Shown: positions 1-64,000 of the stretch, piece by piece
Layout: the number at the start of each line of letters is the position of its first letter
Position numbering within the stretch: the first letter of the stretch is position 1
DNA from: a virus
Length of the DNA stretch: 64,000 nt
Strand: one strand, 5' to 3'
Virus record (IMG/VR): IMGVR_UViG_3300036939_000082
Span: 1 to 64,000 of that record
Notes under the pieces: generated by a model
What the model was told of the DNA's origin: nothing
Database searches by the model: none
What the model saw: the letters and a program-made list of their open reading frames with translations, nothing else
Made by a program: the position numbers and the translations under genes

Positions 1-285
1 ATATATATCGGTTCCCTCTTCTTCATTAATTTTGCGTTTGATTTCAGCTTGGCGATCGTCATAGGCTTCGCAGCGCGATCGCCACTTGTATTTAGTAGAC
101 CATTTTTTCCAAAGTCCCGGTGCTTTTTTAGTGCCTTTTCCCCCCCCTTTCTTGCCTTCTTCTGTCGAACTCCACCACGCAGAGTCTACACTTCGACCGA
201 CACCCATGTCGCGGTAAATAGTGAATGCGTCGTAAGCTTTTGCCGACTCACCCAGCATTCGCTTGTCCCAAGGTATTTCTTCCAT
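1..285 (-). CDS. Putative terminase small subunit-like protein, partial (runs off window start; not in ORF track)
   Basis: Manual translation from ATG 285: MEEIPWDKRMLGESAKAYDAFTIYRDMG...WKKWSTKYKWRSRCEAYDDR. Matches the phage W-x4-GES-xKAY-xAF-xxYRD ... W-xxWS-xKY-xW-xxR-xxAYD HTH motif; lies 1.7 kb from TerL. Confidence 0.55.
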   Translation of the reverse strand, partial: MEEIPWDKRMLGESAKAYDAFTIYRDMGVGRSVDSAWWSSTEEGKKGGGKGTKKAPGLWKKWSTKYKWRSRCEAYDDRQAEIKRKINEEEGTDIY

Positions 286-287
286 AA

Positions 288-1280
288 TTAATCAACAATA
301 ACAATATCTAAAAATGGAATACCGCCGCACGTTCCATTTAAATAAGCTTTTGAAACATGACCATTTTTGACTTTGTATTCCATAATTCCCGTCAATATAG
401 ACGCTTGTTCGTTATTCTTTTCTATTAACCACGTTGCATAAAGGGGTACTTCGTCCATCAATTTTGTTTGATGCGTTGAAACGAGCAATTGCAACCCTGC
501 TATCGAACTTGCAATACGTATCAATTTGCTCGCCAACAGAGGATGCAAATTTTGGGAAAAGCTGTCGATCGCCAAAAGTTTGATTTTTTTCTCTTTCGCA
601 AATAAGAGCAAGCTTAAAAAATCTAAAGCTTCATCAAAGCCTTTTGAATTAGGCAAGTTTAAAACAGGGTCTGGAATTGGTAAATCGATCTGCGACATCA
701 GTTGACACAAGCAAGAATTCAACTCGGGGTCGCTGCGAACAAAATTGAGTACATCTCTATCAAAGCTTGTGTCTGTAGAAAATGCAGTATAGGTTGACTC
801 AAAAAATTCTTGAATTTCGACGCACTCAGGAATTGATATTTTGTTTAAAAATAAATCGGTTTCAAAGAAATCTACGTGACAACCGTCAATCAGCCCGAGG
901 TGATCGCGCTCAAATAAGGTAACAGGTGTATCGCTGTCATCGGAAGAATCAATTTTATAAAGCCATTCATGCTCTACGCATTCGCGTCCAACTTGAAATC
1001 CGTATTGAAGGCGATCACCCGATCGAGCTAAAATGCAAACCTCAAAAAACGAGGGTTCATTGATAGATTCCTCATCTTTTTTGAACGGCGACCAACAAGA
1101 AAGATTGAACCGTACCATCGAACTCATCGCCTCGATCGCCCGAAGCAAATTGGTTTTTCCTGAACTGTTCGCTCCAAAAACAAGAGAGACATTTGCAGGC
1201 TTACTCGATTCATCTGTTGAGATCAAGCTTGTAACTTCTCTGAAAGATCTGTAATTTCCAACGGCAAACCCAACTAACAT
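288..1280 (-). CDS. AAA_21/RloA-like ABC-type ATPase (degenerate)
   Basis: N-terminal GNYRSF, Walker A GANSSGKTN, Walker B-like LLAIDSF, LHP and STH motifs, C-terminal YLNG. Confidence 0.7.
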   Translation of the reverse strand: MLVGFAVGNYRSFREVTSLISTDESSKPANVSLVFGANSSGKTNLLRAIEAMSSMVRFNLSCWSPFKKDEESINEPSFFEVCILARSGDRLQYGFQVGRECVEHEWLYKIDSSDDSDTPVTLFERDHLGLIDGCHVDFFETDLFLNKISIPECVEIQEFFESTYTAFSTDTSFDRDVLNFVRSDPELNSCLCQLMSQIDLPIPDPVLNLPNSKGFDEALDFLSLLLFAKEKKIKLLAIDSFSQNLHPLLASKLIRIASSIAGLQLLVSTHQTKLMDEVPLYATWLIEKNNEQASILTGIMEYKVKNGHVSKAYLNGTCGGIPFLDIVIVD

Positions 1281-1320
1281 AGCAATAACAAAAAAAACGT
1301 TGTTTGTGTACTTGTATCAA

Positions 1321-1962
1321 TCAGAAATAGCCTGGTAACGCCAAAAGCATTCGATAGATAATGTTATGAAATTCGTGACCAGTAAGAACCATGTTTTTTA
1401 CGTCCAACGCATGAGTGTGTAAGGGAAAACGTTGTGTAGCTCCTCTAATACCATCGCCAATTAATTCCATCTGGGCAATTGAATAACCCCCAATAATTTC
1501 TATTTCTGCTAATATTTTTATTGTTTCCCTATCGAACGGTCTTGGATTTTGCGCCCAAGCTTCGTGAAATTTTCTTTCTAACTCTTCCGAGTTCCTACCA
1601 AACCTTCTAGCTATATCTTGGACTAGCGCAATCCTTTCGGGCGATCGAGCTTCTAAATAATCAAGACGATCCGGAATGGAAGATAGTTCTGGAACTTTGC
1701 GATCTCCACATTCAATTTTTGTTAAATTTTGTGGAGCAACGGCACAAAATTTACTTTGCAAGTGAAACCAGGTACAATCTCTGCATTTATTAAGAGGATT
1801 TACACCTTCCGATAAAAATAAATTAGAAATTCTCTGTGACATAACTATATTTATTGTCTCATTTATTGCGTCAATCGCTCTTTGTCTATCAGCTATGCTT
1901 ATAGTACGTTCTGGTAGTTGTGTTACGTCATGAATCCCAAAAACTAATTTGACGTTCTGCAT
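1321..1962 (-). CDS. Hypothetical protein with Cys-rich CxxCxWF..FCAVAP..C motif
   Basis: 213-aa ORF; motif shared with the ORF at 4348-4716. Confidence 0.6.
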   Translation of the reverse strand: MQNVKLVFGIHDVTQLPERTISIADRQRAIDAINETINIVMSQRISNLFLSEGVNPLNKCRDCTWFHLQSKFCAVAPQNLTKIECGDRKVPELSSIPDRLDYLEARSPERIALVQDIARRFGRNSEELERKFHEAWAQNPRPFDRETIKILAEIEIIGGYSIAQMELIGDGIRGATQRFPLHTHALDVKNMVLTGHEFHNIIYRMLLALPGYF

Positions 1963-2003
1963 ATTGTTCTGTAGAAATTTTACTTAATTTTACCACACAG
2001 CCT

Positions 2004-4025
2004 ATGGCTCCCAGTTTAGGTCGCGCTTCGCGGGCGATCGCCCGCCAAAAAAAGTCTAACAAAAAACAGAGAGAGAAGTTTGTCGATGAGACTGCGATCG
2101 CCCGCGAAGCTGCGATCACAGATTGGTACAGCGGAGGGGGCGATGTTTACGTACAGTGGGTCAAGGAACACCACCGAACGAGTTCTGGAGAACCTCTTTC
2201 TTGGGACGAAGTATTTTTAGAAGAGGTTTATCTGGCTATAGGGTGTCCATGGCTGGAAAAAGAAGTCATCAAAAAAGCCGCTCAAGTCGGTTACTCTGAA
2301 GGGTTGGTCGCTACAGCCGAATTTTACGCCGGCTACTTGCGATCGCCCATCGGTTTCGGATTTGAGGAACAGCAAAAACTTCGCGACATGGTTGGCTCCC
2401 GAATTCAGCCGGCGCTCGACTACTGCGAACCGATTCAGAAATTGAACCGCGACCGACACGGGGCGACGGGACGCGAAGACATTGACAACAAAACCTCAAT
2501 AACGGTTGCCGGTACAAAAATTTCGTTTTTTTACGCTTGCGTCAAGTCAAAGACTGTAGCAGAACAAGCTCCAGCCACCCTCAGATCGTTTACAGCTTGC
2601 GCGATCTTAGCCGACGAATTTAGCTTGTGGCCTAAAGGCGTTCTCGACATCGCCATCAGCCGGATGGCTGCTTCCCGGATGCCTACCAAACTTGTCCGGG
2701 CCGGTTCCACTCCCTCCTACGAAGGCTCGATTCTTGATTCTGAGATGAAGCGGGCAAAATATTCTTTTCAGTGGCTGGTGAAATGCCCGCACTGTCAAAC
2801 CGCTCAGTTTTTGGTTCCTTTTTCCACCGAAAATCAATCTGGCAATTTTTTGCGACCAGCTCTGTTCAAAGAATCAGACACAGAAGAACTGCGTTTTTTT
2901 GATATCGCCGGCAGGCCCCTGAAGTGGTTCCACCGATCGCCAAACCCAGAAAATATTGAAGATTGGCAGCTCCAGGGAGACGATAAGGAGCGGGCGATCG
3001 ATTCTGCTTACATAGGTTGTCAGTCTTGTAACGAGGAGATACCGAGGGAGGCGATCGCCGCTGGGAAATTTGCTTGTACGCGATCGGGCATTACTTTGAG
3101 AGACTTGAACGACCGGGTTACTCGCGAACGGGAAATCGTCCGCGAAACCGTAGCCCTCGAATTTCCGGTACTGGCATCTTTGCTATTTTCAGCCCCCGAA
3201 AGACTGCGGCGGTTGTTCGCTACCGACAACCCTAGAGATGAAATTCAGCAGCGCCTCGGAGAATCTATTTCTCTGTCCGGTGGCAAGATTGACTTAGGCA
3301 AACTTTTAAGCTGCGTCGGGCGATCGCATCCCGATTTTGCCGAATCCCCAACTTTAACTGTCATGGGATTGGATCAGGGGCGACCCAACTACGGAATCGT
3401 TCAAAAATGGTATTTAAATTTTCAAGGATCTAAAAATGATTGGTGGAAAACCGCCAGAGTCAATACCGTCTGGTTTGGGGAACTCGGAACCATTCAAGAC
3501 GTCGAGGCGATCGCCCTGCAATACGAAGCCGATCTGATCGGCATGGACTCGGAACCGGAAATCCAACTAGCAACGGAATACGCGCTGCTGCACTTGCCGA
3601 CGGGGGCGAGCGTGTCCAAGAAGGGCGATCGGGTCGAGAAGAAGGGGCAAGTTTACCTGTTCGATCAAGTTTCCATGAAGGAGCAGTTCAAGCGGAATAC
3701 TCGAAAAGTTAAGAGCACTGCGAAAGAAACCGAGTTTACTATCTACTCGATCGACCGCACTTTTGGACTGGATAGCGTGCGCGATCGGATCTACCGAGGG
3801 TTGTTCCACCTGCCTGAGGACCTGAGCTACAATGCCAAGGATAAAGGAAACTTTTTGTATCATTTCATTACGAGCGATCGACAAGCAAGCGGGCGGTGGA
3901 TAGAAGCACCTGGCGCACCCGACCACTACTTCCACGCAGCAAACTTTGCTGAAATGTGCGTGCTCGTTAGCTTGTTTGAACCTGGTCCGAAAGGAAAATT
4001 TGCATTTACTAGCGTAGCAATGTAG
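2004..4025 (+). CDS. terL: Terminase large subunit (lambda GpA-like)
   Basis: KKAAQVG Walker A variant, ADEF Walker B, GSTP coupling motif, CPHC zinc ribbon, GLDQG nuclease motif, C-terminal DHYFHA. Confidence 0.9.
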   Translation: MAPSLGRASRAIARQKKSNKKQREKFVDETAIAREAAITDWYSGGGDVYVQWVKEHHRTSSGEPLSWDEVFLEEVYLAIGCPWLEKEVIKKAAQVGYSEGLVATAEFYAGYLRSPIGFGFEEQQKLRDMVGSRIQPALDYCEPIQKLNRDRHGATGREDIDNKTSITVAGTKISFFYACVKSKTVAEQAPATLRSFTACAILADEFSLWPKGVLDIAISRMAASRMPTKLVRAGSTPSYEGSILDSEMKRAKYSFQWLVKCPHCQTAQFLVPFSTENQSGNFLRPALFKESDTEELRFFDIAGRPLKWFHRSPNPENIEDWQLQGDDKERAIDSAYIGCQSCNEEIPREAIAAGKFACTRSGITLRDLNDRVTREREIVRETVALEFPVLASLLFSAPERLRRLFATDNPRDEIQQRLGESISLSGGKIDLGKLLSCVGRSHPDFAESPTLTVMGLDQGRPNYGIVQKWYLNFQGSKNDWWKTARVNTVWFGELGTIQDVEAIALQYEADLIGMDSEPEIQLATEYALLHLPTGASVSKKGDRVEKKGQVYLFDQVSMKEQFKRNTRKVKSTAKETEFTIYSIDRTFGLDSVRDRIYRGLFHLPEDLSYNAKDKGNFLYHFITSDRQASGRWIEAPGAPDHYFHAANFAEMCVLVSLFEPGPKGKFAFTSVAM

Positions 4026-4347
4026 CAGCGAATTTTCCTTTTTGACCACTGTCGAACGGTTTTAGTTCACAAAACAATTAATCAGGTAGATGGGTGTTGA
4101 GTTTCTCTCTATTGGCGTCGAACTTCTCTTTCGGCAAGGGTAAACGCCAAGTCATGCAGACCAGGCACTAATTCTTCACCGAATGCTTTATCTCGGGCGA
4201 TCGCTCTAAGCGCATTTTCCGTGTCCCCAGCGGACAATCCTCGCGGTGAGTCGTAATTTTTTATGTTGGGTCTGATGTCTGACACAATTTTCCTTCCAAG
4301 ACTACCTATTTGTAGGTATAGCGGGCGATCAAATTATAGCAAAATAC

Positions 4348-4716
4348 TCAGTCAAATAGCCCATCACAAAATTCTGCGTAACGATCGTAGTGTATCTTTG
4401 AGGTGAGTTTTCTCTCAGGCGTTTCCCAAATCCTACAATCATCTTCCACACTAACATCAAGACAGGCTGACGCAAGCGTGGCAAGCATTTGGCGACGTTC
4501 AAAATCGTCATCTCGTGAATCTAAACCAGTTCCACCAAGACTCAAACTACCATCGTGCATAATTATACATTTCAGTTCAAAAGGTTGGCGGTCTGCGCAT
4601 TCAATGCTTGCTAAATTTTGTGGAGCAACAGCACAAAATTTAGTCTGTAAGTGAAACCAAGTACACTGTCTGCATTTATCAAGAAGGTTTAGTGTATGTT
4701 CCAATAACTCTGACAT
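4348..4716 (-). CDS. Hypothetical Cys-motif protein, partial paralog of 1321-1962
   Basis: DKCRQCTWFHLQTKFCAVAPQNL versus NKCRDCTWFHLQSKFCAVAPQNL. Confidence 0.6.
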   Translation of the reverse strand: MSELLEHTLNLLDKCRQCTWFHLQTKFCAVAPQNLASIECADRQPFELKCIIMHDGSLSLGGTGLDSRDDDFERRQMLATLASACLDVSVEDDCRIWETPERKLTSKIHYDRYAEFCDGLFD

Positions 4717-4910
4717 TGCATAAACTCCAAAAAATAATTTGACAATATGTATTTATCGGCAATCGCAGTAATTGCTTTCGCAAAATTGGGGTGCGACAAA
4801 AGGCGATCGGCAAGATGCTGAAAATCAGGTTCAAGATCCAAATTTAAGAGCTTTTTTGGTATAAAAAACAATCAAAAAGAATTTGCATATTTTTGATTTG
4901 TCATTACAAT

Positions 4911-5135
4911 TTAATTTATAGCACCATCTGAAGAGTTATCATTGTTTTCAAAATTAAAACGACATTTTTTGCAAAAATATCCTAGCCTAATAGGTTTCCA
5001 ATTCAATGCCTCTAGCCATACCGAAGCGTGGAACCCAGGTTTTATTACAACTTTATTCCAACAATTGCCACAATAATTTCCAGGCTCTTTGTTGTTTGGT
5101 TTTCCGTAAAAATCACCCGGTTTTTTATTGGTCAC
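4911..5135 (-). CDS. Small hypothetical protein (CxxC...CxxC)
   Basis: ORF overlaps the upstream gene in an operon-like arrangement. Confidence 0.5.
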   Translation of the reverse strand: MTNKKPGDFYGKPNNKEPGNYCGNCWNKVVIKPGFHASVWLEALNWKPIRLGYFCKKCRFNFENNDNSSDGAIN

Positions 5136-5475
5136 TGTTTACCCCAAACACTTTTTTGTACAGCCGCCTAGCAACAATATTAGCATTGCTCTTGAGAATC
5201 TCTGAAGCTTCAGCAAAGATTGTTTTGTGATTTCCTTTTTCAAGCCTTGTTCTTAGTTGCTCGATTAAGGAATCGTAGTTGGTATACCGATGTCGGAGCA
5301 TTGCAATCAGCATATTTTCATTAACTTCACCGATCGCCGCGTTCCAGTACAAAGCGGTTTGGCGGACGATCGCCCGAGCGTCGGGAAGTTTGCCAGTTGC
5401 CCGAACTTGCATTTCTTGCGCCCAGACAACTTCCCGCCACACGCCTTCCCTTCGTTTAGTTTTGCTCACAGCCAA
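5125..5475 (-). CDS. Hypothetical phage protein
   Basis: 116-aa ORF with LRHRYTNYD motif; overlapping chain of minus-strand genes. Confidence 0.55.
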   Translation of the reverse strand: MAVSKTKRREGVWREVVWAQEMQVRATGKLPDARAIVRQTALYWNAAIGEVNENMLIAMLRHRYTNYDSLIEQLRTRLEKGNHKTIFAEASEILKSNANIVARRLYKKVFGVNSDQ

Positions 5476-5950
5476 TGTTTGGGCGATCGGTTTGTCGTAT
5501 CAGCTTTCGGCAGTAAGAAGTCGAAAGTTGAAATTTACTAGCAATACTTTTGAGCGCAACTCCAGCCCGCAACAAATTTCGCATTTCCTCGCGCTCTCGA
5601 ACTCCAAACTTAGATGGCTTGCCAGTTTTGCGACCGTGGCGAATTCTGTCGGCCGCATTTTCTTTTGCAGTCCCCCATGCCAAGTTCTCTATGCTGTTGC
5701 AAGTCGGATCTCCGTTTAGATGCCGGACTTGATGAAACGGAGTTGGCGCAGTACCGAGGAAAGTTATCGCCATGAGCCTGTGGACTAAAACCGAGCGAGA
5801 TTTGTTGCCTTTTCTTTTCAAAACGCAAACTCGGCGGTAGCCCCTGCCTTCTTGGTGAAACTTTAACAAGTTTCCTTTTTGAGAGTATATATTCCCAAGT
5901 TTGTCAATTTTGTAACCGGGAAATCCCGGAATTTCAAACTGTTCGGTCAT
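5456..5950 (-). CDS. NUMOD4/HNH homing-type endonuclease with C-terminal HTH
   Basis: VHRLMA, VRHLNGDPTCNSIENLAWGTAKEN. ATG 5950 overlaps the upstream stop (ATGA). Confidence 0.85.
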   Translation of the reverse strand: MTEQFEIPGFPGYKIDKLGNIYSQKGNLLKFHQEGRGYRRVCVLKRKGNKSRSVLVHRLMAITFLGTAPTPFHQVRHLNGDPTCNSIENLAWGTAKENAADRIRHGRKTGKPSKFGVREREEMRNLLRAGVALKSIASKFQLSTSYCRKLIRQTDRPNIGCEQN

Positions 5951-6288
5951 GATGGTACATCTCCTCCCATAGTCATCCAAGACTGAACTTCCAGTTGCTT
6001 CCTCAAAGAAGTTTCTATCTCTCCAACAAGAATTCCTCTTAACTTTTCAAGACTTAAGCCAGCTTCGATCGCCAAGCCCTTGTGCAAAGAAAATTCTTGC
6101 TCGATCGTCAGCAGCGAATCTAGCGACTGCCCGTACCGCCACGCATTTCTTAGGTTTTGCCTTTGAGTTTCTTGTTTTCTATTTGCAAAAATATAGTGCT
6201 TAACTTCTTCCACTGTCAAGTTGTTGATCCTAGGAAGAAGCACTGCTATTTTAGCTTGGATTATGCGATCGAGAGTTGTTGCATCCAT
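5947..6288 (-). CDS. Hypothetical protein
   Basis: 113-aa ORF divergent from baseplate J. Confidence 0.55.
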   Translation of the reverse strand: MDATTLDRIIQAKIAVLLPRINNLTVEEVKHYIFANRKQETQRQNLRNAWRYGQSLDSLLTIEQEFSLHKGLAIEAGLSLEKLRGILVGEIETSLRKQLEVQSWMTMGGDVPS

Positions 6289-6341
6289 TGTTTTTAAATT
6301 TGGTTTAGACTATAATATACCGTCTCGCGCGACAAATCAAT

Positions 6342-7517
6342 ATGTTTAAAAAATATTCTGGGCATTATCAATTAGAAGCAATTTTGGCGAAAGATCCTTC
6401 AATCCTCCCTGCCTTTCATCTTTATAACGTCAATATTGAAAAGATTCACGCCGCTTCGCTAGATATGCTGGCTCAACCGATCGACGGTGTTGAATCGCCG
6501 TTTAGTTCCAGAAACCCTTTATCCGCGCACGGACAAATCATGGGGGCGATCGCCTACCTCCACGCTTTGATAGGTCACGAAATCAACTTAGTCCCGGATT
6601 CGCTGTGGGTGCGCTGGTTTCGGCTGCTCGGAGTTGAGATGGGCTTGGCGGAAAGACCCGTGATTAATCTGGTATTCAGGCGATCGCCCGACGCGATAGC
6701 TTCCGGCATTCCGGCAAAAGTCCCGTTAGGGACAGAGGTTAAGTCGATTGCCGGAGAAATTGCTACGACTGTTTACGATCTATATATAGACGAAGATTCC
6801 GATATGGGGGAAGTGCCGGCCAGACTCGATCGCCCCGGCAAAATTTCTATGAATATTTGGCCCGGGGAATTCTCGGTCATCCCTGACGATCTAAATTGGA
6901 TCGATTCAGTCTCAAATACTGAAGTGCTGTTTGAAGGGAAGGAACCGGAGACGCTTCCAGAAGCAATGCTGCGGGCGCGCCAAGCAATTCAATCCGCTGG
7001 AAACCTTGTCAATCCCAGAGATTATTACAGGGCAGCCCTAGACTTGGGCGCGTCAAAGGTTAATTTTCTCCCAAGAGTCAAAAAAGGGTCGAAGGTGCAG
7101 TTTGCAAATTTAGTGACGGTCGCCGTCTACCCGCCGGGAATAGCTAAGCTGATCCAACCAGAAATGACAGACAGAGAGCTGCACGGGATTAACGTTGAGG
7201 TTATTCCCGCCGAGATTATTCCGATCGCCGGTGAAATTGATGTCAGAATTGTGCCGACCCTCTCAAACGATGAAGCTTTTAACCTTGCGGCGACGGCAAT
7301 CCAGAAAAATATCAACCCACCTTTTGGGGTTTGGGGCGATCGGACGTTTCCTAGAAGTTTGGCGATCGCCCTAGAGAACCAGCCCAACTTCAGTTACTCG
7401 GTTCCGAGGGTAAACCTGAAACACGCAGACACCGGGGCGGCGATCGAGTTGCTGGCGATCGAGCGTTGGAATTTGCTGGAAATACAGCAGAACTTGGTAA
7501 TAAACTGGATTCGGTGA
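6342..7517 (+). CDS. Baseplate J-like protein (contractile tail)
   Basis: VRWFRLLGV, VPLGTEV, G.EPETL..A..RA and LVNPRDY (the TxxDY-equivalent), plus VTVAVYP; size and motif order typical of gpJ. Confidence 0.8.
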   Translation: MFKKYSGHYQLEAILAKDPSILPAFHLYNVNIEKIHAASLDMLAQPIDGVESPFSSRNPLSAHGQIMGAIAYLHALIGHEINLVPDSLWVRWFRLLGVEMGLAERPVINLVFRRSPDAIASGIPAKVPLGTEVKSIAGEIATTVYDLYIDEDSDMGEVPARLDRPGKISMNIWPGEFSVIPDDLNWIDSVSNTEVLFEGKEPETLPEAMLRARQAIQSAGNLVNPRDYYRAALDLGASKVNFLPRVKKGSKVQFANLVTVAVYPPGIAKLIQPEMTDRELHGINVEVIPAEIIPIAGEIDVRIVPTLSNDEAFNLAATAIQKNINPPFGVWGDRTFPRSLAIALENQPNFSYSVPRVNLKHADTGAAIELLAIERWNLLEIQQNLVINWIR

Positions 7518-7653
7518 TTTGTTGGCAATATCTGTAACTTCTGATATATTGGAATAGCGGACGATACGACACATTTTACTGAGCTTGCGAGTAGCTTGTT
7601 GGGTACATGGTGTGTTTGTTGTTTTCATTGTTTTTGTTTTGTGTTTACAACTC

Positions 7654-7708
7654 AAAGCCTGTTTAGTTTTCCCATCCCATGCTGGTGTTTTGCTAAACAG
7701 GCTTTTTT
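7654..7708. terminator. Long-stem hairpin between convergent units
   Basis: AAAGCCTGTTTAG ... CTAAACAGGCTTT followed by a T run. Confidence 0.6.
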
Positions 7709-7735
7709 GTGACTAAAAATATTTACTGCTATTTA

Positions 7736-7765
7736 AATTCACATAAGCGATCGCTTATGTGAATT
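7736..7765. repeat. Perfect 30-bp palindrome centred on HIP1
   Basis: AATTCACATAAGCGATCGCTTATGTGAATT equals its own reverse complement. Confidence 0.95.
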
Positions 7766-7770
7766 ATCAC

Positions 7771-8091
7771 TCAAACACGCTGAACAAGACTTGTTAAACA
7801 AGATCGATCATCTTCGTCTTCGCTAGCATGGAAAAGGTGTACCCATTGCTTCGCTTCCTGCCAAGCGATCTCTGCACTTTCTGCTGAGTTTTTAGTCATC
7901 AGTTTTTTGTACGCACCATCTATGACGAAGTATGTGGAAAACACATCCAAATCCTCTACAAAAATATTTAATCCCCGATAAGATTCGTGCTGACATCTCA
8001 TCAGTTGTTCAACAAGTTCGACTGCTGGGGTATTCGATTCCACCAAGTTGGTGGCAATTTTGATAGCTCTATCTCTGGTTCTTTGCAACAT
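7771..8091 (-). CDS. Hypothetical protein
   Basis: 106-aa ORF at the end of the minus-strand operon. Confidence 0.5.
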   Translation of the reverse strand: MLQRTRDRAIKIATNLVESNTPAVELVEQLMRCQHESYRGLNIFVEDLDVFSTYFVIDGAYKKLMTKNSAESAEIAWQEAKQWVHLFHASEDEDDRSCLTSLVQRV

Positions 8092-8104
8092 TTGGTTGTT
8101 CTTC

Positions 8105-8668
8105 CTATGATTTTGGTTTGCCCGCGACGATCGCAGTCACCGCCTGTTCTGCTGAAGTTAATTGAATTAATCGACTTAGCGGAATCTCCGCTCCGATCGC
8201 CCCAGCGGGTTCGACCAAAACAAACCATTTTTCTAGAATCGTTTCCGCAATACCAGTAACAGAAGTGTGCTGGATCGTTCGATCGCCCAAAGTTGCCGTG
8301 TATATTTTGGTCTTCGGGTCTTGGGCGATCGCCACGCCGTATTTCTCGAATAATTTATTTGCAGTTGCCAGTCCTATGCCATTTTTCCAAGCCATTTTTC
8401 TTGCCTCTACTATTTCTTCAGATGTGATGGGCGATCGCTCCCAAGTTCCTAAAGGAATTTTCCCCAGACATTCTAGGAGCTGACAAGTCGTTTTCACTGA
8501 CAGTCCAAGCTTGTCGGAGAACGAAATAATTGCTTGAACCGTTACTTCTCCAGTTGCTTCAAGCTGGCGATCGAATAAGCTTGTCAAAACTGGGGCAACT
8601 TGATTGAGAGTTTTTCTGTAGATCGATATTCGATAATTAAAATCCGTTAACTGCTTGTTGAGCGTCAT
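8105..8668 (-). CDS. Hypothetical protein (probable start MTLNKQ at 8668)
   Basis: The 5' part of the long ORF 8105-8938 is better explained by a small gene in another frame; ATGA overlap at 8665-8668. Confidence 0.55.
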   Translation of the reverse strand: MTLNKQLTDFNYRISIYRKTLNQVAPVLTSLFDRQLEATGEVTVQAIISFSDKLGLSVKTTCQLLECLGKIPLGTWERSPITSEEIVEARKMAWKNGIGLATANKLFEKYGVAIAQDPKTKIYTATLGDRTIQHTSVTGIAETILEKWFVLVEPAGAIGAEIPLSRLIQLTSAEQAVTAIVAGKPKS

Positions 8669-8844
8669 CGATCTGCTTTTGTTAAATTTATTGTCGCTAT
8701 GCCACCAGCAGCAAGAACTATTCCTGCCACTTTTAAAGGATCTCTCCATTCGGGCGGTGCGGAAGTTGTCATTGGAGCTACTGCGGTGGCGATCGTCCCA
8801 GCAGTGCAAACTATAATCAGCGTATCTCTGATTTGACTTTTCAT
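8665..8844 (-). CDS. 59-aa two-hydrophobic-segment membrane protein (not in ORF track)
   Basis: MKSQIRDTLIIVCTAGTIATAVAPMTTSAPPEWRDPLKVAGIVLAAGGIATINLTKADR; stop overlaps the next start. Confidence 0.55.
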   Translation of the reverse strand: MKSQIRDTLIIVCTAGTIATAVAPMTTSAPPEWRDPLKVAGIVLAAGGIATINLTKADR

Positions 8845-8950
8845 TTTTTCCTATTTTTACGGTGTGCTGCTTTGTGAAAAAGAGAAGCGTTGGTGGGAAG
8901 CAAGTCTGCGATTGTCGATAATTTGACGATCGATCCAAATCTCAACACCA

Positions 8951-9331
8951 TTAATCTAGTTCGCAAAGTTTAACCGAATGTTTCCATTCTGGATATAGCT
9001 TTGTCAACTCCCTCAGTCCTGCCTCGATCGCCCCATCCAGTTCACCGTGAAACGACAAAGCAAAATGTTCGTGTTTATTTCGATTCGTCGCCAAACAGGA
9101 AATAGCATAGCATTTATCTAAGTCCTGGTCGATAGATTCAGTGACTTTTATTTTGGCAAAATCTAGATTGTCAAAGGGATATTTATCAGTTTGATCGGTT
9201 CTTGAGTTGCCTTGGCGATCGACAATCTCGTAAGAATAAGAGATCCCATCGTAATCATGAGGATTCCACTGTTCAAAAAATGAAATCTTGCATCCACGAT
9301 ATTCGTCTTTGTTAATTAGTTTCGCTGCCAT
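8951..9331 (-). CDS. Hypothetical protein
   Basis: 126-aa ORF. Confidence 0.55.
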   Translation of the reverse strand: MAAKLINKDEYRGCKISFFEQWNPHDYDGISYSYEIVDRQGNSRTDQTDKYPFDNLDFAKIKVTESIDQDLDKCYAISCLATNRNKHEHFALSFHGELDGAIEAGLRELTKLYPEWKHSVKLCELD

Positions 9332-9366
9332 CGTTAGTTACTCCGTTAATTTACTTTTTTTTCATT

Positions 9367-11202
9367 TTATTCACTGTCGCCATCGTTTGCAGCAAGGCAT
9401 TTCTCAACAAATGAGGCATAAAAATTTTTTTGTGCTTCACTGCCATACTTATTAATGATGTAGACAAAGCAAGGCTGTCCGACTCGTCGATAGACACCAC
9501 CTGACGAAAACTTCCAAGCTTTTTTTATGATTTCAGAACCTGCCCGATTCGTATCTTGATACGCACAAAGTTGCTCAAAAAGCACTAATTCGTCGCGATC
9601 TGGTAAGTATTTTGCAAAATCAGAAGCATCCCAGATACGCCGTAAACCTTTATCCTGTGAGGTTTCTGGCATTTGATACGACTCCTGATACGCCTCTGAT
9701 AGGTTTTTTGGTATCAAAGGCGTATCAGAGGCATTTTGGCGCGATCGTCTCTCGTCTATAAGGTGATCGATCTCTTCAGTCGTTAGTTCGGACGACCATT
9801 CATCCCAGGGCGGAGTGTCGTCTGGAGACTCTTTATAGATACGCGATAACGTGGTTCTTTGTTCTTCAATATCTGAATCTGGCTTTGCTTCGACAGTAAT
9901 TATCCTTTCAACTTTAGTGTCTGAATTGCGTTGCTGTCCGACTGGTAGTAAGGCTTTGGTAATTTTAGGTAAAAGACCTACAAAAGCTTCTCCACCTGTA
10001 CACAAAAACACTGGTTGTTTAGTTTGTCTAGACTGAGTAATTAAATCAGACAGTTCGTTAGTCAAAAGCTTCCGATTTTCATCAGAAGGAATAATATAAG
10101 CATTCTTTAAAATCAATTGAATTAAATTATAGTCACCTTGTTTTTCTCCTTTGTTGTTAATAGATTCCAAACCTTGAGCAACAATTGCTAAACAAGTTCT
10201 TAGGTTAGCATCTCCGACTAATCCTAGCGACTCTAAGATAGCACTCTGAGCCAAGATAAACAATGCAATATTTAACTCTCGACCAACTGTAACTATATCG
10301 CTAAGAATTATCTGGACTTCGTTCCAAACAAGTTTGTTTTTCTTGAGAATGAGGCAAATAGAACTCCAGTCTTCAAGGATTAAACGTATGGTTGAAAGCT
10401 TAGGTCTGTCTTCCTCTGGTACATCAGTTCTTTCCTGAAAAATTATATGAATTTCCCGCAACTTATCTAAAGCATTAACTGGATCTAATGAATTAAATCG
10501 AACAACTCTATTTGCTTCACGCAATCCACAGAATGAATCATTTTTTCTAGAAATGACCCAAACATCAGCATCGGGAAAGTCCTGATAAAGAAATTCAAGA
10601 TATGCGCTCAAGGTGTGCGATTTTCCAGCCCCTGTAGAACCAACGACTAAGATTGACATATCAGACTTGCGAAGTCGTTGGAGAAGTCGTTTTCCTTTGT
10701 CTTGTGGTTCGACAGAACTAGACTGTGTTTCCGATCCGATCGCCCCCGCTTCAACGCTACCACCAACCCGATCGCCCCGCCCCATTTTCTCAAGCTTCTC
10801 CAATTCCGATCGCCTCCGAGCTTCCTCAATCTCCGCCTCCAAAAGACCTGGAAACTTTATCTGCTTCAAGGTTTGCAGGTGTCGCTGGTGGTCGAGGGCT
10901 TGAATTTCGACGTTGGCTTGGGCTCGACTTTGGGCGATCGCCACCTCTTCCATTTTTAGGACTTCAAGCGTGGACTGCTCAAGCATTTTCTGATGTTCTT
11001 TCAGCTCAAAAGCCTTTAAATCAAAGGCTTCCTGGTCTTGTTCGAGTTTGTGACCTTTGAACCCCGCAGCAAATCCCGCAGCGGCTCCGCCAGCAAAGAG
11101 AAATGCTTGAATCCGGTTTAAGTTCTTATAGGGAACTAAAAGCAATCCGGCGATCGTCAAAATTGCACTGCCACCAATTAAAATCGATTGTTTCAGTTTC
11201 AT
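9367..11202 (-). CDS. Membrane-anchored FtsK/HerA/VirD4-superfamily ATPase (TraB-like DNA translocase candidate)
   Basis: Two N-terminal TM segments, coiled coil, Walker A GSTGAGKS, Walker B LILED, and GRELNI...AQS (Arg finger and sensor). Confidence 0.75.
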   Translation of the reverse strand: MKLKQSILIGGSAILTIAGLLLVPYKNLNRIQAFLFAGGAAAGFAAGFKGHKLEQDQEAFDLKAFELKEHQKMLEQSTLEVLKMEEVAIAQSRAQANVEIQALDHQRHLQTLKQIKFPGLLEAEIEEARRRSELEKLEKMGRGDRVGGSVEAGAIGSETQSSSVEPQDKGKRLLQRLRKSDMSILVVGSTGAGKSHTLSAYLEFLYQDFPDADVWVISRKNDSFCGLREANRVVRFNSLDPVNALDKLREIHIIFQERTDVPEEDRPKLSTIRLILEDWSSICLILKKNKLVWNEVQIILSDIVTVGRELNIALFILAQSAILESLGLVGDANLRTCLAIVAQGLESINNKGEKQGDYNLIQLILKNAYIIPSDENRKLLTNELSDLITQSRQTKQPVFLCTGGEAFVGLLPKITKALLPVGQQRNSDTKVERIITVEAKPDSDIEEQRTTLSRIYKESPDDTPPWDEWSSELTTEEIDHLIDERRSRQNASDTPLIPKNLSEAYQESYQMPETSQDKGLRRIWDASDFAKYLPDRDELVLFEQLCAYQDTNRAGSEIIKKAWKFSSGGVYRRVGQPCFVYIINKYGSEAQKNFYASFVEKCLAANDGDSE

Positions 11203-11582
11203 TGCCCACCTCCGATCGCCCCGACCAAAAACACGATGACAAGCAACAGGGCGATCGCCCCACCAACGTGAACGGGTTTAATTAAGTAAATCAAATCCCA
11301 CCAGGGAAGGATCAAGCCGACAGCAAGCGATAATCCGCTGTAAAACTGGAACGACTTATCGTTCGCGGGAAAAAAGATTAGCGCTGCAACTCCCAGTCCG
11401 GCTCCCAGCGCGTACAAACCCCAGTAGTTTGGGGCGATCGCCACCATCGTTGTTGCTAGTCCGCCAACCGCAAACCATCCGAGAAAGTAGGATGCCTTGG
11501 TTAGATTGCGCCGGAATCTCAGCTCTTTAGATATTTCTGGCGTGACTTGGACGGGTTCTGGTTGCTGCTGCGAAAAATACAT
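11199..11582 (-). CDS. Four-TM membrane protein
   Basis: GGAG RBS before ATG 11582; four hydrophobic stretches; stop overlaps the ATPase start. Confidence 0.65.
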   Translation of the reverse strand: MYFSQQQPEPVQVTPEISKELRFRRNLTKASYFLGWFAVGGLATTMVAIAPNYWGLYALGAGLGVAALIFFPANDKSFQFYSGLSLAVGLILPWWDLIYLIKPVHVGGAIALLLVIVFLVGAIGGGQ

Positions 11583-11674
11583 CTCGATCTCCTGTAAGTC
11601 TTGTCGTGTGTTTGTTTGAAATATGTGCGCCAAACAGAATTGCACAATTAGCAATTTTGTTTGGCGCATTCTGT

Positions 11675-12529
11675 TCATCGATTTTTGGCAATATTGCCAA
11701 TTCTTTGGAAACCGCGCATCAAAGTGCCGATTGCCCCGCCAATTGCTTTTTTTGTTGCGCCCGCCGCATCCCCTCGCCAAGTAAAAGCAATTTCGTCGCG
11801 AGGTCTGGCAGTTTGTTGTTGGTAAAATTGGGCGAATCCGATAGGTGCGGCGGACTGACCTGACATCCCCGCTAGCTCCAAAAATCTTGGGTGACTAAAA
11901 CCCGAAGTTCCATGCTTTAGAGCTAGTGTACTTTGCTCTAAAAGTATATCCATCTCGCTTTTGCCACTAATACCCCACTGCGCGATCGCCTCAGCTACTT
12001 GCGGATCGGTCTGCATGGATTTGATTCTCTCATCCAGATTGACTTTATATTTTCCGAGCAAATTACTGCATTCCGCTTGCAAAAAAGTCTTGTATTCAGC
12101 AGTTTGATTGGAATGTAGCTTTTTAAACTCTGCTACCCTGTCCTTTCCTTGCGCCACCGCCTGTTCAAATTCGGATTCCGCGATCAGTGACTTGGTAGCA
12201 CCTTTTTCGATTTTCGCTAAGCCCTTCCAACCTTTAGTTTCAATGCGCGATTGCATTTCATCCCAAGATATTTGCCCGTCCACAATCGCAGAAAGGTCTT
12301 CTTCGAGTTCAGGAAGGATTTTTTTGAGTGCTTCCATTTGTTTGCGACGATCGCCTATTGCTGCAAGTGTGGCTAAAGTCCATGTGGATGGGTCATTAGT
12401 CTTGAAACCATAAGCGGTTTGGAGCATCTCCTGACCGTTCGGAGTAACAGTGCGGTTCTGGAGGGAACTCAACATTGAGCCACCGCTTTCATTTTTGCCT
12501 GGGGCTGCGCCCGGTGTAATGTTTCTCAT
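11675..12529 (-). CDS. Coiled-coil hypothetical protein
   Basis: TAATG overlap with the upstream gene; helical composition. Confidence 0.65.
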   Translation of the reverse strand: MRNITPGAAPGKNESGGSMLSSLQNRTVTPNGQEMLQTAYGFKTNDPSTWTLATLAAIGDRRKQMEALKKILPELEEDLSAIVDGQISWDEMQSRIETKGWKGLAKIEKGATKSLIAESEFEQAVAQGKDRVAEFKKLHSNQTAEYKTFLQAECSNLLGKYKVNLDERIKSMQTDPQVAEAIAQWGISGKSEMDILLEQSTLALKHGTSGFSHPRFLELAGMSGQSAAPIGFAQFYQQQTARPRDEIAFTWRGDAAGATKKAIGGAIGTLMRGFQRIGNIAKNR

Positions 12530-12927
12530 TAGAGATCCTCGCAATTAAAATACAGTGCAGCTAAGAACATCGCTTCGCCTACCTGATTTCTTTCCACCAC
12601 AGGCAGTTTAGATAAATCGATGCCAAGGATAATAGAAAGTCCGGCTTCAGCAAAAACTTGAGACAATCCAAGCTTGAACGCTTTGAATGGATTTTTCTTC
12701 GCAGCTAACTCATTTGATAATTCCTTACCTTTTTCTTTTGCCAACCTGTGCAATTCTGCTATTGGATATACGTCAATAGATACCCCTTGCGGTAGAAAGG
12801 TAGATAAAGCGTCTCGTTTAAGGAACCCGTAACAAACGTTGCTTTTTGTCTCAATTAACTGATGAAAATATTGTTGTACCTTGATAGGCAACTGTTTGGC
12901 ATATGTTTCGACTTCTGTTTTTTGCAT
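12529..12927 (-). CDS. Hypothetical protein (probable start MQKTEV)
   Basis: 3' part of the 244-aa ORF. Confidence 0.55.
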   Translation of the reverse strand: MQKTEVETYAKQLPIKVQQYFHQLIETKSNVCYGFLKRDALSTFLPQGVSIDVYPIAELHRLAKEKGKELSNELAAKKNPFKAFKLGLSQVFAEAGLSIILGIDLSKLPVVERNQVGEAMFLAALYFNCEDL

Positions 12928-12980
12928 TTTTTGGTTCTTTGACAAATAATTTGATCGCTTCTGATAGCCCCGGTTTCTGT

Positions 12981-13157
12981 TCAAAACAGCCATGAAAACA
13001 ACGAGCAATCTTTTGTTGGCTGTTTTTTTAATGACACAGCTCGTTTCGTGTCGATAACCCAAAGCAATTTTTTGAGTTTGGAAGATTGTTCGGAACTCTG
13101 AGTGGGTCGATCTCCCGCTGTTGTTGCTAAGCTTGCTGGATTTGGTTGAGTTTGCAT
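12981..13157 (-). CDS. Small hypothetical protein
   Basis: ATG 6 nt after the upstream stop; fills the operon gap. Confidence 0.35.
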   Translation of the reverse strand: MQTQPNPASLATTAGDRPTQSSEQSSKLKKLLWVIDTKRAVSLKKQPTKDCSLFSWLF

Positions 13158-13162
13158 CGTAT

Positions 13163-13579
13163 TTACTGGTTGTTGTGCTGTTTGCAGAAATCGGCGATAC
13201 CCGATCGCGCCTTGAATAATTCGATTTGTTGTTGCTGGGATTTTTGGGCTTCCCCGGTTGCACCGAGGTGGTGTCCGATCGCCCCAGAGCAAATCAATGC
13301 TCCAATTAGCACGCCCGCGACCAACAAGGAATTTTTCTTGGAAGTTTCCGATACTGCGACTGGTTGGTTTTGGGGTAACGGGGCGATCGGGTAGCCAGTT
13401 GTATCAAAACTAATGTGCATTGATTGAGCTTGCTGCTGTGGTAGGCTATTTTCTTCTTGCTGCTCGACTAGATAACTCATCAACAGAACCTCATCAGTAA
13501 TTCCATGTCGGTAACAGCGTAGGGCTGACCTGGGCGGAAGAAATTTTTCAAGAAACGGATCATTAGTAGGTGGCTCCAC
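13163..13579 (-). CDS. Single-TM hypothetical protein
   Basis: Hydrophobic segment SLLVAGVLIGALICSGAIG. Confidence 0.55.
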   Translation of the reverse strand: MEPPTNDPFLEKFLPPRSALRCYRHGITDEVLLMSYLVEQQEENSLPQQQAQSMHISFDTTGYPIAPLPQNQPVAVSETSKKNSLLVAGVLIGALICSGAIGHHLGATGEAQKSQQQQIELFKARSGIADFCKQHNNQ

Positions 13580-13643
13580 AGATTATTGTTGGGACTGACG
13601 AAGACAAACAGACTGACGATTTGCTTGTCTTCGCGAAGTTTTT

Positions 13644-14297
13644 CTAAGTAATCGACCAATTCTTGATTGCGTCGATCGCCTCTTGCGCTTCTTTCGACCT
13701 TGTTAACTTGGGCGCGATCGGCATTTCCGTGTATGTTTTTTGAGCGGTTCCGTCCAAAAAACCCTCACCTTCAACAATCTTTTCACGGTATAATTCGTAC
13801 TCGTCCTGTTCTGCCTGCTGTTTTCCAAGTACACCCTGACGGACGGAGAGAATCCCGTCAATCCGAGCATATTCGCCAGTGAGTTCTTCGAGTACACCCT
13901 CTTGAAATTTATCGTCTCTAGCGCGGTTCAGCCGATCGCTAAAAACTTGCTTTCTTGATGCCAATTCAGCACTTGCTGCACCCGAATACTGTCGTTGGAC
14001 ATCCTTAACGATTGGTTTGCGAATTGGGCGATCGTCTTGAACCGAAGAAGGTGCTTGCTCTGTCAAACCTTGAGATGGTGAGCTACCAGCCAATCTCGGA
14101 GCAGCCTTCGCCTGATTTTCGTATGCGGATTTAATATCTCGAATCTGTTGCGGGAGCAATTGCTCGCCAGATTCTGCTGAAATTTCGAGTTGCATGGCGA
14201 TCGCGTACAATGCTCCTTCTGGTGCTTTGATAGCTTGGCTTAGTTGGGCGATCGTCTTGATTTCGCTGTTATTGTTTGACATGGAAAAGTTCCTCAA
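13644..14297 (-). CDS. Hypothetical protein with N-terminal HTH-like segment
   Basis: TIAQLSQAIKAPEGALYAIA helix pattern followed by coiled coil. Confidence 0.55.
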   Translation of the reverse strand: MRNFSMSNNNSEIKTIAQLSQAIKAPEGALYAIAMQLEISAESGEQLLPQQIRDIKSAYENQAKAAPRLAGSSPSQGLTEQAPSSVQDDRPIRKPIVKDVQRQYSGAASAELASRKQVFSDRLNRARDDKFQEGVLEELTGEYARIDGILSVRQGVLGKQQAEQDEYELYREKIVEGEGFLDGTAQKTYTEMPIAPKLTRSKEAQEAIDAIKNWSIT

Positions 14298-14658
14298 AGT
14301 ATGCCCGATGGCTGAATTGGTGTTTATTCTCTTTCAGATAAGCTCGAAGCTTTTCGTATCTTGGGTTGGGGTGCGATCTCATCCAGCGAGCGACCTTTTT
14401 GATGCACCACAGTTGATGAAGATTTAGCCCCCAACGTTTGTCCCAGAGCAATTGCCCGCTATTGGGACTTACGAGGTAGTCTGGGATGTTGGCTTTCAAT
14501 ATCCGATCCCACTCCCAGATTGTTGTTCTGGATTTGACACCTGATATTTTTAACTTGCTTCTCGGAACCGTGTAAGTTTCGAGGTAGCGATCTGTACCAA
14601 ACTCCCGACAAAACTCCTGCTCGGAAATTACTTGAACGTGTGCTTGCGCTTGTTGCAT
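14269..14658 (-). CDS. Small putative DNA-binding (MerR/Xis-like) protein
   Basis: First gene of the operon; SRTTIWEWDR HTH-like segment. Confidence 0.45.
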   Translation of the reverse strand: MQQAQAHVQVISEQEFCREFGTDRYLETYTVPRSKLKISGVKSRTTIWEWDRILKANIPDYLVSPNSGQLLWDKRWGLNLHQLWCIKKVARWMRSHPNPRYEKLRAYLKENKHQFSHRAYFEELFHVKQ

Positions 14659-14947
14659 AATTTTTCAGCTTTTTCGTCGAACGAGTGATGCACAAAATAA
14701 ATCTCGTTCACTGTCGCTTGTCCAGCGCTTATAAAAATAAATCTACAAGATACTTCTGAGTAACTCAATTACTTGTGATATCGCTACCTGCAACTCTTGA
14801 CTTATTTTGCATAATGCGTATAATTCAGCGCACAAATACAAGTGACAAAAATCAGGCACGAAACTACGTTCGCCGCGACACTTCCCCGTATTGCGTCTAA
14901 AATCAGAAAATCGGGCGATCGTCCAATCCCACAAATAACGAAAATAT

Positions 14948-15439
14948 ATGCTTTTAGCTGCGACTCCACCCCTTCCGGCTTTCACCGCTACTGTTACCAA
15001 GATCGTCGATGGGGATACCTTAAATGTGGTGATTCCCGGAAATTCTCAAGAAATCAAAGTAAGATTTGCCTGTGTTGACGCGCCAGAACTGGATCAACCC
15101 GGAGGAAAACCGTCGCGAACTAGCCTCTCGGCATTGCTGCCACTTGGTACAGTAGTTGAAATCAGACCCGTCGCTCCCAACGATCAATACAACAGAGTAC
15201 CTGCTTTCGTGTTCAGCGCAGGAAAAAATGTCAACTTACAGCAGACTCTTGCGGGTCAAATGTGGTTTTACCCAGAATACAGCCGCACCTGCCCGGAATA
15301 CGCCCCGGCGTTGAAAGCAGCCGAAGCTGAAGCGAGACTCAACAAGCTAGGACTTTGGAATCAACTCGATCCCTGTCGCCCTGCGGATTGGCGATCTAAC
15401 AAGTGTGTCGATCAAATTCCCGACTGCAAACCAATATAG
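14948..15439 (+). CDS. Thermonuclease (SNase family)
   Basis: KIVDGDTL, VRFACVDAPELDQ, DQYNR, AEAEARLNKLGLW. Confidence 0.9.
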   Translation: MLLAATPPLPAFTATVTKIVDGDTLNVVIPGNSQEIKVRFACVDAPELDQPGGKPSRTSLSALLPLGTVVEIRPVAPNDQYNRVPAFVFSAGKNVNLQQTLAGQMWFYPEYSRTCPEYAPALKAAEAEARLNKLGLWNQLDPCRPADWRSNKCVDQIPDCKPI

Positions 15440-15519
15440 TTTTCAAAAAAATTGGAATCTTACTAAAAAGTTAGATTCAAAGTCGCATACCAAACCTTTA
15501 AAAGTGCCAAATAGTCTAC

Positions 15520-15548
15520 TTGACATACTTGACACCTCAATCTAGAAT
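15520..15548 (+). promoter_or_regulatory. Sigma70-type promoter
   Basis: TTGACA-N17-TAGAAT upstream of 15602. Confidence 0.55.
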
Positions 15549-15601
15549 AAAAAAAACGCTTCCCGGTGAAGGTAAAGCGAAAACAGCATAAAAAGGTTTA
15601 G

Positions 15602-15910
15602 GTGTATATGATAACAGCTATCGCCCCAGAAATGCGGTTAACTGAGTTTTTCAGGATTTGGATACCTCGTCTCTATCCAGGGATCAAATATGAAGATCCA
15701 TGCCTGAAGCAAAAAACGAGAACCCCACAAGGAACTACTGAAGAGCTAACTTGGAAGCAAGCCTGTCTCCGGGAAATGGAAATTAACTGGGGGTATTCGC
15801 GGGAATACCTAAGATACCTCAAACTCACGAAAGCTTCAACTCCACTGCGGGAACAAGCTTACCGAATGAATATCGCCTACGAGAGAATATATGGACAAAA
15901 AGCGGCCTGA
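15602..15910 (+). CDS. Hypothetical protein
   Basis: 102-aa ORF overlapping the next gene. Confidence 0.55.
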   Translation: MYMITAIAPEMRLTEFFRIWIPRLYPGIKYEDPCLKQKTRTPQGTTEELTWKQACLREMEINWGYSREYLRYLKLTKASTPLREQAYRMNIAYERIYGQKAA

Positions 15911-16328
15911 TCGAATTGCTATCAAGGTTTTTTTCGATTCTTTGATAGAAAGAACGAATCTTAACGCGATGGCGGCGGATGCCGGTATTGCAGCTACAGA
16001 GTACGTTCGACGACTAATAGAGATGGCAGTAAAAAATTTTCGTCTCACCGGAAAACACATTATATTCCCTGACGCTCCTTTCTCTAGCGCAACCGCCAAA
16101 GACGATCGCCCCTCTATCGCCCAACTACTGCAATCTTGCGACTTACAACAGATGGCCGCTGATATCCCGTATCCGGTCGAAAGGTTGGAAGAGTTGAGGG
16201 CGGGCGATCGACCTTCAGACAAAGACCTGTCAGTTCTTGCTGTCAGCTCTCTAGGGCTGGCGATTGAAGAACTGGAACTGCTCCGATACATTTATTTTGA
16301 CCAGGAGACCCCATGCAACAAGAACTAA
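15891..16328 (+). CDS. RHH plus XRE-HTH putative regulator
   Basis: N-terminal strand-helix-helix (AADAGIAATEYVRRLI) and C-terminal HTH pattern. Confidence 0.55.
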   Translation: MDKKRPDRIAIKVFFDSLIERTNLNAMAADAGIAATEYVRRLIEMAVKNFRLTGKHIIFPDAPFSSATAKDDRPSIAQLLQSCDLQQMAADIPYPVERLEELRAGDRPSDKDLSVLAVSSLGLAIEELELLRYIYFDQETPCNKN

Positions 16329-16996
16329 ATCTTTTCCACAACTGCTCGATCGAACAGGTTGACGATCAAACACTGTTGATATCTCCGATGGGAGGCGCGG
16401 ACATGAAGTCCGCAGTCGCCCAAGGATTGCTTTACTCGATCTCGTCAATCAGGGCGGAACTCGAAATTAGGGGATTAAAAAAAGCCCTAATTGCCAGAGG
16501 TGAAGGCAAACCCCCCTATCCCATTTTGCGACCAACTTTTCCTGCTTTTTCCGAAGAGAGCTTGCGGGCGATCGGGCGATCGAATCCTACGCTGGCACGG
16601 GCAATGGACCCGATTGCAGAACTTGCAGAGGGAGAAAAGTTCATAACGATTGTAAGCATGGAAAGTGGTAGATGTAAACACAGCAACGTTACAAAAGAAA
16701 GGGGCATCCGCCCAGCTCCTGAATGGACTGGCTACGATTACCGTCAGTCATGGAGAATTGACGGCGAAAACTTGAGCGAGGAGTATTTCAAGTTAGTGAA
16801 CCGTTTATACGATAACGAACAACTCACTGGATTTGAGTATAAGCTAATTAGACCTGATGATGGAGCGTTAGTTAGCTATGCCACAGATTTCTTCTACTTG
16901 CCTGACTGGTACGGCGAACCCGTGCGGGTTGGTCTTTCAAATCCCAATGATTACCAGGTGTTGGAAGCGGGTCGGGGTGATCGGATAATTCGGTAG
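16313..16996 (+). CDS. Protein with C-terminal PAS-like fold
   Basis: FEYKLIRPDDGALVSY resembles the PAS/PAC strand motif (xEYRxxRPDG). Confidence 0.45.
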   Translation: MQQELNLFHNCSIEQVDDQTLLISPMGGADMKSAVAQGLLYSISSIRAELEIRGLKKALIARGEGKPPYPILRPTFPAFSEESLRAIGRSNPTLARAMDPIAELAEGEKFITIVSMESGRCKHSNVTKERGIRPAPEWTGYDYRQSWRIDGENLSEEYFKLVNRLYDNEQLTGFEYKLIRPDDGALVSYATDFFYLPDWYGEPVRVGLSNPNDYQVLEAGRGDRIIR

Positions 16997-17313
16997 TTTA
17001 TTGATTGATTGAGCTAAAGCCATGTTAGAAAAATTGATTGATTTTTTACTTCCAAGTCAAAAAAAAGTGTTTGTTGGTCAATACTATATAGCCAATGGGT
17101 ACTGGACTCATATTTATGAGGATCGCGACTGTTTATTGCCTTATCAAATTGATAGATTTATTTGGGAAATCCATCACGAGCGAAAAGGATTCACCGATAA
17201 TGGTCGAGCATCTTCCCAGTCTGAGGCAGTTATTTTGGCAGATAAATTTGTGTACTCCAACAATCTCGATGACTAAGAATTTGAAGTCGGGTCGGGGTGA
17301 TCGGATAATTCGG
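16968..17313 (+). repeat. 26-bp identical direct repeats flanking gene 17022-17276
   Basis: CGGGTCGGGGTGATCGGATAATTCGG at 16968-16993 and 17288-17313. Confidence 0.9.
17022..17276 (+). CDS. Hypothetical protein
   Basis: 84-aa AT-rich ORF. Confidence 0.55.
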   Translation: MLEKLIDFLLPSQKKVFVGQYYIANGYWTHIYEDRDCLLPYQIDRFIWEIHHERKGFTDNGRASSQSEAVILADKFVYSNNLDD

Positions 17314-17339
17314 ATAAGCTAACAGCAAGGTGGAATAAA

Positions 17340-17540
17340 ATGAAAAACTTGTACGAAGAATCGAAAGAATCGCTTAAGCGACTGCCTAGACAAATTTTAA
17401 AAGCTGGTGCAGTTCTAGGGGTATTGATCGCCATCTCAACAATACTAAATCTAAACAAACAGTTGTTTGCTGGCGCTATCGCCATTGGCGTCGTCGCAGG
17501 AATTGTGGTAGTAGCTCACGATGAATTACAAAACAGGTAG
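17340..17540 (+). CDS. Small two-TM membrane protein
   Basis: Two hydrophobic segments. Confidence 0.55.
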   Translation: MKNLYEESKESLKRLPRQILKAGAVLGVLIAISTILNLNKQLFAGAIAIGVVAGIVVVAHDELQNR

Positions 17541-17598
17541 ATATTTGCTCCAGATAAATAAACCGCGTTCCTCGCTCCGTGCGGGGATTTTTTATAAA

Positions 17599-18033
17599 AT
17601 GCTGCAACAAATAAAAATCAAACCAACAACCCAGAGTTTTATCTTAGACAAGTTACCGCCAACAATGAACGAAATAATAGCGATGGCAAAGCCTTTTAAG
17701 AAGAGTAGAAAATGCAGTCCTTACGACTTAGCAAAAATAGAGTGGAATCAGCGGATAAAAGAGATAGTCCGAGCTAAAAAACTTAAGTCGTTCAATACTC
17801 CGGTATGGATTCATTTGAGATTTTTTGTAAATAAAAAAATAGATTTAGACAATCTTCGCGCCTGTCAAAAATTCATCTTAGACGGTATGATCGAAAGCAG
17901 GTTTATTCCGTCAGATAGCAGAAAAAATGTAAAAAACATCACTTACGAAGAAAACGAACCCCTAAAAGGGATAGTAATTATTGTCACGGTATCCGACAAA
18001 CCGATGTATAGATTGGAAGCGATTAAATATTGA
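17599..18033 (+). CDS. rusA: RusA-family Holliday junction resolvase
   Basis: DLDNL..CQKFILDGM....IPSDS catalytic pattern. Confidence 0.8.
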   Translation: MLQQIKIKPTTQSFILDKLPPTMNEIIAMAKPFKKSRKCSPYDLAKIEWNQRIKEIVRAKKLKSFNTPVWIHLRFFVNKKIDLDNLRACQKFILDGMIESRFIPSDSRKNVKNITYEENEPLKGIVIIVTVSDKPMYRLEAIKY

Positions 18034-18105
18034 ATCACACAAAAATTGGGCGATTGTGCTAAAATATTTTTAAGCTTGTAGACAATAGACAAAAATAAAA
18101 CAATT

Positions 18106-18552
18106 ATGGTTGTGCGCTGGAAAGGAACAGACTTTGAGTTTTTGGATGAAGAGTCTTTTGAGGCTTTATCAACAATTAACTATACACTACCATGTAGAAA
18201 CTATTCGCCAGTAAATTGGGATTTAGACAAAAAAATCCCTTACGTGCATTACTCGGAAGCATGGGCAACAACAGAAAGAGTTGTATTTGGATTGCAAGAC
18301 GATCGCCTCACATACAACTACGACGATCGCCTATGCCAATGGGATTACAAAAAATGGCAGTCCAGCAGACAAATAGAAGGAATTGAGAAAAGAAATCCTC
18401 GGTACTGGCAAGAGGTATTGCGGAAATATTGGGACGATCCGGAACTAGAATTGGGTTGTATCATTACAGCCGTCAATCAAAGCAACGGATTCCAGTATTT
18501 GGTTTTTGGATGCAAGCACAGCAAAAAACAGGAGGCAACTTCTTCACAATAG
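18106..18552 (+). CDS. Hypothetical protein
   Basis: 148-aa ORF. Confidence 0.6.
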   Translation: MVVRWKGTDFEFLDEESFEALSTINYTLPCRNYSPVNWDLDKKIPYVHYSEAWATTERVVFGLQDDRLTYNYDDRLCQWDYKKWQSSRQIEGIEKRNPRYWQEVLRKYWDDPELELGCIITAVNQSNGFQYLVFGCKHSKKQEATSSQ

Positions 18553-18614
18553 TCAACTCAAAAAAATAATTCTCACGCCGAGCGACCGATCGCCCGGTTT
18601 TTTATATAAAAACT

Positions 18615-19094
18615 ATGGATATAACATTCACGGGAAACGATTGGACTTTTTACGCGCCGCACAACCCAAGCAGTGGATTGAATATAGTGTCGGGAGTGCG
18701 GGCGATCACCTCCCGAATCCTCCACGTCATCCTCACCCGCAAAGGAGAAGACCCGATTCACCCGTCGCTGGGGATAGCGCCGGATCTGTTTCAGCCGCTC
18801 TCGACTTACGAACCCCGTTACCTGGCATTCCACCTTGAAGAAGCGGTTATGGATTGGAACGATCGCGCCAAAATTGGAATAGGGGCGATCGCGGTAGGGA
18901 TTGTGATTTACGAGGAGCGGTACACAAACGGGATGGCGATCGAGATTCAGTTTACCCCCGAAGAAGAAGACTTGGTAAGTACCCTAACCTTTGGATACTG
19001 GGAGTATTTGGGGGCGGTACACGAGCGATCGCTTCAAGAATTTTTAGACGGAATTCAACTTGACGGGCAACAATTTCGATCGCTAGTAAGTTAA
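18615..19094 (+). CDS. Baseplate wedge protein, GPW/gp25-like
   Basis: SRILHVILTRKGEDPIHPSLG (compare IL.T..GER...P.FG). Confidence 0.8.
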   Translation: MDITFTGNDWTFYAPHNPSSGLNIVSGVRAITSRILHVILTRKGEDPIHPSLGIAPDLFQPLSTYEPRYLAFHLEEAVMDWNDRAKIGIGAIAVGIVIYEERYTNGMAIEIQFTPEEEDLVSTLTFGYWEYLGAVHERSLQEFLDGIQLDGQQFRSLVS

Positions 19095-19096
19095 TA

Positions 19097-19477
19097 TTGC
19101 TGTATGCTAGAAATAGCACAAAACAAAAGCAAAGCACAATGCTACTAAAACTTAAATTGCCAGAACAGGAACACGGAAGTCACAAAAATCTTGATTATTT
19201 AGAGATTGACTCAGAAACTAGCGTCGTGGCAAGCGTAGTTGGTGTCGAAAAATCAAAACACAACACCCGGTATCACCTAGGTATCCAAAAACTAATATGT
19301 ACGAGTTATCCAAATAACTTTGAGTCGATTATTTTGAAGCAATTGAATTCAACAAAAACTTGGACATTAGAAGTTGAATTCAAGACTGAAAATCGAGATG
19401 GCGATTCACTTTGCAAATCACACTCGCTAAAGGTATTAAGCGTCAAAACAGTAAACAGTTTTGAGGACATTGATTGA
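19097..19477 (+). CDS. Hypothetical protein
   Basis: ORF; probable start near 19139. Confidence 0.5.
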   Translation: MLYARNSTKQKQSTMLLKLKLPEQEHGSHKNLDYLEIDSETSVVASVVGVEKSKHNTRYHLGIQKLICTSYPNNFESIILKQLNSTKTWTLEVEFKTENRDGDSLCKSHSLKVLSVKTVNSFEDID

Positions 19478-19531
19478 GTTGCTTTAAGTTCGATATGTCA
19501 AAAAAAAAAACACAAAACAAGATACAAACCC

Positions 19532-19837
19532 ATGAAAATGAGACTTTTCTTATCCGCACAATCTTCAGAAGATGAAAGAATAGAGATCGTACACGATACT
19601 CAACTCTATGTAAACTGCATTGCAGTTCAAGCTAATTGCTTGCGTACAGAATGGATACTGGACGCAAAAGGTTTAGATTTTGCGACTTGCGATTTTGATG
19701 TTTTAAAACTAAAAAGAAGCGAGCTAGATCAATCCCCGATTAAGCTAGTAGCTACATCTGAGTTTTTAGAGGCAACGGTTGAATTCGAGGTAAATTCAAT
19801 AAACTTTATATCTGACTTTCCAATTCCAAAGATGTAA
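19532..19837 (+). CDS. Hypothetical protein
   Basis: 101-aa ORF. Confidence 0.5.
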   Translation: MKMRLFLSAQSSEDERIEIVHDTQLYVNCIAVQANCLRTEWILDAKGLDFATCDFDVLKLKRSELDQSPIKLVATSEFLEATVEFEVNSINFISDFPIPKM

Positions 19838-19903
19838 TTGTAAACCAACTAGAGATCGTCCGTCCGATTGTAATTCCAAAATCAAAACAATCCCAAAATA
19901 CTT

Positions 19904-20425
19904 ATGATTTGGCAAACGATAAATCCAAATAACTTACCCAAAAAAGAAGTTTTAGCAATAAACCTCACAAATTATGATTTTCCCGAGGATCGACCTATAG
20001 ATTATGGAGAAAAAGCTGTTGGCTACTTAGATTATGATTTGAATCGTATTTGGTGTCGTGACAATTTTGGTGAAATACTTATGATTGGTTGTACGCATTA
20101 TATTGAAATTGACAGTATTCAAATGCCAAACTGTGATTCAAGCACAGACCACCTTTCGGAAATAGTAGATGCACTTTGCGGGCGATCGACTTTCCCAGTA
20201 CCTCCGGGAAAAATCCTCGCTGCTGCGATTGAAGAAATAGGCGTATCCCCCAGCAAATTTGCCGAAATGCTTGGCGTTCATCCAAAAACGGTTGGAGAAT
20301 TTACTTTGGGCGATCGAACAATTTCTGCTGAGATGGGCGAGCTTATTGGCAGCGTTTTAGAGATGGACGATCGGCAGTGGTTTGAACTTCAAAAAAAAAT
20401 AGTTGCTGCCCGCTGCGAAAATTAG
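19904..20425 (+). CDS. Fusion of an unknown phage domain with a HigA-like XRE HTH
   Basis: VPPGKIL...IGVSPSKFAEMLGV....ISAEMG.....W.ELQ. Confidence 0.65.
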   Translation: MIWQTINPNNLPKKEVLAINLTNYDFPEDRPIDYGEKAVGYLDYDLNRIWCRDNFGEILMIGCTHYIEIDSIQMPNCDSSTDHLSEIVDALCGRSTFPVPPGKILAAAIEEIGVSPSKFAEMLGVHPKTVGEFTLGDRTISAEMGELIGSVLEMDDRQWFELQKKIVAARCEN

Positions 20426-20454
20426 TATATTGGAATTAAGTTAATGGACTTATC

Positions 20455-20661
20455 ATGAAGACAAATAACATGACTGTTTTTTTGTCAGGAGATGCTTCCG
20501 ATCTTCTGACAACACTTGCTCAAGACCAAGGAATAAATTTAGAAGAAGCTTTTCGGAAAGCTATTGCTACTGAGGATTATCTTTACCGCGCCAGAAAAGA
20601 AGGAGCAAAAGTTTTGATACTCACACCAAACAAGGAAGTACGAGAAATCCTGTTCAGATAA
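20455..20661 (+). CDS. CopG/RHH-like DNA-binding protein
   Basis: MTVFL..DASDLL..LA...G..L.EAFRKAI. Confidence 0.65.
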   Translation: MKTNNMTVFLSGDASDLLTTLAQDQGINLEEAFRKAIATEDYLYRARKEGAKVLILTPNKEVREILFR

Positions 20662-20728
20662 TAAAGTAAAACCTAAATCCTAAATATATTCTCTAGTCGA
20701 GCGACCGATCGCCCGTTTTTTTTTAAAT

Positions 20729-22468
20729 ATGGACGCACCCTCATCTTTCTCTTCCAGCGGACAGCTTGCCCCCAACCCCGTGACCAAACGAACTTACTTT
20801 CCAAGTCGCGGTTGGGCCGACGAACAAGTGGCCACTTTACAGAAAGCGACCGTTCTAGGTAAAGAGAAAGCGACGATCGCCCGCCAAGAAAGGACACCCC
20901 GATTCGACGCGGAGTACAACCCGCTAGAAATCATGTTTCTGACGGGAAAGTACAAAGGAATGATTCTAGACATCGGGTTGAACGTTCAAGAATTTGGCGA
21001 ATCTCAATCGGCAGATTGGTCGGATGCTAAGGGTACAAACATCAAAGTGGGGTCTAATTTTACCAAAATTACGCCGCGCACTTTTAATATCAAGTTTGAA
21101 TATTCCAACTTGAGAGAAGATATCCGACAGTTGAGCGAGGCAGTTTCGCACACTCAGGAACTCGATGACGAAAAAACTTGGACTCCGCCGCTGCTGCGAA
21201 TGCTGGTAGGAAAAACCTCGATCGCCCCTGTAGTTTGCACGCAGTTTGACGTAAACTACGACGAACCGCTGCCCGGAAAGAGAGGGTTCAGGCACAGCGT
21301 AGTGTCTATGAGTTTGAAGGAGATTGCGGGACAAGGATCTAAAAGTCAACTGGGAGCGCCGTTGGTTTCCAGCAAAACTGCTTTGCAGCAGTACGCAGCC
21401 GACACCAGCGAGCGAGACAAGGCGGCGATCGGGCAGAACAAGGTGACTCAAGTCTTGCTGGCTCCCTGTTTGGGCGAAGAAGCCAGCGCTACAATTGCCA
21501 GTCTTACCGAAAACAAGCAGCTAGACGACGCAGGCGCACTGCTTGCGCTCCCGCCAGAAACGTTTTTAAATATGGTGGTAGCCGGGTTGATCGGAACTGA
21601 AACTTTAAAAAACCCTCAGATTGCAGAAAAACTGAAACGGGACTTGGCAGAAAAACTAGCAAAAGATTCACCGGGGATGAACCCGGTCAACATCCGCACC
21701 ACAGCCGAAGCTCTTTACCTAGGAAACCCCAGCGCGCTTCCGGCCTCGCTAAATATGCCGGTACCCGGAACCGGACGATCGCCCTTCGACAAATTGCTCG
21801 CTCAGTACCAGGCAATCTTGGATGCCATGCAAACCCAAAAGCTAGACGAAACAGACCCGATTTTTGGCAAGAGCACTTTTGACGAAAACCAAGAAAAAAG
21901 TACAGTTGAGCCAGGGGCAGCCGGTGCGATGATCGATTCGTTCGGATGCGCTATTAGCTTGAGGCGAGCGGGTTCTCCCTCTTTGGCAGCTAAGCCGACA
22001 GAATCGGACAGTCGGGCGATCGCCGGCATCAATCAAGCTCTAGCTAATCCCAAACTATCAGACAAAGAAGTTGCAGCAATATTCAAGCTGCCCGCCGACA
22101 CGCCGGAAACGGTAACTCGACAGTTGCGGAACAGCGGTCCGTACAAGTCTAAAGAAGATTTTTTGCAGAAACTGGCAAACTCTCGAAACGGGGTGACGGG
22201 GTACGTGCTCTGGCAAAACTTTGAAGCGCGGGACAAAGAAAATCTTGGCAAGATCAATGAGTTTATAGCCAAAGAAAATTTAACTGACGACGAAATTAAG
22301 AAAGCTTTTGGTGTTGCAGACAAAGAGGTGGCGATCGTCCGCAACGGGGGCAAACCCTTCAAGTCGAAGCAAGAATTTTTGGATAAAATGGCAAAATTGG
22401 GGTCGTCGCCGGACGCGAGTCGCGGATACCAGGCGTGGGAAATTTTTTGGAAAAACAATTCAAAGTAG
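20729..22468 (+). CDS. Tail tube initiator / baseplate centerpiece-like protein with long C-terminal extension
   Basis: PPLLRMLVG...VCTQFDVNY...G.RHSVVSMSLKE resembles CIS tube-initiator/gpU domains; duplicated C-terminal (P.KSK.EFL.K) motif. Confidence 0.6.
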   Translation: MDAPSSFSSSGQLAPNPVTKRTYFPSRGWADEQVATLQKATVLGKEKATIARQERTPRFDAEYNPLEIMFLTGKYKGMILDIGLNVQEFGESQSADWSDAKGTNIKVGSNFTKITPRTFNIKFEYSNLREDIRQLSEAVSHTQELDDEKTWTPPLLRMLVGKTSIAPVVCTQFDVNYDEPLPGKRGFRHSVVSMSLKEIAGQGSKSQLGAPLVSSKTALQQYAADTSERDKAAIGQNKVTQVLLAPCLGEEASATIASLTENKQLDDAGALLALPPETFLNMVVAGLIGTETLKNPQIAEKLKRDLAEKLAKDSPGMNPVNIRTTAEALYLGNPSALPASLNMPVPGTGRSPFDKLLAQYQAILDAMQTQKLDETDPIFGKSTFDENQEKSTVEPGAAGAMIDSFGCAISLRRAGSPSLAAKPTESDSRAIAGINQALANPKLSDKEVAAIFKLPADTPETVTRQLRNSGPYKSKEDFLQKLANSRNGVTGYVLWQNFEARDKENLGKINEFIAKENLTDDEIKKAFGVADKEVAIVRNGGKPFKSKQEFLDKMAKLGSSPDASRGYQAWEIFWKNNSK

Positions 22469-22471
22469 GTT

Positions 22472-22954
22472 ATGCGGGCGATCGTCCTACATTTTGACGC
22501 TATAATTTATTTTAAGAATTATTTGCTAATCATGAAAAACTTAAATCTAAAGCCTGGTACCAAAAAACAAACTATTCAGGAATTGTTTAAATACCTGAGC
22601 GATCGAAACCCAATTTGCCACCAGTGCTACACTCATTGGCTGAAGAAAGACTTGACATTGGAGCAAAGCCTAGAACTTTCCTTGAGAGGGGTAAGAGAAT
22701 ATTGCTACAAGTTGATTCAACCAATTCCGGCGGATTTGCTTGTTTTCAATGGAGAACATCTTGATTACGTTGAATTTGTCAACAAATCAGAATATCCTTC
22801 TTATGTAAAGCTTAAAGCTTTAGTGGAGTATTCAGCAGAACTATTTGAATTTGCTTTTAAATATGATAGTTTAAACTCGCCTGTTAAAATAATGCTATCA
22901 GGGGCGGAAGCGAAAAATTTCGCAAAAAACAACAACCTACAACTTTTGCTATGA
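22472..22954 (+). CDS. Hypothetical protein
   Basis: 160-aa ORF. Confidence 0.5.
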   Translation: MRAIVLHFDAIIYFKNYLLIMKNLNLKPGTKKQTIQELFKYLSDRNPICHQCYTHWLKKDLTLEQSLELSLRGVREYCYKLIQPIPADLLVFNGEHLDYVEFVNKSEYPSYVKLKALVEYSAELFEFAFKYDSLNSPVKIMLSGAEAKNFAKNNNLQLLL

Positions 22955-23766
22955 GTAATATGAAACCAATACCTTTAATACCCTTAGTAGTACAAGAGCG
23001 AATTGAAAACTCAATTACATCTAAAAAAGATTGTTGGCTTAGTAATTACAATCCAAGTACAGAAAAGCCACAAATTCTTATCAATGGTACAGTTTACAGA
23101 CTCACTCGTGTAGTCTACAAACTTTACAAAGGCAAAGATCCAGGAGGATTTTACGTGTGTCATACCTGTGACAACCCTAGATGTATCAATCCAGATCACC
23201 TATGGCTTGGTACATCTGCTGACAACATGAAAGACAAAGTAAATAAAAACAGACAATTAAAAGGGTCTACAATACCAAGTTCTAAACTTACCGAAGAAAA
23301 AATTAAAGAGATAAAAAACTTATTAATCGAAAACAAACTCACTCTTAAACAAATCAAAGATAGATTTGGCGTGGGTATTCGGACAATTTCAGAAATCAAT
23401 TCTGGCAAAAGATGGAGTCATGTTGAAGGTGTAGGAACTAAAATAAAAACGACACAAGGAGGAAGAAAACTAAGCTCTGAACAAGTAGAAAGAATAAAAA
23501 AATTACTCTTAGAAGGTATGAGTTGCACCGAGATTGGTCAATTGTTTGGGGTTTCTCGTTCGACAGTTCAAAGTATCAAACAAGGTAAAACGTGGAATCT
23601 ACCAGAAACAAAAGAATTTAAAAAATTGAAGACTGAGCAAGTAAAAAAAATAAAAAATATGCTTTCTGATGGCATCAGTTGTGCTGAAATTGGTAGATTA
23701 TTTGGAGTCTCCAGAAAAGCTATTGAAAATATTAAACATGGCAAAAGTTGGAGTTCTTTAGATTAA
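22951..23766 (+). CDS. HNH endonuclease with three tandem C-terminal HTH repeats
   Basis: VCHTCDNPRCINPDHLWLGTSADN, then three (KL..E.V..IK.LL..G.S..EI...FGVS...I..IK.GK.W) repeats. Confidence 0.85.
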   Translation: MSNMKPIPLIPLVVQERIENSITSKKDCWLSNYNPSTEKPQILINGTVYRLTRVVYKLYKGKDPGGFYVCHTCDNPRCINPDHLWLGTSADNMKDKVNKNRQLKGSTIPSSKLTEEKIKEIKNLLIENKLTLKQIKDRFGVGIRTISEINSGKRWSHVEGVGTKIKTTQGGRKLSSEQVERIKKLLLEGMSCTEIGQLFGVSRSTVQSIKQGKTWNLPETKEFKKLKTEQVKKIKNMLSDGISCAEIGRLFGVSRKAIENIKHGKSWSSLD

Positions 23767-23830
23767 AATATCTTATTAAATATTATGCAAACTATCGTGA
23801 TAAACTAAAAAGCAAATCAACAAAAAAAGT

Positions 23831-24448
23831 ATGTTAAATCTAGATTTATCTCAATTCAATGTCTTCGTCGGAGAGACTGGCGCGATCGACCGCTACCCAG
23901 CAAGATTAATAGCATCATGCTTTTTATACGATCTGCCAACTTTAGACTTGAAGGGTTTAGATCGAGAAATCGATCGCGCAACCAACAATTTAAAATTGGA
24001 GCGCAAGCAAAAGATTGAAGAGATTTTGCAGACGATCGGTTTTGATCCAAAAATTCTGGAAAAAGATTCTCGAAAAAATAGAGCTGAAAGACTCGTTTGT
24101 TTGTACTTTTTGGTAATCTCTTCAGACGTTATACCGCAGATTGTCGGTTTTAAAGAATTTGGAATATATTTTAACCCTAGATTGGGCAAAAAAATAACCC
24201 AAGACCTAATTAAGCTAGCTAAAGCCTACGATATAATTGTCTTCTTGTCAACGCAGAATGTCGGTTGCTTAGATGCTTTAGATTTGGAAGATGACGCCCA
24301 AAGATTGTTTGTTGTGAACTATAATGCAGAAGGCGATCCGATCGCCCGCAGGCAAAACAGTCTAAAACCGCTTGAAGGACAAGAAGCTGTAAACCTTTCA
24401 GTAGCATATCTCAAAGGAGATCTTGGCGGGCTGGCTAAAAATTTCTAA
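23831..24448 (+). CDS. Degenerate AAA/ABC ATPase-like protein
   Basis: Broken P-loop (NVFVGETGA) with intact C-terminal LSTQN...LDAL...RLFVV pattern. Confidence 0.5.
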   Translation: MLNLDLSQFNVFVGETGAIDRYPARLIASCFLYDLPTLDLKGLDREIDRATNNLKLERKQKIEEILQTIGFDPKILEKDSRKNRAERLVCLYFLVISSDVIPQIVGFKEFGIYFNPRLGKKITQDLIKLAKAYDIIVFLSTQNVGCLDALDLEDDAQRLFVVNYNAEGDPIARRQNSLKPLEGQEAVNLSVAYLKGDLGGLAKNF

Positions 24449-24480
24449 AACGGGCGATCGAAACTAAAACTAACAAAAGG

Positions 24481-25065
24481 ATGTCTAAAATGTTAATTTC
24501 AGAATACAAGGGCTACGAAGGAATCTTTGAGTACGATCAAGATAGCGAGTTGTTTTTTGGGAATGCAATAGCGACAAGGTATCGTTCGGCAATTACCTTT
24601 CAAGGTGAGACGCCAAAAGAAGTAGTCAAAAATTTTCAGCAAGCGGTTGACAAACACCTCAGTTTATTGTCTAAGCAACAAGATAATGTTGCAAATAGTC
24701 AAAGTTTAAACCCGCAAACTATTGCAAGCACGATCGAAGATATCAAGTATAAATTAGCAGGAGTAACTCAAGGGCCTTGGCGGTGGGCAGACTGGCAAAC
24801 TGATTTCGGATCGCGGGAAGAAGAAGGACTAGAAAACAAACGAGATTTGGAATATTCACCTAGCAGGGGCGACTCTCGGGGTTCTGAAATACACGAAAGA
24901 GGGGATAAGGCTATCAAGGTTCTAAAAGTTGAAGAACCGCTAGACAACGAACAGGATGCTTATTTTATAGCCGATTCAAGGCGGGATATCGAAACCCTTG
25001 TGGCGATCGCAGAATTTCTGTTGAACGAAAATCAAAAACTAAAAGCTAAACAACCGCCAGTCTAA
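24481..25065 (+). CDS. HicB-like N-terminal domain fused to a phage Ead/Ea22-like domain
   Basis: YKGYEG...D..SELFFG....ITFQGET.KE....FQQAVD; C-terminal TQGPW ... DAYFIA.SR.DI..L. Confidence 0.65.
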   Translation: MSKMLISEYKGYEGIFEYDQDSELFFGNAIATRYRSAITFQGETPKEVVKNFQQAVDKHLSLLSKQQDNVANSQSLNPQTIASTIEDIKYKLAGVTQGPWRWADWQTDFGSREEEGLENKRDLEYSPSRGDSRGSEIHERGDKAIKVLKVEEPLDNEQDAYFIADSRRDIETLVAIAEFLLNENQKLKAKQPPV

Positions 25066-25129
25066 GTTAATTTTCAAAAATTCAACACCTACCCTGTCTG
25101 GGATTCTCTAGGCAGGAATTTTTATATTT

Positions 25130-27280
25130 ATGGAAGAAATCAAACCCCCTACTAAACCGATCGCTCCCGCACCTCCCGCTGCTACCCCAAAATCCGACAC
25201 CGCACTAAAAGCTATCGATCTGAAAAAAACGCCCAAGGAAGCCCCAAAATCCGAGGAAAAGAAAGGAGAAGACGATCGCCTGCGGTGGTTTTTCCGTGCC
25301 AAAATTAGCGGCACTGCCGGAGTAAAAAGCGACGGGGCGACTGCCCCCGCCCCCCCTGGATTGGTGGACAAAAACTCCAAAGATTCCAAAGATGACCTTC
25401 TGGGAAAATTAGAAAAATTGAAAAAGGAACTCGAAAAACCCGCACTTGCAAAACCCACAATAGATTCCAGCAGGCAAGCAATCGAAGCAGCGCTCGGGAA
25501 ATCAAAGGAAAAAGCGGTTGCCAACAAAAAAACTGTCGGCAATTTTGTCGAAACCGAACTCGATAAATTGATGGCTCCCGACAGCAAAGAGGCTAAACCG
25601 CCGGAGACTGGAGAAATCGTAATTGACTCAACAAAAGGCGACATATTGGGGGTGCCGTTCATCCGGCTTTCAACTTACCAAACCTCAACCGCAAAGTTTA
25701 CCATCAACGACCCAGACGATTCAATCCGCAAGCAGTTGCTCAAGCATTCCAAAATTGAAATTGAAGCCGGGTTTGTCAACGGATTCAAAATCAATAAATT
25801 TGTAGGAGTGCTGTTCGCAATCGGGCGAAAGTTTCCCGACGGCACTGAGGTAGAAGCGGTAGATACCTCTCAAAAAATGGCAACAGGCGCTCCAGCTATT
25901 CAAGCTCCCGGAGGAACCGAGGAGCCGCTAAAAGACGACAAGACTGACGAGCGCATCAGCAGCACGTTTGAAGGGGAAGCCATATTTATGGGAGGCGGAG
26001 TCGGGATGACCGCGACACACGCGACGCTCCCGCTGATGAGTCGAGTGAGGATCACCAATACGGCAAACAACAAAACGGCAATCGTCGAAATAAATGATAA
26101 GTCGATCGGGCCGGGCGACTGGGTGCTGGAACTGAGCAAGGACGCCGCAAAAGCAATGGGCATGACGGGGACGGGAGCCATCCGCGTCAAAGGCGAAGTA
26201 ATGGAAACAGCCTTGGAAAAAGAAGCCCGCGAAAATAAAGAGGGCAAGCCAAAAACGGCTGCACCAGTCACGGGGAAAACCAGTTCAGACAAAACCGACG
26301 CGCCTGCGCCTAAAGTAGACCGCAAACCGCTCGCGCCCTCGGCAACGGCAGATACTGAGAAAAAGAAAGAAAAATCAACAAGTACACAGCCCACAACTCC
26401 TACGTTCAATGCCGCTTCCGCAAATTTTGAAGCGGACATGGCTAAGTTGGGCGATCGGAACCCAAAAGATCAAGTATTGAATGCTGAGATTTTCACGAAA
26501 GCCACAGACCTCAAAGTCAAGGATAACTCTTTGGTCAAATTGACGGGCGCAGGGAAAGTCGCCATGTCGCAGACCATGATGGAGGCGACGCAAAAAGATG
26601 CGTCGCTGAAAGGTCAAACGGTAATTGCCAGAGGAAATACCGTTACCCAGGCAGCACCGGGAACCGGAACTCCATCGGGAGTCGTTTTGGATTACCAGAC
26701 AAATCGGGCCGCTTTTATCAAAGTTGATGTCAAGCGGCGCATGGGAGTGCAGTTGCAATCCGGTTACGGCGCAGTTACCGTTAAGGGTTTTAACGTTAAC
26801 GACAAAACCATGGTTTCCGCCACGGCTGTTTCTACTCAACCCCCCAAACAACATCCGACCGGAGTCATCCAAGCCCCGGAATGGGGAACGATCAAATTAG
26901 CAGACCCAATAATTCCGGGTTCACCGTATACTTGGGCGATCGCCACTCGCAACGGCGAGCGCGTCCCGACAAAAGAAGTGATGAATCAAATCATCAAAAT
27001 TTGCCAGGTAATTACGCCTTTAACTGCAAAATCTGTCGGTGCGGGGAAATCTTGGAACATCACATCTTGGTATCGAGATCCTGCAGCCAACGCAGCGGCG
27101 CAGGGAGCGGCGCAAAGCTATCACCTTACGGGGGGAGCTGTTGATTTTTACTACGAAACCAACGGCGGAGAAATGGCGCTCTACCGAGAGTTAGAGGGAT
27201 CTTACGAAGGAGGGTTAGCAGTAAAACACGGTGGCTTCGTTCACATTGATGTCGGACCGAGAGGTCGCTGGAATTACTAA
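25130..27280 (+). CDS. Baseplate hub/tail protein with inserted RlpA-like DPBB domain and C-terminal peptidase M15
   Basis: TATHATLPLMSRVRITN..NNKTAIVEIND...LELSKDAA (RlpA); ITSWYR...N...GA..SYHLTGGAVDF...HIDVG (M15); hub-like beta segments around them. Confidence 0.75.
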   Translation: MEEIKPPTKPIAPAPPAATPKSDTALKAIDLKKTPKEAPKSEEKKGEDDRLRWFFRAKISGTAGVKSDGATAPAPPGLVDKNSKDSKDDLLGKLEKLKKELEKPALAKPTIDSSRQAIEAALGKSKEKAVANKKTVGNFVETELDKLMAPDSKEAKPPETGEIVIDSTKGDILGVPFIRLSTYQTSTAKFTINDPDDSIRKQLLKHSKIEIEAGFVNGFKINKFVGVLFAIGRKFPDGTEVEAVDTSQKMATGAPAIQAPGGTEEPLKDDKTDERISSTFEGEAIFMGGGVGMTATHATLPLMSRVRITNTANNKTAIVEINDKSIGPGDWVLELSKDAAKAMGMTGTGAIRVKGEVMETALEKEARENKEGKPKTAAPVTGKTSSDKTDAPAPKVDRKPLAPSATADTEKKKEKSTSTQPTTPTFNAASANFEADMAKLGDRNPKDQVLNAEIFTKATDLKVKDNSLVKLTGAGKVAMSQTMMEATQKDASLKGQTVIARGNTVTQAAPGTGTPSGVVLDYQTNRAAFIKVDVKRRMGVQLQSGYGAVTVKGFNVNDKTMVSATAVSTQPPKQHPTGVIQAPEWGTIKLADPIIPGSPYTWAIATRNGERVPTKEVMNQIIKICQVITPLTAKSVGAGKSWNITSWYRDPAANAAAQGAAQSYHLTGGAVDFYYETNGGEMALYRELEGSYEGGLAVKHGGFVHIDVGPRGRWNY

Positions 27281-27332
27281 TCAATCCCATATTAACCACG
27301 TTAAAGTAGTAGAAAGCATTTTGATTGAGATC

Positions 27333-27830
27333 ATGAACACAAACAAAAAGATCAATGAAACCAAAAACATAGATTTAGCTTACTCGTACACAAAAGATTT
27401 TTTTGACGATCGCAGAACAGAAATCGAGAACATCAATAGAAAATTAACTACATTTTTACTTTTTGGTGGTTTTTTACTCGGTTTTGGCATAAATTTGCCT
27501 CACAGTCGCCCAGGATACATACTGATACTGAGTAAAGTAATGGTATTGCTTTTTAGCTTTCTATCGATATCCAACCTGCTTTGGGGCTTGAGTTATACCT
27601 ATAAAGTAAAAGTTGTAATACCCAGTTATTTAATGGAGGATGAGTGTTTTGAGAAATCAAATACAGAAATCAAGGCGATGATAATCAATACTCATAAAGA
27701 AAATACCGAAAAAGTTGAATTATTGACTAAGAAAAAACTAGAAATCATTAAAAAGACAAAAGCATTTTTGCTAACTGGCACATTGTTTTTTGTCCTAAAC
27801 GCCTTCTGGGTAATGGCTATTGAAAGATAA
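27333..27830 (+). CDS. Three-TM membrane protein
   Basis: Hydrophobic segments; AT-rich. Confidence 0.6.
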   Translation: MNTNKKINETKNIDLAYSYTKDFFDDRRTEIENINRKLTTFLLFGGFLLGFGINLPHSRPGYILILSKVMVLLFSFLSISNLLWGLSYTYKVKVVIPSYLMEDECFEKSNTEIKAMIINTHKENTEKVELLTKKKLEIIKKTKAFLLTGTLFFVLNAFWVMAIER

Positions 27831-28584
27831 CGGTAATATCATGTCTAAAAATTTTTATCCTTTCTCTCCCGACTGGGGTTCCCCACCACCGGGAGCAGCG
27901 ATCGCCAATTTAATGGAAGAACGCGGTTGGAATCCATCTGATTTAGCCGATCGCCTGCAATGTACCGAAGATTTTGTGGAGTCGCTGCTTAGCGGCGAAG
28001 CGGTTGTCACCAACGAACTTGCTGTCAAACTAGAGAATGTACTGGACAGCACAGCAGAATTTTGGTTGAGACAGGAAGCGCTGTACCGTTCAGATTTGGA
28101 ATTGGAGCGTCAAAGCTTGCTCTACAGCGCTCAAATGCTTGCTGCACTGCACCACCAAATACGGCAGTTCCACCGTCGCGAACTCGTCAACTTCAAACCA
28201 GATTATCTTCAGAAACTAACCCGCCCGATCGCCCACAAAGCAAATACAATCCGAAATAGCTGGACAACGCTCTCTAATAAGGAAAAAGAATCTTGGCGAA
28301 AACTTGCCTGCGACATTATCGAAGCAGAACCTGCTGGGTTTTTCTGGCGGATGCGGGCAAGTGCTTATTTGATTTGGGTGCGGGCGATCGGGCAAAAAAA
28401 AGCATTTGATGAATGTGCGATGGCGCTGGATTGTCTAGTTGACAATGTGCTAGACGCGATCGAGCGAGAAGATCTTCAGTACCCAATGAAAATTGCAATA
28501 TCAGGCGATCCCTCTGGTTTAGAGGATTTTGTAAAAAGATATTCAACAAAAAAATCGCGACAGATCAACTCGATGCTCGATTAA
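27820..28584 (+). CDS. HigA-like XRE HTH antitoxin domain fused to an unknown domain
   Basis: PPPG..I..LMEERGW.PSDLADRL....VTNELAVKLENVL.STAEFWL. Confidence 0.75.
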   Translation: MKDNGNIMSKNFYPFSPDWGSPPPGAAIANLMEERGWNPSDLADRLQCTEDFVESLLSGEAVVTNELAVKLENVLDSTAEFWLRQEALYRSDLELERQSLLYSAQMLAALHHQIRQFHRRELVNFKPDYLQKLTRPIAHKANTIRNSWTTLSNKEKESWRKLACDIIEAEPAGFFWRMRASAYLIWVRAIGQKKAFDECAMALDCLVDNVLDAIEREDLQYPMKIAISGDPSGLEDFVKRYSTKKSRQINSMLD

Positions 28585-28656
28585 ATTGAAGTAATTTCAC
28601 AAAAACGGGCGATCGGATAATTCGATTTGCAATAGATCGCCCACAACAGCAAAAAA

Positions 28657-29475
28657 ATGGAACCAATAGATGAAGTTTTAATCAAACCCGTACCTGAAGA
28701 ACAAATAAATTATTTTGATCTTCCACAAGAAGGGCTTTTTATTGACGAAAAACGACCTCTTTACAAAGGACGACGCACTTGGGACGAGTGTCTTATAAGG
28801 AATACCCTGAAAACCCCGTGACTTCAGTCCGGGGATGAAAGAGGGGTTGCAGGATTTATCCTGCCTGCTCTCTTTACCCCAGTCCTGAATCTAAAATCTC
28901 ATCTTTTCAATTCAAAAAACTTTTGTGAAAAGTTTTGGACACGACGGGACAGTATGGTAAACTGAAACAGTCAGGGTTAAACTCCCTTGCTATCGTGAAA
29001 CGGGACATGAGACACACTTTTAGGCATAAACCGGGGGACAAAGTGCGACGAAAACACTATAAACAGTCGAAACCGAAAATGTAGGTTTCAATCCAGCAAA
29101 CACAATTTTTTTACGCTCGAATTGTTAAGTAGGGTAGGGCATACCCGAACTCTAGGGAAATATCCTAGTATGCTTTTGGAGATAGATCCGCTGGGATGTT
29201 TCTGAGTTAGGCTCATCAATTGGTGGTATCCCCACGGTTGAAAGGTTTAAGAATTGCCGCAAGGACAGAACATTTTAAGGTCAGTCGCTGAATTAAGAAT
29301 CCCCTCGGCTTTCAGCCATGGGAGTGTCAAAATGGGTACTGTTCAATGCGATACTGGTAACACATTTTTTCTCGTCTATGGACTTGGTGAGTATCATTTG
29401 AAAAATGTCGATCAAGTATCTTTTGCGGTAACTTACCCAGCAGGGTATTTCCAAATAAATGTTTGCTATAAATGA
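28657..29475 (+). pseudogene. About 94-aa hypothetical gene interrupted by an IS200/IS605 remnant
   Basis: Removing 28797-29330 restores the frame: ...WDECLI|MGTVQCDTGN...CYK*. Confidence 0.75.
28797..29330 (+). mobile_element. Non-autonomous IS200/IS605 derivative (534 bp), target TTAT
   Basis: Left-end hairpin CCCCGtgacttcagtcCGGGG; tnpB-end-like GTAGGGTAGGGCATACCCGAA; right end AGAATCCCCTCGGCTTTCAGCCATGGGAGTGTCAA; no target duplication. Confidence 0.85.
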
Positions 29476-29514
29476 AGAAACGGGCGATCGGATCGCCCGC
29501 TTCTTCACTTTGAT

Positions 29515-30507
29515 CTATTTTGGTTCATATAAGATCGCAGATTCAATGTCTGAATAAAAATGACTGCTCGATTCTGAATTAACAAAAACACCTGAAGGCA
29601 CCCAGCCAGATTTGACAAAATTTATCGCCACCAGCCTAGAGTATCCCTCGGATTCCAGCCAAGATACTAAGGACTCAGCAGAATTAAACACGGGCGAGAT
29701 GGGACTTCCTTCACTGACTGTTTCCCAGATTTGCCATCCTTCCCCGGCAGGTGGCTCAACTTTGACCCAGTTTTCATGTAGGGTCTTCAGTTGTTCGGAT
29801 TGCCAAAGAACTCTTTCGCCGTTGCAACGATCGCAAGCTAGATCGATACCCAGCCTTTTGCATTTAGCTTCAATACAGATAAAAGCATTTATTGAATCGT
29901 ATCCCCCGAATTTTGCAACAGACCAGCGGTTAACTTCAATTGCCGAAGGAACGTGCAGGCGCACGTCATCTGGTTCTAACAACTCCATTTCGCACTCGTG
30001 TTTGTTGCAAAAACAAGACAACCTTCCAGTCTGAGAAACAAATTCTTTTCCTACAGGACACCAAAAACCTTTAGTTTCCCATTTTTTGTTCTGCCAACCC
30101 GAACCGGGAACAAATTTATGAGTAAAGTCAAACAATCCGTTGTTTGTACAAAGACTGTAAACATCGTCTTGGTCTAAGTTGTAGCTCCAGCAAGAATTAA
30201 AATGTGCTGCCAACCGTCTAGCTTCATAATGAACTGTTAATTCAGATACTTCTCGATCCTTGAAATTATTTTTTGCACATTTTATTACCTCTTCATCTTC
30301 AGAAGTCCACCGACTACTTCCTGTCATGCTTGGATCGAAATCCGATCGACCGTACCATTGGTTTCGCAACTCTCTTGCGCCGGGACTGTAACCAGATCCT
30401 TCGCAATAAGGACATTCACAAGAATCATACGGGTTAAAGTATCCGTACCAAGTCTTGTTTAACGGCTAATCAAAATCCAACGAAACTCGCTTAATTTCTC
30501 TGCCCAT
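29515..30507 (-). pseudogene. Conserved phage protein (CxxCxGxG) with in-frame TAG at codon 14
   Basis: MGREIKRVSLDFD*PLNKTWYGYFNP...CPYCEGSGYS continues in frame into ORF 29515-30369; TAG at 30466-30468. Confidence 0.7.
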
Positions 30508-30613
30508 GTGACAATTCCTTATTTTTGTTATTTAAAGTGTACTATTAAATCATACTATTTTTATAACAAAAATCTATATTTTCTGGATTTTAAAAATCTG
30601 TGTTAGTATTGTA

Positions 30614-31051
30614 TTGCTTGTTGCACTTGGAATTTCTATGGATTTTTTAAAAAGCAATAGTTATATATTGTTGGGTAGCGTACCTGAAGACAGACAACCC
30701 GAGTATTTCAGAACGCTTTGCTGTGAAGTTGAATCTACAGACAAGAAACATAGATTTCAAAATATTGCTTTAACCCGCAAACAATTAAAAATGTTGCGAG
30801 ACATGATCGATCAGCTTTTGACTGATGAAGATGAGTCTGAAGTAATATCATCAGATCGCCAGCTATTGCAAGAAATGGAAGCATTGGTGCAAACTGCAAT
30901 AGATGGGTCTACCAATTTTGATGATATCTGGGATTCTTTTTGGAATATAAAAAAACAGATAGACACATACGTGGATTATTGCGATCCAGACACAAGTTCC
31001 GAAGAGGACATCATGGCTTATTTAAATGCAGCAAGAGAACAGATTAAGTAA
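30614..31051 (+). CDS. Hypothetical protein
   Basis: 145-aa ORF. Confidence 0.55.
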   Translation: MLVALGISMDFLKSNSYILLGSVPEDRQPEYFRTLCCEVESTDKKHRFQNIALTRKQLKMLRDMIDQLLTDEDESEVISSDRQLLQEMEALVQTAIDGSTNFDDIWDSFWNIKKQIDTYVDYCDPDTSSEEDIMAYLNAAREQIK

Positions 31052-31133
31052 GACTTTTGTTAAAGTTCAAAATAGAAAGCGGGCGATCGGATAATTCGAT
31101 CGCCCGCATTTTTTAACCTGTTACTTGTGGGTG

Positions 31134-31385
31134 TTATGTGTTAATTTCTGATTCAGTTAGCCAATTTTCAGAGTCAGAAAAAAACATTAAAAGTTCTTTG
31201 TTTGTTGTGTAACTTGGATCTGAAATCTTAAACGTAAATCCTCTGTCGGTAACAGAATGTAGCCAAAAACCTGTCCTTGTTTCGCCAAGAGAGTCATTGT
31301 AATCCCACTCTATATATTTAAGATCGATCGGACGAAAAGTGAAATTACCAACACGAACTAAATTACGCGGATTGATTTTTTCCAT
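31134..31385 (-). CDS. Hypothetical protein
   Basis: 83-aa ORF with a TTGACG-N17-TATGAT promoter upstream. Confidence 0.55.
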   Translation of the reverse strand: MEKINPRNLVRVGNFTFRPIDLKYIEWDYNDSLGETRTGFWLHSVTDRGFTFKISDPSYTTNKELLMFFSDSENWLTESEINT

Positions 31386-31733
31386 TTTACTTGTTTTGTG
31401 CTTTTGGTGCTTGCTTATTTAAAAACTATCATAACTTAACTCAAATAAAACGTCAATACACAAAATTAAATTATCTAATGATACAAAAAAGATAGAAAAG
31501 ATATTAAATCTTAGTTCAGGGCAAGAAGAATAATTTCAAACAAAAGTGGGTGATCGGATAATCCGATCGCCCGCTTTCTTATTCTAAATTATTCTTGAAC
31601 CAGTCAATTACAGGTTCCCATTCGCTGTTTCGAGCAGACTCACAAATACCAAACGGAACGTAGATTGTCAATCCTTTCCCTGTCGGCTTTGGTCCAGGTT
31701 TTTTACTGCGTCGCCGAGACAGGGAAAGGTGGA

Positions 31734-32039
31734 CTAGCCCAAAGGGAGTACAGTACCCCTTTTGTATGTGGGCGAATTAGAGTGAACTACGATGCCACCC
31801 CCAGCTTTCGGATCGTACACGGCGATCGCATCAAACAAATTTTTGACAGAAAGTGCAACAGCCTCGTTCGCCCACATGGGCATCCCCGACACAATCACTA
31901 CACCTCCGCCACGAACCTCCGGCACTGTAAAATTTTCGAGTTCGGCGATCGTCAGCGGGTTTTGAGCATTGACGGGATTGCCGTCTTTCAAAATCTCTAA
32001 CAGCGTCACACCGTTGTTTTCAGTCACTTTAACTTCCAT
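31734..32039 (-). CDS. csx3: Csx3/Crn3-like protein (cyclic oligoadenylate ring-nuclease fold)
   Basis: GVVIVSGMPMW ... AVYDPK.GGGIVVHS ... G.V matches the Csx3 pattern GVVISGR.PIW ... AVYDPRLGAVVV.SH ... GDV; about 100 aa. Confidence 0.75.
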   Translation of the reverse strand: MEVKVTENNGVTLLEILKDGNPVNAQNPLTIAELENFTVPEVRGGGVVIVSGMPMWANEAVALSVKNLFDAIAVYDPKAGGGIVVHSNSPTYKRGTVLPLG

Positions 32040-32070
32040 AACTCTTACCTAAACTTGAATCAGTACATTT

Positions 32071-32099
32071 ATCTTAGACGGTTGCAAGCCAGGTGTCAA
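32071..32099 (-). promoter_or_regulatory. Strong sigma70-type promoter of the csx3-like gene
   Basis: TTGACA-N17-TAAGAT on the minus strand. Confidence 0.65.
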
Positions 32100-32143
32100 T
32101 ATTTATCTAATACAATTTTAGTGGCAGCGTTGGTCTAAGATGG

Positions 32144-32585
32144 TAGATATGACAAACCAACCGCGTTTCGGGCGATCGGTTTATACAAAGAGTTTTACCA
32201 GAACAACCAGATAGAAATAAGCTCAGCAATACACTGACCTATTCCAACACCAGGAACTATAGCTAATACTGACATTAATATTAATTCATCTTCAGTAAGC
32301 ACCCACAGGGGTTGATTTAAAAAACAGAAAAACAAAACTAAACAATGAAGCAAGAGGAATACCAAATTAGAAATGGTTGCTTGAATCTGAAGACTACGAA
32401 TAGCGCGATTGTATTGCTCTTTAGACATTTCAAGTTCTCCTAAATGAGTGTTTGGCATCAAAAATTTAGTCAAATTATAGCAATTGTTGTGAAAATCTAC
32501 AAAATTTTGGGATGTTACCTACTATAGCTTGCGATAAAATTAATAGATACGGCAAACCGATCGCGTTTCGGGCGATCGGTTTGTA
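32144..32585 (+). repeat. Direct repeats (HIP1 hairpins) flanking gene 32195-32473
   Basis: CGCGTTTCGGGCGATCGGTTT at 32162 and 32562 within about 40-bp similar segments; the second copy forms a 12-bp perfect stem. Confidence 0.85.
32195..32473 (-). CDS. Two-TM membrane protein
   Basis: Hydrophobic C-terminal half. Confidence 0.55.
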   Translation of the reverse strand: MTKFLMPNTHLGELEMSKEQYNRAIRSLQIQATISNLVFLLLHCLVLFFCFLNQPLWVLTEDELILMSVLAIVPGVGIGQCIAELISIWLFW

Positions 32586-32614
32586 TAAGCCAAATTACTT
32601 TCATCGCAAGTAAA

Positions 32615-33409
32615 ATGACCAACATTATTGTAAGCATTCCAGACGAAATCCGCAACGAATTCCGAGTTGATGTCGACGGTAAAGCATTTGTGTCTATCAG
32701 AGGGGCTGCACGGATTGCAGATGTCACCCATGTTGCACTTCTTAAGGCGTTTGAAGGTGGTAACAAAAATCCTAGCAAACTTGCTCAAATGCTTATGGAT
32801 GCAGGATTTGAACCTGGTAACTTTTCTGAAACTGGTATCCCAGACATCGCGCTGTCGATCCTCCTCAAATATTACGCATTTAAAGCAAATCGTACTACAG
32901 AACAAGCTGAGCGCTTCTATGATGCTATGAGTGCGGTCGGTACGCGCACTTGGATACAGCAACAACTTGGTTGGAACCCTATACTAAGCCAAGCTCCATA
33001 CTGGTATCAGCGTTTAGTTCTATTCTTGGCTCAAAACAAAGTGCCTGCCGGCTACTTTTCAATATTCCAAGAAACGATCGCCCTCGTTGGAGATTTGGAG
33101 ACAGCAGGCTATGTACTACCCGATAATGCAATCCCCGATATTTCTATCGGGAAATGTTGGGCAAATCACTTGCGAGCTGAAAAAATAAACCCCAGCGATG
33201 TAGCAATCAATTACCCACATCAATATCCGGGTTGGGCGCACCCGGTGGATGCCAACGCCTATCCTGAAGAAATGCTGCCAAAATTCAGAAAGTGGTTCCG
33301 GGAAACCTACAAACCCGTCAAACTTCCCGCTTACCTCGCAGGCAAAGATAGCAATGCGCTGCCCGCGCTCAGCAAAATGCTCGATATCCCGATCGCCCTC
33401 TTGAAATAG
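32615..33409 (+). CDS. BstA-like protein (KilA-N-like N-terminus plus BstA-type C-terminal domain)
   Basis: VPAGYFSIF.E ... PDISIG..W ... Y.H.YP ... YP...L.KFR.W..E.Y, as recalled for BstA homologues. Confidence 0.6.
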   Translation: MTNIIVSIPDEIRNEFRVDVDGKAFVSIRGAARIADVTHVALLKAFEGGNKNPSKLAQMLMDAGFEPGNFSETGIPDIALSILLKYYAFKANRTTEQAERFYDAMSAVGTRTWIQQQLGWNPILSQAPYWYQRLVLFLAQNKVPAGYFSIFQETIALVGDLETAGYVLPDNAIPDISIGKCWANHLRAEKINPSDVAINYPHQYPGWAHPVDANAYPEEMLPKFRKWFRETYKPVKLPAYLAGKDSNALPALSKMLDIPIALLK

Positions 33410-33476
33410 TTTCCGCAATTTAGACAACAAAAAGCCTTGGAATCCAATAAATTCCAAGGCTTTTTAACCTAGATTA

Positions 33477-34103
33477 TCAATCTGGGTTTTGATACTCGAC
33501 ACAAATATTGCAACTTGGTAGCTTGCTTTGCAACCACGCTACATCCGTATTTTTGAGCTTATTGTCTTCAAGAAATAAGTGTTTCAAAACAGTCAAAGAT
33601 GCTAGTGGTTCAATGTTACTAATTTGATTTTGATTGAGACTAAGTACGTTTAAATTAGTCAAGGAAGCTAGCGGCTCAATGTCGATGATTTTATTGGCTC
33701 CAAGCCACAACTTCGTTATAGTCTTCAAAGAAGCTAGCGGTTTAAGATCGCTAATTTGATTACCTCCAATGCCAAGCCAAATCAAATTACTCAAGGATGT
33801 TAACGGCTTAAGATCGCTAATTTGGTTGTTTCCTAAAAACAGGTATCTCAACTTAGTCAAAGATGTTAGCGGTTCAAGATCGCTGATTTGATTGGCTCCA
33901 AGACCAAGCAAATCTAGGTCAGTCAAAAATGCTAGCGGTTTAAGATCGTCGATCTTATTATTCACAATGTAGACGGTCTTCAGATTAACTAAAGATTTTA
34001 GCGGTTCAAGATCGCTAACTTGTCTGCTTGAAATGTCAATTTCTGTCAAGGTATTCAAATCACTAAATTGATCCAAAATCTTTTGAGTGTGCTTAGCTGT
34101 CAT
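33477..34103 (-). CDS. Stand-alone internalin-type leucine-rich repeat protein
   Basis: About seven 22-aa LxxLxLxxNQISDLxPL repeats. Confidence 0.9.
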   Translation of the reverse strand: MTAKHTQKILDQFSDLNTLTEIDISSRQVSDLEPLKSLVNLKTVYIVNNKIDDLKPLAFLTDLDLLGLGANQISDLEPLTSLTKLRYLFLGNNQISDLKPLTSLSNLIWLGIGGNQISDLKPLASLKTITKLWLGANKIIDIEPLASLTNLNVLSLNQNQISNIEPLASLTVLKHLFLEDNKLKNTDVAWLQSKLPSCNICVEYQNPD

Positions 34104-34255
34104 TGTTTTGGTTTACGTGTTCAACATTATACTTTAATTGTAGCATACCGATCGCCCGTATTTCGATCGCCCGCTTAAAATAGAATCGTCCAATAAATCT
34201 GAATTTCTCAACTATTTGTGATAAACTGAATTTAAGACATCACCCAATTAATAAT

Positions 34256-34513
34256 ATGTTGATCGCCCAACCTCCAGAAAATTTCCCTATCCGCGTCTAC
34301 TATTCAGAATCTGAATACAAATGGTATTGGCAGTACGAATACAAAGGCGAATTTTGGGAAGGCTTCGGCTTTGATTCAGAGAAAGAAGCCCTAGAGTATG
34401 GCATTAAGTACGTAAAATCGCAACTTCTTGCCCATAAGCGACAAGCTCAACAGAAAATGGAGGAAGCTAGTTCGTGCTTGGAACAATTAGAACAACAAGT
34501 AGGGCGGCTTTAA
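34256..34513 (+). CDS. Hypothetical protein
   Basis: 85-aa ORF. Confidence 0.55.
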   Translation: MLIAQPPENFPIRVYYSESEYKWYWQYEYKGEFWEGFGFDSEKEALEYGIKYVKSQLLAHKRQAQQKMEEASSCLEQLEQQVGRL

Positions 34514-34565
34514 GAAAACTGTTTTAAATCTACAGCGAGTGGAGATCGCCATTTGTCGCTCAAAA

Positions 34566-34925
34566 TTAACTTTGCTCATTTTGTTTTTCTAAACCAACAT
34601 CAACGATCGCCAGTCGATTTAAAAAAGACTGGCGATTTTCTATTACAGATTTCCCGGTTTTTGTAATTTGATAATATTTCCGTCGTACCCCTTCTAATTC
34701 ATCGCCCCATCTAGGAGTTATCCAACCTTTTTTTTCAAATTCTCTAAGAGTTGGATACAAAGATACTGGATTGTATTTTATTGTATTATTTGTCGCATTA
34801 CTGATAATACGAGCTATCTCTAAACCATACAAGGCTTGACCGTACAGGCTCCGAAGGATAGCTTCTTCTTTGGTTGTTATATCAGAAATTTTACTATTAG
34901 GCATACTACACAGTATATATAACAA
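34566..34925 (-). CDS. PadR-family transcription regulator
   Basis: LYGLEI ... SLYPTL..FEKKGWI ... RRKYY.IT.TG. Confidence 0.85.
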   Translation of the reverse strand: MLYILCSMPNSKISDITTKEEAILRSLYGQALYGLEIARIISNATNNTIKYNPVSLYPTLREFEKKGWITPRWGDELEGVRRKYYQITKTGKSVIENRQSFLNRLAIVDVGLEKQNEQS

Positions 34926-35033
34926 GTTTTTACTTAAGTCAATATATCGCTAACAGTAACTTTTTGCAATTTTTTCGTCCGTTTAAAAATAAAGGCACTA
35001 ACCTCAAAGATAGAAATCTTAATACTTTGCCAA

Positions 35034-36107
35034 ATGACTCCCACCGCTGGTAATCCCAGTTCTCCGGCAGACGCAGCCACTCTAGGCTCCATCAGCCCAG
35101 CCTCTTCAGGCAAACTAGCCAACGCTATTCCAGTCAAAGAAGTTCGATCGTCAACCGTTAAATACGGCGACTTCACTCCCTCAAACCTGCCGACGCTACC
35201 GTTTGGGCTTTACTACCAACCGACAGACGACGAACCAACAGAAAGGTTGAGGGATTACACGCTGGTCGAAAACCTCGACACAGGAGCCTACAGCGGACTG
35301 ATATCGAGAATGATGGAAAAACAGAGGCCGTCGTTTGAAAGAATTGTCAAGATAGCTTCTGAATTTCTTGCAAGAGCTGTTACTCATTTTGGAAAATACC
35401 CGATCGCCGAGATCGCAAAAAAAATGAGCGTCACTCCCGAAATACTCATCCAGCGGATGTACCGGGAAGATGTTGTCACTTTGATTTTTGCCTGTCGCCT
35501 GAAAGTCGTGGGTTCGTCGTGCGATTTTCAGGGCGACATAAAACCCGAGCAGCAGCCGAGAACGCCGTTTGACTACGCGATCGACACTGAATGCGGCTGC
35601 GAAGACGCAAAACGGATCAAGTACGACCCGCGAGAAACGGGAGACTACTCCCTCCGGCTCGTCGAAATAAAACTGTACGAAACCGACTCGATCGCCAAAC
35701 CAGTTTTTGAAATAACACTGCCGCGCGGATTTTCTGACGGAGGCAAGACAAAAATTACTAAGCTTTTTGTGGAACCGCTGAAATGGTTTCAACTGGGAAA
35801 AGTTGTCAGCAAAGAACAAGAAGGCAGCGACGATTTTAAAATCATGCAGGAAATGATCGTTGCCGTACCTGAAAGCGAAATCTACGGGCAGTCCAAAACT
35901 TCTAACCCATTTTGCAAAGAACTTTACAACGCAATGTCGATCGCCGACATTAAAGCGGTAGGGATGGGCATAAAAAATCTGCTAGATATAGGGCCCGGTC
36001 AGACGTTTCAAATTTTTTGCTATCACTGTCAAAAAAACGTACAGCACCAAATTCCTTGGCCCTCGCTCGCCCAGTTCATTTATAGTACCGACGAGTTGAC
36101 AGGCTAA
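35034..36107 (+). CDS. Tail/baseplate assembly chaperone (T4 gp26-like)
   Basis: C-terminal MSIADI..V......GP......CYHC motif, internal CGC, GC-rich like the other structural genes. Confidence 0.5.
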   Translation: MTPTAGNPSSPADAATLGSISPASSGKLANAIPVKEVRSSTVKYGDFTPSNLPTLPFGLYYQPTDDEPTERLRDYTLVENLDTGAYSGLISRMMEKQRPSFERIVKIASEFLARAVTHFGKYPIAEIAKKMSVTPEILIQRMYREDVVTLIFACRLKVVGSSCDFQGDIKPEQQPRTPFDYAIDTECGCEDAKRIKYDPRETGDYSLRLVEIKLYETDSIAKPVFEITLPRGFSDGGKTKITKLFVEPLKWFQLGKVVSKEQEGSDDFKIMQEMIVAVPESEIYGQSKTSNPFCKELYNAMSIADIKAVGMGIKNLLDIGPGQTFQIFCYHCQKNVQHQIPWPSLAQFIYSTDELTG

Positions 36108-36793
36108 TGAACGACTCTTTTCGATTTAATGCGGTATGGGAGCAAATAGCCCGAGTTGAGGAAGAATTCAAGAAAGATACCAAAAACGACTCAACTACAA
36201 AAGGGGAAATTTCGGTTGTCATGCGGGAAGATACTCCCAATGCCAAAATTAGAACTGTTTTTTCCTCGTTCTTAACGGTAGAGCTAAGAGAAAAACCCAG
36301 CAATCAACTATTTGCAGAATTGCGGGCGATCGTGCAACCTGCAATTCTAAGCAGTACCCGAAACGTAGATACGGCAACCGAAATTCTTCTCGAACGCGAA
36401 AACAACTCAGTTTTTATTTCGACCACCACTCTAAAAATGTGGTTTGTAGATGTTCGGACAGCCGAAATAGTAGCCCAAAAAATCGGGCGCAGGAAAGAAG
36501 ATTCGCTGGCGATCGCGTTGGAAAAATTGAAAGTTTCAGTTTCGCGCTTTGTAAACAACAACCATACTTTAGACGTTCACCTAAAGAATGGCAACCTCAG
36601 CACGATCAAGCGAATCAAACATTCTATCGATTTAGAAAAAGAGCTGGGTCTGCCAAGTTTGAAAAAAACTTTGCACGATAATTTGTTTGACAGCCGTACT
36701 CAGAATCAGTGCGAGTTAACGGCCCTTATTCGAGGCGGAAAGTTTGAACGCTGCGAAAAAGCGAGTCGCGAAGAGTTCAATTGCCGAGCTTGA
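36107..36793 (+). CDS. Hypothetical protein
   Basis: 228-aa ORF; TAATG overlap. Confidence 0.55.
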   Translation: MNDSFRFNAVWEQIARVEEEFKKDTKNDSTTKGEISVVMREDTPNAKIRTVFSSFLTVELREKPSNQLFAELRAIVQPAILSSTRNVDTATEILLERENNSVFISTTTLKMWFVDVRTAEIVAQKIGRRKEDSLAIALEKLKVSVSRFVNNNHTLDVHLKNGNLSTIKRIKHSIDLEKELGLPSLKKTLHDNLFDSRTQNQCELTALIRGGKFERCEKASREEFNCRA

Positions 36794-36796
36794 ACA

Positions 36797-38188
36797 CTAC
36801 CAGAGAATTGGCTCCTCCTCCTCGTATTTTTCGACAATTACGGCTTTCGCAGGTTCAACTGCGGAGGCTTTTTCAATTTCAGCAATATTAGCAGCCAAGA
36901 TTTCTTCTGCCTTGGTCGGTCTGCCAAATCTTTTATTGAGGAGCGATCGCGCCCTTTCTCTCGCCGCCAAACTTTCTGGGGTCGGTGCATACGGGTCTGC
37001 CGCTTCCTCTTCCTCCGTCGCTGGATCTAAATCTGTACCCGTCGTCGGTTCGAGTTCCGGAAGTGAAGTCTCAACGCAAGCGATCGCGTAGGTCGGTAAA
37101 TTGTTGGCGATCGCCCGTTCCTTCGGTACTCCCAGCTCAACCTGTCGCGTCGCATCTTCGATCGCCCGCTCCAATCCCAATTTCACAGCATTCGCCACCG
37201 CCGCCACGACTGGCAGTCTCCGCAACTGCCCCGCTGCATTTTTGGCCGCCTCTGTTGTCGTCGCGCCGACTTTGTTAATGCAATCCTGGGCGATCGCCTC
37301 AGCTACTACCTGTTCCGGCACTCCCCGCAGCCTGAAGCCCGGGGGAACCAAGCGACTGCCCAATTCCTCACCGGAAATAAACTCTTCCCACAATAGGGCC
37401 ACACTAGCTTCTGGAACTTTCGCCTTAGACTCGCGCATGACCCAGTTGGCATATCCCTCGGGGGAATCGATGTCTACCCGCTGGTAGCAGTATTCCAAAA
37501 GTCTCTCAAAAAATAATTGTCGCTCAACCGGACTCGACCGCACGGAACACCGATCTTTTTCCAAAAATTCATTTTTTTTGAGAAGTTCGGCAACCACCTT
37601 TGCTTCCAGCAGACTGTCTTCAAGCAACCTCTTCTCTTCGTTCTCTTTTTCTATTTCTAAAAATTTATCAATAGTTCCGCCCGCTTCTCCGGGAGAGATT
37701 TCTTGAAAAACTTTTTTTGAAGATGTATCTTGATATGATTTGCGCTCAGTCGCGAGATCGATAGGATCATTTTCGGGTGATCGATTTGACGGTTTTGCGC
37801 AAATCGAGAGCGGCGCACCTTTCAGCAATTCAGCCAGCTTTTCGTAGCTGACTGCGTAGTATTTACATTGGTCAAAATAATTAGCCCTCAGTTGGCGGAC
37901 GACAATCAAGCCCAGCTTCTCAAGTCGAGCAAATATGCGGCGGAGTTTGTGGGCGCTCAGCCAGGGGAAGTTTCCCAGCCAGTCTACCTGCTTGCCGTGA
38001 GACTTGTTTAGTTTGCGCGGGTTGGTGCAGAGGATCGGGTTGCGAATCATTTTTATGCCGTCGGGAGCGATCGTCCCGCTCATCGCTGGGTTCTCGACGC
38101 ACCACTGAAGTTTGTTGAAGATTACTGCTTCCTCAAGTCCGATAGCGGCCGCTAGGTCTGGGCTGAAAAATCCTAATTCTTGAGACAT
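36797..38188 (-). CDS. Replication initiator / replisome organiser (N-terminal winged helix)
   Basis: AAAIGLEEAVIF.KL.W ... W...FPWLS...LRR....LEKLGLI ... D..KYY.V.YE.L pattern of phage/plasmid Rep proteins. Confidence 0.7.
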   Translation of the reverse strand: MSQELGFFSPDLAAAIGLEEAVIFNKLQWCVENPAMSGTIAPDGIKMIRNPILCTNPRKLNKSHGKQVDWLGNFPWLSAHKLRRIFARLEKLGLIVVRQLRANYFDQCKYYAVSYEKLAELLKGAPLSICAKPSNRSPENDPIDLATERKSYQDTSSKKVFQEISPGEAGGTIDKFLEIEKENEEKRLLEDSLLEAKVVAELLKKNEFLEKDRCSVRSSPVERQLFFERLLEYCYQRVDIDSPEGYANWVMRESKAKVPEASVALLWEEFISGEELGSRLVPPGFRLRGVPEQVVAEAIAQDCINKVGATTTEAAKNAAGQLRRLPVVAAVANAVKLGLERAIEDATRQVELGVPKERAIANNLPTYAIACVETSLPELEPTTGTDLDPATEEEEAADPYAPTPESLAARERARSLLNKRFGRPTKAEEILAANIAEIEKASAVEPAKAVIVEKYEEEEPILW

Positions 38189-38296
38189 GGGGATTACCTA
38201 CAAGCTGGGTTTGCTTGGTTGGGCGCGATCGGTGCCACTTGTAGGTAGATTCTTAGATTTAGCTTGACATTTGAAGAAATGTGCTACAATCTTAAT

Positions 38297-38392
38297 TGAG
38301 ATTACCTACTCGTTCCTACAAGTGGTGTTCGTCGCACCCAAACAACTTTTGCAAGAAGCCCCGCTATTCGACTAGCGGGGCTTCTTGTTTTT
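38297..38392 (+). ncRNA. Putative antisense (countertranscript) RNA to the rep leader
   Basis: TTGACA and extended -10 TGTGCTACAAT (38280-38290), then a 15-bp-stem terminator at 38352-38392, antisense to the rep 5' UTR. Confidence 0.6.
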
Positions 38393-38467
38393 GATAGTAA
38401 CACAGGTTTGCCGGATAGCCCAAAAATTTGCAGGGGGCGGGGGCAATCGGGCAAAACCTTAAATCTG

Positions 38468-38953
38468 TCATAACATATCTTTTGAGTAACTGAAATTGTG
38501 AAATTTTAGCAATTCAGGTGAATCAAAATTTATATCAGTCAATTCTGGTATTTCTAAGATAGGGAATATTGACCGAAGATATAGAACTGATTGAACGTAT
38601 AAATTTTCATCAGTCCAAAATGCTTTATTGTGAGCTACGTTATGGAATCCTGCGTTTTGTATCTTTGCAACGTGAGCTACGTTATGGAGTCCCGCGTTTT
38701 GTATGACTGCAAATGGTTGACCTTCAAACCACGCAGTTGCCAATTGCCAATATTTTATACTATCTTCTTGGCGATAAAGTGCTTTTATTTCTATCTTTTC
38801 ATTATTTTTAATGAAACCTGTGTGATTTATGTAGTTTGATGTATGTGCAAATTCGTGTATGTGACACACAAAATCTTTTAACTTAAAACTTGTTGATTGA
38901 GGAGTTAATCGATAAAGTTCGGCAATATTCATGATTTTAAGAGTGTTTGCCAT
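38468..38953 (-). CDS. Hypothetical protein with a 42-bp internal tandem duplication
   Basis: IQNAGLHNVAHVAK-IQNAGFHNVAH; flanked by 25-bp identical repeats at 38389 and 38980. Confidence 0.6.
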   Translation of the reverse strand: MANTLKIMNIAELYRLTPQSTSFKLKDFVCHIHEFAHTSNYINHTGFIKNNEKIEIKALYRQEDSIKYWQLATAWFEGQPFAVIQNAGLHNVAHVAKIQNAGFHNVAHNKAFWTDENLYVQSVLYLRSIFPILEIPELTDINFDSPELLKFHNFSYSKDML

Positions 38954-39107
38954 TTCTAAATGGGATTTGGTCTGCGTTGTTTTGATAGTAACACAGGTTT
39001 GCCGATCGCCCCTAAGATTCCGCGACGACGGACGATCGCCTTTTACGATCGCCTTTTTAGGACAAAACCCGGCGATCGGTTGATCGCCGGGTTTTGCTAT
39101 GGTTTTC

Positions 39108-39326
39108 CTAATCTGATTTTTTGTTTTTTGGAGTACAGTATTCCTCAACCCATTGCTCGATCTGCTGCTGCGCTTCACGCCGACCACCGGCTAGCTTTTC
39201 AAATTGGGCGATCGTTCCGACTTCCAGAAAAACCCAATACTGCTGTCGCTTCTTTTTTGGCGGTACTTTGGGACGACCGGCTCCTTCGCGCTTACCACCT
39301 CGACTCATCTCTTTTAATTTTGTCAT
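39108..39326 (-). CDS. Small DNA-binding protein (RGGKREGAGRP motif)
   Basis: AT-hook-like motif plus RHH-like segment. Confidence 0.6.
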   Translation of the reverse strand: MTKLKEMSRGGKREGAGRPKVPPKKKRQQYWVFLEVGTIAQFEKLAGGRREAQQQIEQWVEEYCTPKNKKSD

Positions 39327-39683
39327 TTATTTTTCTTAAAACTATTGACAGTGCTTTTTGATTATGGCATAGTTTATTTAACTGATACAAAGTACGTCTA
39401 ATGTTTCATTTGATTTTCCAGCAATACAGTTAAGTTTTGGAGCGCTAGTTTAAAAATGAGCCAGAAACAGTATTTCAAAGATACTAACGTTCGAGATACT
39501 TGTTCTGCATTAAGTATTGCCGAAGTTGAATCGTTTGTAGAAGGTCAAGTTATTGATGGGATGTTGACTGTCAAGGGTCAACGAATTGATGTTGACTTTG
39601 TTGAAATAGAAAAAAAGAAGCGGATCGAGAACTAGATAGGTGGATTATTAGCGAGTATGGCTAATTGCTGATTCACTATTTTT

Positions 39684-40406
39684 TTGAATGTCTTAAAAAC
39701 ACAAATACGAACAAAAATAATGAACTCATCTAAATTTACCCGTCCTTCTTTGGCTGAATATTCTCAAGGCTATTATCAGGCAGCCCCAGTCGAGTCAATC
39801 TGCAATAATTCGTACAAATTGATTGAGCAGTGGGAAATCCCTGTTTTAGAATCTGGGGAAATCCTTGTATACGGGGTGCGTCTCGTTCCCTCTCAAAAAG
39901 CTAAAATTAAAGTCTATTTTGGCTCAAGATCTAAGCGAGCAGTTGTTTGGTCTGAAGACCAACCATATAAAATGATGGGCGTTAGCTACGATTGCTATGG
40001 ACTTAAATTCAAAGAACAAGGGGATACTGTTTCGGATGAAACTATTGAAAGATACCTTGTTAATAATACAAGTCACGGCGTGTTGTACTTATCTTTTACT
40101 GGCGTTTCAATAAATTGCACTGACGAAAACTGGAAATTGCATCTTTCTAAGCCAGAGAAATATCTGAGCTGGACAGGTTCGGAACGTTTTTGTTCATCGG
40201 AAACCAATCAAATTTTTCAAAAAATAGCAAAACAAGTAGGCTGCACGGTTCCCAGAAGAGTTTTTGTACAATGCAACTGGCAATTGGAAGCTAACAACAA
40301 ACAAAACATTACGCCACGAAAAACTTCTTATCTAAAAATTTGCAGAGATTTGTCAATAGTTGAGTACAAATCTGCTGACGATGTTATGGTTTCTATCCAT
40401 TTTTGA
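39684..40406 (+). CDS. Hypothetical protein
   Basis: 240-aa ORF. Confidence 0.55.
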   Translation: MNVLKTQIRTKIMNSSKFTRPSLAEYSQGYYQAAPVESICNNSYKLIEQWEIPVLESGEILVYGVRLVPSQKAKIKVYFGSRSKRAVVWSEDQPYKMMGVSYDCYGLKFKEQGDTVSDETIERYLVNNTSHGVLYLSFTGVSINCTDENWKLHLSKPEKYLSWTGSERFCSSETNQIFQKIAKQVGCTVPRRVFVQCNWQLEANNKQNITPRKTSYLKICRDLSIVEYKSADDVMVSIHF

Positions 40407-40516
40407 GGATTTGGTGAAAACAAAATTTAAATATTACTAATTTTCAAAATCCAAGAGCCAGCAATTAATGCCCGATCGCCCACAGTCTCAAATTTCACCT
40501 AATTGAACGTGACCCA

Positions 40517-40954
40517 TTGAACGCAAACAACTTAAACCCTATGCCAGTAAAAGGATTTCGACAACTCCGCGTTCCGACGCGCACTTTTGAAATAGAGTTC
40601 AAACACCGTCCGCCGGATGACGCAACGGGCGATCGGGAAGTGTTAATTAAGACCGAGCAAATACAAGTTCCGGATGTTGGTAATCGTGAATGGGAGAAAC
40701 GGTGGGCAATGATGACCGTATGGAATACTTTTTCCAATCCGGAAGCGAAAGAACTTGGAATTAACCAGGCTTTCATCTTTTCTAAGGATTTTCGGGAATT
40801 GGTTTTTCGGATTGAACTCAATCCTTTCACGGACGAAGAAGCACACAAGTTGGATGTGCCGGCGCAGCAAGAATACGATCAATGGCTGGCGGCAGTGCGG
40901 AAACAGTTTAAGAAGCGCTATGGCGTCGAACTCGACGATTGGATGGGTACTTGA
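40517..40954 (+). CDS. Hypothetical phage protein
   Basis: 145-aa GC-richer ORF. Confidence 0.6.
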   Translation: MNANNLNPMPVKGFRQLRVPTRTFEIEFKHRPPDDATGDREVLIKTEQIQVPDVGNREWEKRWAMMTVWNTFSNPEAKELGINQAFIFSKDFRELVFRIELNPFTDEEAHKLDVPAQQEYDQWLAAVRKQFKKRYGVELDDWMGT

Positions 40955-40986
40955 TGTTGCGGGCGATCGTCCGCTGCATTGCTGAC

Positions 40987-41388
40987 CAAAAAACTGGGTA
41001 CAAGCCCGTCCTTCTAGAACGGCTTTAGTTAAGAGTTATGAATAACCAAAGATATGCTTTGTCAGACTGCTACAGTTAGGGATGTTGCAGCAGCGCAAGT
41101 AGTTCTAATTAGAGGACTTGCAGCCGTGGGACACACGGTGAAGATGCTTGGGGAGGGTAAATTCATTGGAATCCCTACAAACCAAGAAGCTTAGTTTGGT
41201 ATTGTCAACTAGCCTATTATTTCCATTAAAAGATCAAACAGCAAGCACTTGTGTGAAAAAGCTCACAACCCAGTATGGTGTAATTAATTGCAGTCGTAGG
41301 GCATACGGTAAAGAAGCTTTTGGAGGGTTAACTCAGTAGAGTCCCTATGAAGAAAGAATCCCCACGCCTTTAGGCTGGGGAGTGTCAA
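40987..41388 (+). mobile_element. Non-autonomous IS200/IS605 derivative (402 bp) with tnpB 3' remnant and duplicated right-end scaffold
   Basis: Left end CAAAAAACTGGGTACAAGCCCGTCCTTCTAGAACGGCTTT after TGAC; remnant peptide RDVAAAQVVLIRGLAAVGHTVK; right end AGAATCCCCACGCCTTTAGGCTGGGGAGTGTCAA. Confidence 0.85.
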
Positions 41389-41618
41389 GCAATCGAATAC
41401 GGAGGTACTGCGAGCCCGGGTTCTTTTAGTTTGTTCGTTCTTGGGTTGGGGCGATCGGTGCTACAATATTAACTGGCAGACAAGCGACAAGCCAACCGAA
41501 AGCAAAACCCGCAGATTGAGAGAGACTGCGGGTTTTGTTTTTCTTGAGGGGCGATTGTTGGGTTTTGGCTTTTACAAAAGAATCGATTTTATTTTTGTGG
41601 ATTCAATCGACCTTTTTG

Positions 41619-42161
41619 CTAGCGATCGCCTAGAAAATCCTCAAATATTGCACCCCGTTTAATCAGATATTGCTTCATCGATTTAGAAATGACGGAGTTT
41701 GAGTTGAATCGGGCTTTCTCAACATTAGTCTGACTTAAGTCAGCACCGCTCAGGTCAGCACCGCTCAAGTCAGCACCGCTCAGGTCAGCACCGCTCAGGT
41801 CAGCACCGCTCAAGTCAGCACCGCTCAGGTCAGCACCGCTCAGGTTAGCACCGCTCAGGTCGGCATCACTCAGATCGACATCACTCAAGTTTCGATCTGT
41901 GATTCCCTGGGTAACAAGTTCTCGTACTAGATGCCACTTGTTGTTGATTTCGTTGTTATTGTCATCCTTTGAGTGTTCACTCAAGATTTGAACACTTGCA
42001 ATAGGAAAACCGCTTATTTCTTCTAATTCTCCTGACTTGATGCGAGATACAAGGCGTTTGACATATTCTTGAGAACCTTCTACCGTTAATACGGTACTGT
42101 GTGCAGGATTCTTATTTTGGTTGTCAACAATTCGATCGCCCGGAACTAATTTCTTTTTCAT
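41619..42161 (-). CDS. Pentapeptide repeat protein
   Basis: (SGADL)n encoded by near-perfect 15-bp tandem repeats at about 41735-41870. Confidence 0.9.
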   Translation of the reverse strand: MKKKLVPGDRIVDNQNKNPAHSTVLTVEGSQEYVKRLVSRIKSGELEEISGFPIASVQILSEHSKDDNNNEINNKWHLVRELVTQGITDRNLSDVDLSDADLSGANLSGADLSGADLSGADLSGADLSGADLSGADLSGADLSQTNVEKARFNSNSVISKSMKQYLIKRGAIFEDFLGDR

Positions 42162-42204
42162 CTTTGTTTAAAGTGTGGTTTTGTTTTTTTTGAGGGACGA
42201 TCGG

Positions 42205-42320
42205 CTATTCCCACCAAATTTCTTTAACAGGACGGCTCCAATCTGTTTCGGGGTGCATATTTTCTGGGGTAACTCCCTCCATTAGCTGTTCTAGTGTTGA
42301 AGGCTTTTTACGATTGTCAT
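42205..42320 (-). other. MazE C-terminal (toxin-binding) peptide coding segment; short ORF or frameshifted remnant
   Basis: Frame gives KPSTLEQLMEGVTPENMHPETDWSRPVKEIWWE*. ATG 42282 gives 25 aa; ATG 42320 is one base out of frame. Confidence 0.6.
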
Positions 42321-42378
42321 TTGTTTTTGCTTTATAGGATTACCAAGTTATTATATACTCTAATACATCGATTAGAGG

Positions 42379-42684
42379 TTGTTCTTTATGAAACGAGACG
42401 AAATTAAGCTCAGTTTTATAGAGACAGACAACGAGTCAATTAGCGAGACTTGTAGGTGCGAATTTTGCGATCGCCCTATCCGATTTTACCGATATAAAGG
42501 ATGGCTCTTTAACAACTATGTCGTTCAAAATACAGATGGTAGCGTTCACCGTCGCTGCGATCGCCCGGTAGCATGGTCGCCGTCTCGCAGGGATATTCCA
42601 GATGGCTGGGAGTATTGGCGACCCGACAGCGATGACGATCGCGCGTGTTACATCATAAAAAAGTACACTCGTTTTGAAAAGTGA
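42379..42684 (+). CDS. Hypothetical protein (CxCxxC ... HxxC)
   Basis: ORF; probable ATG at 42388. Confidence 0.5.
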   Translation: MFFMKRDEIKLSFIETDNESISETCRCEFCDRPIRFYRYKGWLFNNYVVQNTDGSVHRRCDRPVAWSPSRRDIPDGWEYWRPDSDDDRACYIIKKYTRFEK

Positions 42685-42794
42685 TCCACTATCAAAAAAT
42701 AGACCCGCATCTTTGTTTAAGAGCAATTGGAGCGGGTTTTAATTTTGGGGCGATAGCTGTGCTATTATGTCATGATACATACTGAGGTAACATC

Positions 42795-43058
42795 GTGGAA
42801 ACAAGGCAACAGCGGTACGAGCAAACTAAAAAAGGTAAACAAACGCGACAAACGGCAATTGCCGCTTATAGAACTAGGCGGGTCAAATGGGAAGTTTGGT
42901 TAACTCCGGAAATATCAAAGGCCCTAGAAGCTTCAATCCCTGACGGGGAAAGCAAATCAGAGTTTTTGAGAAAAATTTTACACAAGCACCTTGACAGGGT
43001 AGTTTTCATGATACATACTGTAGGGGAGCCTGATGAAATAAAAACAAAAAATGACTAA
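42795..43058 (+). CDS. Small putative DNA-binding protein
   Basis: RHH-like C-terminus (SKSEFLRKIL); flanked by a repeated 15-mer. Confidence 0.5.
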   Translation: METRQQRYEQTKKGKQTRQTAIAAYRTRRVKWEVWLTPEISKALEASIPDGESKSEFLRKILHKHLDRVVFMIHTVGEPDEIKTKND

Positions 43059-43353
43059 CCCAGAAATGTCGGAATTAATTGCTCAATCTGAAGCTGAAAT
43101 TGCTGCGCTCAAAGCTAACCTCGATCGAATGCAGGAGCGTCACGATTTACTCAATGCTGTCGAAGCGGTGCGCGAATCTATTTTGTTGCACCTTGACCGG
43201 GCGATCGAAATGTTAAATAAAGTCGCCCCGACTCAAGTTGCAACGTTCAAAAGTGAAATTGACGCAAAGTTTGAAGCGGCAGAATGGCGATCGGAATGTA
43301 ATGCTAGCAAAATTGGAGAGATAGTATTCGTCGAAACCAAGATGAAGAGTTAG
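43051..43353 (+). CDS. Coiled-coil hypothetical protein
   Basis: 100-aa ORF. Confidence 0.55.
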   Translation: MTNPEMSELIAQSEAEIAALKANLDRMQERHDLLNAVEAVRESILLHLDRAIEMLNKVAPTQVATFKSEIDAKFEAAEWRSECNASKIGEIVFVETKMKS

Positions 43354-43427
43354 TAGTTTAACGGCGATCGGGGTTGCGCATCGTACACGCGAAATTTTAA
43401 TTTTCTAAAAATGCAAAAAGAGACAAT

Positions 43428-43928
43428 ATGACTAGCTACATTGAACTTTTGATTGAAAATCTACAGTTACGCACGAAAAAAGAACGCCTGACTATAGAAA
43501 AGAAAAGTCTGAAGACGGAAATTGAACGCTTGACTAAACAATTAGAACACATGAAGGCATTAAGAATTGAAATGCACAACGCATTTAAGCACGATCGCCC
43601 GATAGGTACAATGAAAGAAGTAGGCAGGGAGTCGCTAGAGTTTAACTGTGATGGCACTGGTGGAACGATTCACATAGTGAAATACGTTGATGATAGTGGT
43701 ACTTCTTTTATATACACAGAAGGGTTTGCCGAAAACGGTGATATAGCTCCTAAATTGTTCTGGCTAGGATATGCTGTTTTTTTCTTAGCTGAATGGCTAG
43801 GGCAACTAGGTTTTGTTTCTGTACCCGATCGGTTTGTAAAACTTTGTGAGGAAAATCCTAAATTTTTGGGTTTTGTTGATCGGGAGTTTCAACGGATCCG
43901 CGACACAAACCGAGGTGATAATACATGA
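43428..43928 (+). CDS. Hypothetical protein
   Basis: 166-aa ORF. Confidence 0.55.
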   Translation: MTSYIELLIENLQLRTKKERLTIEKKSLKTEIERLTKQLEHMKALRIEMHNAFKHDRPIGTMKEVGRESLEFNCDGTGGTIHIVKYVDDSGTSFIYTEGFAENGDIAPKLFWLGYAVFFLAEWLGQLGFVSVPDRFVKLCEENPKFLGFVDREFQRIRDTNRGDNT

Positions 43929-44269
43929 AAAACCGCAAATTAGTCGAAGTTAAAGTTTTTGAACCTGCAAAACACTCCTCACTAGGAGAATGTAAAATAG
44001 ACGGACAGTTCTCTCATCTCGATCGCCACCGATTCACTAATTGCTGGCAAAAACCTTTACCCAGCGGAGCTATTAGGTGCTGGCAACTAGGTTGCCAAGG
44101 TCGCTGGGATTTTGTAGACGGCGTTTGCCTTGATTTTCTTGGTCGGTATCGCGCTGAGATTGTTGGGGAAATTTCGCGCGATCGCCAAGGAGAGAAAGAT
44201 AGATTTGTTTCCGCTGATGCAGCACAATTGAAATTTTTTACACAAAACGAAAACTTTTCCAAGGATTAA
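43925..44269 (+). CDS. Hypothetical protein
   Basis: ATGA overlap. Confidence 0.5.
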   Translation: MKNRKLVEVKVFEPAKHSSLGECKIDGQFSHLDRHRFTNCWQKPLPSGAIRCWQLGCQGRWDFVDGVCLDFLGRYRAEIVGEISRDRQGEKDRFVSADAAQLKFFTQNENFSKD

Positions 44270-44270
44270 A

Positions 44271-45299
44271 ATGAACACTCAACTGACACTTGCACTCGAC
44301 ATATTCCCCGACGCCAGTCTAACTTTAGAGCAAAAAATCGAATGGAGTTTAAAAGTTTTTGACAGTTTAGACGAAGAGAAAGAGTACCGACTTGCTTTTA
44401 GTGGAGGTAAAGACAGCCACGTATTACTCGGAATATACTTAAAGTGGCGCGAGTCTCGTCAAAAAAACTTGAAGTTAAATGTGGTCTTTTCTGATACGTT
44501 GCTAGAAAGTCAGCAGCTTTACAGTCTGATCGAATTGACAGAGAAGACTTGCAAGGCAAAAGAAATCAACTTTATTCGAGTTAAACCCTTGTTAGAACAC
44601 AATTTTTGGGTAATTCTGTTTGGACTGGGTTATCCTGTACCGAATCACAGGGTTAGATGGTGTACAAGCCGTTTAAAAATCGATCCAATGGAAAAGACCC
44701 CGGGCATCGGCATTACGGGTTCTCATTTTGGAGAGAGTACAAAAAGAGACAACAGACTAAAAAAATGCGGTTCCAACGAATGCGGTATCAATGAATTATC
44801 TAATACTGTTGAACCTTTAGCAATCTGGCGAAACTGCGATATCTGGGATTGGATAATACTGTACTCTGACAGTATTATCTATAACGGAGTAAGCAGTCAA
44901 TTATTGTCCACATACAACATAGCAGAAGATAAAAATGGGAGCTTGAGAATGGGTTGTTTTATGTGTCCCGTGATAGCTCAGAGTACAACAGTTAAATTGG
45001 TAAACGATGGCATCGTGTCTCCAATTACCCTCAAAATTCGGGAGATTCTTGAAATTTTGCGAAAAAAACCCAGGATTTTATCGCAAAGGACTAAAAAGAA
45101 TGGGGCAATTTTAGTGGACGCTAGAATCGAAGTTTGGGAAAAAATGAAACCTTTTTTTCCTGTACTTTTAGAAAACAACTGGATTCAGCCCGAGGTAATA
45201 CACTTGGTTGAAGAAATGTTGTCTAAGAGAACTTACCCCCCAACCTACAAACAAGATTGGATAAAAGAACAGGAACAACTTCTCAAAAGTTTAGACTAG
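44271..45299 (+). CDS. PAPS-reductase-family (DndC-like) PP-loop protein
   Basis: FSGGKDS, RWCTSRLKI.P, RMGCFMCP. Confidence 0.85.
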   Translation: MNTQLTLALDIFPDASLTLEQKIEWSLKVFDSLDEEKEYRLAFSGGKDSHVLLGIYLKWRESRQKNLKLNVVFSDTLLESQQLYSLIELTEKTCKAKEINFIRVKPLLEHNFWVILFGLGYPVPNHRVRWCTSRLKIDPMEKTPGIGITGSHFGESTKRDNRLKKCGSNECGINELSNTVEPLAIWRNCDIWDWIILYSDSIIYNGVSSQLLSTYNIAEDKNGSLRMGCFMCPVIAQSTTVKLVNDGIVSPITLKIREILEILRKKPRILSQRTKKNGAILVDARIEVWEKMKPFFPVLLENNWIQPEVIHLVEEMLSKRTYPPTYKQDWIKEQEQLLKSLD

Positions 45300-45332
45300 A
45301 GACAAAATACCGATCGCGCAATCGTCTACAGC

Positions 45333-45362
45333 AAAAACCCAGCAAATGTTTGCTGGGTTTTT
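45333..45362. terminator. Bidirectional terminator
   Basis: AAAAACCCAGCAAAtgTTTGCTGGGTTTTT between convergent genes. Confidence 0.75.
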
Positions 45363-45389
45363 GCGTGTAAAGTATCGGTGTAACCGCTT

Positions 45390-45875
45390 CTATTGCATGA
45401 TACAATTTGGCAGCGCTTTCTGAAGCGAGCTTTTTTCTTCTCGACTAATTTCATTTCCGCCAATATAAAGCTCGGCTAAGTTGTGCAGCGAGCTTAACGG
45501 CTCAAGCGTTGTAATTTTATTGCCTGACAAGTTTAACCTTGTCAGATTGGTTAATTTCGCTAGGGGTGCAACATCGACAATTTGGTTGTCGTCTAGATAG
45601 AGCCACGTCAGATCCAGCAGCGATCCCAGTGAGCTGAGGTTGACTATTTTATTTTGTCTCAAGTCTAGGTGTATCAACTTGAACAATGGTTCTAGCGGAC
45701 TGATGTCGCTGATTTTGTTTCCCTTCAACCAGAGATACATCAGGTGCGTCAATTCACTGAAAGGCTGCAAGTCCTCAATTCCTTTGTCCTCGACAGCTAC
45801 ATCCGTCAGCCTAGTGATTTCGCTGATTTTAGGTAGCTGTTCTGCCGTGTACTGGTCGGGGTATATGTACGTCAT
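45390..45875 (-). CDS. Second stand-alone LRR protein
   Basis: About five 22-aa LRRs (L.L.GNKISDISPL). Confidence 0.9.
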   Translation of the reverse strand: MTYIYPDQYTAEQLPKISEITRLTDVAVEDKGIEDLQPFSELTHLMYLWLKGNKISDISPLEPLFKLIHLDLRQNKIVNLSSLGSLLDLTWLYLDDNQIVDVAPLAKLTNLTRLNLSGNKITTLEPLSSLHNLAELYIGGNEISREEKSSLQKALPNCIMQ

Positions 45876-46075
45876 TAGGTGTATGAGTAAAAATCTGTTT
45901 TGTTTTTGATGGTATCACAAGTTGTGGCACTACGCAAACGAAAAGCCTCTCGGTTAAGTACCAAAGGACTTTTTCGATATTTAATTGGTAAACTAAAAAT
46001 TTACACAAATGCTTTAAGATGTAAATAGCGTGCTACTAGGCTGCTTTTTCCATCACTGACAAGGACTAAACCAAT

Positions 46076-46495
46076 ATGACTTTTAAAGAATCTCGTTTTT
46101 TGCTTCGCTTTGACGAATTTGCGCCAAAAGCTTTCTTGATCGCCTTAGCAAAATTTGAAGGAATTTTTTCCTCTGACTTGATACATCAAGTGAATCAAGT
46201 AGGCGATGCTTTAATCGGTAATGAATTAGAACAAACATCTCAACTTATTTGTATTGCCCAAAAAGATGTTATTTTTTACGAGGTTTTCAAACAGGCTTAC
46301 GAGGACTTGCTGGAAGTTGACAGTGAAAATGCAAGTTACTTTGATAAATCAGATATATGCTTGCGACGGACTGGTGATGATATTGAGAGATTTTTAACTA
46401 CTCCCCTGAGTGATGCAAATCCTCAGACTGCGGTCAAAAGACTTTTTGGAGGAGCAGATAATTTAGTTGAACGGGTTTATCAACTGAGATTTTGA
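46076..46495 (+). CDS. Hypothetical protein
   Basis: 139-aa ORF between duplicated promoter segments (45901-45947 and 46591-46637). Confidence 0.55.
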   Translation: MTFKESRFLLRFDEFAPKAFLIALAKFEGIFSSDLIHQVNQVGDALIGNELEQTSQLICIAQKDVIFYEVFKQAYEDLLEVDSENASYFDKSDICLRRTGDDIERFLTTPLSDANPQTAVKRLFGGADNLVERVYQLRF

Positions 46496-46734
46496 TTTGA
46501 TCTGTTATCGTAGTTAGTACCCAGCTAAGTCATTAGACGTTTTGGAAAAGGTTCACTTTTTTGTTCGGGTCTACAGAGGTGAGACTGCTTTGTTTTTGAT
46601 GGTGTCACAAGTTTTAACGGGACGCAAACAACAAGCCCTTCAGTATTTAAATGAAAGGCTTGTTGTTTGCGTTGAAAGCTACGAAGCATCAATCTCTATC
46701 CAACCAGGATTTGGTGTGTAAATTTCACAACTCT

Positions 46735-47097
46735 TTAAGTGTGTTGTGTGTCCCAAAAATTAGCTAATGTCTGAACCTCTTTACGCCATTCTGCCGTCAA
46801 ACTGTACATTCGACGGGGGCGACCGCGCCCTTCTGTCTTTTTCCAGTAGGGTTTTGTTATCCCCTCTTTCTCAAGAAAATTTAATGCGACATAAAGTACC
46901 GTATCAGAAACCTGATAAACAGGAAATTTTTCTTTCAGTTTGTCCATCAGTTCTGTTCCGTAGGAATCTCCCTCTAATAAAACCGAAAGGATGTAACATA
47001 CTGCCTCTTCTGGGTTTAGGTAAATAGGGGGTGGGAATTGAAAATATTGATAAATTTTTGCGAGGCTGAGCCGTGAATTCGTTGGGTTGTGGATCAT
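46735..47097 (-). CDS. pex: Pex-like PadR-family regulator (circadian period extender homologue)
   Basis: IYQYF..PPP.YL..E.AVCYIL.VLL.G.SYGTEL...L....P.Y..SDTVLY.AL.FLE......YWKK.EGRGRPRRMY.....W....LA..W matches cyanobacterial Pex as recalled. Confidence 0.85.
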   Translation of the reverse strand: MIHNPTNSRLSLAKIYQYFQFPPPIYLNPEEAVCYILSVLLEGDSYGTELMDKLKEKFPVYQVSDTVLYVALNFLEKEGITKPYWKKTEGRGRPRRMYSLTAEWRKEVQTLANFWDTQHT

Positions 47098-47288
47098 TGG
47101 TTTTGTTGATTCTAATACTTTTATTAGTTTAGCACGATAAAACGTTTAGCAGTTTATTTCGATCGACAGGTTTTTGTTTTTTACGGTTAGAGATTACGCA
47201 GTTTGTTTGCCTAAAATGTGGCAGTGAGGCGGATATATAGAATTTTGCGATGTTATTGTTTTGATTTATAACAAACCTTGATTTAGTA

Positions 47289-47574
47289 TTGCTTGTAACT
47301 CTCCCCCGTGCTAGAATGAATTATAAAATTTTCAGGAAAGCCCATAAGACGGTAACATTCCTTCAGTGTCAGCTTTCTCACTACATCTTGCTCGGGAATG
47401 TAGATAAAAAACCTACCCGATGTTTCTTGCGAAGGAATTGTGGGATGTACTCCATCTACCGAATAAATGCGATTAGGTTGTCTGTGAACTCTCGATAAAT
47501 GTATCGAATTGTTTACCGGGCAAGCCGACTGACTGAACCAAGAATCCTCGTACCTTTAGGTCGAAGAGTGTCAA
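47289..47574 (+). ncRNA. Orphan IS200/IS605 right end (omegaRNA-like) with upstream promoter
   Basis: TTGCTT-N17-TAGAAT (47289-47317); hairpins CTACAT/ATGTAG and TCGATA/TATCGA; end AGAATCCTCGTACCTTTAGGTCGAAGAGTGTCAA; no left end or tnpB seen. Confidence 0.6.
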
Positions 47575-47652
47575 GCACTATGCAAAACGTGAATTTGAGA
47601 TTGAGGTAGAAATAATAACCTGCAATTATTGCTACTCCGATCACCCGCTCTT

Positions 47653-48234
47653 TCAATTTTTCAAGAACTGTTCAGCCGCCAGCCAAGCTTTTTCGGGAGT
47701 TGGATGCGGTGCGCTCAATGTCCGATCGCCCGCGCCCACACCAAAATCGTAAGGAAAAGATCCGGGTGCTCGAACGCGGAAGCTCCAACCTTCCGATCGC
47801 CCACGTTCCACTAATTCGACTCGATACTGAACCCGCTGCACCGTGTATATCTGGCGATTGCCGTTCCTAACGTCTAATCCGCCGTAGCAATCGGGACGGT
47901 AGGTTTCCACGATTTTTGCAACCAAGCTTCTGTGGCAGCGCACGGGCGATCTCTCCCAACAGCACAAGGTTACATCGGTTTCTGGATCGAGATTGTCCAG
48001 CCAGTGCTTGATAGCATTCCAGCGCGATCGGCAAGTTTTTCGATAAGCTTCCACATAGTCTTCCCAATCTGCTTTAGACTTCGGGCTGTTTTTGTACTTT
48101 TGTACCGCTCTCCAATTAGGGACAAACAGTTCGATTGTCTTGACATCGGAGTGGGACTTAGGTGGATACTTGGCGATTGACTGGAGTTCGCCAAACTGAA
48201 ATTCCCATTTAGAGAATGCTGTGAAGTAAATCAT
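47653..48234 (-). CDS. DUF488-family protein
   Basis: F.P.W ... Y...YR ... VTLCCWE....CHRSLVA. Confidence 0.8.
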   Translation of the reverse strand: MIYFTAFSKWEFQFGELQSIAKYPPKSHSDVKTIELFVPNWRAVQKYKNSPKSKADWEDYVEAYRKTCRSRWNAIKHWLDNLDPETDVTLCCWERSPVRCHRSLVAKIVETYRPDCYGGLDVRNGNRQIYTVQRVQYRVELVERGRSEGWSFRVRAPGSFPYDFGVGAGDRTLSAPHPTPEKAWLAAEQFLKN

Positions 48235-48236
48235 TT

Positions 48237-49976
48237 TTAACTGTTTTTAACGCCTAGTTTTGCCGAAATTTCTCGTTGTAGAACTCTTCTAAATGCTATT
48301 TCAATATTGCAAATTCGAGTTTTGACCATATTTAATAGAGGAAGCGAGGTGATTCTAATCTCTGCGGTGTTATTGACGATCGCCACTAGGCGACCGTGCT
48401 GTCTCAATAATTCCTGCGTTCCGTAGGGTCTAACCTCGTTTAAAGTTTTATTCCACAAACGATGTAACTCGATCGCGCTTAACGGCTTGTTTTCTTCGTT
48501 AGCTTCTTGATACTTGAGTCGAGCCCACTTGGTTGAATGACCCAGTTTTTTTGCTAAATATCGCCAACTACCCAGAGAAATTTCCGATCGCCACTCTTTG
48601 CTTGTTTCGGTAAATTGATGGTATACCCAAGCAGTTGGGTACTTAAGGCGTTGGCAGTTAGCCAATAAATCATCAATTATTGCAGTGTGTGTTGGATTGG
48701 GAGTTAAATCGATCTCTTTGTCTTTGTCGTTTGCATTCAATTCTGGTTTTGGTTTTTCTCCTCCGCCACTACCCACTTTGAACGTGTTTTCAGTCAGACA
48801 GTTTGGACAAAGACATTTTAAATCGGGAATCTCGTGCGACAGCGGCTTGAAGATGTGAGAACACGATTTGCAGACAACGTGCAGGAACCGTTTAGCTTCT
48901 ATTCCAAGGCTTTGAGGTTCCAGCGACCATTCTCTTTCTTCATCTGGCAGTCCTAACGATTCCCAACTTTTGCCGTGATCGATGATTGTGGCAAAAGTCT
49001 TGCCGTCTGCCAATCTCAGTCCGCGACCGACCATCTGGAGCCACAGGCTCAAGCTTCTTGTGGGCCGCACGATCTGAACAACTTCAATACTGGGAAGATC
49101 GAATCCTTCTGAGATAATTCCGCAGTTGCAAAGGACGATCGTCTCTCCTGAGTTAAACCTGTACAGAACATCCCGCCGATCGCCCGTTTCCGTTTCTCCG
49201 TCTAAATGCTCCGCTGGAATCCCAGCAGCTTGAAAAGCTCCTGCATATTCGCGACTTCTAGCAACGTCTACAGCAAAAACCACAGTCCGGTTCCCGCCTG
49301 CCCGTCGCTTCCACTCGGCTACCACATCGTTTGGCTCTATTTGTTCGGCAACCGCTTCGCTCAATCTTTCACTATTGAAGTCTCCACCGCTGCTTTTGAT
49401 TTTGTTGGTATTGATTGTCTTGCCAGCTTGGTACAGTTTGTACTGAGACAGATATCCGCGATCGATCAGTTCCTTGGTGGACGGCCCGCAGATTAGTGAT
49501 TGAAATAGGTATTTAAACCCTTGACCGTCATTTCTACACGGAGTTGCAGTGAATCCCAAGATTTTGGCATTTGGATAGTTTTGCAAAACTTTTGTGTAGC
49601 TCCGACTGCAAGCGTGGTGTGCTTCATCAATAATTACTAGGTCTGCTGGCGGTAAATATTGGCGGCGGGCGAGCGACTGGATTGATGCAATTTGTAAATT
49701 GTAGAGAGGGTTTGGCTTGTAGCCGTTTTTGATGATTCCTGCGGAAATTCCAGAAATAGCCTCCATTTTTTCTTGGGCTTGCAAAAGCAATTCTTCTCTG
49801 TGAGCAATAACTAAGACTCGCAGTCCACTATTCAAAAACGGTGCGCTAATCGTTCCGAACGTAGGTGTTTTTCCACCGCCAGTAGCGAGTTGCACCATAA
49901 TGGAGCGAACGTCGTTTTGCCACAACTCCAATACCTTGAATTCTATTTCTTCTTGGTAATCTCTTAACTTGTACAT
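48237..49976 (-). CDS. Superfamily 2 DEAD/H helicase with zinc ribbon
   Basis: LRDYQ, ATGGGKT, DEAHH, TATP, EGFDLP, QMVGRGLR, CxxC...CPNC. Confidence 0.92.
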   Translation of the reverse strand: MYKLRDYQEEIEFKVLELWQNDVRSIMVQLATGGGKTPTFGTISAPFLNSGLRVLVIAHREELLLQAQEKMEAISGISAGIIKNGYKPNPLYNLQIASIQSLARRQYLPPADLVIIDEAHHACSRSYTKVLQNYPNAKILGFTATPCRNDGQGFKYLFQSLICGPSTKELIDRGYLSQYKLYQAGKTINTNKIKSSGGDFNSERLSEAVAEQIEPNDVVAEWKRRAGGNRTVVFAVDVARSREYAGAFQAAGIPAEHLDGETETGDRRDVLYRFNSGETIVLCNCGIISEGFDLPSIEVVQIVRPTRSLSLWLQMVGRGLRLADGKTFATIIDHGKSWESLGLPDEEREWSLEPQSLGIEAKRFLHVVCKSCSHIFKPLSHEIPDLKCLCPNCLTENTFKVGSGGGEKPKPELNANDKDKEIDLTPNPTHTAIIDDLLANCQRLKYPTAWVYHQFTETSKEWRSEISLGSWRYLAKKLGHSTKWARLKYQEANEENKPLSAIELHRLWNKTLNEVRPYGTQELLRQHGRLVAIVNNTAEIRITSLPLLNMVKTRICNIEIAFRRVLQREISAKLGVKNS

Positions 49977-50160
49977 TGTTCTTGTTTTGTGTTGGTTGAG
50001 GACTTAATACTAGAGATAAGATCGACTTTCCTCAAGGATTGCCAATATCTTGTTTAGCTTGTCAATAGAGCATCCAAGTCCAAAACGCATAGTGATTGAT
50101 TTTGGTTTTCACTGCTTTTGTTCACAAAAATTGATTTGGGCTTTATGGTGGGGAAAATTG

Positions 50161-51726
50161 TTAGTGTTTTTGACCAAATTTTAAGTCTGCCCACGACAAT
50201 TGCTTGTCTATATTCTCTTTTGGCTTGCTAATTAACTCCTTAATTTTTTCCATGCCATCAACTCCATTGTTAACCGCTGCACTCAACTCGTGTTTTTCCT
50301 GTGCTCGCGATATCGCATCCTCCCGAGATTCTCCATTCCGCTCAAATGCTTGCTCCAAAGGCTTATAAACGTTTTTGCGATGGGGTGATAAACGTTGCTT
50401 ATCCGTCAGACTTAGCAAGCTTGCCATCAGTTCTAGGTGATTTTTGTCGTCACCACAAACCTCTTTAAGCGCTTCCCACTCTTCATTGCCAAGGATAGTG
50501 CGCTCGTCAATATGTCGAACATCTTTAAAAACTTCACCCGTCGCTTCTTCGTAAATTCGTGGCAAACTGTCGTCAAATTCATGCTTCTGTTCTAGCCAAA
50601 TCCTGCGGATTTCACTGAGTTCTTCTGGGGTAATTAAGGTGATGTCGCGCATTTCTAGGGGTGCAGTTTTGCGGATGTGAGTCTGTGTTTCTAGTACCCG
50701 TCTGAGCCAGTGTTCGCGCCAATGTCGTAGATATGGTCCTGGTATAAGTTCGACAGACGTGGTGCCGTCGTCCATCGTCTTGTCGAATAGATCAACCCTG
50801 CCGTTCATCCGTCGATAATCGCGCCGATCACGATCGTCCGGGACTTGTAGTTCGTTCCGAATATCAAGCAACGGTTGCATCCATTCTTTTTGACTGTCGT
50901 TAATAATCATTGCTTCCATCGATTTGTCTTTGCTAACCATCGTGCAAGTCCAACAACCAAACCGAGAACTACCACAGCTAGGGGTAGAAGTATCAACTAC
51001 TAGCGGGCATTCATTATCTGCCGTTGCGCCACGATACATGACAAACAGATCTTTGTTGCTCCCGCCCCACGGATTGTCAAATTGCATCAAATACATCCAT
51101 ACCTCGTCCGTGCGCCAATCTTCAATCGGAAGGTAGATAAAAGATCCAGGATTTGCTGGGCTTGAGTTTAAATGTTTTGCTACCCTGCTTTCCCTATGCT
51201 TCGCCATATTGGTGGCACGGGTAGAACTTTCAGCACTACGAGTGCCAAGTGCCAAAACAACTTGACCGCAGGTGGCGATCGACTGACGTATAAAGACCGT
51301 GGCGGGATTGATTTTTAGACGATCTGTACACCATCGAAAATTACGCCGGGGTGCTGCATACCCTTTCCCAATCAAACAAACCCAAAAAGTGTCCTGAATA
51401 GCTGGTGTAGTGACTTGAGTTACGATCGGCATTTCTTGTTCCAATGCTGCTCGCTCCATCTGCTTCAACGAACTGCGAACTTGGGCGGACACAATTGGAT
51501 TCTCCACCAGCGTGTCATTTGTGAGTACGTAGATTTTGTGGATGCGTTGATCGATCGGTAGTTGGCGGACGGCGTTCCAAATTAACTGCAAAACCGTGGT
51601 ACTATCTTTGCCTCCACTCCAACCGATGACAATTGGATTGCCCTCTAGATATATTTGCTGAATTTCTTTGGTCAGCAGTTCGATTTCGGTCATTAGACCG
51701 GGAACGGTACGGAGAGTATCTGTCAT
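50161..51726 (-). CDS. dndC: DNA phosphorothioation sulfurtransferase DndC
   Basis: WSGGKDST, RWCTDRLKI, DNECPLVVDTSTPSCGSSRFGCWTCT, full DndC C-terminus; 521 aa. Confidence 0.9.
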   Translation of the reverse strand: MTDTLRTVPGLMTEIELLTKEIQQIYLEGNPIVIGWSGGKDSTTVLQLIWNAVRQLPIDQRIHKIYVLTNDTLVENPIVSAQVRSSLKQMERAALEQEMPIVTQVTTPAIQDTFWVCLIGKGYAAPRRNFRWCTDRLKINPATVFIRQSIATCGQVVLALGTRSAESSTRATNMAKHRESRVAKHLNSSPANPGSFIYLPIEDWRTDEVWMYLMQFDNPWGGSNKDLFVMYRGATADNECPLVVDTSTPSCGSSRFGCWTCTMVSKDKSMEAMIINDSQKEWMQPLLDIRNELQVPDDRDRRDYRRMNGRVDLFDKTMDDGTTSVELIPGPYLRHWREHWLRRVLETQTHIRKTAPLEMRDITLITPEELSEIRRIWLEQKHEFDDSLPRIYEEATGEVFKDVRHIDERTILGNEEWEALKEVCGDDKNHLELMASLLSLTDKQRLSPHRKNVYKPLEQAFERNGESREDAISRAQEKHELSAAVNNGVDGMEKIKELISKPKENIDKQLSWADLKFGQKH

Positions 51727-52175
51727 TATTTTTTCCGGTTTGCGAGATTTTTGGTAACTGGGAGCAAAGCAAAGATTTGCTCTGAGCTTAATTTCAAAAG
51801 CTGCTGCGGAGGATTGATGCCCGCATCTTTTAATGCAACAAGGTCGATCGCGCTTTCAAATCTTTTGGGGCGATCGACCCACACCGCTACCCCTGCATCC
51901 TTACCCTGATAATAAGCGTCGAAATCTTCCGCCGACACTTGTGCATACTGTTCAGTTTCTCGTCGGAGTCGATCTATCCAGATTTGAGATCGATCGCGCA
52001 CCCTAACTTCGCCAATAACTTCGCCTACCGGGAGCGTTGCGTAGATTAGGAGGCGATCGCCCGCTGATAGCGAACTTCCAAAATTACCCTTGCGGAGTTC
52101 TACGGTTTTCGGGCGATCGTCCGAAAAAAACAAACTAGCCCAAGTCGGCTTGACTGACATCAGGTAAGTTTCCAT
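51726..52175 (-). CDS. ASCH-domain protein
   Basis: LMSVKP.WA.L......KTVELRK ... GDRLLIYAT.P..EVIGE. Confidence 0.85.
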   Translation of the reverse strand: METYLMSVKPTWASLFFSDDRPKTVELRKGNFGSSLSAGDRLLIYATLPVGEVIGEVRVRDRSQIWIDRLRRETEQYAQVSAEDFDAYYQGKDAGVAVWVDRPKRFESAIDLVALKDAGINPPQQLLKLSSEQIFALLPVTKNLANRKK

Positions 52176-52384
52176 TATTCTTCCTTCCCAAAGTACATTT
52201 TTATGTGTTCTTCTATGCTGAAAACCCTTCCGTATTCCTCAAAATAGGCGTTGTCGAACAAAACCCATGCTTCGAGCCTGCCGCACATAGGGATGTCTCC
52301 CTCAGCGCACAACTTTTTGAACTTTCTCTTGTCTGAAGGATGCAAGAAAACGCTTACTTTGTCTTTATCTGGGGGTTCTGGCAT
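52175..52384 (-). CDS. Small RHH-like regulator
   Basis: KVSVFL.P.DK.KFK..C strand-helix pattern; first gene of the dndC unit. Confidence 0.55.
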   Translation of the reverse strand: MPEPPDKDKVSVFLHPSDKRKFKKLCAEGDIPMCGRLEAWVLFDNAYFEEYGRVFSIEEHIKMYFGKEE

Positions 52385-52411
52385 TTTTTTGGATTAAAAA
52401 GTGATTGTCTC

Positions 52412-52502
52412 TAACTATGCTACTTATTCTACCAGTTGTCAAGTATTTTTGATGAAATAATTTTAGCACCTCTTGACATAAGTAGTATACTTATGCCACT
52501 AT
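52412..52502. promoter_or_regulatory. Divergent promoters with an operator-like inverted repeat
   Basis: TTGACA on both strands; CATAAGTA-N3-TACTTATG at 52477-52495. Confidence 0.5.
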
Positions 52503-52641
52503 TGATTTATTGTAAAAGCAGTGAACTGATTATGGCTATCGATTGGAATTAAATTCGTCAAACAGCAAAAGCTGTAGAAAGTGTTTAACCGCGATGCAAT
52601 CAACTTACTTGAATACAAAAATACGGAGGGAGTGCGAGAAA

Positions 52642-53670
52642 ATGACTAATATTGAATGGTGCGACATCACTGCAAATCCAATTCATTTAATCCGCGAGGA
52701 CGGATCGAACGGCGGTCATTTTTGCCAGAAGTTGTCCCCTGGATGTTTAAATTGTTATGCAGAGGAAATAAATCAAAGCAATTATTTTGGTTTTGCTTCA
52801 CACTTGCCGTATTCTGGAAAACCACCAGAAAATTTGATTTTTGATGATGAAGTGATGCGAAAGCTAGTCAATATGCGATCGTCCAAAACAATCTTCCTCT
52901 GTTCGATGACCGATCTATTTGGCAACTGGATTCCATCTGAATGGATCTATAAAGCATTTGCCTATATGGCGATCGCCTCGCAGCACAAATTTTTAGTCTT
53001 GACCAAGCGACCGGAAAGGATGAAAGACATTTTGCGCTGTGGCGGAAAGCAACGCATCAGACGAGATGCTGTCGATGTAGGGCGATCGATGGGCTTAGAA
53101 CCAAGACGCTACGAAAGTTTCGAGACTTGTGATTTTGATTGGCCTTTGGCGAATGTGGGGCTGGGAACGTCAATCGAAAATCAGCAAGTTGCGGGCGATC
53201 GGGCAACAGATCTACTTGACTGCCCAGCCGCAATGCGATTTTTATCTTGCGAACCACTCCTAGAGGAATTGAATTTAGTTTCGTACAAGCGTAACGGTGG
53301 TAGCTACAATTACCTCCTAAATACATGGGAACCCCACAAGTCTGGGGCTGGTGGCGCTGTCGCTGGAGGTCGGATATCGCCTTTTTATAATGACGGAATT
53401 AATTGGATTATCTGCGGTGGAGAGTCTGGCTCCGGTGTTCGCCCCTGCCATATCGATTGGATTCGATCGCTCGTTCAGCAATGCCAGCAAACCAAAACAG
53501 CGGTGTTTGTCAAGCAATGGGGAAGTCACGCGATCAACTCCACCCCATACATTGATGGAGTTGTTCAAAGTCACTTCCGGGTAAAGCTCAAGAGTCGGAA
53601 AGGTGGGGACATTTCTGAATTCCCTGCCGACTTACAGATTCGACAATTTCCACATTTTTTAGGGAAGTGA
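52642..53670 (+). CDS. DUF5131 (phage Gp37/Gp68) family protein
   Basis: IEWCD, SPGCLNCYA, SMTDLF, LTKRPER, FLSCEPLL, WIICGGESG, FVKQWG. Confidence 0.9.
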   Translation: MTNIEWCDITANPIHLIREDGSNGGHFCQKLSPGCLNCYAEEINQSNYFGFASHLPYSGKPPENLIFDDEVMRKLVNMRSSKTIFLCSMTDLFGNWIPSEWIYKAFAYMAIASQHKFLVLTKRPERMKDILRCGGKQRIRRDAVDVGRSMGLEPRRYESFETCDFDWPLANVGLGTSIENQQVAGDRATDLLDCPAAMRFLSCEPLLEELNLVSYKRNGGSYNYLLNTWEPHKSGAGGAVAGGRISPFYNDGINWIICGGESGSGVRPCHIDWIRSLVQQCQQTKTAVFVKQWGSHAINSTPYIDGVVQSHFRVKLKSRKGGDISEFPADLQIRQFPHFLGK

Positions 53671-54071
53671 ATGCTATGTCTCAGATCAACATTGAAAGAC
53701 ACCAATCATTTAGTCATTCGGGTTGTAACTTTACAACTTACGACGAGTCTCAATTTTTGATGGTAGCCGAGTATTGGGAGGCGAGTCAGGAAAGATCGAA
53801 CAAATTACCTTTGCAGGGATTTGGGAGAGCCACGTACAGAAATTGTGTAGAAGCTTGTATTGAGGCAATCGAGCAAGCTGTTAACGCAGAATTTAGTCTT
53901 AACCATGCAATCGGGAAAGAAACTTTACTAATCGTTCCAGTAGTTGTAATGCGTTTTACCTTGCACCCTAGGAAAAGCACGGCAGGACTTCCTAGAGCGG
54001 AGAAAGATGAGCTACACCAGCGACAAACCGCCCACAGAACTAATAACAATACAAATGGGGAAGAAAAATGA
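53667..54071 (+). CDS. Hypothetical protein
   Basis: Overlapping operon member. Confidence 0.5.
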   Translation: MNAMSQINIERHQSFSHSGCNFTTYDESQFLMVAEYWEASQERSNKLPLQGFGRATYRNCVEACIEAIEQAVNAEFSLNHAIGKETLLIVPVVVMRFTLHPRKSTAGLPRAEKDELHQRQTAHRTNNNTNGEEK

Positions 54072-54463
54072 GTTGTAATTGTGAAATGCCAGCGCTGTAT
54101 AGGTCAAAGCTGGTAAAGACAAGAAAAAAACATAAATGCGTAGAATGTAACGAGCATATTGCGATTGGGGAAAAGGCAGAAAAAGTAGACGCTATCTACG
54201 ATGGTAGTTTTCAGACTTTTTACACTTGCTTGCAATGTCAAGAGATAATCGAATTCATTCGTCAAGAACATGAAGACGATTTACTCAAAGACTTGAAAGA
54301 GGCACTGTGTTGTCATGGCGAACTGTACGAATTGTTGTCTGAAAGTGTTTTTGACAGTCAGGAAGAGGAAGAAGGTTATGCCTGTCATTATCGACCAAAC
54401 GTTTCTTGGTTGAATCCGTTTGTTCAAGGAAAACTATCTCTAAATATTGAGGCAAAGTTATGA
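54068..54463 (+). CDS. Zinc-finger phage protein
   Basis: TRKKHKCVEC ... YTCLQC. Confidence 0.6.
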   Translation: MSCNCEMPALYRSKLVKTRKKHKCVECNEHIAIGEKAEKVDAIYDGSFQTFYTCLQCQEIIEFIRQEHEDDLLKDLKEALCCHGELYELLSESVFDSQEEEEGYACHYRPNVSWLNPFVQGKLSLNIEAKL

Positions 54464-55674
54464 GAGCCTCAATCGGTTTTGCGGGCGGTGGATTGAGTTC
54501 GATCGCCCTAGAGCTAGCAGGAATTAAAGTAGTACACGCGGTTGAGAATAATCCCCAGGCAGCAGGGATTTATGCGATGAATTTCCCCGAAACAAATCTA
54601 GAGATTAAATCGATCGCCAATATTGATTGGTCGGCGATCGGGAAGATTGACTTCTGCCAAGATTCTCCGCCGTGCCAAAACTTCAGCGAGGCTGGTACCG
54701 GCGAAGAAACCGACTTAGATGTTTTTTTGGCGCAAGCCTTGGTGCGGAAAATTGAAGCGCTCAATCCCAAGTTCGGAATTATAGAGCAAGTTCTCCGCTA
54801 CTTTGGTAAAGAGTCAAAAAGCTGGGCGATCGTAGAGTCCGGGTTGAAGCGGATGGGATATAACGTCAGAGTCGATCGCGTCAACGCAGCAGACTTTGGC
54901 ACCCCTCAATCTAGAGAAAGGGGGTTTGCAATTTATAGTCGCGGTAAATTGCCTGCCGTGCTACCGTCTCACGCAGAACGAAAAGATGAAGGCACTTTGT
55001 TCGATACTTCCGTTTACGGACTGCCGACTTGGCGGGGGTGGTACGGGGCGATCGCCGACTTGTTGGCAGAACTGCCCGTCTACACGGTGGCGACTGTCGG
55101 CGGAACGCCTCTAAAAAAGCCAAACGGTCAGTACCAGTGGATTGTCAACGACAAAGAACTGACGGACAAAAACGGTTTAGCGCTTTGGCAGATTCAGCGA
55201 CTGGCGTCGGGGGCGATCGCCTCTAAATATGGGTTGTGTCAAAGCAAGGCTGGTGGTCAGAAAGACTCACTGATCAAAGATTTTAAATCCACAAGTCCAA
55301 CTGTTTTGGCATCGATTTGGAAAGGTATGCCGAAAGTGCTCGTTGGCAAGACGGGGGCGAAGAACGGGCCATTGAGCGCGATCGCCCCAGAGTATCCCAG
55401 CAACACGATTCGAGCTTTTGGCAAGGACGGACACTGGCACCGCATGGACTGCGTGTTTGGTGGAACTCCTAAAACAGGGGCGATCGATGACTACCTAAAA
55501 TCTCTTAAGGTTATCCAACTGTCCCCTCGGTGCTTGGCTCGACTTCAGGGGTTGCCCGATCATCGATTCAAGCTTTCAGGCAACAACGTCCAAGATTGTA
55601 AGGTAATCGGAAATGGAGTGGCGATCGAGCCGATGGTCGCTTACGCAAAAATATTGATAGGAGCAAAAAAATGA
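54460..55674 (+). CDS. C5-cytosine DNA methyltransferase
   Basis: FAGGG (I), SPPCQNFS (IV), EQV (VI variant), QSRER (VIII), GNGV (X). Confidence 0.9.
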   Translation: MRASIGFAGGGLSSIALELAGIKVVHAVENNPQAAGIYAMNFPETNLEIKSIANIDWSAIGKIDFCQDSPPCQNFSEAGTGEETDLDVFLAQALVRKIEALNPKFGIIEQVLRYFGKESKSWAIVESGLKRMGYNVRVDRVNAADFGTPQSRERGFAIYSRGKLPAVLPSHAERKDEGTLFDTSVYGLPTWRGWYGAIADLLAELPVYTVATVGGTPLKKPNGQYQWIVNDKELTDKNGLALWQIQRLASGAIASKYGLCQSKAGGQKDSLIKDFKSTSPTVLASIWKGMPKVLVGKTGAKNGPLSAIAPEYPSNTIRAFGKDGHWHRMDCVFGGTPKTGAIDDYLKSLKVIQLSPRCLARLQGLPDHRFKLSGNNVQDCKVIGNGVAIEPMVAYAKILIGAKK

Positions 55675-56306
55675 AACAAATAATTTTACCTGGTGATAAA
55701 TTTGGATATTTAGAAGTCATAGAAGAGGTTGAACCTTTTGTAAGCAAATCAGGTAATTCTTTTAGGCAATTCATATTTAGATGTCAATGCGGTAAAGTGA
55801 TAACAAAAAAACTTGGACCTATCAGAGAAAAACGAGTTGTTTCGTGTGGGTGTTACAATAATACACGAAGAATCAAACATGGTTTAAGTGAAACAGCTTT
55901 GTATCAAGTTTGGACTGGAATGCGTCAAAGATGCTACAACCCCAAAAATCCTAAATATTCAATATATGGAGGGAATGGTATAAAAATTTGTGAGGAATGG
56001 AACACTTCGCCATCTGCTTTTGTTGAATGGGCATTGTCTAATGGATATTCGCCAGGACTCACAATAGATAGAATAGACAGTAATGGTAATTATTGTCCAG
56101 CTAATTGCCGGATTGTTGACTATTTTATTCAAAACAACAACACAAACAGAAACCATGTTGTTGAAATTTTTGGTGAAAACAAAACTATTGCTGAATGGTC
56201 TAGAGATACGAGGTGTGTAGTTGACTATGAAACATTTGCGTCTCGCATAAAAAGAAAATGGAATCCGCTTTTAGCCCTTACGAAAAACAAGCAAAAAAGA
56301 AAGTGA
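55671..56306 (+). CDS. HNH-type homing endonuclease
   Basis: C.CQCG ... MRQRCYNP...YGG.GI.ICEEW ... TIDRIDSNGNYCP.NCR. Confidence 0.85.
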   Translation: MKQIILPGDKFGYLEVIEEVEPFVSKSGNSFRQFIFRCQCGKVITKKLGPIREKRVVSCGCYNNTRRIKHGLSETALYQVWTGMRQRCYNPKNPKYSIYGGNGIKICEEWNTSPSAFVEWALSNGYSPGLTIDRIDSNGNYCPANCRIVDYFIQNNNTNRNHVVEIFGENKTIAEWSRDTRCVVDYETFASRIKRKWNPLLALTKNKQKRK

Positions 56307-56432
56307 AAATTACTAAGAAGCTACTAACGTGGCGACGTAACAGCGGTGCTGATGTCGAAATAATTGCGACTTCACTGGGTGGCGCCGGTCACAAACAGGT
56401 GGCGGTTTTTGTGCTGTGGTCAAAATTAAGCC

Positions 56433-56972
56433 TTGCAAATTTTTAAGATTTGCAAGGCGACTATCAATTTGATGGAGGGTAAAAGTATGACTGTTCAAGC
56501 ATTAAGCAAATATCTAAAAACGTTAAAAAGACAAACAGAATTGGAACTTACCAAAACAGAGGTAAAAATTGCACAGATTGAGGAAAATATAGCTTATTAT
56601 GAAAGAATGTTGGCGTTAATAGATCCTGACGGATCTGTTTCAAAAGATGGAGATTTAAAAACGATCGTCTCAAGCGCAGACTCTCAACGCCTCAGCTTAG
56701 AACACTGTCGTACTCCCAAGAAAATGAAACGCCCTCAATACGCAGGGTTTACTCTTGTAGAATCAATACAAAAAGTTCTTGATAATAATCAAGACCCGAT
56801 GTTGGTCAATCAAATTGTTGAATCTATATTTGACGTGCGTTCAAAAAAAGAGTTTTTGCGAGCTAAAAATGCTTTGTATGTAGAGTTGCGGTCAAATTCA
56901 AGAGGAAGTGCCAAGAAGTGGAAAAAGATATCTAAATATCTTTATGCTTCACTTTTATTTAAAGCGGAGTAG
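56433..56972 (+). CDS. Coiled-coil plus winged-helix-like hypothetical protein
   Basis: N-terminal coiled coil; C-terminal TL.E.I.KVL...I.E.I pattern. Confidence 0.5.
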   Translation: MQIFKICKATINLMEGKSMTVQALSKYLKTLKRQTELELTKTEVKIAQIEENIAYYERMLALIDPDGSVSKDGDLKTIVSSADSQRLSLEHCRTPKKMKRPQYAGFTLVESIQKVLDNNQDPMLVNQIVESIFDVRSKKEFLRAKNALYVELRSNSRGSAKKWKKISKYLYASLLFKAE

Positions 56973-57022
56973 TTTTGAGCTAATAATTAATTGTAGTCAG
57001 TAATAAACAAGAGGTAAAAACA

Positions 57023-58276
57023 ATGTTGTGTGCAACTGAATTTAGTGGGGCTGGGACAGTCGATCATGCTTTCAAGCGACGCGGTGGAAAAATAGTTTTT
57101 GCAGTTGAATATTGGAAAAAAATGGCAGATGAGATGTACATCCCAAATCATGGAGCTGAACATCTTTTAATCTCAAAAGTCCAAGATATGTGTACAGAAA
57201 GTTTTAAAATTGGTAAAGGCAATTTAGATATATTTTGGGCATCACCGGAATGCGACGAATTTTCAAAAGGCAAAAAAGGTGGTGCAGAAGGGCTAGAGCA
57301 GACGAGTTCTGCTTTTGCGATCGCCGACCACATCAAAATATTGATGTCGAAGTGTGTGGTTATCGAAAACGTCGAGGGCTACGTTGGCTCTAGGAGTTAC
57401 AACCATTTGAAACTCACATTGAGCAAGTTGTTTTATAGCACACAGACTTTCCTGTTAAATGCCGCTGACTACGGAACGCCGCAAACCAGGAAGCGGATGT
57501 ACCTGATTGCAACTCGCAAAGACATTGGCTCAGTACCGGCGATCGCCCCAACACACGCCAAGCATCCGATGCCTTCACTGTTTGGCGATCCTATCAAACC
57601 TTGGAAAGGTTGGCTTGAGGCGGTAGCAGACTTGTTGCCCGATCGCCCTTACTATACCTGGAATTCGGAAAAATCTGATTGGGTGTTCCATCAAACCAAT
57701 GGCGACCGCATGACCAACGGTTTAGCTAAGTGGCAGATGAATCGACTGAAAGAGGCGATCGCCTTTGGCAAACTCAAGGAATTCAGTTCCTTAATAGTAG
57801 ACGGTAAAAATGCTGGTCGCGAAATCACCTTTTGCAATGAGCAAAAGCCTGCCTACACGATCGTCGGCAGTTGCAATTCAGAAAGTCACTGGCCGACAGC
57901 CATACTTGTTCCGGGGGCAAACGCTGGCAACAATTCTCCAACTGTTCGGTTAGGTGACAAGCCAACAGTAACGATAACTCCGGGCGTATACCCTACGGGA
58001 GTGCTGTCGGGCGATCGGATAAAACTGAATCCGCTAAAAACCCCTGAATCTCAACTTCAAATCATTCTCGAAAACTGCATTTTTGTGAAATTTTCCACAA
58101 GAATGCTGGCGAGGTTGCAGGGGCTGAGTGACGACTACAAATTGCCTAATAACAATGCACTTGCTAGCGAAGGAATCGGCAACGGCGTTGCCGTAGAAGT
58201 TGCTGAAGCTATTTATACGGCACTTGAAAAACAAATTAATCGTAGTAGTAACGGATTCCAACGTCATGCTTGTTGA
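57023..58276 (+). CDS. Second C5-cytosine DNA methyltransferase
   Basis: FSGAG (I), SPECDEFS (IV variant), ENV (VI), QTRKR (VIII), GNGV (X). Confidence 0.9.
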   Translation: MLCATEFSGAGTVDHAFKRRGGKIVFAVEYWKKMADEMYIPNHGAEHLLISKVQDMCTESFKIGKGNLDIFWASPECDEFSKGKKGGAEGLEQTSSAFAIADHIKILMSKCVVIENVEGYVGSRSYNHLKLTLSKLFYSTQTFLLNAADYGTPQTRKRMYLIATRKDIGSVPAIAPTHAKHPMPSLFGDPIKPWKGWLEAVADLLPDRPYYTWNSEKSDWVFHQTNGDRMTNGLAKWQMNRLKEAIAFGKLKEFSSLIVDGKNAGREITFCNEQKPAYTIVGSCNSESHWPTAILVPGANAGNNSPTVRLGDKPTVTITPGVYPTGVLSGDRIKLNPLKTPESQLQIILENCIFVKFSTRMLARLQGLSDDYKLPNNNALASEGIGNGVAVEVAEAIYTALEKQINRSSNGFQRHAC

Positions 58277-58556
58277 ACAAGAAATTATTTATTGGAAACG
58301 ACAACATCCACCACTCCTAATTCCAGCAATCGCCGGAAAACGTTTTTCAATAGGAATTGACCCGCTTGACAACACTCGCTTTGTCTTGATATGGAAAAAT
58401 ACTGGTACTGTAGCTTATGAATTTGTCACCGCACAATGCTTAGTGGGTTGTTTCAAAGAGCTGGAATTTTCCGATTCTAAATTAGATGACAATCGCTTGT
58501 TGTTTCTTGATCTTGTAGAAAAATGGCGGTCTATTGAGCGTGACACACAACTATAA
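58266..58556 (+). CDS. Hypothetical protein
   Basis: ORF overlapping the methyltransferase end. Confidence 0.5.
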   Translation: MLVEQEIIYWKRQHPPLLIPAIAGKRFSIGIDPLDNTRFVLIWKNTGTVAYEFVTAQCLVGCFKELEFSDSKLDDNRLLFLDLVEKWRSIERDTQL

Positions 58557-58613
58557 CGTCACACTTGTTAATAGAAAAATGTCCACTGAACCGAACGCAA
58601 CAAAACAAAAAAC

Positions 58614-59357
58614 ATGAAACCAGTAACTCAAGAACGAATCCTAAAAGCTTTGGATAAATTATTCACTCGGACGCACAATAGTAAAACAATGAAGCAGACC
58701 CAAGCTTTTGCGCTGCACGGTCTGAAAACTTTGACTGGTTCATTGCAACCAATTGATAGCGACAAACTGGAGTTGGAACTTTCACTGATTGAAGGTGATC
58801 GACCCACCAGTCGCGCAGATTTTTCCGCCAAACTGAATCGCTTAATGGATATTCATCACGAAAGGCGATCTCGTATTCTCGACATTCAAGTTAAGCATCG
58901 GGTCAGTGGATTAGAGTGGCAGCATATTGAGCAGACTGAAACAAGTAGCAATTTTTACTTTTTAACTTTCAATCCTCTGTTGCGACAAATTCCCAGTGAT
59001 ATGCAATTGTTAGCAAAGCAAAAGCCTTACGTTGTTCAACACTGGATTGATTATGCTGTCACTGCTATTTTGACGGTCTATCAGAATGTTGAGGATGAAT
59101 GGCAGCCTACAGCGCTTGATCGAGTCTGGACAAAGAGTTCTGAGTTTGATTGGGCTATGATTTCGATTGATAAGTATTACCTTTCGCCAAAAATGATGAA
59201 AGTTAGGGGTTTTGATAGCCCGCAAAAAAAACCTGAGATGCCTGACGATAAATTACACGTTGAATGCGACTTGACGATCGGGAGAGGCGAAGATTTTGAC
59301 AGTATTGATGCAGACATTCTTTGGTTCCGTGCCACTAATCATCAACTAAACTTTTAA
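58614..59357 (+). CDS. Hypothetical protein
   Basis: 247-aa ORF followed by a terminator hairpin near 59375-59412. Confidence 0.6.
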   Translation: MKPVTQERILKALDKLFTRTHNSKTMKQTQAFALHGLKTLTGSLQPIDSDKLELELSLIEGDRPTSRADFSAKLNRLMDIHHERRSRILDIQVKHRVSGLEWQHIEQTETSSNFYFLTFNPLLRQIPSDMQLLAKQKPYVVQHWIDYAVTAILTVYQNVEDEWQPTALDRVWTKSSEFDWAMISIDKYYLSPKMMKVRGFDSPQKKPEMPDDKLHVECDLTIGRGEDFDSIDADILWFRATNHQLNF

Positions 59358-59466
59358 ACAACATTTACAAAATAAAAACCCGACGCAATCGAGGGATTGA
59401 ATCGGGTTTTTTTAGTGACAACTCAAGGGAGTTGTCGGCAATCTAGTCGAGGGACTTAATCGCCCG

Positions 59467-60285
59467 TTATTGATTGACCATCAACCAGTCCACAAGGGCT
59501 GGCTTTTTGGCTGATTTTTTAGGCTTTGCAACTGAGGAGCTGCTTTCCGCAATTAACTCGCGGAGTTTCAGTATGGTGAGCTGGTTGAGCTCGCGTTTAG
59601 ATTTTTTCTTTTTGGGTGTACGTTGGACGTACACCCCTGGGAACGACAGAGCTAATATTTCTGTTTGTTTCCCAATAGTAATTACCTTGCCGAGGGGTTC
59701 GGTAGTTACTGGGACGATCGCCTCAAGGGATTTGATCGCCTCATCTGGTTCTGCAACCGCCAACTCAAGGGAGCGGGCGATCGCGCTTGTGACCTGATAC
59801 TCGAATGCAGTTCTTTCCAAGGGGATAGGTGCTGCACCGACAAGCATCAGCGTTGTGAGTGCGACTGGTAACTCAAGGGAGTTGGTCGCAGGTTGTGGTT
59901 TACGCTGGGCGCTCGACTCAAGGGAGGCGATCGCTGCTTTCTCAAACGCAGTTCTTTCCGAGGGGAAAGATTTTGCATTTAAAATAGAGGTTGGGCGATC
60001 GTTATTAGTCGGTTTTGGGATTGTCGATATCATCCAATTCTCAAGGGAGGTTTGAAGGGTGTCAACAATGCCGTCGATCGCGGACAAGAGCCAGTTAAAG
60101 CCACTCAGTGCCTGCTGAATGGCTTTAACTGCTTTGCAGGCAACCTTGGCAACAAATAGGATTGTCGCCAAGATTACTTGCACTACTTCGATTGCAGACT
60201 GAATCAGTCTGATGATTAAGTTCAGTGTTGCCAATACGAAGACTGCCAGCATTGCTACTGACATGAAAATGTTTTGAAGTTTCAT
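59467..60285 (-). CDS. Membrane-anchored protein with C-terminal Rho_N/HeH-like domain
   Basis: Hydrophobic N-terminus; ELNQLTILKLREL ... K.KK.ALVD.L. Confidence 0.6.
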   Translation of the reverse strand: MKLQNIFMSVAMLAVFVLATLNLIIRLIQSAIEVVQVILATILFVAKVACKAVKAIQQALSGFNWLLSAIDGIVDTLQTSLENWMISTIPKPTNNDRPTSILNAKSFPSERTAFEKAAIASLESSAQRKPQPATNSLELPVALTTLMLVGAAPIPLERTAFEYQVTSAIARSLELAVAEPDEAIKSLEAIVPVTTEPLGKVITIGKQTEILALSFPGVYVQRTPKKKKSKRELNQLTILKLRELIAESSSSVAKPKKSAKKPALVDWLMVNQ

Positions 60286-60639
60286 GATTGTTTTGTGTTC
60301 TAAATTACTTGCAAAATATTTGTGAAGTGTTATTTTGCCTATACTTAATTATAACTTATAATTACACAATATACAACAATTTTAGATGTTTATTGATGGA
60401 TTTATACGAAAAAGCCTCGGAATTAAATTCCAAGACTTTTCAGTTAAATCGTTATTACTGCTTTACCATTGTCTTATATATTCGCCTCTAGATTCGTCCC
60501 AGACATAAGTTTGCTGAACGGGAAAAGGTGGAGGTAAAGCACGGTCTTTATCGCTAGGAGGAGGAGGTGGTACTATCTTATCTATTCCTGGTGGCATAGT
60601 TTTGTGCTTGTTTGTTATAACAATCTAATTATAATACAT

Positions 60640-61680
60640 TTAATTGCTAATGTTACGCATTAATACCTTGAAACTCATTGTAGGCAAGCTTCCGCTTTTG
60701 ATATAATTTTGCGTTCCCTTTTTTAAACTTCCAACTACTTGCAGCCCGATCGCCAGGTCGTGTGGCGGGGAATAAACACTACCACTTTGCTGAATCAGTG
60801 ACATCAACCCGATCGCCACCTGTCTCGCTTCGCCTTCTTTCGATGCGATGCAGGAAATTTCGATCGCCCGATCGCTTCCGTAAACCAGCGGCACTTTAAT
60901 GCTTTCGTTTTCTGAAACTTGAATGGCATCTTCCCATTGTGGTCGGTGGTGAACGCCTTCTTCGATTTCGCGAATCACGACGCAGGGAACAGTCGATATT
61001 TGGTAGAGGTACTGACTGAACTCGACGCTGGGACACACAGAGAATAGCAGTTGCCCGATCGCCCCACCTGTTAATTTTTCAGAAAGCTGTATATTTCCCA
61101 ATTCTGGTACGGGCGTCGCCGAGACAGGGAGCTGATTGAATAGCTGGAATTTTACGTCTGTCAGAGCGCTTCCGTCAAAGCCCTGTGGGAAAGGGGTTGA
61201 ATATCCGTCGCTGTTGATTGCCACGTTCTGGGAAAAGGCGATCGGCGTTTTCAGTTTCTGAGGCAGTGCGGTTTCCAGAAGGTATTCCACTATGTCCTGG
61301 CGGACGCAGTAGCCTACCTTTAGTTCTTTAAACAATGAGTTAGGTTCAATTTTAACTAAAAACTGAATTGCTCCAGCCCATTTAGATATTCCCGCCCGAA
61401 TTTCCGCAGGTGTGGCAAAAACAGGAAATTCAGATTCTTCCCAGCGCCCGTTAGTGAAGTAAAACCAATTGTCGCCCGTTGAGGTGATCGCCGCGCTCAT
61501 TTTGCCAAACCCGTTCAACTCAAATCCCATCCAACTGTCTGCAAGTCTTGGGTGAAGGATAGGAAGCAAGATTTCTGCTGCATTCTTTCGATCTTTGGTT
61601 GTCCAGAATTTGTCAAATTTTACTAGATTTTTATAGGCGATCGGGGCGATCGAATTGTCAAAAGTACGAATAACTTGCAT
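60640..61680 (-). CDS. Putative neck/tail-terminator-type structural protein
   Basis: GC-richer ORF near the neck gene; C-terminal PCVVIRE ... IEISCIA...EAR pattern like tail-completion proteins. Confidence 0.4.
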   Translation of the reverse strand: MQVIRTFDNSIAPIAYKNLVKFDKFWTTKDRKNAAEILLPILHPRLADSWMGFELNGFGKMSAAITSTGDNWFYFTNGRWEESEFPVFATPAEIRAGISKWAGAIQFLVKIEPNSLFKELKVGYCVRQDIVEYLLETALPQKLKTPIAFSQNVAINSDGYSTPFPQGFDGSALTDVKFQLFNQLPVSATPVPELGNIQLSEKLTGGAIGQLLFSVCPSVEFSQYLYQISTVPCVVIREIEEGVHHRPQWEDAIQVSENESIKVPLVYGSDRAIEISCIASKEGEARQVAIGLMSLIQQSGSVYSPPHDLAIGLQVVGSLKKGTQNYIKSGSLPTMSFKVLMRNISN

Positions 61681-61748
61681 TAATTCAGAAGTTAAAACTA
61701 TAAATTTGAAATTATACAATAAAATAAGACCAAAAGCTCTATTTAACG

Positions 61749-62099
61749 TTGAATTTAATATATTTCTATGATATAATAATAGTAATAAACACAAAACAAG
61801 GCATTATGAGCTTAAATAATCACGTCAATCGGAGCAATCCGATCAAATTTGTGATGGAATTTTTCCCGGTGGTAGCTTCTTTGTTGGAATTCGGCGAGGC
61901 AATCGTCGAAACAGTTGAGATGTCCTACATTCATGGATTTATAATACATATCCCTGTTCACTTTATAAGTGAAGTTGTAGGGTTGACACTAGCTCAATAC
62001 GCCATCGCATTCTTAATAGCCTATAAAAGTAAGTGGTCAAAACACTCTGTGAACGCAACTTTAGAAGTAGTATTACTACTATATTGCGTGTTTAATTAA
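61749..62099 (+). CDS. Hypothetical membrane protein
   Basis: ORF; probable ATG at 61806. Confidence 0.45.
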   Translation: MNLIYFYDIIIVINTKQGIMSLNNHVNRSNPIKFVMEFFPVVASLLEFGEAIVETVEMSYIHGFIIHIPVHFISEVVGLTLAQYAIAFLIAYKSKWSKHSVNATLEVVLLLYCVFN

Positions 62100-62125
62100 G
62101 ACATAAAGCCGTAAGACAAAAAGTT

Positions 62126-62671
62126 TTACGGCTTTATTTTTTTGTTTTTACCAAAGACAATATTATTGAAGTCTCGCTTCAGCCTAATTTTTGCTTCATC
62201 GATCGCCCGATGGATGGAATCGCTCCAAGATCCGCGACCCGGTACGACGATCGCCATCGTATCGGTTCGCAAGAAGATTCCCCTCGAAGCAAGGAAGCCT
62301 CGCATTTTTGGGGTAAGGGTAATTGTGGCTCCCCTGTCTTGGACTATCGCCACCACGGTCGGTTTGCCGGATGGAATTCCTACCCAGGCGATCGCGCCCT
62401 TGGCGTTAGCCTTGCTTCCAAATTCTATGTGATTTAAGATGCCGGAGCCGTCGGGTTCCCCGTACTGGCTGTAAAGATACTCGGTTGCTTCCGACAGCGG
62501 AGGAGGCGCGCCGCCCCTACCCTGTGTCGCCAAGTGCGATTGGTAGGTTTCTTCAAAATCCTGCGCTGACTCCTCCGCCCATTTTTGCCCAGTCGGCACT
62601 ACTTGTTTTTGGATTTGAGTTAGGCGCGATCGGAGTGCAGGAAACTCGTTTTTAGTTACTTTAAATTTCAT
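62126..62671 (-). CDS. Phage virion morphogenesis / neck protein (Mu gpG-like)
   Basis: VQDRGATI.LTPKMRGFL...GI.LR.DT..IVVPGR. Confidence 0.7.
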   Translation of the reverse strand: MKFKVTKNEFPALRSRLTQIQKQVVPTGQKWAEESAQDFEETYQSHLATQGRGGAPPPLSEATEYLYSQYGEPDGSGILNHIEFGSKANAKGAIAWVGIPSGKPTVVAIVQDRGATITLTPKMRGFLASRGIFLRTDTMAIVVPGRGSWSDSIHRAIDEAKIRLKRDFNNIVFGKNKKIKP

Positions 62672-62748
62672 AGTTTATTTTACTTGTTTAGACTTTATTT
62701 CTTTGTTATAATAATAAAGTAACACAAATGTAAACAAAAGCAAATTCC

Positions 62749-63138
62749 ATGACAACTACATTTCCTAAAGCTACACTGACAAAAGTAGATTTTACGTCAG
62801 ATCCATTCGTTTTTCGTAGACCCGATGATTCGTTAATAAGTAAACGGGTACTGGTTGACTGTCATAAAGCAAGCCAGCCTATTACAATATCCCTTTACGA
62901 TTATCGTGGATATCACTGTTCTATCTGGATAAAAGATACTCACTGCTTAACTGGACACGGGAAAGGCTCAACCATTTTAAAAGCCTTAGTTGGAGCTTTA
63001 AATGAGATTGGCATCACTTTTGAAACACCAATACCCGAAAACCTCACAACTCAAGAACAAATAGAGGGTGTCATGCACGCGATTGCAGATGCACTGCAAA
63101 TCAACCAATCAAGAGTGATCACACACGCTTGGACATAA
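62749..63138 (+). CDS. Hypothetical protein
   Basis: Own promoter and terminator. Confidence 0.65.
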   Translation: MTTTFPKATLTKVDFTSDPFVFRRPDDSLISKRVLVDCHKASQPITISLYDYRGYHCSIWIKDTHCLTGHGKGSTILKALVGALNEIGITFETPIPENLTTQEQIEGVMHAIADALQINQSRVITHAWT

Positions 63139-63162
63139 TTGACACCATAAACTAAGCGGTAA

Positions 63163-63199
63163 AAGCCCGTAGCTTAATTAATAAGCTACGGGCTTTTTA
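63163..63199 (+). terminator. Intrinsic terminator (similar copy at about 63527-63561)
   Basis: AAAGCCCGTAGCTTA-ATTAA-TAAGCTACGGGCTTTTT. Confidence 0.8.
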
Positions 63200-63260
63200 T
63201 TTGTTTGAATTATTATTGTTTGGTATAATGAAAGAGTGACACAATCGTAAACTTAAAACA

Positions 63261-63515
63261 ATGACACATACAACGTTCTCACACATACGCAATTCCGCTT
63301 ACTTTTCTTTCATAGATAGAGACAAGGAACCGAAAAGCCCAGAGGGATTAGAAGGCAACGTATGGAAAAAAGTATCCATACGGAAAATCCGCAAACTAGG
63401 CGAAACTAAAGAAAAAATATTTGCAAAAGCAGATACACCAGTTGTTTTAGTTGCAAATAACCTAGACGACTTGATTGCAAAAAATCCGGTCTACGTCTCA
63501 ATTAAAGAGAGCTAG
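63261..63515 (+). CDS. Hypothetical protein
   Basis: Own promoter and terminator. Confidence 0.6.
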   Translation: MTHTTFSHIRNSAYFSFIDRDKEPKSPEGLEGNVWKKVSIRKIRKLGETKEKIFAKADTPVVLVANNLDDLIAKNPVYVSIKES

Positions 63516-63627
63516 TGTTTAACACAAAACTCGTAGCCTATTAATCAAGCTGCGGGCTTTTATTTGCTTAACACATACATATTTGTTACAATAAAAGAGT
63601 AACACAGAGTAAACTAAAACAAATCTA

Positions 63628-64000
63628 ATGACAAGAACACCATCTCAAAAACAATCCATAAATAGGTTTGTCAAAGAATACAAAAGAGGCGTAGAACTTA
63701 CCAATAGCGGAACAAAGGTTAATGTAGGTTCTTGGAACTACGATTATGTTGATAGAGAAGGTTTGCGTCAATGGTTTATGTCTGGATTAAACCGTAAAAT
63801 AAATTCCCACGGTAACATCCGACAAGAGTACCGAAACTATAGCATAGATTTGTATAGAGATTGTCAAATCTATACTGCTTGGAAACAAAAAGGTCAAAAA
63901 ACCCAATGGGGTTTTGGTTTTCGCAGTTTATATTTCAAAAAACGATTTCCTGAAATACAATTAGAGATGAAAGAGGTTGAAATAGAATTCAAAGAACATT
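63628..64000 (+). CDS. Hypothetical protein, partial (runs off window end)
   Basis: Open frame MTRTPSQKQSINRFVKEY... from ATG 63628. Confidence 0.6.
   Translation, partial: MTRTPSQKQSINRFVKEYKRGVELTNSGTKVNVGSWNYDYVDREGLRQWFMSGLNRKINSHGNIRQEYRNYSIDLYRDCQIYTAWKQKGQKTQWGFGFRSLYFKKRFPEIQLEMKEVEIEFKEH

Follow-up and report, generated by a model that had tools for sequence, protein, structure and literature searches.

Here we describe a clade of Csx3 proteins that have lost the three catalytic histidines of the family, that are carried by cyanophages, and that were seen in phage-like DNA only, with no copy found in the cellular genomes searched. We refer to this clade as type B. We infer that its members are most likely antagonists of type III cyclic-oligoadenylate signaling that act by a non-canonical mechanism. 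The representative analyzed in detail is encoded in a stretch of viral DNA, hereafter the window, which makes up the first 64 kb of a 188,942-bp IMG/VR record rated 98% complete by CheckV. The viral cA4 ring nucleases described to date are AcrIII-1 (DUF1874) and AcrIII-2 (viral SAVED) (PMC12409355, PMC12751052). A 2025 survey of 28,114 phage genomes recorded no Crn3 (PMC12409355); Csx16 and Csx20 are present in a few phage genomes, and Csx15 was seen in none (PMC12409355, PMC12751052, PMC13148439). A full-text literature search returned no paper reporting a phage or cyanophage Csx3.

The csx3-like gene, taken from the list of open reading frames, and the elements that surround it are all on the minus strand, and read in the direction of transcription as follows:

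32071..32099, minus strand: sigma70-like promoter; -35 hexamer TTGACA at 32099-32094, 17-nt spacer, -10 hexamer TAAGAT at 32076-32071, 10/12 matches.
31734..32039, minus strand: csx3-like coding sequence for a 101-aa protein (type B, histidine-less Csx3), as judged from Pfam, fold and a dN/dS of ~0.3.
31673..31729, minus strand: long stem-loop (arms of 15-17 nt) whose start lies 5 nt past the stop codon of csx3; read from the sequence.
31579..31671, minus strand: conserved 30-codon open reading frame with a TTG start, between csx3 and the terminator; conserved in a sister phage.
31533..31577, minus strand: G+C-rich hairpin containing HIP1 (31543-31577), then a U tract; the cassette likely terminates here, judging from the fold and from retention in the sister phage.

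The membership of the 101-aa protein in the Csx3 family is apparent at the levels of both sequence and predicted structure. The Pfam profile Cas_csx3 (PF09620) is matched with an E value of 5.1e-11 and 42.7 bits, above the gathering cut-off of 21, and the match covers profile positions 5-77 of 78; four PADLOC Csx3 models match as well, and the PDB chains of the A. fulgidus protein (AfCsx3) are recovered by sequence with an E value of 0.0055. An AlphaFold2 monomer model built from 37 homologues is confident (pLDDT 93.7, pTM 0.85), and the 13 best matches of this model in a Foldseek search of the PDB are all AfCsx3 entries, among them the cA4 complex 6YUD as well as 3wzi and 6vjg, with TM scores of 0.73-0.79, an rmsd of ~2 Å and E values of ~1e-5. 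The first-pass annotation of the window, made from sequence alone, had recognized a Csx3 pattern in the 101-aa protein and named profile and Foldseek searches as the way to check it; the pattern is confirmed by both, with PF09620 above its cut-off and AfCsx3 heading the structural matches. Pfam returned no match to DUF1874 (AcrIII-1/Crn2), and no entry titled Crn2 or AcrIII-1 was present among the Foldseek matches listed. Searches of viral and plasmid collections with the protein or its model were empty: PHROGs has no family for it, the BFVD viral structure library holds no match better than E 0.3, and tblastn found no match in INPHARED phages or in PLSDB plasmids.

The gene is under purifying selection. 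Relative to the copy in the sister phage (L011), with which it shares 72% nucleotide identity, dN is 0.248 and dS is 0.841, for a dN/dS of ~0.3. An overlapping open reading frame on the plus strand (31665-32000, 111 aa) was rejected as a gene and is a shadow frame.

The elements flanking csx3 indicate a self-contained, single-gene cassette with a promoter and a terminator of its own, and the whole cassette is collinear and ~83% identical in the sister phage. There, both promoter hexamers are identical and the spacer differs at 8/17 positions; across the region, 6 promoter-like sites were found against 4.1 expected, such that a single site is not above chance. A stand-alone csx3 driven by its own consensus sigma70 promoter had been proposed from the window. 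The stand-alone arrangement with its own promoter is supported, and a likely terminator can be added to it; the promoter-like site is present, but with 10/12 matches it is near-consensus only. Downstream of the gene, the RNA of 31520-31740 on the minus strand is predicted to fold with -82.6 kcal/mol (z = -6.4 versus shuffles). The stem-loop at 31673-31729 within this segment possesses no U tract, and its arms are largely kept in the sister phage. The 30-codon open reading frame that follows it has 83% protein identity in the sister phage, with frame and stop position unchanged and synonymous changes at roughly half of the codons that differ; it found no homologue beyond the sister phage among the DNA compared, and may be a small gene or the relic of a gene end. 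A search of sequencing runs located this DNA in one biocrust DNA metagenome, which may be its source, and no RNA run was listed.

What sets type B apart is the composition of the face that carries the active site in AfCsx3. Csx3 proteins show absolute conservation of residues H57, H60 and H80; the first two, which lie at the symmetry plane of the AfCsx3 dimer, are the likely Mn ligands, the H60A variant is inactive, and the H80A and R71A variants are strongly impaired (PMC7371418). The cA4 contacts are mostly made by the D69 face, through the backbone of I22, S44, G45 and I49 and the side chains of S44, R46 and R71 (PMC7371418). An exhaustive phmmer search of 1.84 billion representatives with the 101-aa protein returned only 47 clusters at E values up to 1e-3. 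We aligned the hits of ~100 aa with cyanobacterial genomic copies in a motif table of 51 sequences, in which type B comprises the query and 26 relatives. The alignment splits cleanly, with type B on one side and the canonical proteins and two cellular cyanobacterial groups on the other, and a maximum-likelihood tree places type B on one side of a branch with support of 77/83 that is present in 100% of bootstrap trees.

Progressing along the alignment, canonical Csx3 and both cellular groups have no insert before the strand equivalent to that of I22, whereas type B has one of 9 residues in which G20, N27 and P28 are nearly invariant. The glycine-rich motif reads SG(R)xP (SGRGP) in the former and SG-MP in type B, where the R46 position is deleted. 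Histidine occupies the H57, H60 and H80 positions in the canonical and both cellular groups; type B has histidine at none of the three, and the H60 position is mostly asparagine. In their place, type B has its own conserved residues: K66, which is nearly invariant, N67, and in most members H86, two residues before the H80 position. The D-P-[KR] motif spanning D69 to R71 becomes [DN]-P-[KR]. In the query itself, H57 corresponds to L63, H60 to N67 (the N of SVKNLF) and H80 to N88; D69 is kept as D76, and R71 is conservatively exchanged for K78. Of the stretch aligned with the cA4-contact motif S44-G45-R46...I49, the query keeps S51-G52 and P54-M55-W56 and has a deletion at R46. The D69 face is thus partly retained, S51-G52, P54, W56, D76 and K78 corresponding to S44-G45, P48, W50, D69 and R71 of AfCsx3. 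Across the wider type B clade, N, T or A often stands in for D69. The first-pass annotation had observed that the histidine before the YDP motif, H60, is replaced and that the aspartate is kept; both observations are true, and they understated the change, as H57 and H80 are replaced also.

By these comparisons, type B is a distinct Csx3 clade that appears to retain much of the cA4-binding face while its H60 face has been rebuilt, with three histidines lost and K66, N67 and H86 conserved instead. One reading of this pattern is that of an ordinary Crn3 ring nuclease that is merely carried by a phage and uses the known Mn-dependent, tetramer-shared site, as Pfam membership, the fold, the retention of D69 and a lysine at the R71 position would allow. 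Its chance of being right is very slim: the histidines that are absolutely conserved elsewhere, and without which AfCsx3 is inactive (H60A) or strongly reduced (H80A) (PMC7371418), are all replaced throughout the clade, and the NCBIfam equivalog TIGR02579 ('CRISPR-associated ring nuclease Crn3/Csx3') is missed by 26 bits, at 29.5 bits versus a cut-off of 55.4. Because H57, H60 and H80 are all replaced, a canonical Crn3 active site is very unlikely in type B. The loss of catalytic residues could also be taken to mean that a host csx3 was captured, lost its function and is now decaying; this we hold to be extremely improbable, given an intact reading frame with a dN/dS of ~0.3, a conserved promoter and terminator, and a clade that extends across several unrelated phage lineages with invariant residues of its own. 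The conservation of K66, N67 and H86 on the former catalytic face likewise argues against simple decay, and because S-G, P, [DN]-P-[KR], K66 and, in most members, N67 and H86 are kept, the H60 face of type B is better described as selected than as decayed.

A complex model supports a symmetric homodimer, with an ipSAE of 0.77 against 0.00 for the best of 3 controls, a pass that may reflect only the likeness to the solved AfCsx3 dimer. The ipSAE mark was calibrated on proteins of solved structure, being reached by 20/30 solved as homo-pairs and by 1/23 solved as single chains. Model runs agreed in at least 95% of contacts, with a partner pLDDT of at least 89. The predicted interface takes in residues 63, 66 and 86, consistent with the position of H57 and H60 at the symmetry plane of the AfCsx3 dimer (PMC7371418).

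We then turn to the DNA that carries the gene. The 188,942-bp record encodes a large terminase, a lytic transglycosylase/peptidase tail-lysis protein, a helicase, a replication initiator and methyltransferases. The HIP1 sequence (GCGATCGC) occurs at 127 sites in the record against 1.6 expected, an enrichment of ~80-fold; richness in HIP1 is a signature of cyanobacteria and their phages. From its gene content and composition, the carrier is evidently a large cyanophage, with filamentous cyanobacteria as the presumed host group. Its large terminase has no relative in INPHARED and is 44% identical to one on the 223-kb Nostoc sp. C052 'plasmid' NZ_CP040278.1; the location of this closest terminase is a hint that the phage lives as an episome or is purely lytic. 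No tyrosine integrase, large serine recombinase or ParB was found in the record, which leaves the IMG/VR label 'provirus' unsupported. As a separate observation, GGCC is strongly depleted, with 71 sites against 419 expected, which suggests avoidance of a GGCC-specific restriction enzyme.

The search of the whole 188,942-bp record revealed no repeat-spacer array, no Cmr2 or Csm1 Cas10, and no RAMP, Cas1 or Csx1-HEPN. The lack of cas genes and of an array, noted previously for the window, extends to the entire record, and a type III cas operon on the same replicon, the finding that had been named as arguing against a phage countermeasure, was likewise searched for throughout the record and none was found.

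The same holds wherever the clade occurs: every informative type B context is phage-like and without cas genes. Eight IMG/VR viral records, ranging from 17-189 kb, carry type B genes; two are rated 100% complete, and none has Cas10. In the seven other than the present record, no RAMP scored above cut-off either. The contexts include this phage and contigs identical to it; the sister phage of 188.5 kb; a contig of 113 kb that encodes an SNF2 helicase, a PD-(D/E)XK nuclease and a DUF3987 helicase; contigs that carry ribonucleotide reductase and GIY-YIG; contigs with UDG and an integrase; a complete phage of 134 kb that encodes lysozyme and thymidylate kinase; a copy next to an endolysin-type amidase; and four related IMG/VR records. 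One of these four is a complete 95-kb genome with terminal repeats, in which genes for methyltransferase, ParB-like nuclease, HNH and helicase surround the type B gene. HIP1 is enriched 50- to 300-fold at most type B loci, and the clade spans several unrelated phage lineages. Comparison of the large open reading frames of four type B loci (L013, L015, L018 and L022) with PHROGs matched little. Among the remote hits of the phmmer search are longer, multi-domain Csx3 proteins that for the most part bear the histidines and are not type B. Two very long proteins returned by the search, of 2,023 aa (P0024) and 1,112 aa (P0046), contain 9 and 5 separate stretches that match the Csx3 query, which suggests tandem arrays of Csx3-like domains.

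Cellular cyanobacteria present a different picture. Genomes were reached through a 16S primer pattern in two samples, 401 across the cyanobacterial phylum and 401 of the order that holds Microcoleus, ~750 genomes together. In the phylum-wide sample, PF09620 matches are present in 65/401 genomes and Cmr2-type Cas10 in 106/401, the latter bearing out the assertion, made with the original annotation, that filamentous cyanobacteria, the presumed host group, commonly have type III systems. At least 20 cellular Csx3 matches are on the same contig as Cmr2/Cas10 and no more than 15 kb from it, mostly within 2.5 kb; these distances were obtained by comparing coordinates by eye among the Cas10 places listed. 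Type B itself was not found in the ~750 cyanobacterial genomes by profile search: the highest score against a type B profile is 35 bits in the phylum-wide sample and 41.8 bits in the Microcoleus-order sample, versus 101-151 bits for true type B members. Of the phylum-wide hits listed, none starts before profile position 18, leaving the N-terminal part uncovered, and the top hits that were inspected, including the 41.8-bit one, are canonical, histidine-bearing Csx3. A pattern scan of 185,579 species genomes also revealed no type B relative.

Both cellular cyanobacterial groups retain all three histidines. One of them is a well-conserved Csx3-like group of 101 aa that starts with MTTYKIEL and has the motif AHK..H...FDPK...ITHNP (for example at loci L147, L182, L188 and L193). 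Scores of this group against PF09620 are only 22-38 bits, and nine genomes have a copy within ~2.5 kb of Cmr2/Cas10, often at 0.3-0.5 kb; it looks like an under-recognized, cas-linked Csx3 subfamily.

Within the window, csx3 shares an accessory island with several other genes. A BstA-family abortive-infection gene (32615-33409, plus strand; PADLOC BstA, E 5.7e-41) is divergent from csx3, and the island further holds a gene for a leucine-rich repeat (LRR) protein (33477-34103, minus strand; LRR_4, E 2.8e-32) and one for a PadR regulator (34566-34925, minus strand). On a short metagenome contig (L021), the type B csx3 also has a BstA-like neighbor; in the sister phage, BstA is not adjacent to csx3. 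A conserved partner gene of type B csx3 was considered and rejected, as the neighbors differ in every lineage.

This setting raises the question of whether the Csx3 fold might have been turned to an unrelated phage role, such as RNA binding, host or phage regulation, or partnership with a protein such as BstA, with no antagonism of immunity. Such a role would accommodate the loss of the catalytic triad and the place of csx3 in an accessory island beside BstA, recurring at L021, and it recalls that Csx3 was first described as an RNA-binding deadenylase (PMC7371418). We nonetheless judge it unlikely, if worth keeping in view: type B contexts have no recurring partner gene, the sister phage lacks BstA next to its csx3, the RNA cleavage reported for AfCsx3 depended on the very histidines that type B has lost (PMC7371418), and the residues of the nucleotide site on the D69 face stay conserved.

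Taken together, we lean, by a modest measure, toward type B as a phage antagonist of cyclic-oligoadenylate signaling that would work without the Mn-dependent Crn3 mechanism, either by taking up cA4 as a sponge or filament or by acting as a ring nuclease that needs no metal. The idea of an antagonist gains weight because the whole clade was seen only in phage-like DNA, because the gene is under purifying selection, and because cellular Csx3 is found beside Cas10. The first-pass annotation had put forward an early-expressed cA4 ring nuclease or sponge that silences type III immunity. The Csx3 fold, a phage carrier without cas genes, the loss of the catalytic histidines and the occurrence of the clade in phage-like DNA only all agree with its general proposal; for early expression, the sequence offers no more than the sigma70-like promoter, and a ring nuclease of the canonical Mn-dependent kind is very unlikely.

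In the mechanism that we propose, csx3 would form a transcription unit of one gene, driven by its own host-type promoter, and the protein would intercept a cyclic oligoadenylate, most likely cA4, produced by the type III CRISPR system of the host, so acting as an anti-CRISPR. The cyclic nucleotide would presumably still be sandwiched between dimers. Two outcomes can be envisaged: i) lacking the Mn site, type B would sequester cA4 in head-to-tail assemblies, as AfCsx3 H60A does in vitro, or ii) type B would cleave cA4 independently of metal using K66 and H86, the lysine and histidine stabilizing an in-line attack by the 2'-OH. There are precedents. AfCsx3 H60A binds cA4 and polymerizes into fibers (PMC7371418), members of the Csx15 family act as sponges that hold cA4 in head-to-tail filaments (PMC13148439), metal-independent cleavage is known from other ring-nuclease families (PMC12409355, PMC7371418), and the viral SAVED protein AcrIII-2 is itself a scavenged host fold (PMC12751052). 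Against sponging, type III systems make much cyclic oligoadenylate (cOA), and pure sponging could be ineffective, as pointed out by the authors of the Csx15 study (PMC13148439).

The identity of the ligand bears on this model. It could differ from cA4, as the side-chain contact of R46 is deleted and the conserved 9-residue insert (G20, N27, P28) flanks the pocket. By extension, type B might bind or degrade some nucleotide signal other than cA4, for instance cA3, cA6, or the cyclic oligonucleotides of CBASS or other systems, and serve in anti-defense beyond cA4-type III immunity. The remodeled pocket, with R46 deleted and a conserved insert beside the I22-equivalent strand, and the complete change of the H60 face would fit with such a ligand, and phages commonly encode sponges for CBASS and Thoeris signals (PMC13148439). 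We consider a different signal improbable, as the cA4 site still has its backbone-contact motif S-G...P.W and its D-P-[KR] motif, the characterized Csx3 proteins are all cA4-specific (PMC12409355, PMC7371418), and the closest structure is the cA4 complex itself.

Stated at its most specific, our model is that type B constitutes a new, cyanophage-restricted family of type III anti-CRISPRs, the third viral one after AcrIII-1 and AcrIII-2, that would neutralize cA4 without the metal site of its parent, through inert head-to-tail filaments or through a new Lys/His active site on the rebuilt H60 face; we give this full statement about an even chance of holding. Only two viral families that remove the second messengers of type III CRISPR have been characterized so far, and a Csx3 clade confined to phage-like DNA would be the third host fold to be captured by viruses. 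It bears on how cyanophages cope with type III systems, which are common in filamentous cyanobacteria. It also amounts to a natural experiment in which a metal-binding catalytic face has been swapped for other conserved residues, setting sequestration against a second chemistry on the same scaffold.

Of the known systems, the closest is the A. fulgidus Crn3/Csx3 (AF1864; PDB 3WZG, 3WZI, 6VJG, 6YUD; PF09620), which type B resembles in fold, size, predicted homodimer, and the S-G...P.W and Y-D-P-[KR] motifs of the cA4-binding D69 face. The two differ in that they share 24-29% identity; the query has L, N and N at H57, H60 and H80, a newly conserved K66 and H86, a deletion of R46 and a 9-residue insert before the I22-equivalent strand; and it is encoded by a phage without cas genes and falls below the TIGR02579 cut-off. 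The cas-linked Csx3 of cyanobacteria, comprising canonical forms with the motif GRG.IW...H..H...YDPR...H, Csx3-AAA fusions among them, and the 101-aa MTTYKIEL forms, shares with type B the family, the host phylum and a similar length; the cellular forms, however, keep the histidine triad, have at least 20 instances within 15 kb of Cmr2/Cas10, and lie on separate branches of the tree.

AcrIII-1 (DUF1874) and AcrIII-2 (viral SAVED) are, like type B, small stand-alone viral proteins, and type B is presumed to remove cA4 as they do. AcrIII-2 offers the nearer parallel, being the fold of a host sensor scavenged by a virus that sandwiches cA4 between subunits (PMC12751052). Their folds are unrelated to that of Csx3, and both are proven enzymes, whereas type B is without the catalytic residues of its parent and is known from sequence and models. 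The last comparison is with Csx15, a cA4 sponge of the CARF family that is a slow ring nuclease, and with AfCsx3 H60A, both of which hold cA4 in head-to-tail filaments and turn over little or none of it. While Csx15 is cellular and was not seen in phage genomes, and H60A is a laboratory mutant, their filament behavior is what type B would show if it were a sponge.

Follow-up and report, generated by a model that had tools for sequence, protein, structure and literature searches.

The segment at positions 40987-41388 of the 64,000-nt stretch of viral DNA analysed here (the window, which comprises the first 64 kb of a 188,942-bp IMG/VR 'provirus' record, G000) is best read as a 402-bp protein-less, PATE/MITE-like deletion derivative of a tnpB-only IS200/IS605-family element; we assign a probability of about 0.8 to this reading, in which the composite 3′ end of the element arose once. 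Both ends are kept within a few hundred base pairs that have no protein-coding capacity, the features that define PATEs and miniature elements. The parent element type is common in Microcoleus and other filamentous cyanobacteria. Two similar units in the segment, which a sequence-only reading had taken for a multi-guide cassette, appear to be the right ends (omegaRNA-type scaffolds) of two related TnpB elements lying head to tail.

The element starts directly 3′ of a TAM-like TGAC (40983-40986; this and all element features below are on the + strand), the window reading TGAC and then CAAAAAACTGGG. Related full-length copies are conserved from CAAGAAAYTGGG on and their flanks upstream of (T/C)TGAC diverge; TGAC precedes the left end in the window and in 11 of 12 related copies. 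The left end (LE, 40987-41079), which also aligns to the LEs of Microcoleus copies, has a subterminal hairpin with one mismatch at 41006-41022 and reaches five codons into tnpB, the ATG start having become CTG at 41067-41069. At about 41079/41080, on a TAGG microhomology, a deletion junction joins the LE to a 3′-terminal tnpB remnant (41080-41188, about residues 380-410). The remnant, ~35-46 codons, is no longer open; it has one stop and 83% protein identity to residues 367-413 of P0001, the TnpB of a full copy described below. A TnpB gene with RuvC (D/E/D) and zinc-ribbon domains is absent from the window element. Unit 1 (41118-41188) lies inside the remnant stretch and supplies stems 1-3 of the scaffold. 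Next come the degenerate tail of right end 1 (RE1, 41189-41208), which ends in TTGTCAA and has lost the terminal hairpin, and an inter-unit spacer (41209-41287; 75 nt plus a shared TTAA), whose first 16-20 nt had been proposed as 'guide 1'. Unit 2 (41288-41388) is a complete scaffold of the right-end/omegaRNA type, 101 nt long and from a second sublineage; its 5′ side is truncated at TTGCAG, its last letters are GTGTCAA, and it forms the outer boundary of the mobile unit. The following 20 nt (41389-41408, GCAATCGAATACGGAGG...), placed by analogy with the ISDra2 reRNA (PMC8612924), would act as the guide of a unit-2 omegaRNA. No direct repeat (target-site duplication) around the element was found by the repeat search.

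The element sits between a + strand ORF with no function assigned (40517-40954) and a convergent pentapeptide-repeat gene on the minus strand (41619-42161). A hairpin with a 16-bp stem and T/A runs on either side (41499-41541; no strand assigned; inverted repeat I1, 94% complementary) lies 3′ of both the element and the pentapeptide-repeat gene and is likely a bidirectional terminator. Rfam searches of the whole window gave no family at gathering score, and at E values up to 10 only terminator-type matches on 41499-41541; a promoter/terminator scan of 40800-41700 returned no site. A TRADD-like domain (Pfam E 9e-7) lies at the N terminus of the pentapeptide-repeat protein. Its gene includes a run of 15-nt tandem repeats of the GTCAGCACCGCTCAG type at about 41745-41860, and many Microcoleus genomes have homologues ~80% identical, frequently with several copies side by side. 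By PHROGs, the neighbours (36797-38188, minus strand, and 44271-45299, plus strand, among them) include replication-initiator/DnaD-like and PAPS-reductase-like (DndC-like) proteins, which fits a phage or other mobile-element context. When 39700-42200 was compared with 79 Microcoleus genomes, only the pentapeptide-repeat gene and IS scaffolds matched and no empty site was found; the upstream genes have no counterpart in these genomes, so the insertion had no empty site for comparison.

The two units share one structured scaffold. In the repeat search, 41118-41188 and 41288-41358 align without gaps, 170 nt apart, at 54 of 71 positions (76%); the sequence-only reading had noted the same pair shifted by 2 nt (41120-41190 and 41290-41360, 53/71). 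An nhmmer profile of 420 positions, made from 69 related IS 3′ ends, matches unit 1 (41069-41191, profile positions 271-393, E 3e-36) and unit 2 (41288-41388, profile positions 320-420, E 1e-27) far beyond chance. The family scaffold occupies the last ~101 nt and has four stems: stem 1 (CCGTAgggcaTACGG, the same bases encoding AVGHT), a longer-range stem (CTTgc...gcAAG), an inner stem (GAGGG...TCCCT) and a terminal hairpin (TCCCCnnGCC...GGCnnGGGG). Over 67 distinct sequences 92% of cells are paired, and double-sided changes number 171 versus 57 in shuffles, a value reached by 0 of 500 shuffles; the covariation score is 0.322, versus at most 0.111 with the partners slid. Single-sequence folds, with z-scores of only -1.0 to -2.8, are by themselves not informative. 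Across the 69 loci, the structured right end overlaps the 3′ part of tnpB and extends up to the transposon boundary, where homology ends at TGTCAA. A structured right end of this kind doubles as a DNA hairpin recognised by TnpA and as the omegaRNA scaffold of TnpB.

Much of what had been noticed from the letters alone holds up against this family model. The profile matches and the four-stem covariation bear out the description of the units as omegaRNA-like scaffolds. The stem-preserving differences reported between them (CCGTG/CACGG in unit 1 versus TCGTA/TACGG in unit 2, and inner TTC/GAA versus CTC/GAG) are real and fall on base pairs that covary across the family; an extra covarying stem (stem 2) reads CTTGG...CCAAG in unit 1 versus CTTTT...GAAAG in unit 2, both variants being widespread in the family. 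As described, TGTCAA ends the units at 41208 and 41388 with different sequences after it, and the right-end hairpin is confined to the second unit: TCCCCacGCC...GGCtGGGG occurs in the window only at 41358-41381. Unit 2 has all four covarying stems. Unit 1 is without the guide-proximal terminal hairpin, which covaries in all 67 family members.

A full copy of the element, about 1.49 kb long, lies in the same record 127 kb from the window locus (G000 167176-168665), and in it both units recur in the same order (G000 168378-168489, then 168557-168665). Its tnpB is an intact ORF of 413 aa (P0001, G000 167260-168501), of which unit 1 forms the last ~120 nt. P0001 has OrfB_IS605, Cas12f1-like TNB and HTH_OrfB_IS605 domains and matches ISDra2 TnpB structures (E 2.5e-34), the three blocks GIDVG, VEDLN and DRD all being preserved; its weak structure matches include PDB 9jfo 'LaTranC'. 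Aligned to TnpB-type nucleases, it keeps the RuvC D/E/D motifs and is therefore a TnpB, not a TldR; for P0001 the suggestion of a TldR partner thus finds no support, and no guide target was found. The statement that the locus is without TnpB is correct locally and fails for the record, which holds this intact cognate tnpB with the same two units. The 189-kb record contains three TnpB elements and is phage-like, in agreement with the idea of a phage-borne locus with TnpB available in trans. No Y1 (HUH) TnpA was detected as a PF01797 match in the 189-kb record; one may still be encoded by the host.

The other two TnpB paralogues (G000 101904-102803 and 178135-178797, both minus strand) are 35-38% identical to P0001, and each has its own right end. 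Further right-end terminal hairpins ending in TGTCAA (profile ~377-420) occur in the window at 47534-47574 and 29288-29330 (both +) and elsewhere in the record at G000 105909-105946 and 178015-178058 (both -); the hairpin at 178 kb belongs to the TnpB paralogue, and the one at 47.5 kb has no adjoining tnpB.

Comparison of the two copies defines the mobile unit. Homology starts at the LE and stops exactly after the outer GTGTCAA, so the unit is bounded by the LE and the second right end and measures 402 bp in the window and ~1.49 kb in the sibling. The stretch 41080-41188 is about 95-96% identical in DNA to G000 168378-168489, and unit 2 about 92-92.5% identical to G000 168560-168665 (start also given as 168557). 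The window LE matches the LE and tnpB start of the full copy (G000 167176-167273) in 74 of 98 columns; because this identity (about 75%) is far below that of unit 1 (95%) and unit 2 (92.5%), the copies are mosaics. Three oddities are common to both: the odd RE1 tail, the TTAA-TTGCAG junction and an outer boundary at the second right end (RE2). The full copy has a 48-nt tail that folds as TCCTTA[30-nt loop]TAAGGA followed by TTGTCAA, and 19 of the 20 nt of the window tail can be read from it in the same order; three deletions separate the two tails and have removed the 5′ arm of the terminal hairpin in the window. That both copies share these oddities argues that the composite arose once.

One stretch does not follow this pattern. 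Between the TTGTCAA of RE1, where homology breaks exactly, and TTAA-TTGCAG the copies are unrelated, with 75 nt in the window and 21-25 nt in the sibling; the local alignment of spacer to spacer is no better than that of 76% of shuffles. Between the copies, DNA thus appears to have been replaced or deleted exactly at the RE1 cleavage site. The likeliest causes are that TnpA still recognised RE1 and acted on it aberrantly, or that copies recombined with one another. The unrelated spacers count against single-composite descent, which does not predict them and has to invoke one such additional event, an indel or replacement where RE1 is cleaved or else a recombination of the copies. A derivation of the spacer from degenerate tnpB coding sequence was rejected: profile envelopes start only 12-20 nt before TTGCAG, and the alignment against shuffles gave no support.

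We propose that a ~1.1-kb deletion between short TAGG-containing repeats took out nearly all of tnpB and left the LE, the last ~35 tnpB codons and the 3′ end. This 3′ end would be composite, unit 1 representing the element's own right end (RE1, ending TTGTCAA) and unit 2 one that belongs to a related second sublineage and is truncated at its 5′ side (RE2, ending GTGTCAA). Everything from LE to RE2 would then have spread together. The compensatory changes would be the differences between two sublineages of one structured right end.

Relatives of the element support two sublineages. A search with the TnpB collected 80 related loci with 60-89% TnpB identity, mostly from Microcoleus and also from Nostoc, Scytonema, Moorena and further genera. 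In each of the 80, units 1 and 2 both fall on a single common site, made up of the 3′ end of tnpB and the right end; homology among related copies ends at (G/A/T)TGTCAA and the flanks diverge after it. Compared over the 73 nt that both share, unit 1 comes closest to the single-scaffold elements L068, L063 and L060 (90-95%) and unit 2 to L014, L029 and L039 (85-92%), whereas the units are only 75-78% alike. The compensatory changes are therefore inherited family covariation. The search for the parent IS of each unit, suggested by the sequence-only reading, thus yields two sublineages, and the finding that it had named as telling against itself is what we observe: each unit matches ordinary IS copies, single-scaffold copies of separate sublineages, more closely than it matches the other unit. 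Its fallback, a nested-insertion relic, comes close to our preferred reading, a deleted copy of a composite IS.

These comparisons also bear on another origin, in which one element's right end was duplicated in tandem on the spot and the two halves then diverged over a long time, with no sublineages juxtaposed. The units are indeed collinear and homologous over 71+ nt, as a duplication would leave them. However, each is 10-20 points closer to single-scaffold copies of other genera or species than to its neighbour, and they belong to different stem 2 covariation classes (CTTGG/CCAAG versus CTTTT/GAAAG) that are both widespread. Moreover, when the record's two copies are compared, divergence within units is only 4-8%, against 22-25% from one unit to the other. 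The identity ranking already points towards separate clades for units 1 and 2, and we regard duplication in place as improbable, albeit the best-surviving of the alternatives.

Minis consisting of an LE plus a scaffold, 190-490 bp long, are common in Microcoleus genomes, and ordinary scaffold matches number >200, in 67 of 79 Microcoleus genomes. No second copy of the window mini was found; the record has one. Solo right ends truncated at the 5′ side are frequent in Microcoleus, with breaks at profile positions 239, 291, 300-302, 307, 316, 333, 344 and 356. Solo right ends in L123 (G045:C285), L124 and L127, as well as the spacer of the 168-kb copy, share a GTAGTT start at profile 300-302 that follows an internal ...CTCAA resembling the right-end cleavage motif, and in L123 the truncated right end comes directly after a TAM-like GGTGAC. 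The recurrent GTAGTT starts suggest aberrant TnpA excision at an internal pseudo-right-end site. The loci L122 (G016:C144) and L133 (G075:C268) are orthologous, with both flanks and the terminal scaffold in common; upstream of the shared scaffold L122 has a different TnpB relic ending TTGTCAA plus 36 nt, and L133 has an LE joined to the scaffold. Judged by these sequences, the two loci would represent an IS 'graveyard' with turnover.

The interpretation with the larger consequences is a functional two-guide cassette, or proto-array, in which one transcript would yield two omegaRNAs with guides at 41209-41228 and 41389-41408 that direct a TnpB supplied in trans to two DNA sites. We consider it a little less probable still than duplication in place. 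The tandem scaffolds on one strand, each ending in TGTCAA, are what such a cassette would look like, three TnpB genes in the record could serve it, and nowhere but between RE1 and unit 2 do the copies differ completely, the full copy having 21-25 nt there, about guide length. Against this, unit 1 in the window is without the guide-proximal hairpin, the window spacer at 75 nt is not of guide length, the units come from two sublineages and are not one duplicated repeat, and 40800-41700 has no promoter-like site. Nor is the layout conserved. Tandem right ends occur in 0 of the 80 related loci, and a right end, short spacer and scaffold starting TTGCAG in 1 of 79 Microcoleus genomes (L122, with a 36-nt spacer), an analogous arrangement that speaks for the cassette by its existence and against it by its rarity. 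The junction pattern TTAATTGCAGNCGTAGGGCATACGG matched 0 viral contigs and, with 2 mismatches, one place in the 79 genomes; the gapped pattern TGTCAA-N-scaffold had 0 matches in the viral and metagenome scans of the first round. A degenerate version of the pattern matched one metagenome site, L166; this is a tnpB with an internal deletion, and its TGTCAA lies in coding sequence. A CRISPR-like array would have near-identical repeats, regular spacing and spacers of similar length; here the units are 75-78% alike and the spacers measure 75 versus 21-25 nt.

Targets for the putative guides were also sought. Guide 1 (41209-41228) has no match with ≤2 mismatches in G000 and no TAM-flanked target in the 189-kb record or the 79 Microcoleus genomes, so the TAM-adjacent match that the sequence-only reading had suggested looking for did not appear; together with the missing hairpin and the unconserved layout, this leaves the multi-guide claim unsupported. 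The guide 2 flank (41389-41408) has no second match with ≤2 mismatches in G000 and likewise no TAM-flanked target in the record, and the spacer has no homologue in the 79 Microcoleus genomes beyond chance-level 16-mers. One exact 16-mer, AGCCTATTATTTCCAT (window 41211-41226, beginning 2 nt into the guide), occurs once each in >30 Microcoleus genomes at an E of about 0.5. It lies in a conserved ~48-codon ORF (MAEIAKNQLKSDSVMKTGK...AAYYFHIIE, L157-L163), probably for a small membrane protein, with no TGAC; given the missing TAM and the chance-level E, we judged the match a coincidence.

RNA data touch the family and not the locus. The stretch itself is present in one biocrust DNA sequencing run, which probably represents the source sample. 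In one unrelated biocrust metatranscriptome (assembled contigs), relatives of the scaffolds with 3-14 differences are present and 41192-41265 is uncovered, which bears neither way on expression of the locus. Two apparent 'joints' in sequencing runs proved to be relatives or the sibling copy placed on the two units, not excision events. A 127-nt RNA contig from a related single-scaffold element, lying over window 41078-41188, starts near TTGCAG with a word depth of ~133; contigs over the upstream tnpB part have depths of ~7-9. This gives a weak hint that the mature RNA of the family begins near TTGCAG, from contigs that cannot prove RNA ends or levels.

The spacer difference is the one feature that keeps a two-guide reading alive, mainly for the sibling, with its intact TnpB, complete RE1 stem and guide-length spacer. 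The full copy (G000 167176-168665) would then be a natural two-guide TnpB locus, with a nuclease gene, a complete RE1 scaffold, a 21-25-nt spacer and a complete 101-nt scaffold. Its single transcript would give two omegaRNAs, one of them with a guide carried along by the element itself; the window copy would be a gene-less satellite, and the replacement of sequence between TTGTCAA and the second scaffold would amount to spacer turnover. We hold this to be about as improbable as the cassette in the window.

Least probable of all are two independent insertions of the unit-1 element beside existing solo unit-2 relics, for instance by reuse of a TAM left intact: the unrelated spacers, the TTGAC just before ATAGTT... 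in the full-copy spacer, the L123 solo right end placed directly after GGTGAC and the differently filled orthologous 'graveyard' sites (L122 versus L133) would suit them, but both copies have the same non-canonical TTAA-TTGCAG start of unit 2 and the same outer GTGTCAA as the end of homology, no solo relic of the unit-2 type with that junction turned up elsewhere in the 79 genomes or the viral contigs, and two hits beside the same rare relic are unlikely.

If the window locus derives by deletion from a composite element, it could still contribute an RNA. It has no promoter of its own, so transcription would probably come by read-through from the ORF ending at 40954 and stop before the hairpin at 41499-41541. 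Only unit 2 would then form a complete scaffold in the window, with unit 1 a fossil. By analogy with characterised TnpB systems, unit 2 and its 3′ flank GCAATCGAATACGG... could load TnpB made in trans, for example from the copy at 167-168 kb. The loaded TnpB would target and cut the donor joint TGAC/GCAATCG... after excision and so help to restore the element, the usual part played by TnpB in homing and retention. Movement would need a Y1 TnpA from the host, since none is present in the record.

We therefore describe the locus as an ordinary transposon relic, not a demonstrated two-guide array. It documents the decay of a TnpB element into a gene-less, scaffold-bearing mini inside a large cyanophage-like element, and illustrates that related right ends can end up arranged head to tail, as a pair that then moves as one unit. 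A by-product is a family covariation model (four stems, about 101 nt, TAM-like TGAC) for annotating cyanobacterial omegaRNAs. One proposal holds that Cas12 arrays arose from repeated right ends. Tandem right ends are raw material for models of that origin, and their frequency, here one case among 79 Microcoleus genomes besides the two copies in the record, is therefore useful background. The locus would matter much more if the inner scaffold made a working guide, and the sibling, were its two-guide reading true, would exemplify in a living system the path by which repeated right ends lead from TnpB towards Cas12 arrays.

With the transposon-to-CRISPR intermediates (TranC), the system shares two guide-scaffold units on one strand, beside a TnpB-family nuclease in the full copy; it differs in having no regular repeats, constant spacer length, conservation among relatives or target, its units being two diverged IS ends. 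Altae-Tran and colleagues reportedly described stand-alone (effector-less) omegaRNA loci of OMEGA systems in 2021; a scaffold without an adjacent nuclease gene is common to those loci and the window element, whose LE and tnpB remnant mark it in contrast as a deleted transposon copy. In the ISDra2 system the guide RNA consists of the scaffold and ~16 nt of flank, and the target is the TAM plus the donor joint (Karvelis et al. 2021, PMC8612924). The ISDra2 TnpB/reRNA complex (PDB 8h1j, 8exa) has in common with our family a homologous TnpB, a scaffold over the tnpB 3′ end and a stop at the transposon boundary. Its TAM is TTGAT, whereas ours looks like TGAC; the conserved structured part here is about 101 nt, and the element belongs to the tnpB-only kind, tnpA being absent from the record. 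By this analogy, the guide here would be the 16-20-nt flank and its target again the TAM plus the donor joint. PATE elements are protein-less and encode omegaRNAs for use in trans (Meers et al. 2023, PMC10055086). The window element differs from them by its two tandem right-end scaffolds from two sublineages and by the single mini copy seen; it shares with them an LE with a subterminal hairpin, a right end/omegaRNA scaffold and the lack of a protein gene, with TnpB and TnpA to be supplied by other copies.

Follow-up and report, generated by a model that had tools for sequence, protein, structure and literature searches.

A phage genome recovered from a biocrust metagenome carries on its minus strand a short open frame that resembles the toxin-gripping tail of the antitoxin MazE. 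Is this stretch a working miniature antitoxin, or is it what remains of a longer gene? In AbrB-type MazE antitoxins, the tail wraps around the MazF dimer and blocks its RNase activity. The window, by which we mean the whole stretch of DNA analysed (64,000 nt), covers the opening 64 kb of an IMG/VR provirus record (IMGVR_UViG_3300036939_000082, here G000) and includes phage genes for terminase gpA, a tail or lysis enzyme (lysin), and a helicase. HIP1 sites (GCGATCGC), which are typical of cyanobacterial DNA, occur in the window stretches inspected. The region between roughly 31 and 47 kb is crowded with accessory genes, including a stand-alone Csx3, two PadR regulators, two LRR proteins, and DndC-like enzymes. 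The Csx3 family protein (31734-32039, minus strand; PF09620, E = 5e-11) is a candidate ring nuclease directed against type III CRISPR signalling. The two small leucine-rich-repeat proteins and the two PadR-family regulators lie at 33477-34103, 45390-45875, 34566-34925, and 46735-47097 (all on the minus strand), and two PAPS-reductase/DndC-like genes lie at 44271-45299 and 50161-51726. A further stretch at 111351-112031 of the record is 72% identical in protein to a PAPS-reductase-like gene (phrog_424) in another contig, L002, and the phage may thus carry three such genes.

The frame in question is open on the minus strand from 42339 to 42208 (44 codons) and ends in KEIWWE (...TLEQLMEGVTPENMHPETDWSRPVKEIWWE), followed by the stop TAG at 42207-42205. 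The tail module itself (KKPSTLEQLMEGVTPENMHPETDWSRPVKEIWWE) occupies 42208-42309. When the translated frame was compared with PDB sequences (phmmer), residues 10 to 42 aligned with residues 48 to 82 of Escherichia coli MazE (E = 1.2e-4). The frame shares with E. coli MazE (PDB 1UB4 and 1MVF) and with AbrB-type MazE/PemI antitoxins the C-terminal pattern TL..L...(I/V)TPEN.H...DW..P..KE.W. A HMMER search of 1.84 billion proteins (representatives) returned 21 matches at E < 1e-3, the best at 2.9e-7, and all were limited to the tail. We also built a profile of the canonical tail from the last 38 residues of 26 AbrB-MazE proteins with the AbrB motif KWGNSLAVRIPK, each of which precedes a PemK gene; the window sequence was left out of this profile. 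Searched against the six-frame translation of the complete 188,942-b record (7,393 segments), the profile had one real match, which was 42339-42208 (E = 6e-14; 50.6 bits). A second match at 27909-27820 (E = 0.036) was spurious, being a 9-residue match antisense to coding sequence. The PDB, HMMER, and profile matches together rule out chance similarity to MazE, and the frame is a genuine copy of MazE's MazF-gripping tail.

Elsewhere, this tail belongs mostly to complete antitoxins. Among 43 genome loci with the tail, most encoded an AbrB domain followed by the tail, and 28 of the 33 downstream ORFs were PemK/MazF (PF02452). The window shows neither of these associations. PF04014 (AbrB) had no match at E ≤ 10 across the 189-kb record, the 44-aa frame matched no Pfam family, and PF02452 was absent from the record at any threshold tried. 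The gene downstream of the tail encodes a TRADD-N and pentapeptide protein rather than MazF or PemK. For candidate orphan antitoxin domains elsewhere in the window, Pfam returned only generic HTH_3/HTH_31 matches below threshold, and none for 24481-25065. Of the features that define MazE, the locus therefore has the toxin-binding C-terminal tail, in which the near-invariant Gly of PVGKE is missing, and has neither the AbrB domain nor an adjoining MazF/PemK gene. In these respects the sequence-only reading, which had described a MazE-like tail on the minus strand without a DNA-binding domain or MazF, was borne out. The window copy differs from E. coli MazE in being phage-borne and in having no SpoVT/AbrB domain, no adjoining toxin gene, and no intact ORF.

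We scanned viral contigs with the tail alignment, which led to the locus L117 in contig G405 (188,553 b). The flanks of L117 correspond to window positions 43340-42515 and 41558-40473 at 68 to 89% identity, and between them lies an intact ORF of 220 aa (L117 1958-2620; P0022). In this protein, a helical N-terminal domain (about 130 aa) precedes a TRADD-like N module (PF20694; E = 3.4e-6; residues 134 to 174), which a short linker joins to the tail; this tail is 84% identical in DNA to that of the window. No MazF was present in G405. AlphaFold2 modelled the protein at a mean pLDDT of 46 from a 7-row alignment, which was too low for a fold search. A search with the 220-aa protein led to L121, L120, and further relatives. 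L121 is an 8.6-kb metagenome contig that reaches up to 90% identity in its flanks, which correspond to window positions 43021-42764 and 41555-39848. The L121 gene at this site (hereafter geneA) has the same N-terminal domain as in L117, a helical middle module resembling the N terminus of P0001, and a tail that ends in EIWWE, as in the window. In L120, geneA is the N-terminal domain only (130 aa, beginning MTIVKWLND), and P0001, a 96-aa protein encoded in L002, is that middle module plus the tail. Across these relatives, DNA identity in the tail was 81 to 84%. The L121 copy of geneA (1852-2487) is interrupted near codon 50 by an in-frame TAA (FTK*ALQ, compared with FTKEALQ in L117), a second, independent disruption of the gene, and the gene caller retained only its C-terminal 131 aa (P0026).

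The syntenic relatives thus carry neither a full mazE nor nothing at this site, the two outcomes that had been named beforehand as counting against the reading; L117 and L121 instead carry a non-AbrB gene of 215 to 220 aa that ends in the tail. No tail-bearing phage protein that we found had an AbrB domain or a neighboring MazF. GeneA represents a new modular phage protein family ending in a MazE-type, putatively MazF-binding tail. A phage protein that carries this tail with neither an AbrB domain nor a toxin gene would most likely bind and neutralise host MazF during infection. The window copy occupies the same site as geneA, shares its leader, start, and first codons, and ends in its C-terminal tail; the N-terminal helical domain and the TRADD-N-like middle module are missing. 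Other searches for kin returned little: the 44-aa frame had no close relatives among proteins of 24 to 77 aa, P0001 was a singleton in a family search, the genes neighboring the locus had no close relatives in viral contigs, a DNA pattern for MEGVTPENMHP found none in viral and metagenome contigs, and an exact 50-mer of the locus was absent from genome contigs. The tail was present in 21 of 401 sampled cyanobacterial genomes with a best identity of 56%, and no recent donor was identified among the 401.

Next, we examined what the window has kept at the 5' end of geneA. On the minus strand, an A-rich leader, ATG 42320, and nine codons (MTIVKSLQH) closed by TAG at 42293-42291 together span 42333-42291. 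The 15 bases ATGACAATCGTAAAA are identical to the first 15 bases of geneA in L121, with one base different in L117; the proteins P0023 and P0024 begin with MTIVKWLND, and the window has kept the leader, the start, and the first five codons (MTIVK). Upstream, a TATAAT hexamer resembling a -10 element lies at 42355-42350 in an AT-rich block homologous to the block upstream of geneA in L117 and L121. Because the first 15 bases are identical to those of L121 and both the A-rich leader and the AT-rich block are homologous, ATG 42320 is the ancestral start of geneA. Its start context ranks at the 96th percentile of the ORF starts of this genome. A promoter scan found no -35 element paired with the TATAAT on the minus strand and reported a plus-strand site at 42331-42359. 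The hexamer overlaps a plus-strand TATACT that may serve a divergent gene, and a perfect 7-nt inverted repeat (CTCTAAT/ATTAGAG with a 6-nt spacer; 42358-42377) adjoins the -10-like hexamers of both strands in this divergent intergenic region, where it may be an operator.

The tail is out of frame with this start. The only ATG, GTG, or TTG in the 42339-42208 frame is ATG 42282, which opens a 25-aa ORF (42282-42208) 8 nt past the stop of the nine-codon ORF and maps to residues 59 to 82 of E. coli MazE in the phmmer/PDB alignment. One additional A in the A5 run at 42309-42305 would merge the frame of ATG 42320 with the tail frame to give 38 aa. The sequence-only reading had named the promoter-like hexamer, the leader, both ATGs, and the 38-aa product, and each of these details stood: the TATAAT can be read directly and the A-rich leader is homologous to that of geneA, the nine-codon reading from ATG 42320 begins at a start shared with L121 geneA, the frame arithmetic behind the 38-aa product is correct with the break at the A run, and ATG 42282 is the sole start of the 25-aa ORF. 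The length of the A run, which had been singled out for checking, was confirmed as A5 in an independent assembly of the source metagenome run (Logan), identical over 41816-42750 at a depth of 12.8 with no indel; no RNA run was listed among those that contain the stretch. An assembly slip in the A5 run is rejected on this contig-level agreement, at which minority variants are not visible.

The frame break coincides with a deletion junction. At the DNA level, the window starts to match the tails of L002, L117, and L121 at 42306-42311, and the apparent extension of homology to L002 upstream of 42306 (an SYK match) did not rise above shuffled sequences. The junction GTAAAAAG (42311-42304, minus strand), which includes the A5 run, has the 5' end of geneA upstream and the tail linker downstream. 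In L121, GTAAAA occurs twice, at codons 4 to 5 and in the tail linker, with a distance of 517 nt between the two (517 mod 3 = 1). A virtual deletion between these two copies gives the window junction ATGACAATCGTAAAAAG exactly. We propose that in an L121-like ancestor a microhomology deletion at GTAAAA removed about 517 nt (codons 6 to approximately 178), that is, the N-terminal domain and the middle module, and would thereby have placed the tail, shifted by one base, directly behind the kept promoter, leader, ATG 42320, and five codons. A ribosome that begins at ATG 42320 meets a stop after nine codons, and the tail frame has only the internal ATG 42282. Since the loss of 517 nt between the GTAAAA copies already shifts the frame, the frameshift most likely arose together with the deletion, and there was probably never a 38-aa in-frame peptide. 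This single-deletion history, the simplest one, presupposes an ancestor that resembled L121 at the 3' site, where L117 has six A's.

We consider it likely, from the comparison with these relatives, that the window copy is a recent, non-functional deletion relic of geneA that would no longer be translated. Of the two options offered by the sequence-only reading, a minimal antitoxin mimic or its recently frameshifted relic, the second was upheld, and the out-of-frame loss of 517 nt leaves a minimal 38-aa antitoxin, whether by design or until recently, unsupported. Across the 31 codons that the tail shares with L002, we counted 10 synonymous and 6 nonsynonymous differences (dN = 0.085, dS = 0.94, ratio 0.09; P = 2.6e-4). 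The low ratio therefore points to purifying selection over most of the divergence, with any neutral period being short. On the window branch itself, the changes fell at conserved positions: P became S, H became R, DWG became DWS, and PVGKE lost its Gly codon, compared with 2 or 3 synonymous changes. The Gly of PVGKE is kept in all 16 other aligned tails, and the window tail retains every family-invariant residue apart from two glycines. That the two most conserved glycines are gone is consistent with relaxed constraint, although the counts are too small for a test. A relic is also favoured by the decay or variation of the locus in its relatives, as seen in the in-frame TAA of L121 and the L120 gene reduced to the N-terminal domain. 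Against a relic we counted the 44-codon open frame, the low dN/dS, and the intact promoter-like region and leader with their strong start context.

These same features are the ground on which the best surviving alternative stands. It holds that the locus is a working mini-antitoxin, in which the leader drives the nine-codon ORF and re-initiation at ATG 42282, or a rare -1 slip on A_AAA_A, yields a 25-aa (or 38-aa) peptide able to bind the MazF of the host in the manner of AimX. In its favour, the open tail frame is conserved (dN/dS of 0.09 relative to L002), the short ORF's stop and ATG 42282 are 8 nt apart, the leader RNA is unstructured (fold z = +1.0), and the surroundings are rich in accessory genes such as the stand-alone Csx3. 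Published precedents also favour it. MazE C-terminal peptides alone inhibit MazF, and inactivation of the MazF dimer is reported to need no more than a 23-aa C-terminal peptide (PMC3281143, citing Li et al.); AimX, a small phage peptide with only the MazF-binding region of MazE, binds MazF (PMC10769878). The details of the locus nevertheless weigh against such a peptide. One out-of-frame deletion accounts for the junction, the context of ATG 42282 is poor (17th percentile of the gene starts of this genome) with no Shine-Dalgarno sequence, the 25-aa form does not include the TLEQL start of the motif, the two conserved glycines are gone on the window branch, and the short form occurred in no relative found. 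Programmed -1 frameshifting and transcriptional slippage are both unlikely: there is no X_XXY_YYZ heptamer, no stimulatory hairpin was seen nearby, and the fold z value is that of an unstructured leader. An A5 run is too short for transcriptional slippage. On balance, we regard a working mini-antitoxin as unlikely.

Short tail-only forms do exist in bacteria, and they bear on the same alternative. Bacterial ORFs of 47 to 59 aa consist of a basic leader and the tail, and those that were looked up did not adjoin MazF; their neighbors were a PIN gene (P0007), an EEP nuclease gene (P0016), BrnT/CopG (P0005, in five contigs), and Phd/ParE (P0019). P0007 and P0014, of 55 and 59 aa, are orphan tail-only ORFs that occupy orthologous positions on the chromosomes of two bacteria (L004 3001-3168 and L008 3001-3180), with no MazF alongside, and at one of the two sites the PIN gene overlaps the start by 4 nt. 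Their dN/dS was 0.09, like that of flanking genes, which marks one orthologous pair as being under selection. Tail-only mini-proteins can therefore be real genes, and for this reason a mini-antitoxin in the window was not dismissed. A broader form of the idea, to which we give an equally low weighting, is that the remnant is still active: its 25-aa re-initiation peptide would neutralise a cyanobacterial MazF, the tail would be a mobile module of about 30 aa grafted by phages and mobile elements onto unrelated domains, and bacteria would keep it as orphan mini-proteins under selection. If true, the TRADD-N-like fusion would connect MazF neutralisation to death-domain-like conflict systems of multicellular cyanobacteria. 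Another tail-only stretch (L039/L040 2450-2635, beginning MSSARKRRRSAPLPNYNLDDLL...), apparently the same in two species, lies just before a TrwC relaxase fragment, which suggests that it is carried on a conjugative element.

A second alternative concerns the target rather than the state of the gene. The tail of the geneA family, and hence of the ancestor of the window copy, could address a partner other than host MazF, for example a TRADD-N-linked conflict system of the host or a protein of the phage, in which case the motif would have been re-used as a generic docking peptide. Consistent with this, the tail follows a TRADD-N-like adaptor in phage proteins, bacterial non-AbrB tail proteins adjoin PIN, EEP, BrnT/CopG, ParE, or TrwC genes and not MazF, and AimX of phi3T also binds the phage protein phi3T_93 (PMC10769878). 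We think it very unlikely, given that the motif matches tails partnered with MazF (E = 6e-14 by the canonical profile), that MazF makes up 28 of 33 genomic downstream neighbors, and that a cyanobacterial 262-aa non-AbrB tail protein (L063) lies directly before an ORF that looks MazF-like by eye (RGD...GHEQ.GRRPA). That the locus is instead a decayed canonical prophage mazEF addiction module, with its AbrB domain and mazF lost, is barely credible: canonical mazE-mazF pairs occur on viral contigs (L118) and decayed pairs occur in cyanobacteria (L055), but the 189 kb hold no trace of an AbrB domain or MazF, and both syntenic relatives have at this site a non-AbrB gene with the same start codon. 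The L055 case is a cyanobacterial mazE ORF (1468-1731, minus strand) that continues into ...LAKLETLVT, which matches the C-terminal end of a MazF (...LAKLETLIG in L060), as if the toxin body had been deleted from a mazEF pair.

The gene immediately downstream (geneB; 41619-42161, minus strand; 180 aa) combines a TRADD-like N module (PF20694; E = 8.7e-7) with pentapeptide repeats (PF00805; E = 3e-29). It forms a cassette bounded by 24-nt direct repeats, with the upstream copy (TCGTCCCTCAAAAAAAACAAAACC) at 42177-42200 on the minus strand and the second at 41554-41531 (about 21 of 24 positions identical). L121 has the empty site with a single repeat copy and no geneB, and L117 has only a 30-codon stub of its 5' end (3232-3324). 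We considered whether the pentapeptide gene could be the conserved partner of the tail or its toxin and rejected this: no tail was found near 41 loci of pentapeptide relatives, and geneB is absent in L121. At the DNA level, the TRADD-N parts of geneB and of L117 geneA are 78% identical, and two neighboring genes may once have shared the adaptor. In run X1, short contigs at 66-94x depth matched window 41833-42090 within the TRADD-N part of geneB at about 80 to 85% identity; the biocrust sample also contains, then, a relative of this sequence at higher abundance. Two places in the window (41389-41348 and 29330-28969) and the stretch directly after geneA in L117 (2640-3012) share a dispersed repeat of up to about 370 nt, with 76 to 93% identity. 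In bacteria, TRADD-N proteins bear C-terminal pentapeptide, TPR, or HEAT repeats and belong to conflict systems of multicellular bacteria (Kaur et al. 2021, PMC8195603). The architecture described there is exactly that of geneB, and L117 geneA has the same adaptor domain. The copies here differ from those proteins in being carried by phages, and geneA adds a MazE tail after the adaptor, a combination not mentioned in the passages of that article that were consulted.

Phage mimicry of the MazE tail is already known. In phages phi3T and SPbeta, AimX (a small peptide) and YosL (100 to 130 aa with an unrelated N-terminal domain) share only the MazF-binding region of host MazE and come with no toxin of their own; both bind MazF, and the lytic cycle requires that MazF be blocked (PMC10769878). 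In arrangement, the L117 220-aa protein and the 96-aa P0001 are similar to YosL and the window remnant, if expressed, would be similar to AimX. As with those proteins, the window copy is phage-borne, MazE-like only in the MazF-binding region, and without a toxin gene. It departs from them in having no intact ORF, as ATG 42320 is one base out of frame and only the internal ATG 42282 is in frame, and the system here further differs in its cyanobacterial host, its TRADD-N-like fusion, and a MazF binding that is predicted. AimX and YosL copy the tail of Bacillus MazE, an antitoxin of another class than those with the E. coli/AbrB-type tail of the window. The present variant is set apart by its tail class, the TRADD-N-like fusion, and the cyanobacterial phage host. 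Orphan phage antitoxins offer a second comparison: cyanophage S-CREM1 carries orphan MazE, YefM, and TacA antitoxins (PMC9964418), and an orphan antitoxin of a T4-like phage defeats DarTG1 (PMC11825919). These are likewise derived from antitoxins, lack a toxin, and are proposed or shown to counter host toxin-antitoxin defence; they are reported as antitoxin genes, whereas here only a toxin-binding module of about 30 aa is found on unrelated domains.

The window copy is probably dead, and its individual interest is limited accordingly. Its interest lies in the family to which it belongs. Our literature search turned up a single system, AimX/YosL of SPbeta-like Bacillus phages, in which experiments have established that a phage protein copies nothing but the toxin-binding tail of an antitoxin. 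The present locus would extend that strategy, with an E. coli/AbrB MazE-type tail, to large cyanobacterial phages. The four related phage contigs hold an intact 220-aa form, a 96-aa form, a nonsense-mutated form, and a deletion remnant, and show a gene that was built, trimmed, and broken. Such a pattern of rapid gain and loss is the expectation for counter-defence genes, and the forms of the geneA family are constructs with which one may ask whether MazF is an anti-phage defence in cyanobacteria.

What the first reader, a model, noticed from the sequence alone, without database searches (positions are those of the whole stretch)
46735..47097. Phage-encoded Pex: a possible handle on the host circadian clock
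Seen: near full-length match to the Pex signature (PPP.YL, SYGTEL, SDTVLY, YWKK.EGRGRPRRMY), flanked by phage cargo rather than its chromosomal context. A second generic PadR is at 34566. Known: Pex is a dark-induced PadR repressor that binds upstream of kaiA and lengthens the circadian period in Synechococcus. Inference: an auxiliary regulatory gene that lets the phage shift clock period or phase and so the timing of photosynthesis, division or induction. I do not recall pex among described cyanophage host-derived genes.
Basis: partly seen in the sequence, partly recalled or inferred. Interest (0 to 1): 0.82.

Follow-up and report, generated by a model that had tools for sequence, protein, structure and literature searches.

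The report
Cyanophage-encoded Pex clock-regulator homologue
A ~190-kb tailed virus of soil-crust cyanobacteria carries its own conserved copy of Pex, the small DNA-binding repressor that slows the cyanobacterial day-night clock, so the virus may interfere with its host's timekeeping, although that effect is untested.

Summary
ORF 46735-47097 (-) encodes a 120-aa PadR winged-helix protein with all the quoted motifs. It is a true Pex-family member. Its best solved relatives are the three Pex crystal entries (E 1e-33 to 5e-37, against 3e-9 for the next PadR). The model superposes on them at TM 0.82-0.89. It lies inside the Pex clade in trees.

The context is viral. The contig is a 188,942-bp IMG/VR virus record with terminase, baseplate, sheath, tail fibre, endolysin and a giant tail gene.

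The gene is not a chimeric artefact. A monophyletic phage-type Pex clade of 11 clusters sits in the same DndC-helicase-DUF488...pex-LRR neighbourhood in at least five independent assemblies. dN/dS is 0.09-0.24.

The DNA-reading helix and wing tip match host Pex. The N-terminus, C-terminus and some other positions are clade-specific.

Clock manipulation remains an inference. I found no shared operator with Microcoleus kaiA promoters and no RNA data, and a phage-internal regulatory role is a serious rival.

No paper describing a phage pex turned up. Plasmid-borne pex copies are already annotated. This scan has already noted phage or mobile-element Pex homologues on several other genomes.

The parts
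46735..47097 (-). pex homologue CDS (120 aa): PadR-type winged helix with the Pex-specific N-terminal helix and PPPxYL motif
   Evidence: AF2 model pLDDT 90.6. Foldseek top hits are Pex 2DQL/2E1N at TM 0.82-0.89. Trees.
47126..47157 (-). Candidate own promoter and autoregulatory operator. Inverted repeat ATAAAC-N8-GTTTTAT (47137-47157) is followed by an extended -10-like TGCTAAACT (47126-47134), about 28 nt before the ATG.
   Evidence: The block is conserved upstream of pex in four diverged phage contigs while the surrounding sequence is not. The exact repeat occurs once in the 189-kb genome, against 0 in shuffles. Its function is inferred.
46622..46672 (-). 21-nt-arm hairpin about 60 nt downstream of the pex stop; terminator-like; lies inside a duplicated 75-nt segment
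   Evidence: Inverted repeat I1, 95% complementary. The duplication is shown.
45390..45875 (-). 161-aa leucine-rich-repeat protein, the conserved downstream neighbour of pex in related phages (context)
   Evidence: Pfam LRR_4 1.7e-25. It is 74.5% identical to the gene directly after pex in L001 and L004.
46076..46495 (+). 139-aa ORF of no known family, on the opposite strand between pex and the LRR gene, bracketed by a ~75-nt direct repeat (about 45895-45975 and 46585-46670); absent at this place in relatives (context)
47653..51726 (-). Upstream same-strand genes: DndC-like PAPS reductase (50161-51726), ResIII/Helicase_C helicase (48237-49976) and DUF488 (47653-48234). They are separated from pex by a 555-bp gap. 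This is the conserved neighbourhood of phage pex (context).
   Evidence: Synteny.
34566..34925 (-). Second, generic PadR regulator (not Pex-type), also present in relative L093 (context)
   Evidence: PF03551 3.2e-17. It falls outside the Pex family in the tree. A PadR lies about 7 kb from pex in L093.

Best explanation
Shown: the gene encodes an intact, selectively maintained member of the Pex family. It is carried as a conserved gene by a lineage of ~190-kb contractile-tailed phages of biocrust filamentous cyanobacteria; Microcoleus-like hosts are likely but unproven. Inferred: the gene is transcribed from its own promoter during infection and probably represses itself through the inverted repeat over that promoter. 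Its recognition helix (SDTVLY..A..FLE), helix 2 (SYGTEL) and wing tip (GRGRPRRM) match those of host Pex. It therefore most likely occupies the same operators as host Pex, of which the only known one lies upstream of kaiA. It would do so free of the host's light/dark control of Pex level. That would impose a night-like input on the KaiABC clock: less KaiA, slower or delayed KaiC phosphorylation, and altered clock output. Host physiology would then be held in a state that suits phage replication across diel or wetting cycles.
For: Identity:
- Best PDB sequence hits are Pex entries at 4.7e-37 to 1.5e-33, against 2.8e-9 for the next PadR.
- The model has pLDDT 90.6 and superposes on Pex crystals at TM 0.82-0.89, rmsd 1.7-2.0 A and 52-53% identity. 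Other PadRs reach TMq 0.65 or less.
- The gene falls inside the Pex family, which is split from generic PadRs by a 96* branch.

Phage gene, not an artefact:
- G000 is a virus record with CheckV completeness 98%.
- I found terminase, baseplate wedge, sheath domain, tail spike/fibre and endolysin.
- The same neighbourhood occurs in L001/L002, L004, L093/L094 and the P0012 contig, which come from different samples.
- The phage-type clade of 11 clusters is monophyletic at 99* and 98/96*.

Maintained function:
- Pairwise dN/dS is 0.09-0.24 at dS 0.5-2.4.

Same DNA-reading surface:
- Columns 45-50, 64-69, 71, 74-76 and 90-97 are identical in 11 phage and 109 host sequences.

Target present in the likely host:
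- kaiA and a host-type pex are present in all five Microcoleaceae genomes checked (three Microcoleus, one Tychonema, one Capilliphycus).

No regulon seen in the phage:
- The conserved inverted repeat occurs only upstream of pex itself.

Background:
- Pex is a cyanobacteria-only clock input factor and kaiA repressor (PMC5520375; PMC12000584).
Against: - No binding, expression or phenotype data exist.
- The phage inverted repeat is absent from kaiA and pex upstream regions of five Microcoleaceae genomes, and it is not enriched in those genomes. No motif is shared between host kaiA promoters and the phage.
- Pex is a weak lever in the model organism: a knockout shifts the period by about 1 h and the clock stays robust. 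Some clock-bearing cyanobacteria lack Pex altogether.
- The phage clade has lost the Lys at position 73 of the recognition helix, which is K in 83% of hosts. This particular phage also has R62Q, at a site that is R in 98% of hosts. DNA specificity or affinity may therefore differ.
- A second, very divergent Pex-like gene in another phage-like contig is also attached to a PAPS-reductase/DpdA DNA-modification operon. That hints at a phage-internal role.
- No integrase or resolvase was found. A long-lasting lysogenic effect on the clock is therefore not supported, and KaiA protein made before infection would persist during a lytic cycle (general knowledge).
Confidence: 0.4

Rival explanations
1. 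Phage-internal regulator. The captured Pex was re-used as an ordinary phage transcription factor. It represses itself and times phage genes, for example the adjacent DNA-modification/replication module or the downstream LRR gene. It has no designed effect on the host clock.
For: - There is a conserved promoter-overlapping inverted repeat upstream of pex in four phages, the typical layout of PadR autoregulation.
- pex always lies at the end of the DndC-helicase-DUF488 block and before the LRR gene.
- A 45%-identical Pex-like gene overlaps the stop of DpdA, after a PAPS reductase and before a sigma-70 gene, in another phage-like contig.
- The clade-specific changes K73 loss, L31Q, I51M, G83P and V88T are compatible with a drifted specificity.
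- The phage has a second PadR as well.
Against: - The exact inverted repeat is found nowhere else in the 189-kb genome, and 1-mismatch hits are at the shuffle level. No phage regulon is visible.
- If the operator were free to co-evolve, the strict identity of the recognition helix and wing tip with all host Pex over deep divergence would not be expected.
- The gene between the DUF488 gene and pex differs from phage to phage, and pex has its own promoter block. It is therefore not simply the last cistron of the modification operon.
Confidence: 0.3
2. Interference with host Pex. The phage protein forms mixed dimers with host Pex, or competes with it at the operator with weaker repression. It would then cancel the host's dark signal and de-repress kaiA, rather than mimic it.
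For: - The clade-specific substitutions cluster in the N-terminal helix and extension and in the C-terminal helix (K11S, E13A, D14S, L114F, Y118Q, truncated tail). In small PadR proteins these are the dimer-forming parts (family knowledge).
- The DNA-reading parts are kept.
Against: The same substitutions could equally insulate the phage dimer from host Pex. Heterodimerisation was not tested (no complex job was run). Nothing in the sequence shows weaker repression.
Confidence: 0.1
3. Not a phage gene in the functional sense. The 189-kb element is a plasmid, phage-plasmid or integrated island, and pex is a plasmid-type accessory paralogue like those on Acaryochloris and Chroococcidiopsis plasmids.
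For: - Pex paralogues occur on eight cyanobacterial plasmids, one annotated 'circadian period extender' on the conjugative plasmid pREB3.
- IMG/VR classes the record as 'provirus'. The same protein sits on a 194,977-bp contig, about 6 kb longer.
- I did not identify a major capsid or portal gene myself.
Against: - Terminase large subunit, baseplate wedge, sheath domain, tail spike/fibres, endolysin and a 6,321-codon tail-gene-sized ORF are present.
- CheckV completeness is 98%.
- The two ends of the record lie about 3.2 kb apart, in the same order, in the related 188,553-bp virus record. The ends are therefore a permutation, not host junctions.
- No integrase or resolvase was found.
- The plasmid copies are only 42-56% identical.
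Confidence: 0.07
4. Decaying or neutral passenger gene, or an assembly chimera.
For: None beyond the window-specific R62Q and E55K changes.
Against: - The frame is intact and the start context is conserved.
- dN/dS is 0.09-0.24.
- The gene is conserved in position across at least five independent assemblies.
- The model is high-confidence.
Confidence: 0.02

Closest known systems
Pex (period extender) of Synechococcus elongatus PCC 7942 (PDB 2E1N, 2ZFW) and of Anabaena (PDB 2DQL)
   Same: - Same fold and length class, with 52-53% identity.
- It has the Pex-specific N-terminal helix and PPPxYL, and the same SYGTEL, SDTVLY and GRGRPRRM motifs.
- It falls in the Pex clade.
   Different: - It is encoded by a phage.
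- It belongs to a separate clade with a ~10-residue N-terminal extension, a shortened C-terminus, loss of K73, and L31Q, I51M, G83P, V88T, L114F and Y118Q.
- kaiA binding, dark induction and a period effect are unknown.
Chromosomal Pex of Microcoleus, Kamptonema and Tychonema (likely host group)
   Same: These are the closest cellular sequences, at 62-65% identity. An AU test does not reject a common clade (p 0.46). GC content and HIP1 density are similar.
   Different: The host proteins are 130 aa with a longer C-terminal tail and no N-terminal extension. The free tree puts the phage clade outside the main host clade on a 0.58 stem. The upstream regions share no motif.
Plasmid-borne pex paralogues, e.g. 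Acaryochloris marina MBIC11017 pREB3 WP_012167576.1 'circadian period extender', and Chroococcidiopsis and Kovacikia plasmids
   Same: These are Pex-family genes on mobile replicons, which shows that pex moves horizontally.
   Different: They are only 42-56% identical. They sit on conjugative or non-mobilizable plasmids, not in the phage neighbourhood, and they are not in the phage-type clade.
Phage-encoded homologues of host sensory regulators, e.g. VqmA-Phi of vibriophage VP882 (from my own knowledge, not checked here)
   Same: The idea is the same: a phage keeps a copy of a host signal-linked transcription factor and can act on host and/or phage promoters.
   Different: The family and the signal are different. 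That case is tied to a lysis-lysogeny switch, and no such switch or integrase was found here.
Classical cyanophage host-derived genes (psbA, hli, talC, nblA and the like; from my own knowledge)
   Same: It is a host-derived gene conserved in a phage lineage under purifying selection.
   Different: Those genes are metabolic or photosynthetic. This one is a transcription factor of the clock input pathway. It is seen in terrestrial biocrust phages and in none of the 50,697 INPHARED records.

Membership tests
Pex (cyanobacterial period-extender subfamily of PadR) | PadR-type winged-helix domain | tested here: met
   PF03551 2.8e-13, residues 36-108. The model shows H-H-H, a wing of two strands, then a C-terminal helix.
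Pex (cyanobacterial period-extender subfamily of PadR) | Pex-specific N-terminal helix and PPPxYL segment preceding the PadR core (generic PadRs align only from about residue 34) | tested here: met
   The alignment to Pex crystal sequences starts at residue 12. Family hits in the 1.84-billion library start at residues 8-14, while generic PadRs start at 34-36. F19, P22-P24, Y26 and L27 are conserved.
Pex (cyanobacterial period-extender subfamily of PadR) | Invariant motifs SYGTEL, (R)LSDTVLY and GRGRPRRM | tested here: met
   All are present. The exception is the R before LSDTVLY, which is Q62 in this phage, with L63V.
Pex (cyanobacterial period-extender subfamily of PadR) | Closer to characterised Pex than to any other PadR, in sequence, structure and tree | tested here: met
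   a gap of 28 orders of magnitude in E-value; TM 0.82-0.89 against 0.65 or less.
Pex (cyanobacterial period-extender subfamily of PadR) | Wing arginine needed for DNA binding (R106 in S. elongatus numbering; recalled from the structure paper, not re-read) | tested here: met
   With the offset of +13, this is R93 here. It is invariant in all 120 sequences compared. The residue number is from memory.
Pex (cyanobacterial period-extender subfamily of PadR) | Binds upstream of kaiA and represses it; lengthens the circadian period | not testable with these tools
   This needs EMSA and reporter assays. The motif searches were inconclusive. The papers giving the binding site are not held.
Pex (cyanobacterial period-extender subfamily of PadR) | Accumulates in darkness | not testable with these tools
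   No RNA run holding the sequence was listed.
Pex (cyanobacterial period-extender subfamily of PadR) | Homodimer | not tested
   No complex job was run; a pass would mostly reflect likeness to the solved Pex dimers.
Host-derived auxiliary gene of a phage | Lies inside a viral genome between viral genes, not at a host junction | tested here: met
   The record ends are contiguous in a relative.
Host-derived auxiliary gene of a phage | Conserved in related phages and under purifying selection | tested here: met
   Synteny in at least five assemblies. dN/dS 0.09-0.24. The gene is absent from the more distant 199,763-bp relative G007.
Host-derived auxiliary gene of a phage | Cellular origin traceable in a tree | tested here: inconclusive
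   The phage clade is nested in the cyanobacterial Pex family, but the donor lineage is unresolved (AU p 0.46 for a Microcoleus/Kamptonema sister).

The most novel reading that the evidence does not exclude
A lineage of large biocrust cyanophages encodes a working component of the cyanobacterial circadian input pathway. The phage uses it to repress host kaiA and so reset, slow or freeze the host clock during infection. This would be the first virus-encoded circadian-clock regulator. With the phage's own GAF-histidine kinase/receiver module, it may be part of a viral light/dark timing kit.
Probability: 0.33. Interest if true: 0.85.

Novelty: new variant of a known kind. Interest (0 to 1): 0.62.

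Why it matters
Cyanophage infections are known to follow the light-dark cycle. So far this has been put down to light and host energy supply, not to viral action on the clock itself. A virus that carries a clock-input repressor would give a direct genetic way to ask whether viruses manipulate circadian timekeeping. The test is easy: express a 120-aa protein in existing S. elongatus reporter strains and run a gel shift on PkaiA.

It would also widen the idea of phage auxiliary genes from metabolism to timekeeping. It would add a natural set of Pex variants with the same DNA-reading surface but altered termini, for studying how Pex is controlled.

If the protein proves to be only a phage-internal repressor, the finding is still a clean case of a host regulator family being domesticated by a phage lineage, but it is ordinary.

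Tried and rejected
1. Operator link. The phage-conserved inverted repeat ATAAAC-N8/9-GTTTTAT was absent, at up to 2 mismatches, from 600 nt upstream of kaiA and 400 nt upstream of pex in five Microcoleaceae genomes. The PadR consensus ATGT-N8-ACAT was absent too. In those genomes the exact pattern gave 4 hits against 8 for the reversed control. No 10-mer is shared between host kaiA and host pex upstream regions in more than 2 closely related genomes. Only chance-level 11-12-mers are shared between the conserved kaiA block and the phage.

2. The papers that give the Pex binding site and the original phenotype (PMC2168723, PMC107145) are not held. The known site could therefore not be scanned.

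3. Expression. No RNA holder was listed. The only run holding the stretch is a biocrust DNA metagenome that may be the source.

4. Host link. The terminase query in 79 genomes of the Microcoleus genus gave one distant hit (39% identity). No phage-type Pex is among the best 80 of 590 or more genome hits. All phage-type clusters come from unnamed metagenome contigs.

5. Lifestyle. No tyrosine integrase, resolvase or KaiC-type ATPase is in the record.

6. Wider viral survey. An alignment of divergent family members was too variable for the IMG/VR scan. P0137 alone found nothing. The first single-protein scan found nothing. Contexts of P0130, P0135, P0142 and P0182 were on contigs too short to read.

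7. Recent capture from Microcoleus. This is neither shown nor rejected.

8. CikA-like reading of the phage GAF-histidine kinase. NCBIfam gives only generic kinase matches.

9. No complex prediction was run (homodimer or mixed dimer with host Pex), because a pass would mainly reflect the solved Pex dimers.

Full report
OBSERVATION. The ORF list gives a single 120-codon frame at 46735..47097 on the minus strand with an ATG start. Pfam sees a PadR domain at residues 36-108 (2.8e-13). NCBIfam has no Pex model and gives only sub-threshold PadR matches. The second PadR at 34566-34925(-) is real and generic (PF03551 3.2e-17).

IS IT PEX? Against all PDB chains, the three best matches are the Pex entries: 2DQL at 4.7e-37, 2E1N at 1.2e-33 and 2ZFW at 1.5e-33. 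They align over residues 12-116. The next PadR reaches only 2.8e-9 and aligns from residue 35. An AlphaFold2 model built on 32 relatives has mean pLDDT 90.6, and its secondary structure is the Pex layout. Foldseek ranks 2DQL and 2E1N first, with TM 0.82-0.89, rmsd 1.7-2.0 A and 52-53% identity. Other PadRs stay at TMq 0.65 or below.

A full HMMER pass over 1.84 billion cluster representatives finds only 83 clusters at E<=1e-10. Family members match from residue 8-14, so they include the Pex-specific N-terminal segment. Generic PadRs match from residue 34-36. In a 148-row tree the Pex family is split from generic PadRs by a 96* branch of length 1.22, and the window's protein lies inside the family.

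IS THE CONTEXT VIRAL, AND IS THE JOIN REAL? The window is the first 64 kb of a single 188,942-bp contig with 43.4% GC and no tRNA. The genome tool describes it as a virus record, IMG/VR class 'provirus', CheckV completeness 98%. I found these phage functions:
- a large terminase (2004-4025; phrog_675 9.6e-24, Pfam GpA_ATPase)
- a baseplate wedge protein (6342-7517)
- a sheath-domain protein, tail spike and fibre proteins and an endolysin
- a 6,321-codon ORF at 134444-153409, which an earlier report of this scan reads as the tape measure
- a DarB-like antirestriction protein and a replication initiator

I did not identify the capsid or portal genes myself.

HIP1 (GCGATCGC) occurs 127 times against 1.6 expected. 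That density is like the Microcoleaceae loci I fetched, which marks a cyanobacterial host. The only sequencing run holding the stretch is a biocrust metagenome.

The two ends of the record map about 3.2 kb apart, in the same order, in the related 188,553-bp virus record. The ends are therefore a permutation point and not host junctions. No tyrosine integrase or resolvase was found. Two IS605-type transposase genes are present.

Chimerism is excluded by synteny. The order DUF5131 / DNA methylases / DndC-like PAPS reductase / helicase / DUF488 / variable small ORF / pex / LRR protein recurs in the following assemblies:
- L001 (JGI 3300035684, which is IMGVR_UViG_3300035684_000001)
- L002 (GCA_034691665.1, 181 kb)
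- L004 (JGI 3300049932)
- L093 and L094 (two ENA assemblies)
- the P0012 contig (Logan SRR20217183)

DISTRIBUTION. In the 5.8-billion-cluster search the window's protein is followed by a group at 65-74% identity (P0002-P0008) and by P0012, P0019 and P0028. All come from metagenomes and none is named beyond 'PadR family'. After these come the chromosomal Pex proteins of Microcoleus, Kamptonema and Tychonema at 62-65%.

The 11 phage-type sequences are monophyletic: 99* in the quick tree and 98/96* in the careful tree. The free tree places them outside the main host clade, on a 0.58 stem. An AU test does not reject a sister relation with Microcoleus/Kamptonema (p 0.46). The donor and the age of the capture are therefore open.

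A more distant relative of the phage lacks pex. It is 199,763 bp, CheckV 100% complete, with a helicase 60% identical. The gene was therefore gained within this phage group.

INPHARED holds no Pex-like gene in 50,697 phage records. IMG/VR holds one, the related 188.5-kb contig. Eight cyanobacterial plasmids carry Pex paralogues at 42-56% identity. One is annotated 'circadian period extender' on the conjugative plasmid pREB3.

A very divergent family member (P0137, 45% identity) sits in another phage-like contig. It overlaps the stop of a DpdA gene, lies after a PAPS reductase, and is followed by a sigma-70 gene.

This scan has already recorded phage or mobile-element Pex homologues on other genomes: e1-5806341, e1-5327883, e1-5943866, e1-5943859 and e1-5864075. 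I treated these as leads only.

SELECTION AND RESIDUES. Nei-Gojobori estimates among four phage pex genes give dN/dS of 0.09-0.24 at dS 0.5-2.4.

I compared columns between 11 phage and 109 host sequences. Helix 2 (SYGTEL), the recognition helix (S64, D65, T66, L68, Y69, A71, F74, L75, E76) and the wing tip (G90-M97) are the same in both groups.

The clade-specific differences are:
- an N-terminal extension of about ten residues
- changes in the first helix (K11S, E13A, D14S)
- L31Q and I51M
- loss of K73 in the recognition helix
- G83P and V88T at the base of the wing
- L114F and Y118Q
- a shorter C-terminus

The window's copy is an early branch of the phage clade. It keeps host-like IYQ(Y)F, but it alone has R62Q and E55K.

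REGULATORY ANATOMY. pex is separated from the upstream DUF488 gene by 555 bp. The ORF that fills this gap in relatives differs from phage to phage and has no counterpart here. The 80 nt before the ATG hold a block conserved in all four phages aligned. The block contains an inverted repeat, ATAAAC-N8-GTTTTAT, intact in three of the four aligned phages and only partly kept in L004. It also contains an extended -10-like TGCTAAAnT. The exact repeat is unique in the genome. I read this as the gene's own promoter with an autoregulatory operator. That is an inference from the usual PadR arrangement.

Downstream lies a 21-nt-arm hairpin. It is part of a ~75-nt segment present twice, bracketing an inserted 139-aa ORF on the other strand. 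In relatives the LRR gene follows pex directly.

LINK TO THE HOST CLOCK. All five Microcoleaceae genomes checked have kaiA and a host-type pex. Their kaiA upstream regions share a conserved AT-rich block. Neither the phage repeat nor the PadR consensus is in that block or upstream of host pex. The phage repeat is not enriched in those genomes. No significant shared words link the kaiA block to the phage. The papers that define the S. elongatus Pex site are not held. The central claim therefore stays untested.

MECHANISM. What is shown is an intact, conserved, selectively maintained Pex-family repressor in a phage lineage, with the host's DNA-reading residues.

The most likely use (0.4) is occupation of host Pex operators, above all kaiA, without the host's light/dark control. 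This would give the clock a night-like input. The background is that Pex is a cyanobacteria-only input factor and kaiA repressor, and that kaiA inactivation leaves only a damped rhythm (abstract of PMC7205874).

Against this reading:
- the Pex knockout effect in S. elongatus is small, about 1 h, and the clock stays robust
- no shared operator was found
- K73 is lost in the clade and R62Q is present in this phage
- Pex-like genes are tied to DNA-modification operons in two phage lineages

The main rival (0.3) is a domesticated phage-internal regulator. Interference with host Pex through mixed dimers (0.1), a plasmid-like element (0.07) and a decaying passenger gene (0.02) follow.

NOVELTY. Full-text searches found no paper describing a phage-encoded pex or any virus-encoded Kai-clock factor. 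The query pex + cyanophage + circadian gave 0 papers. 'Period extender' + phage gave one irrelevant paper. The family is known and plasmid copies are annotated. What is new is the phage setting and the distinct phage clade. I class it as a new variant of a known kind, with interest resting on a cheap, decisive experiment.

Noticed in passing
window 45895-45975 and 46585-46670, flanking ORF 46076-46495(+): A ~75-nt direct repeat that includes the pex terminator-like hairpin brackets a 139-aa ORF of no known family. The ORF is inserted, on the opposite strand, between pex and the LRR gene. Relatives have pex directly followed by the LRR gene. It looks like a cassette insertion with target or flank duplication.
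   Followed up: partly
window 45390-45875(-), 33477-34103(-); G000 64149-64862 and 182678-183118: The phage carries at least four paralogous small leucine-rich-repeat proteins. One is the conserved downstream partner of pex. Their function is unknown.
   Followed up: partly
whole contig G000: HIP1 (GCGATCGC) occurs 127 times against 1.6 expected. GGCC is strongly depleted (71 against 419 expected), which suggests avoidance of a GGCC-cutting host restriction enzyme.
   Followed up: partly
window 44271-45299(+) and 50161-51726(-): There are two separate DndC/PAPS-reductase-like genes within 7 kb, on opposite strands, on either side of pex.
   Followed up: no
G000 128664-131916 (L008 4664-7916): A GAF-HisKA-HATPase histidine kinase is followed by a 138-aa ORF and a 313-aa receiver-domain protein. 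This is a phage-borne two-component module, and NCBIfam gives only generic kinase matches. If it senses light or redox, it could belong with pex to a timing kit.
   Followed up: partly
L107 7911-11249 (JGI 3300081571 contig, 21.6 kb): In another phage-like contig, a 111-aa Pex-family protein (45% identical) starts at the stop of a DpdA gene. It lies after a PAPS reductase and before a sigma-70 factor. This is a second, independent phage association of Pex-like genes with DNA-modification genes.
   Followed up: partly
P0121 (364 aa): The best-scoring representative in the 1.84-billion library is a 364-aa protein with three separate Pex-like stretches. It may be a tandem triple-Pex fusion. I did not examine it.
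   Followed up: no
L061, L018, L033, L035: about 60-110 nt upstream of host pex: Microcoleus and Tychonema pex genes share a conserved GC-rich hairpin (GGAAGCGGCAC...CCGCTTTCC) in the leader. It could be a regulatory RNA structure or the terminator of the upstream gene.
   Followed up: no
G000 record ends (window 1-1280 and G000 187500-188942) against G006 37317-43220: IMG/VR labels the record 'provirus', and the same Pex protein is on a 194,977-bp contig. Yet the record's two ends lie about 3.2 kb apart in a related virus record. The label probably reflects trimming of a permuted genome, not a host junction.
   Followed up: partly
G000 167260-168501(+) and 177667-179241(-): Two IS200/IS605-type transposase (TnpB-like) genes lie inside the phage genome (phrog_506, 1e-96 to 4e-99).
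   Followed up: no
window 41619-42161(-): A 180-aa protein combines a TRADD-like N-terminal domain with pentapeptide repeats. A TRADD-like_N gene is also near pex in L001/L002.
   Followed up: no
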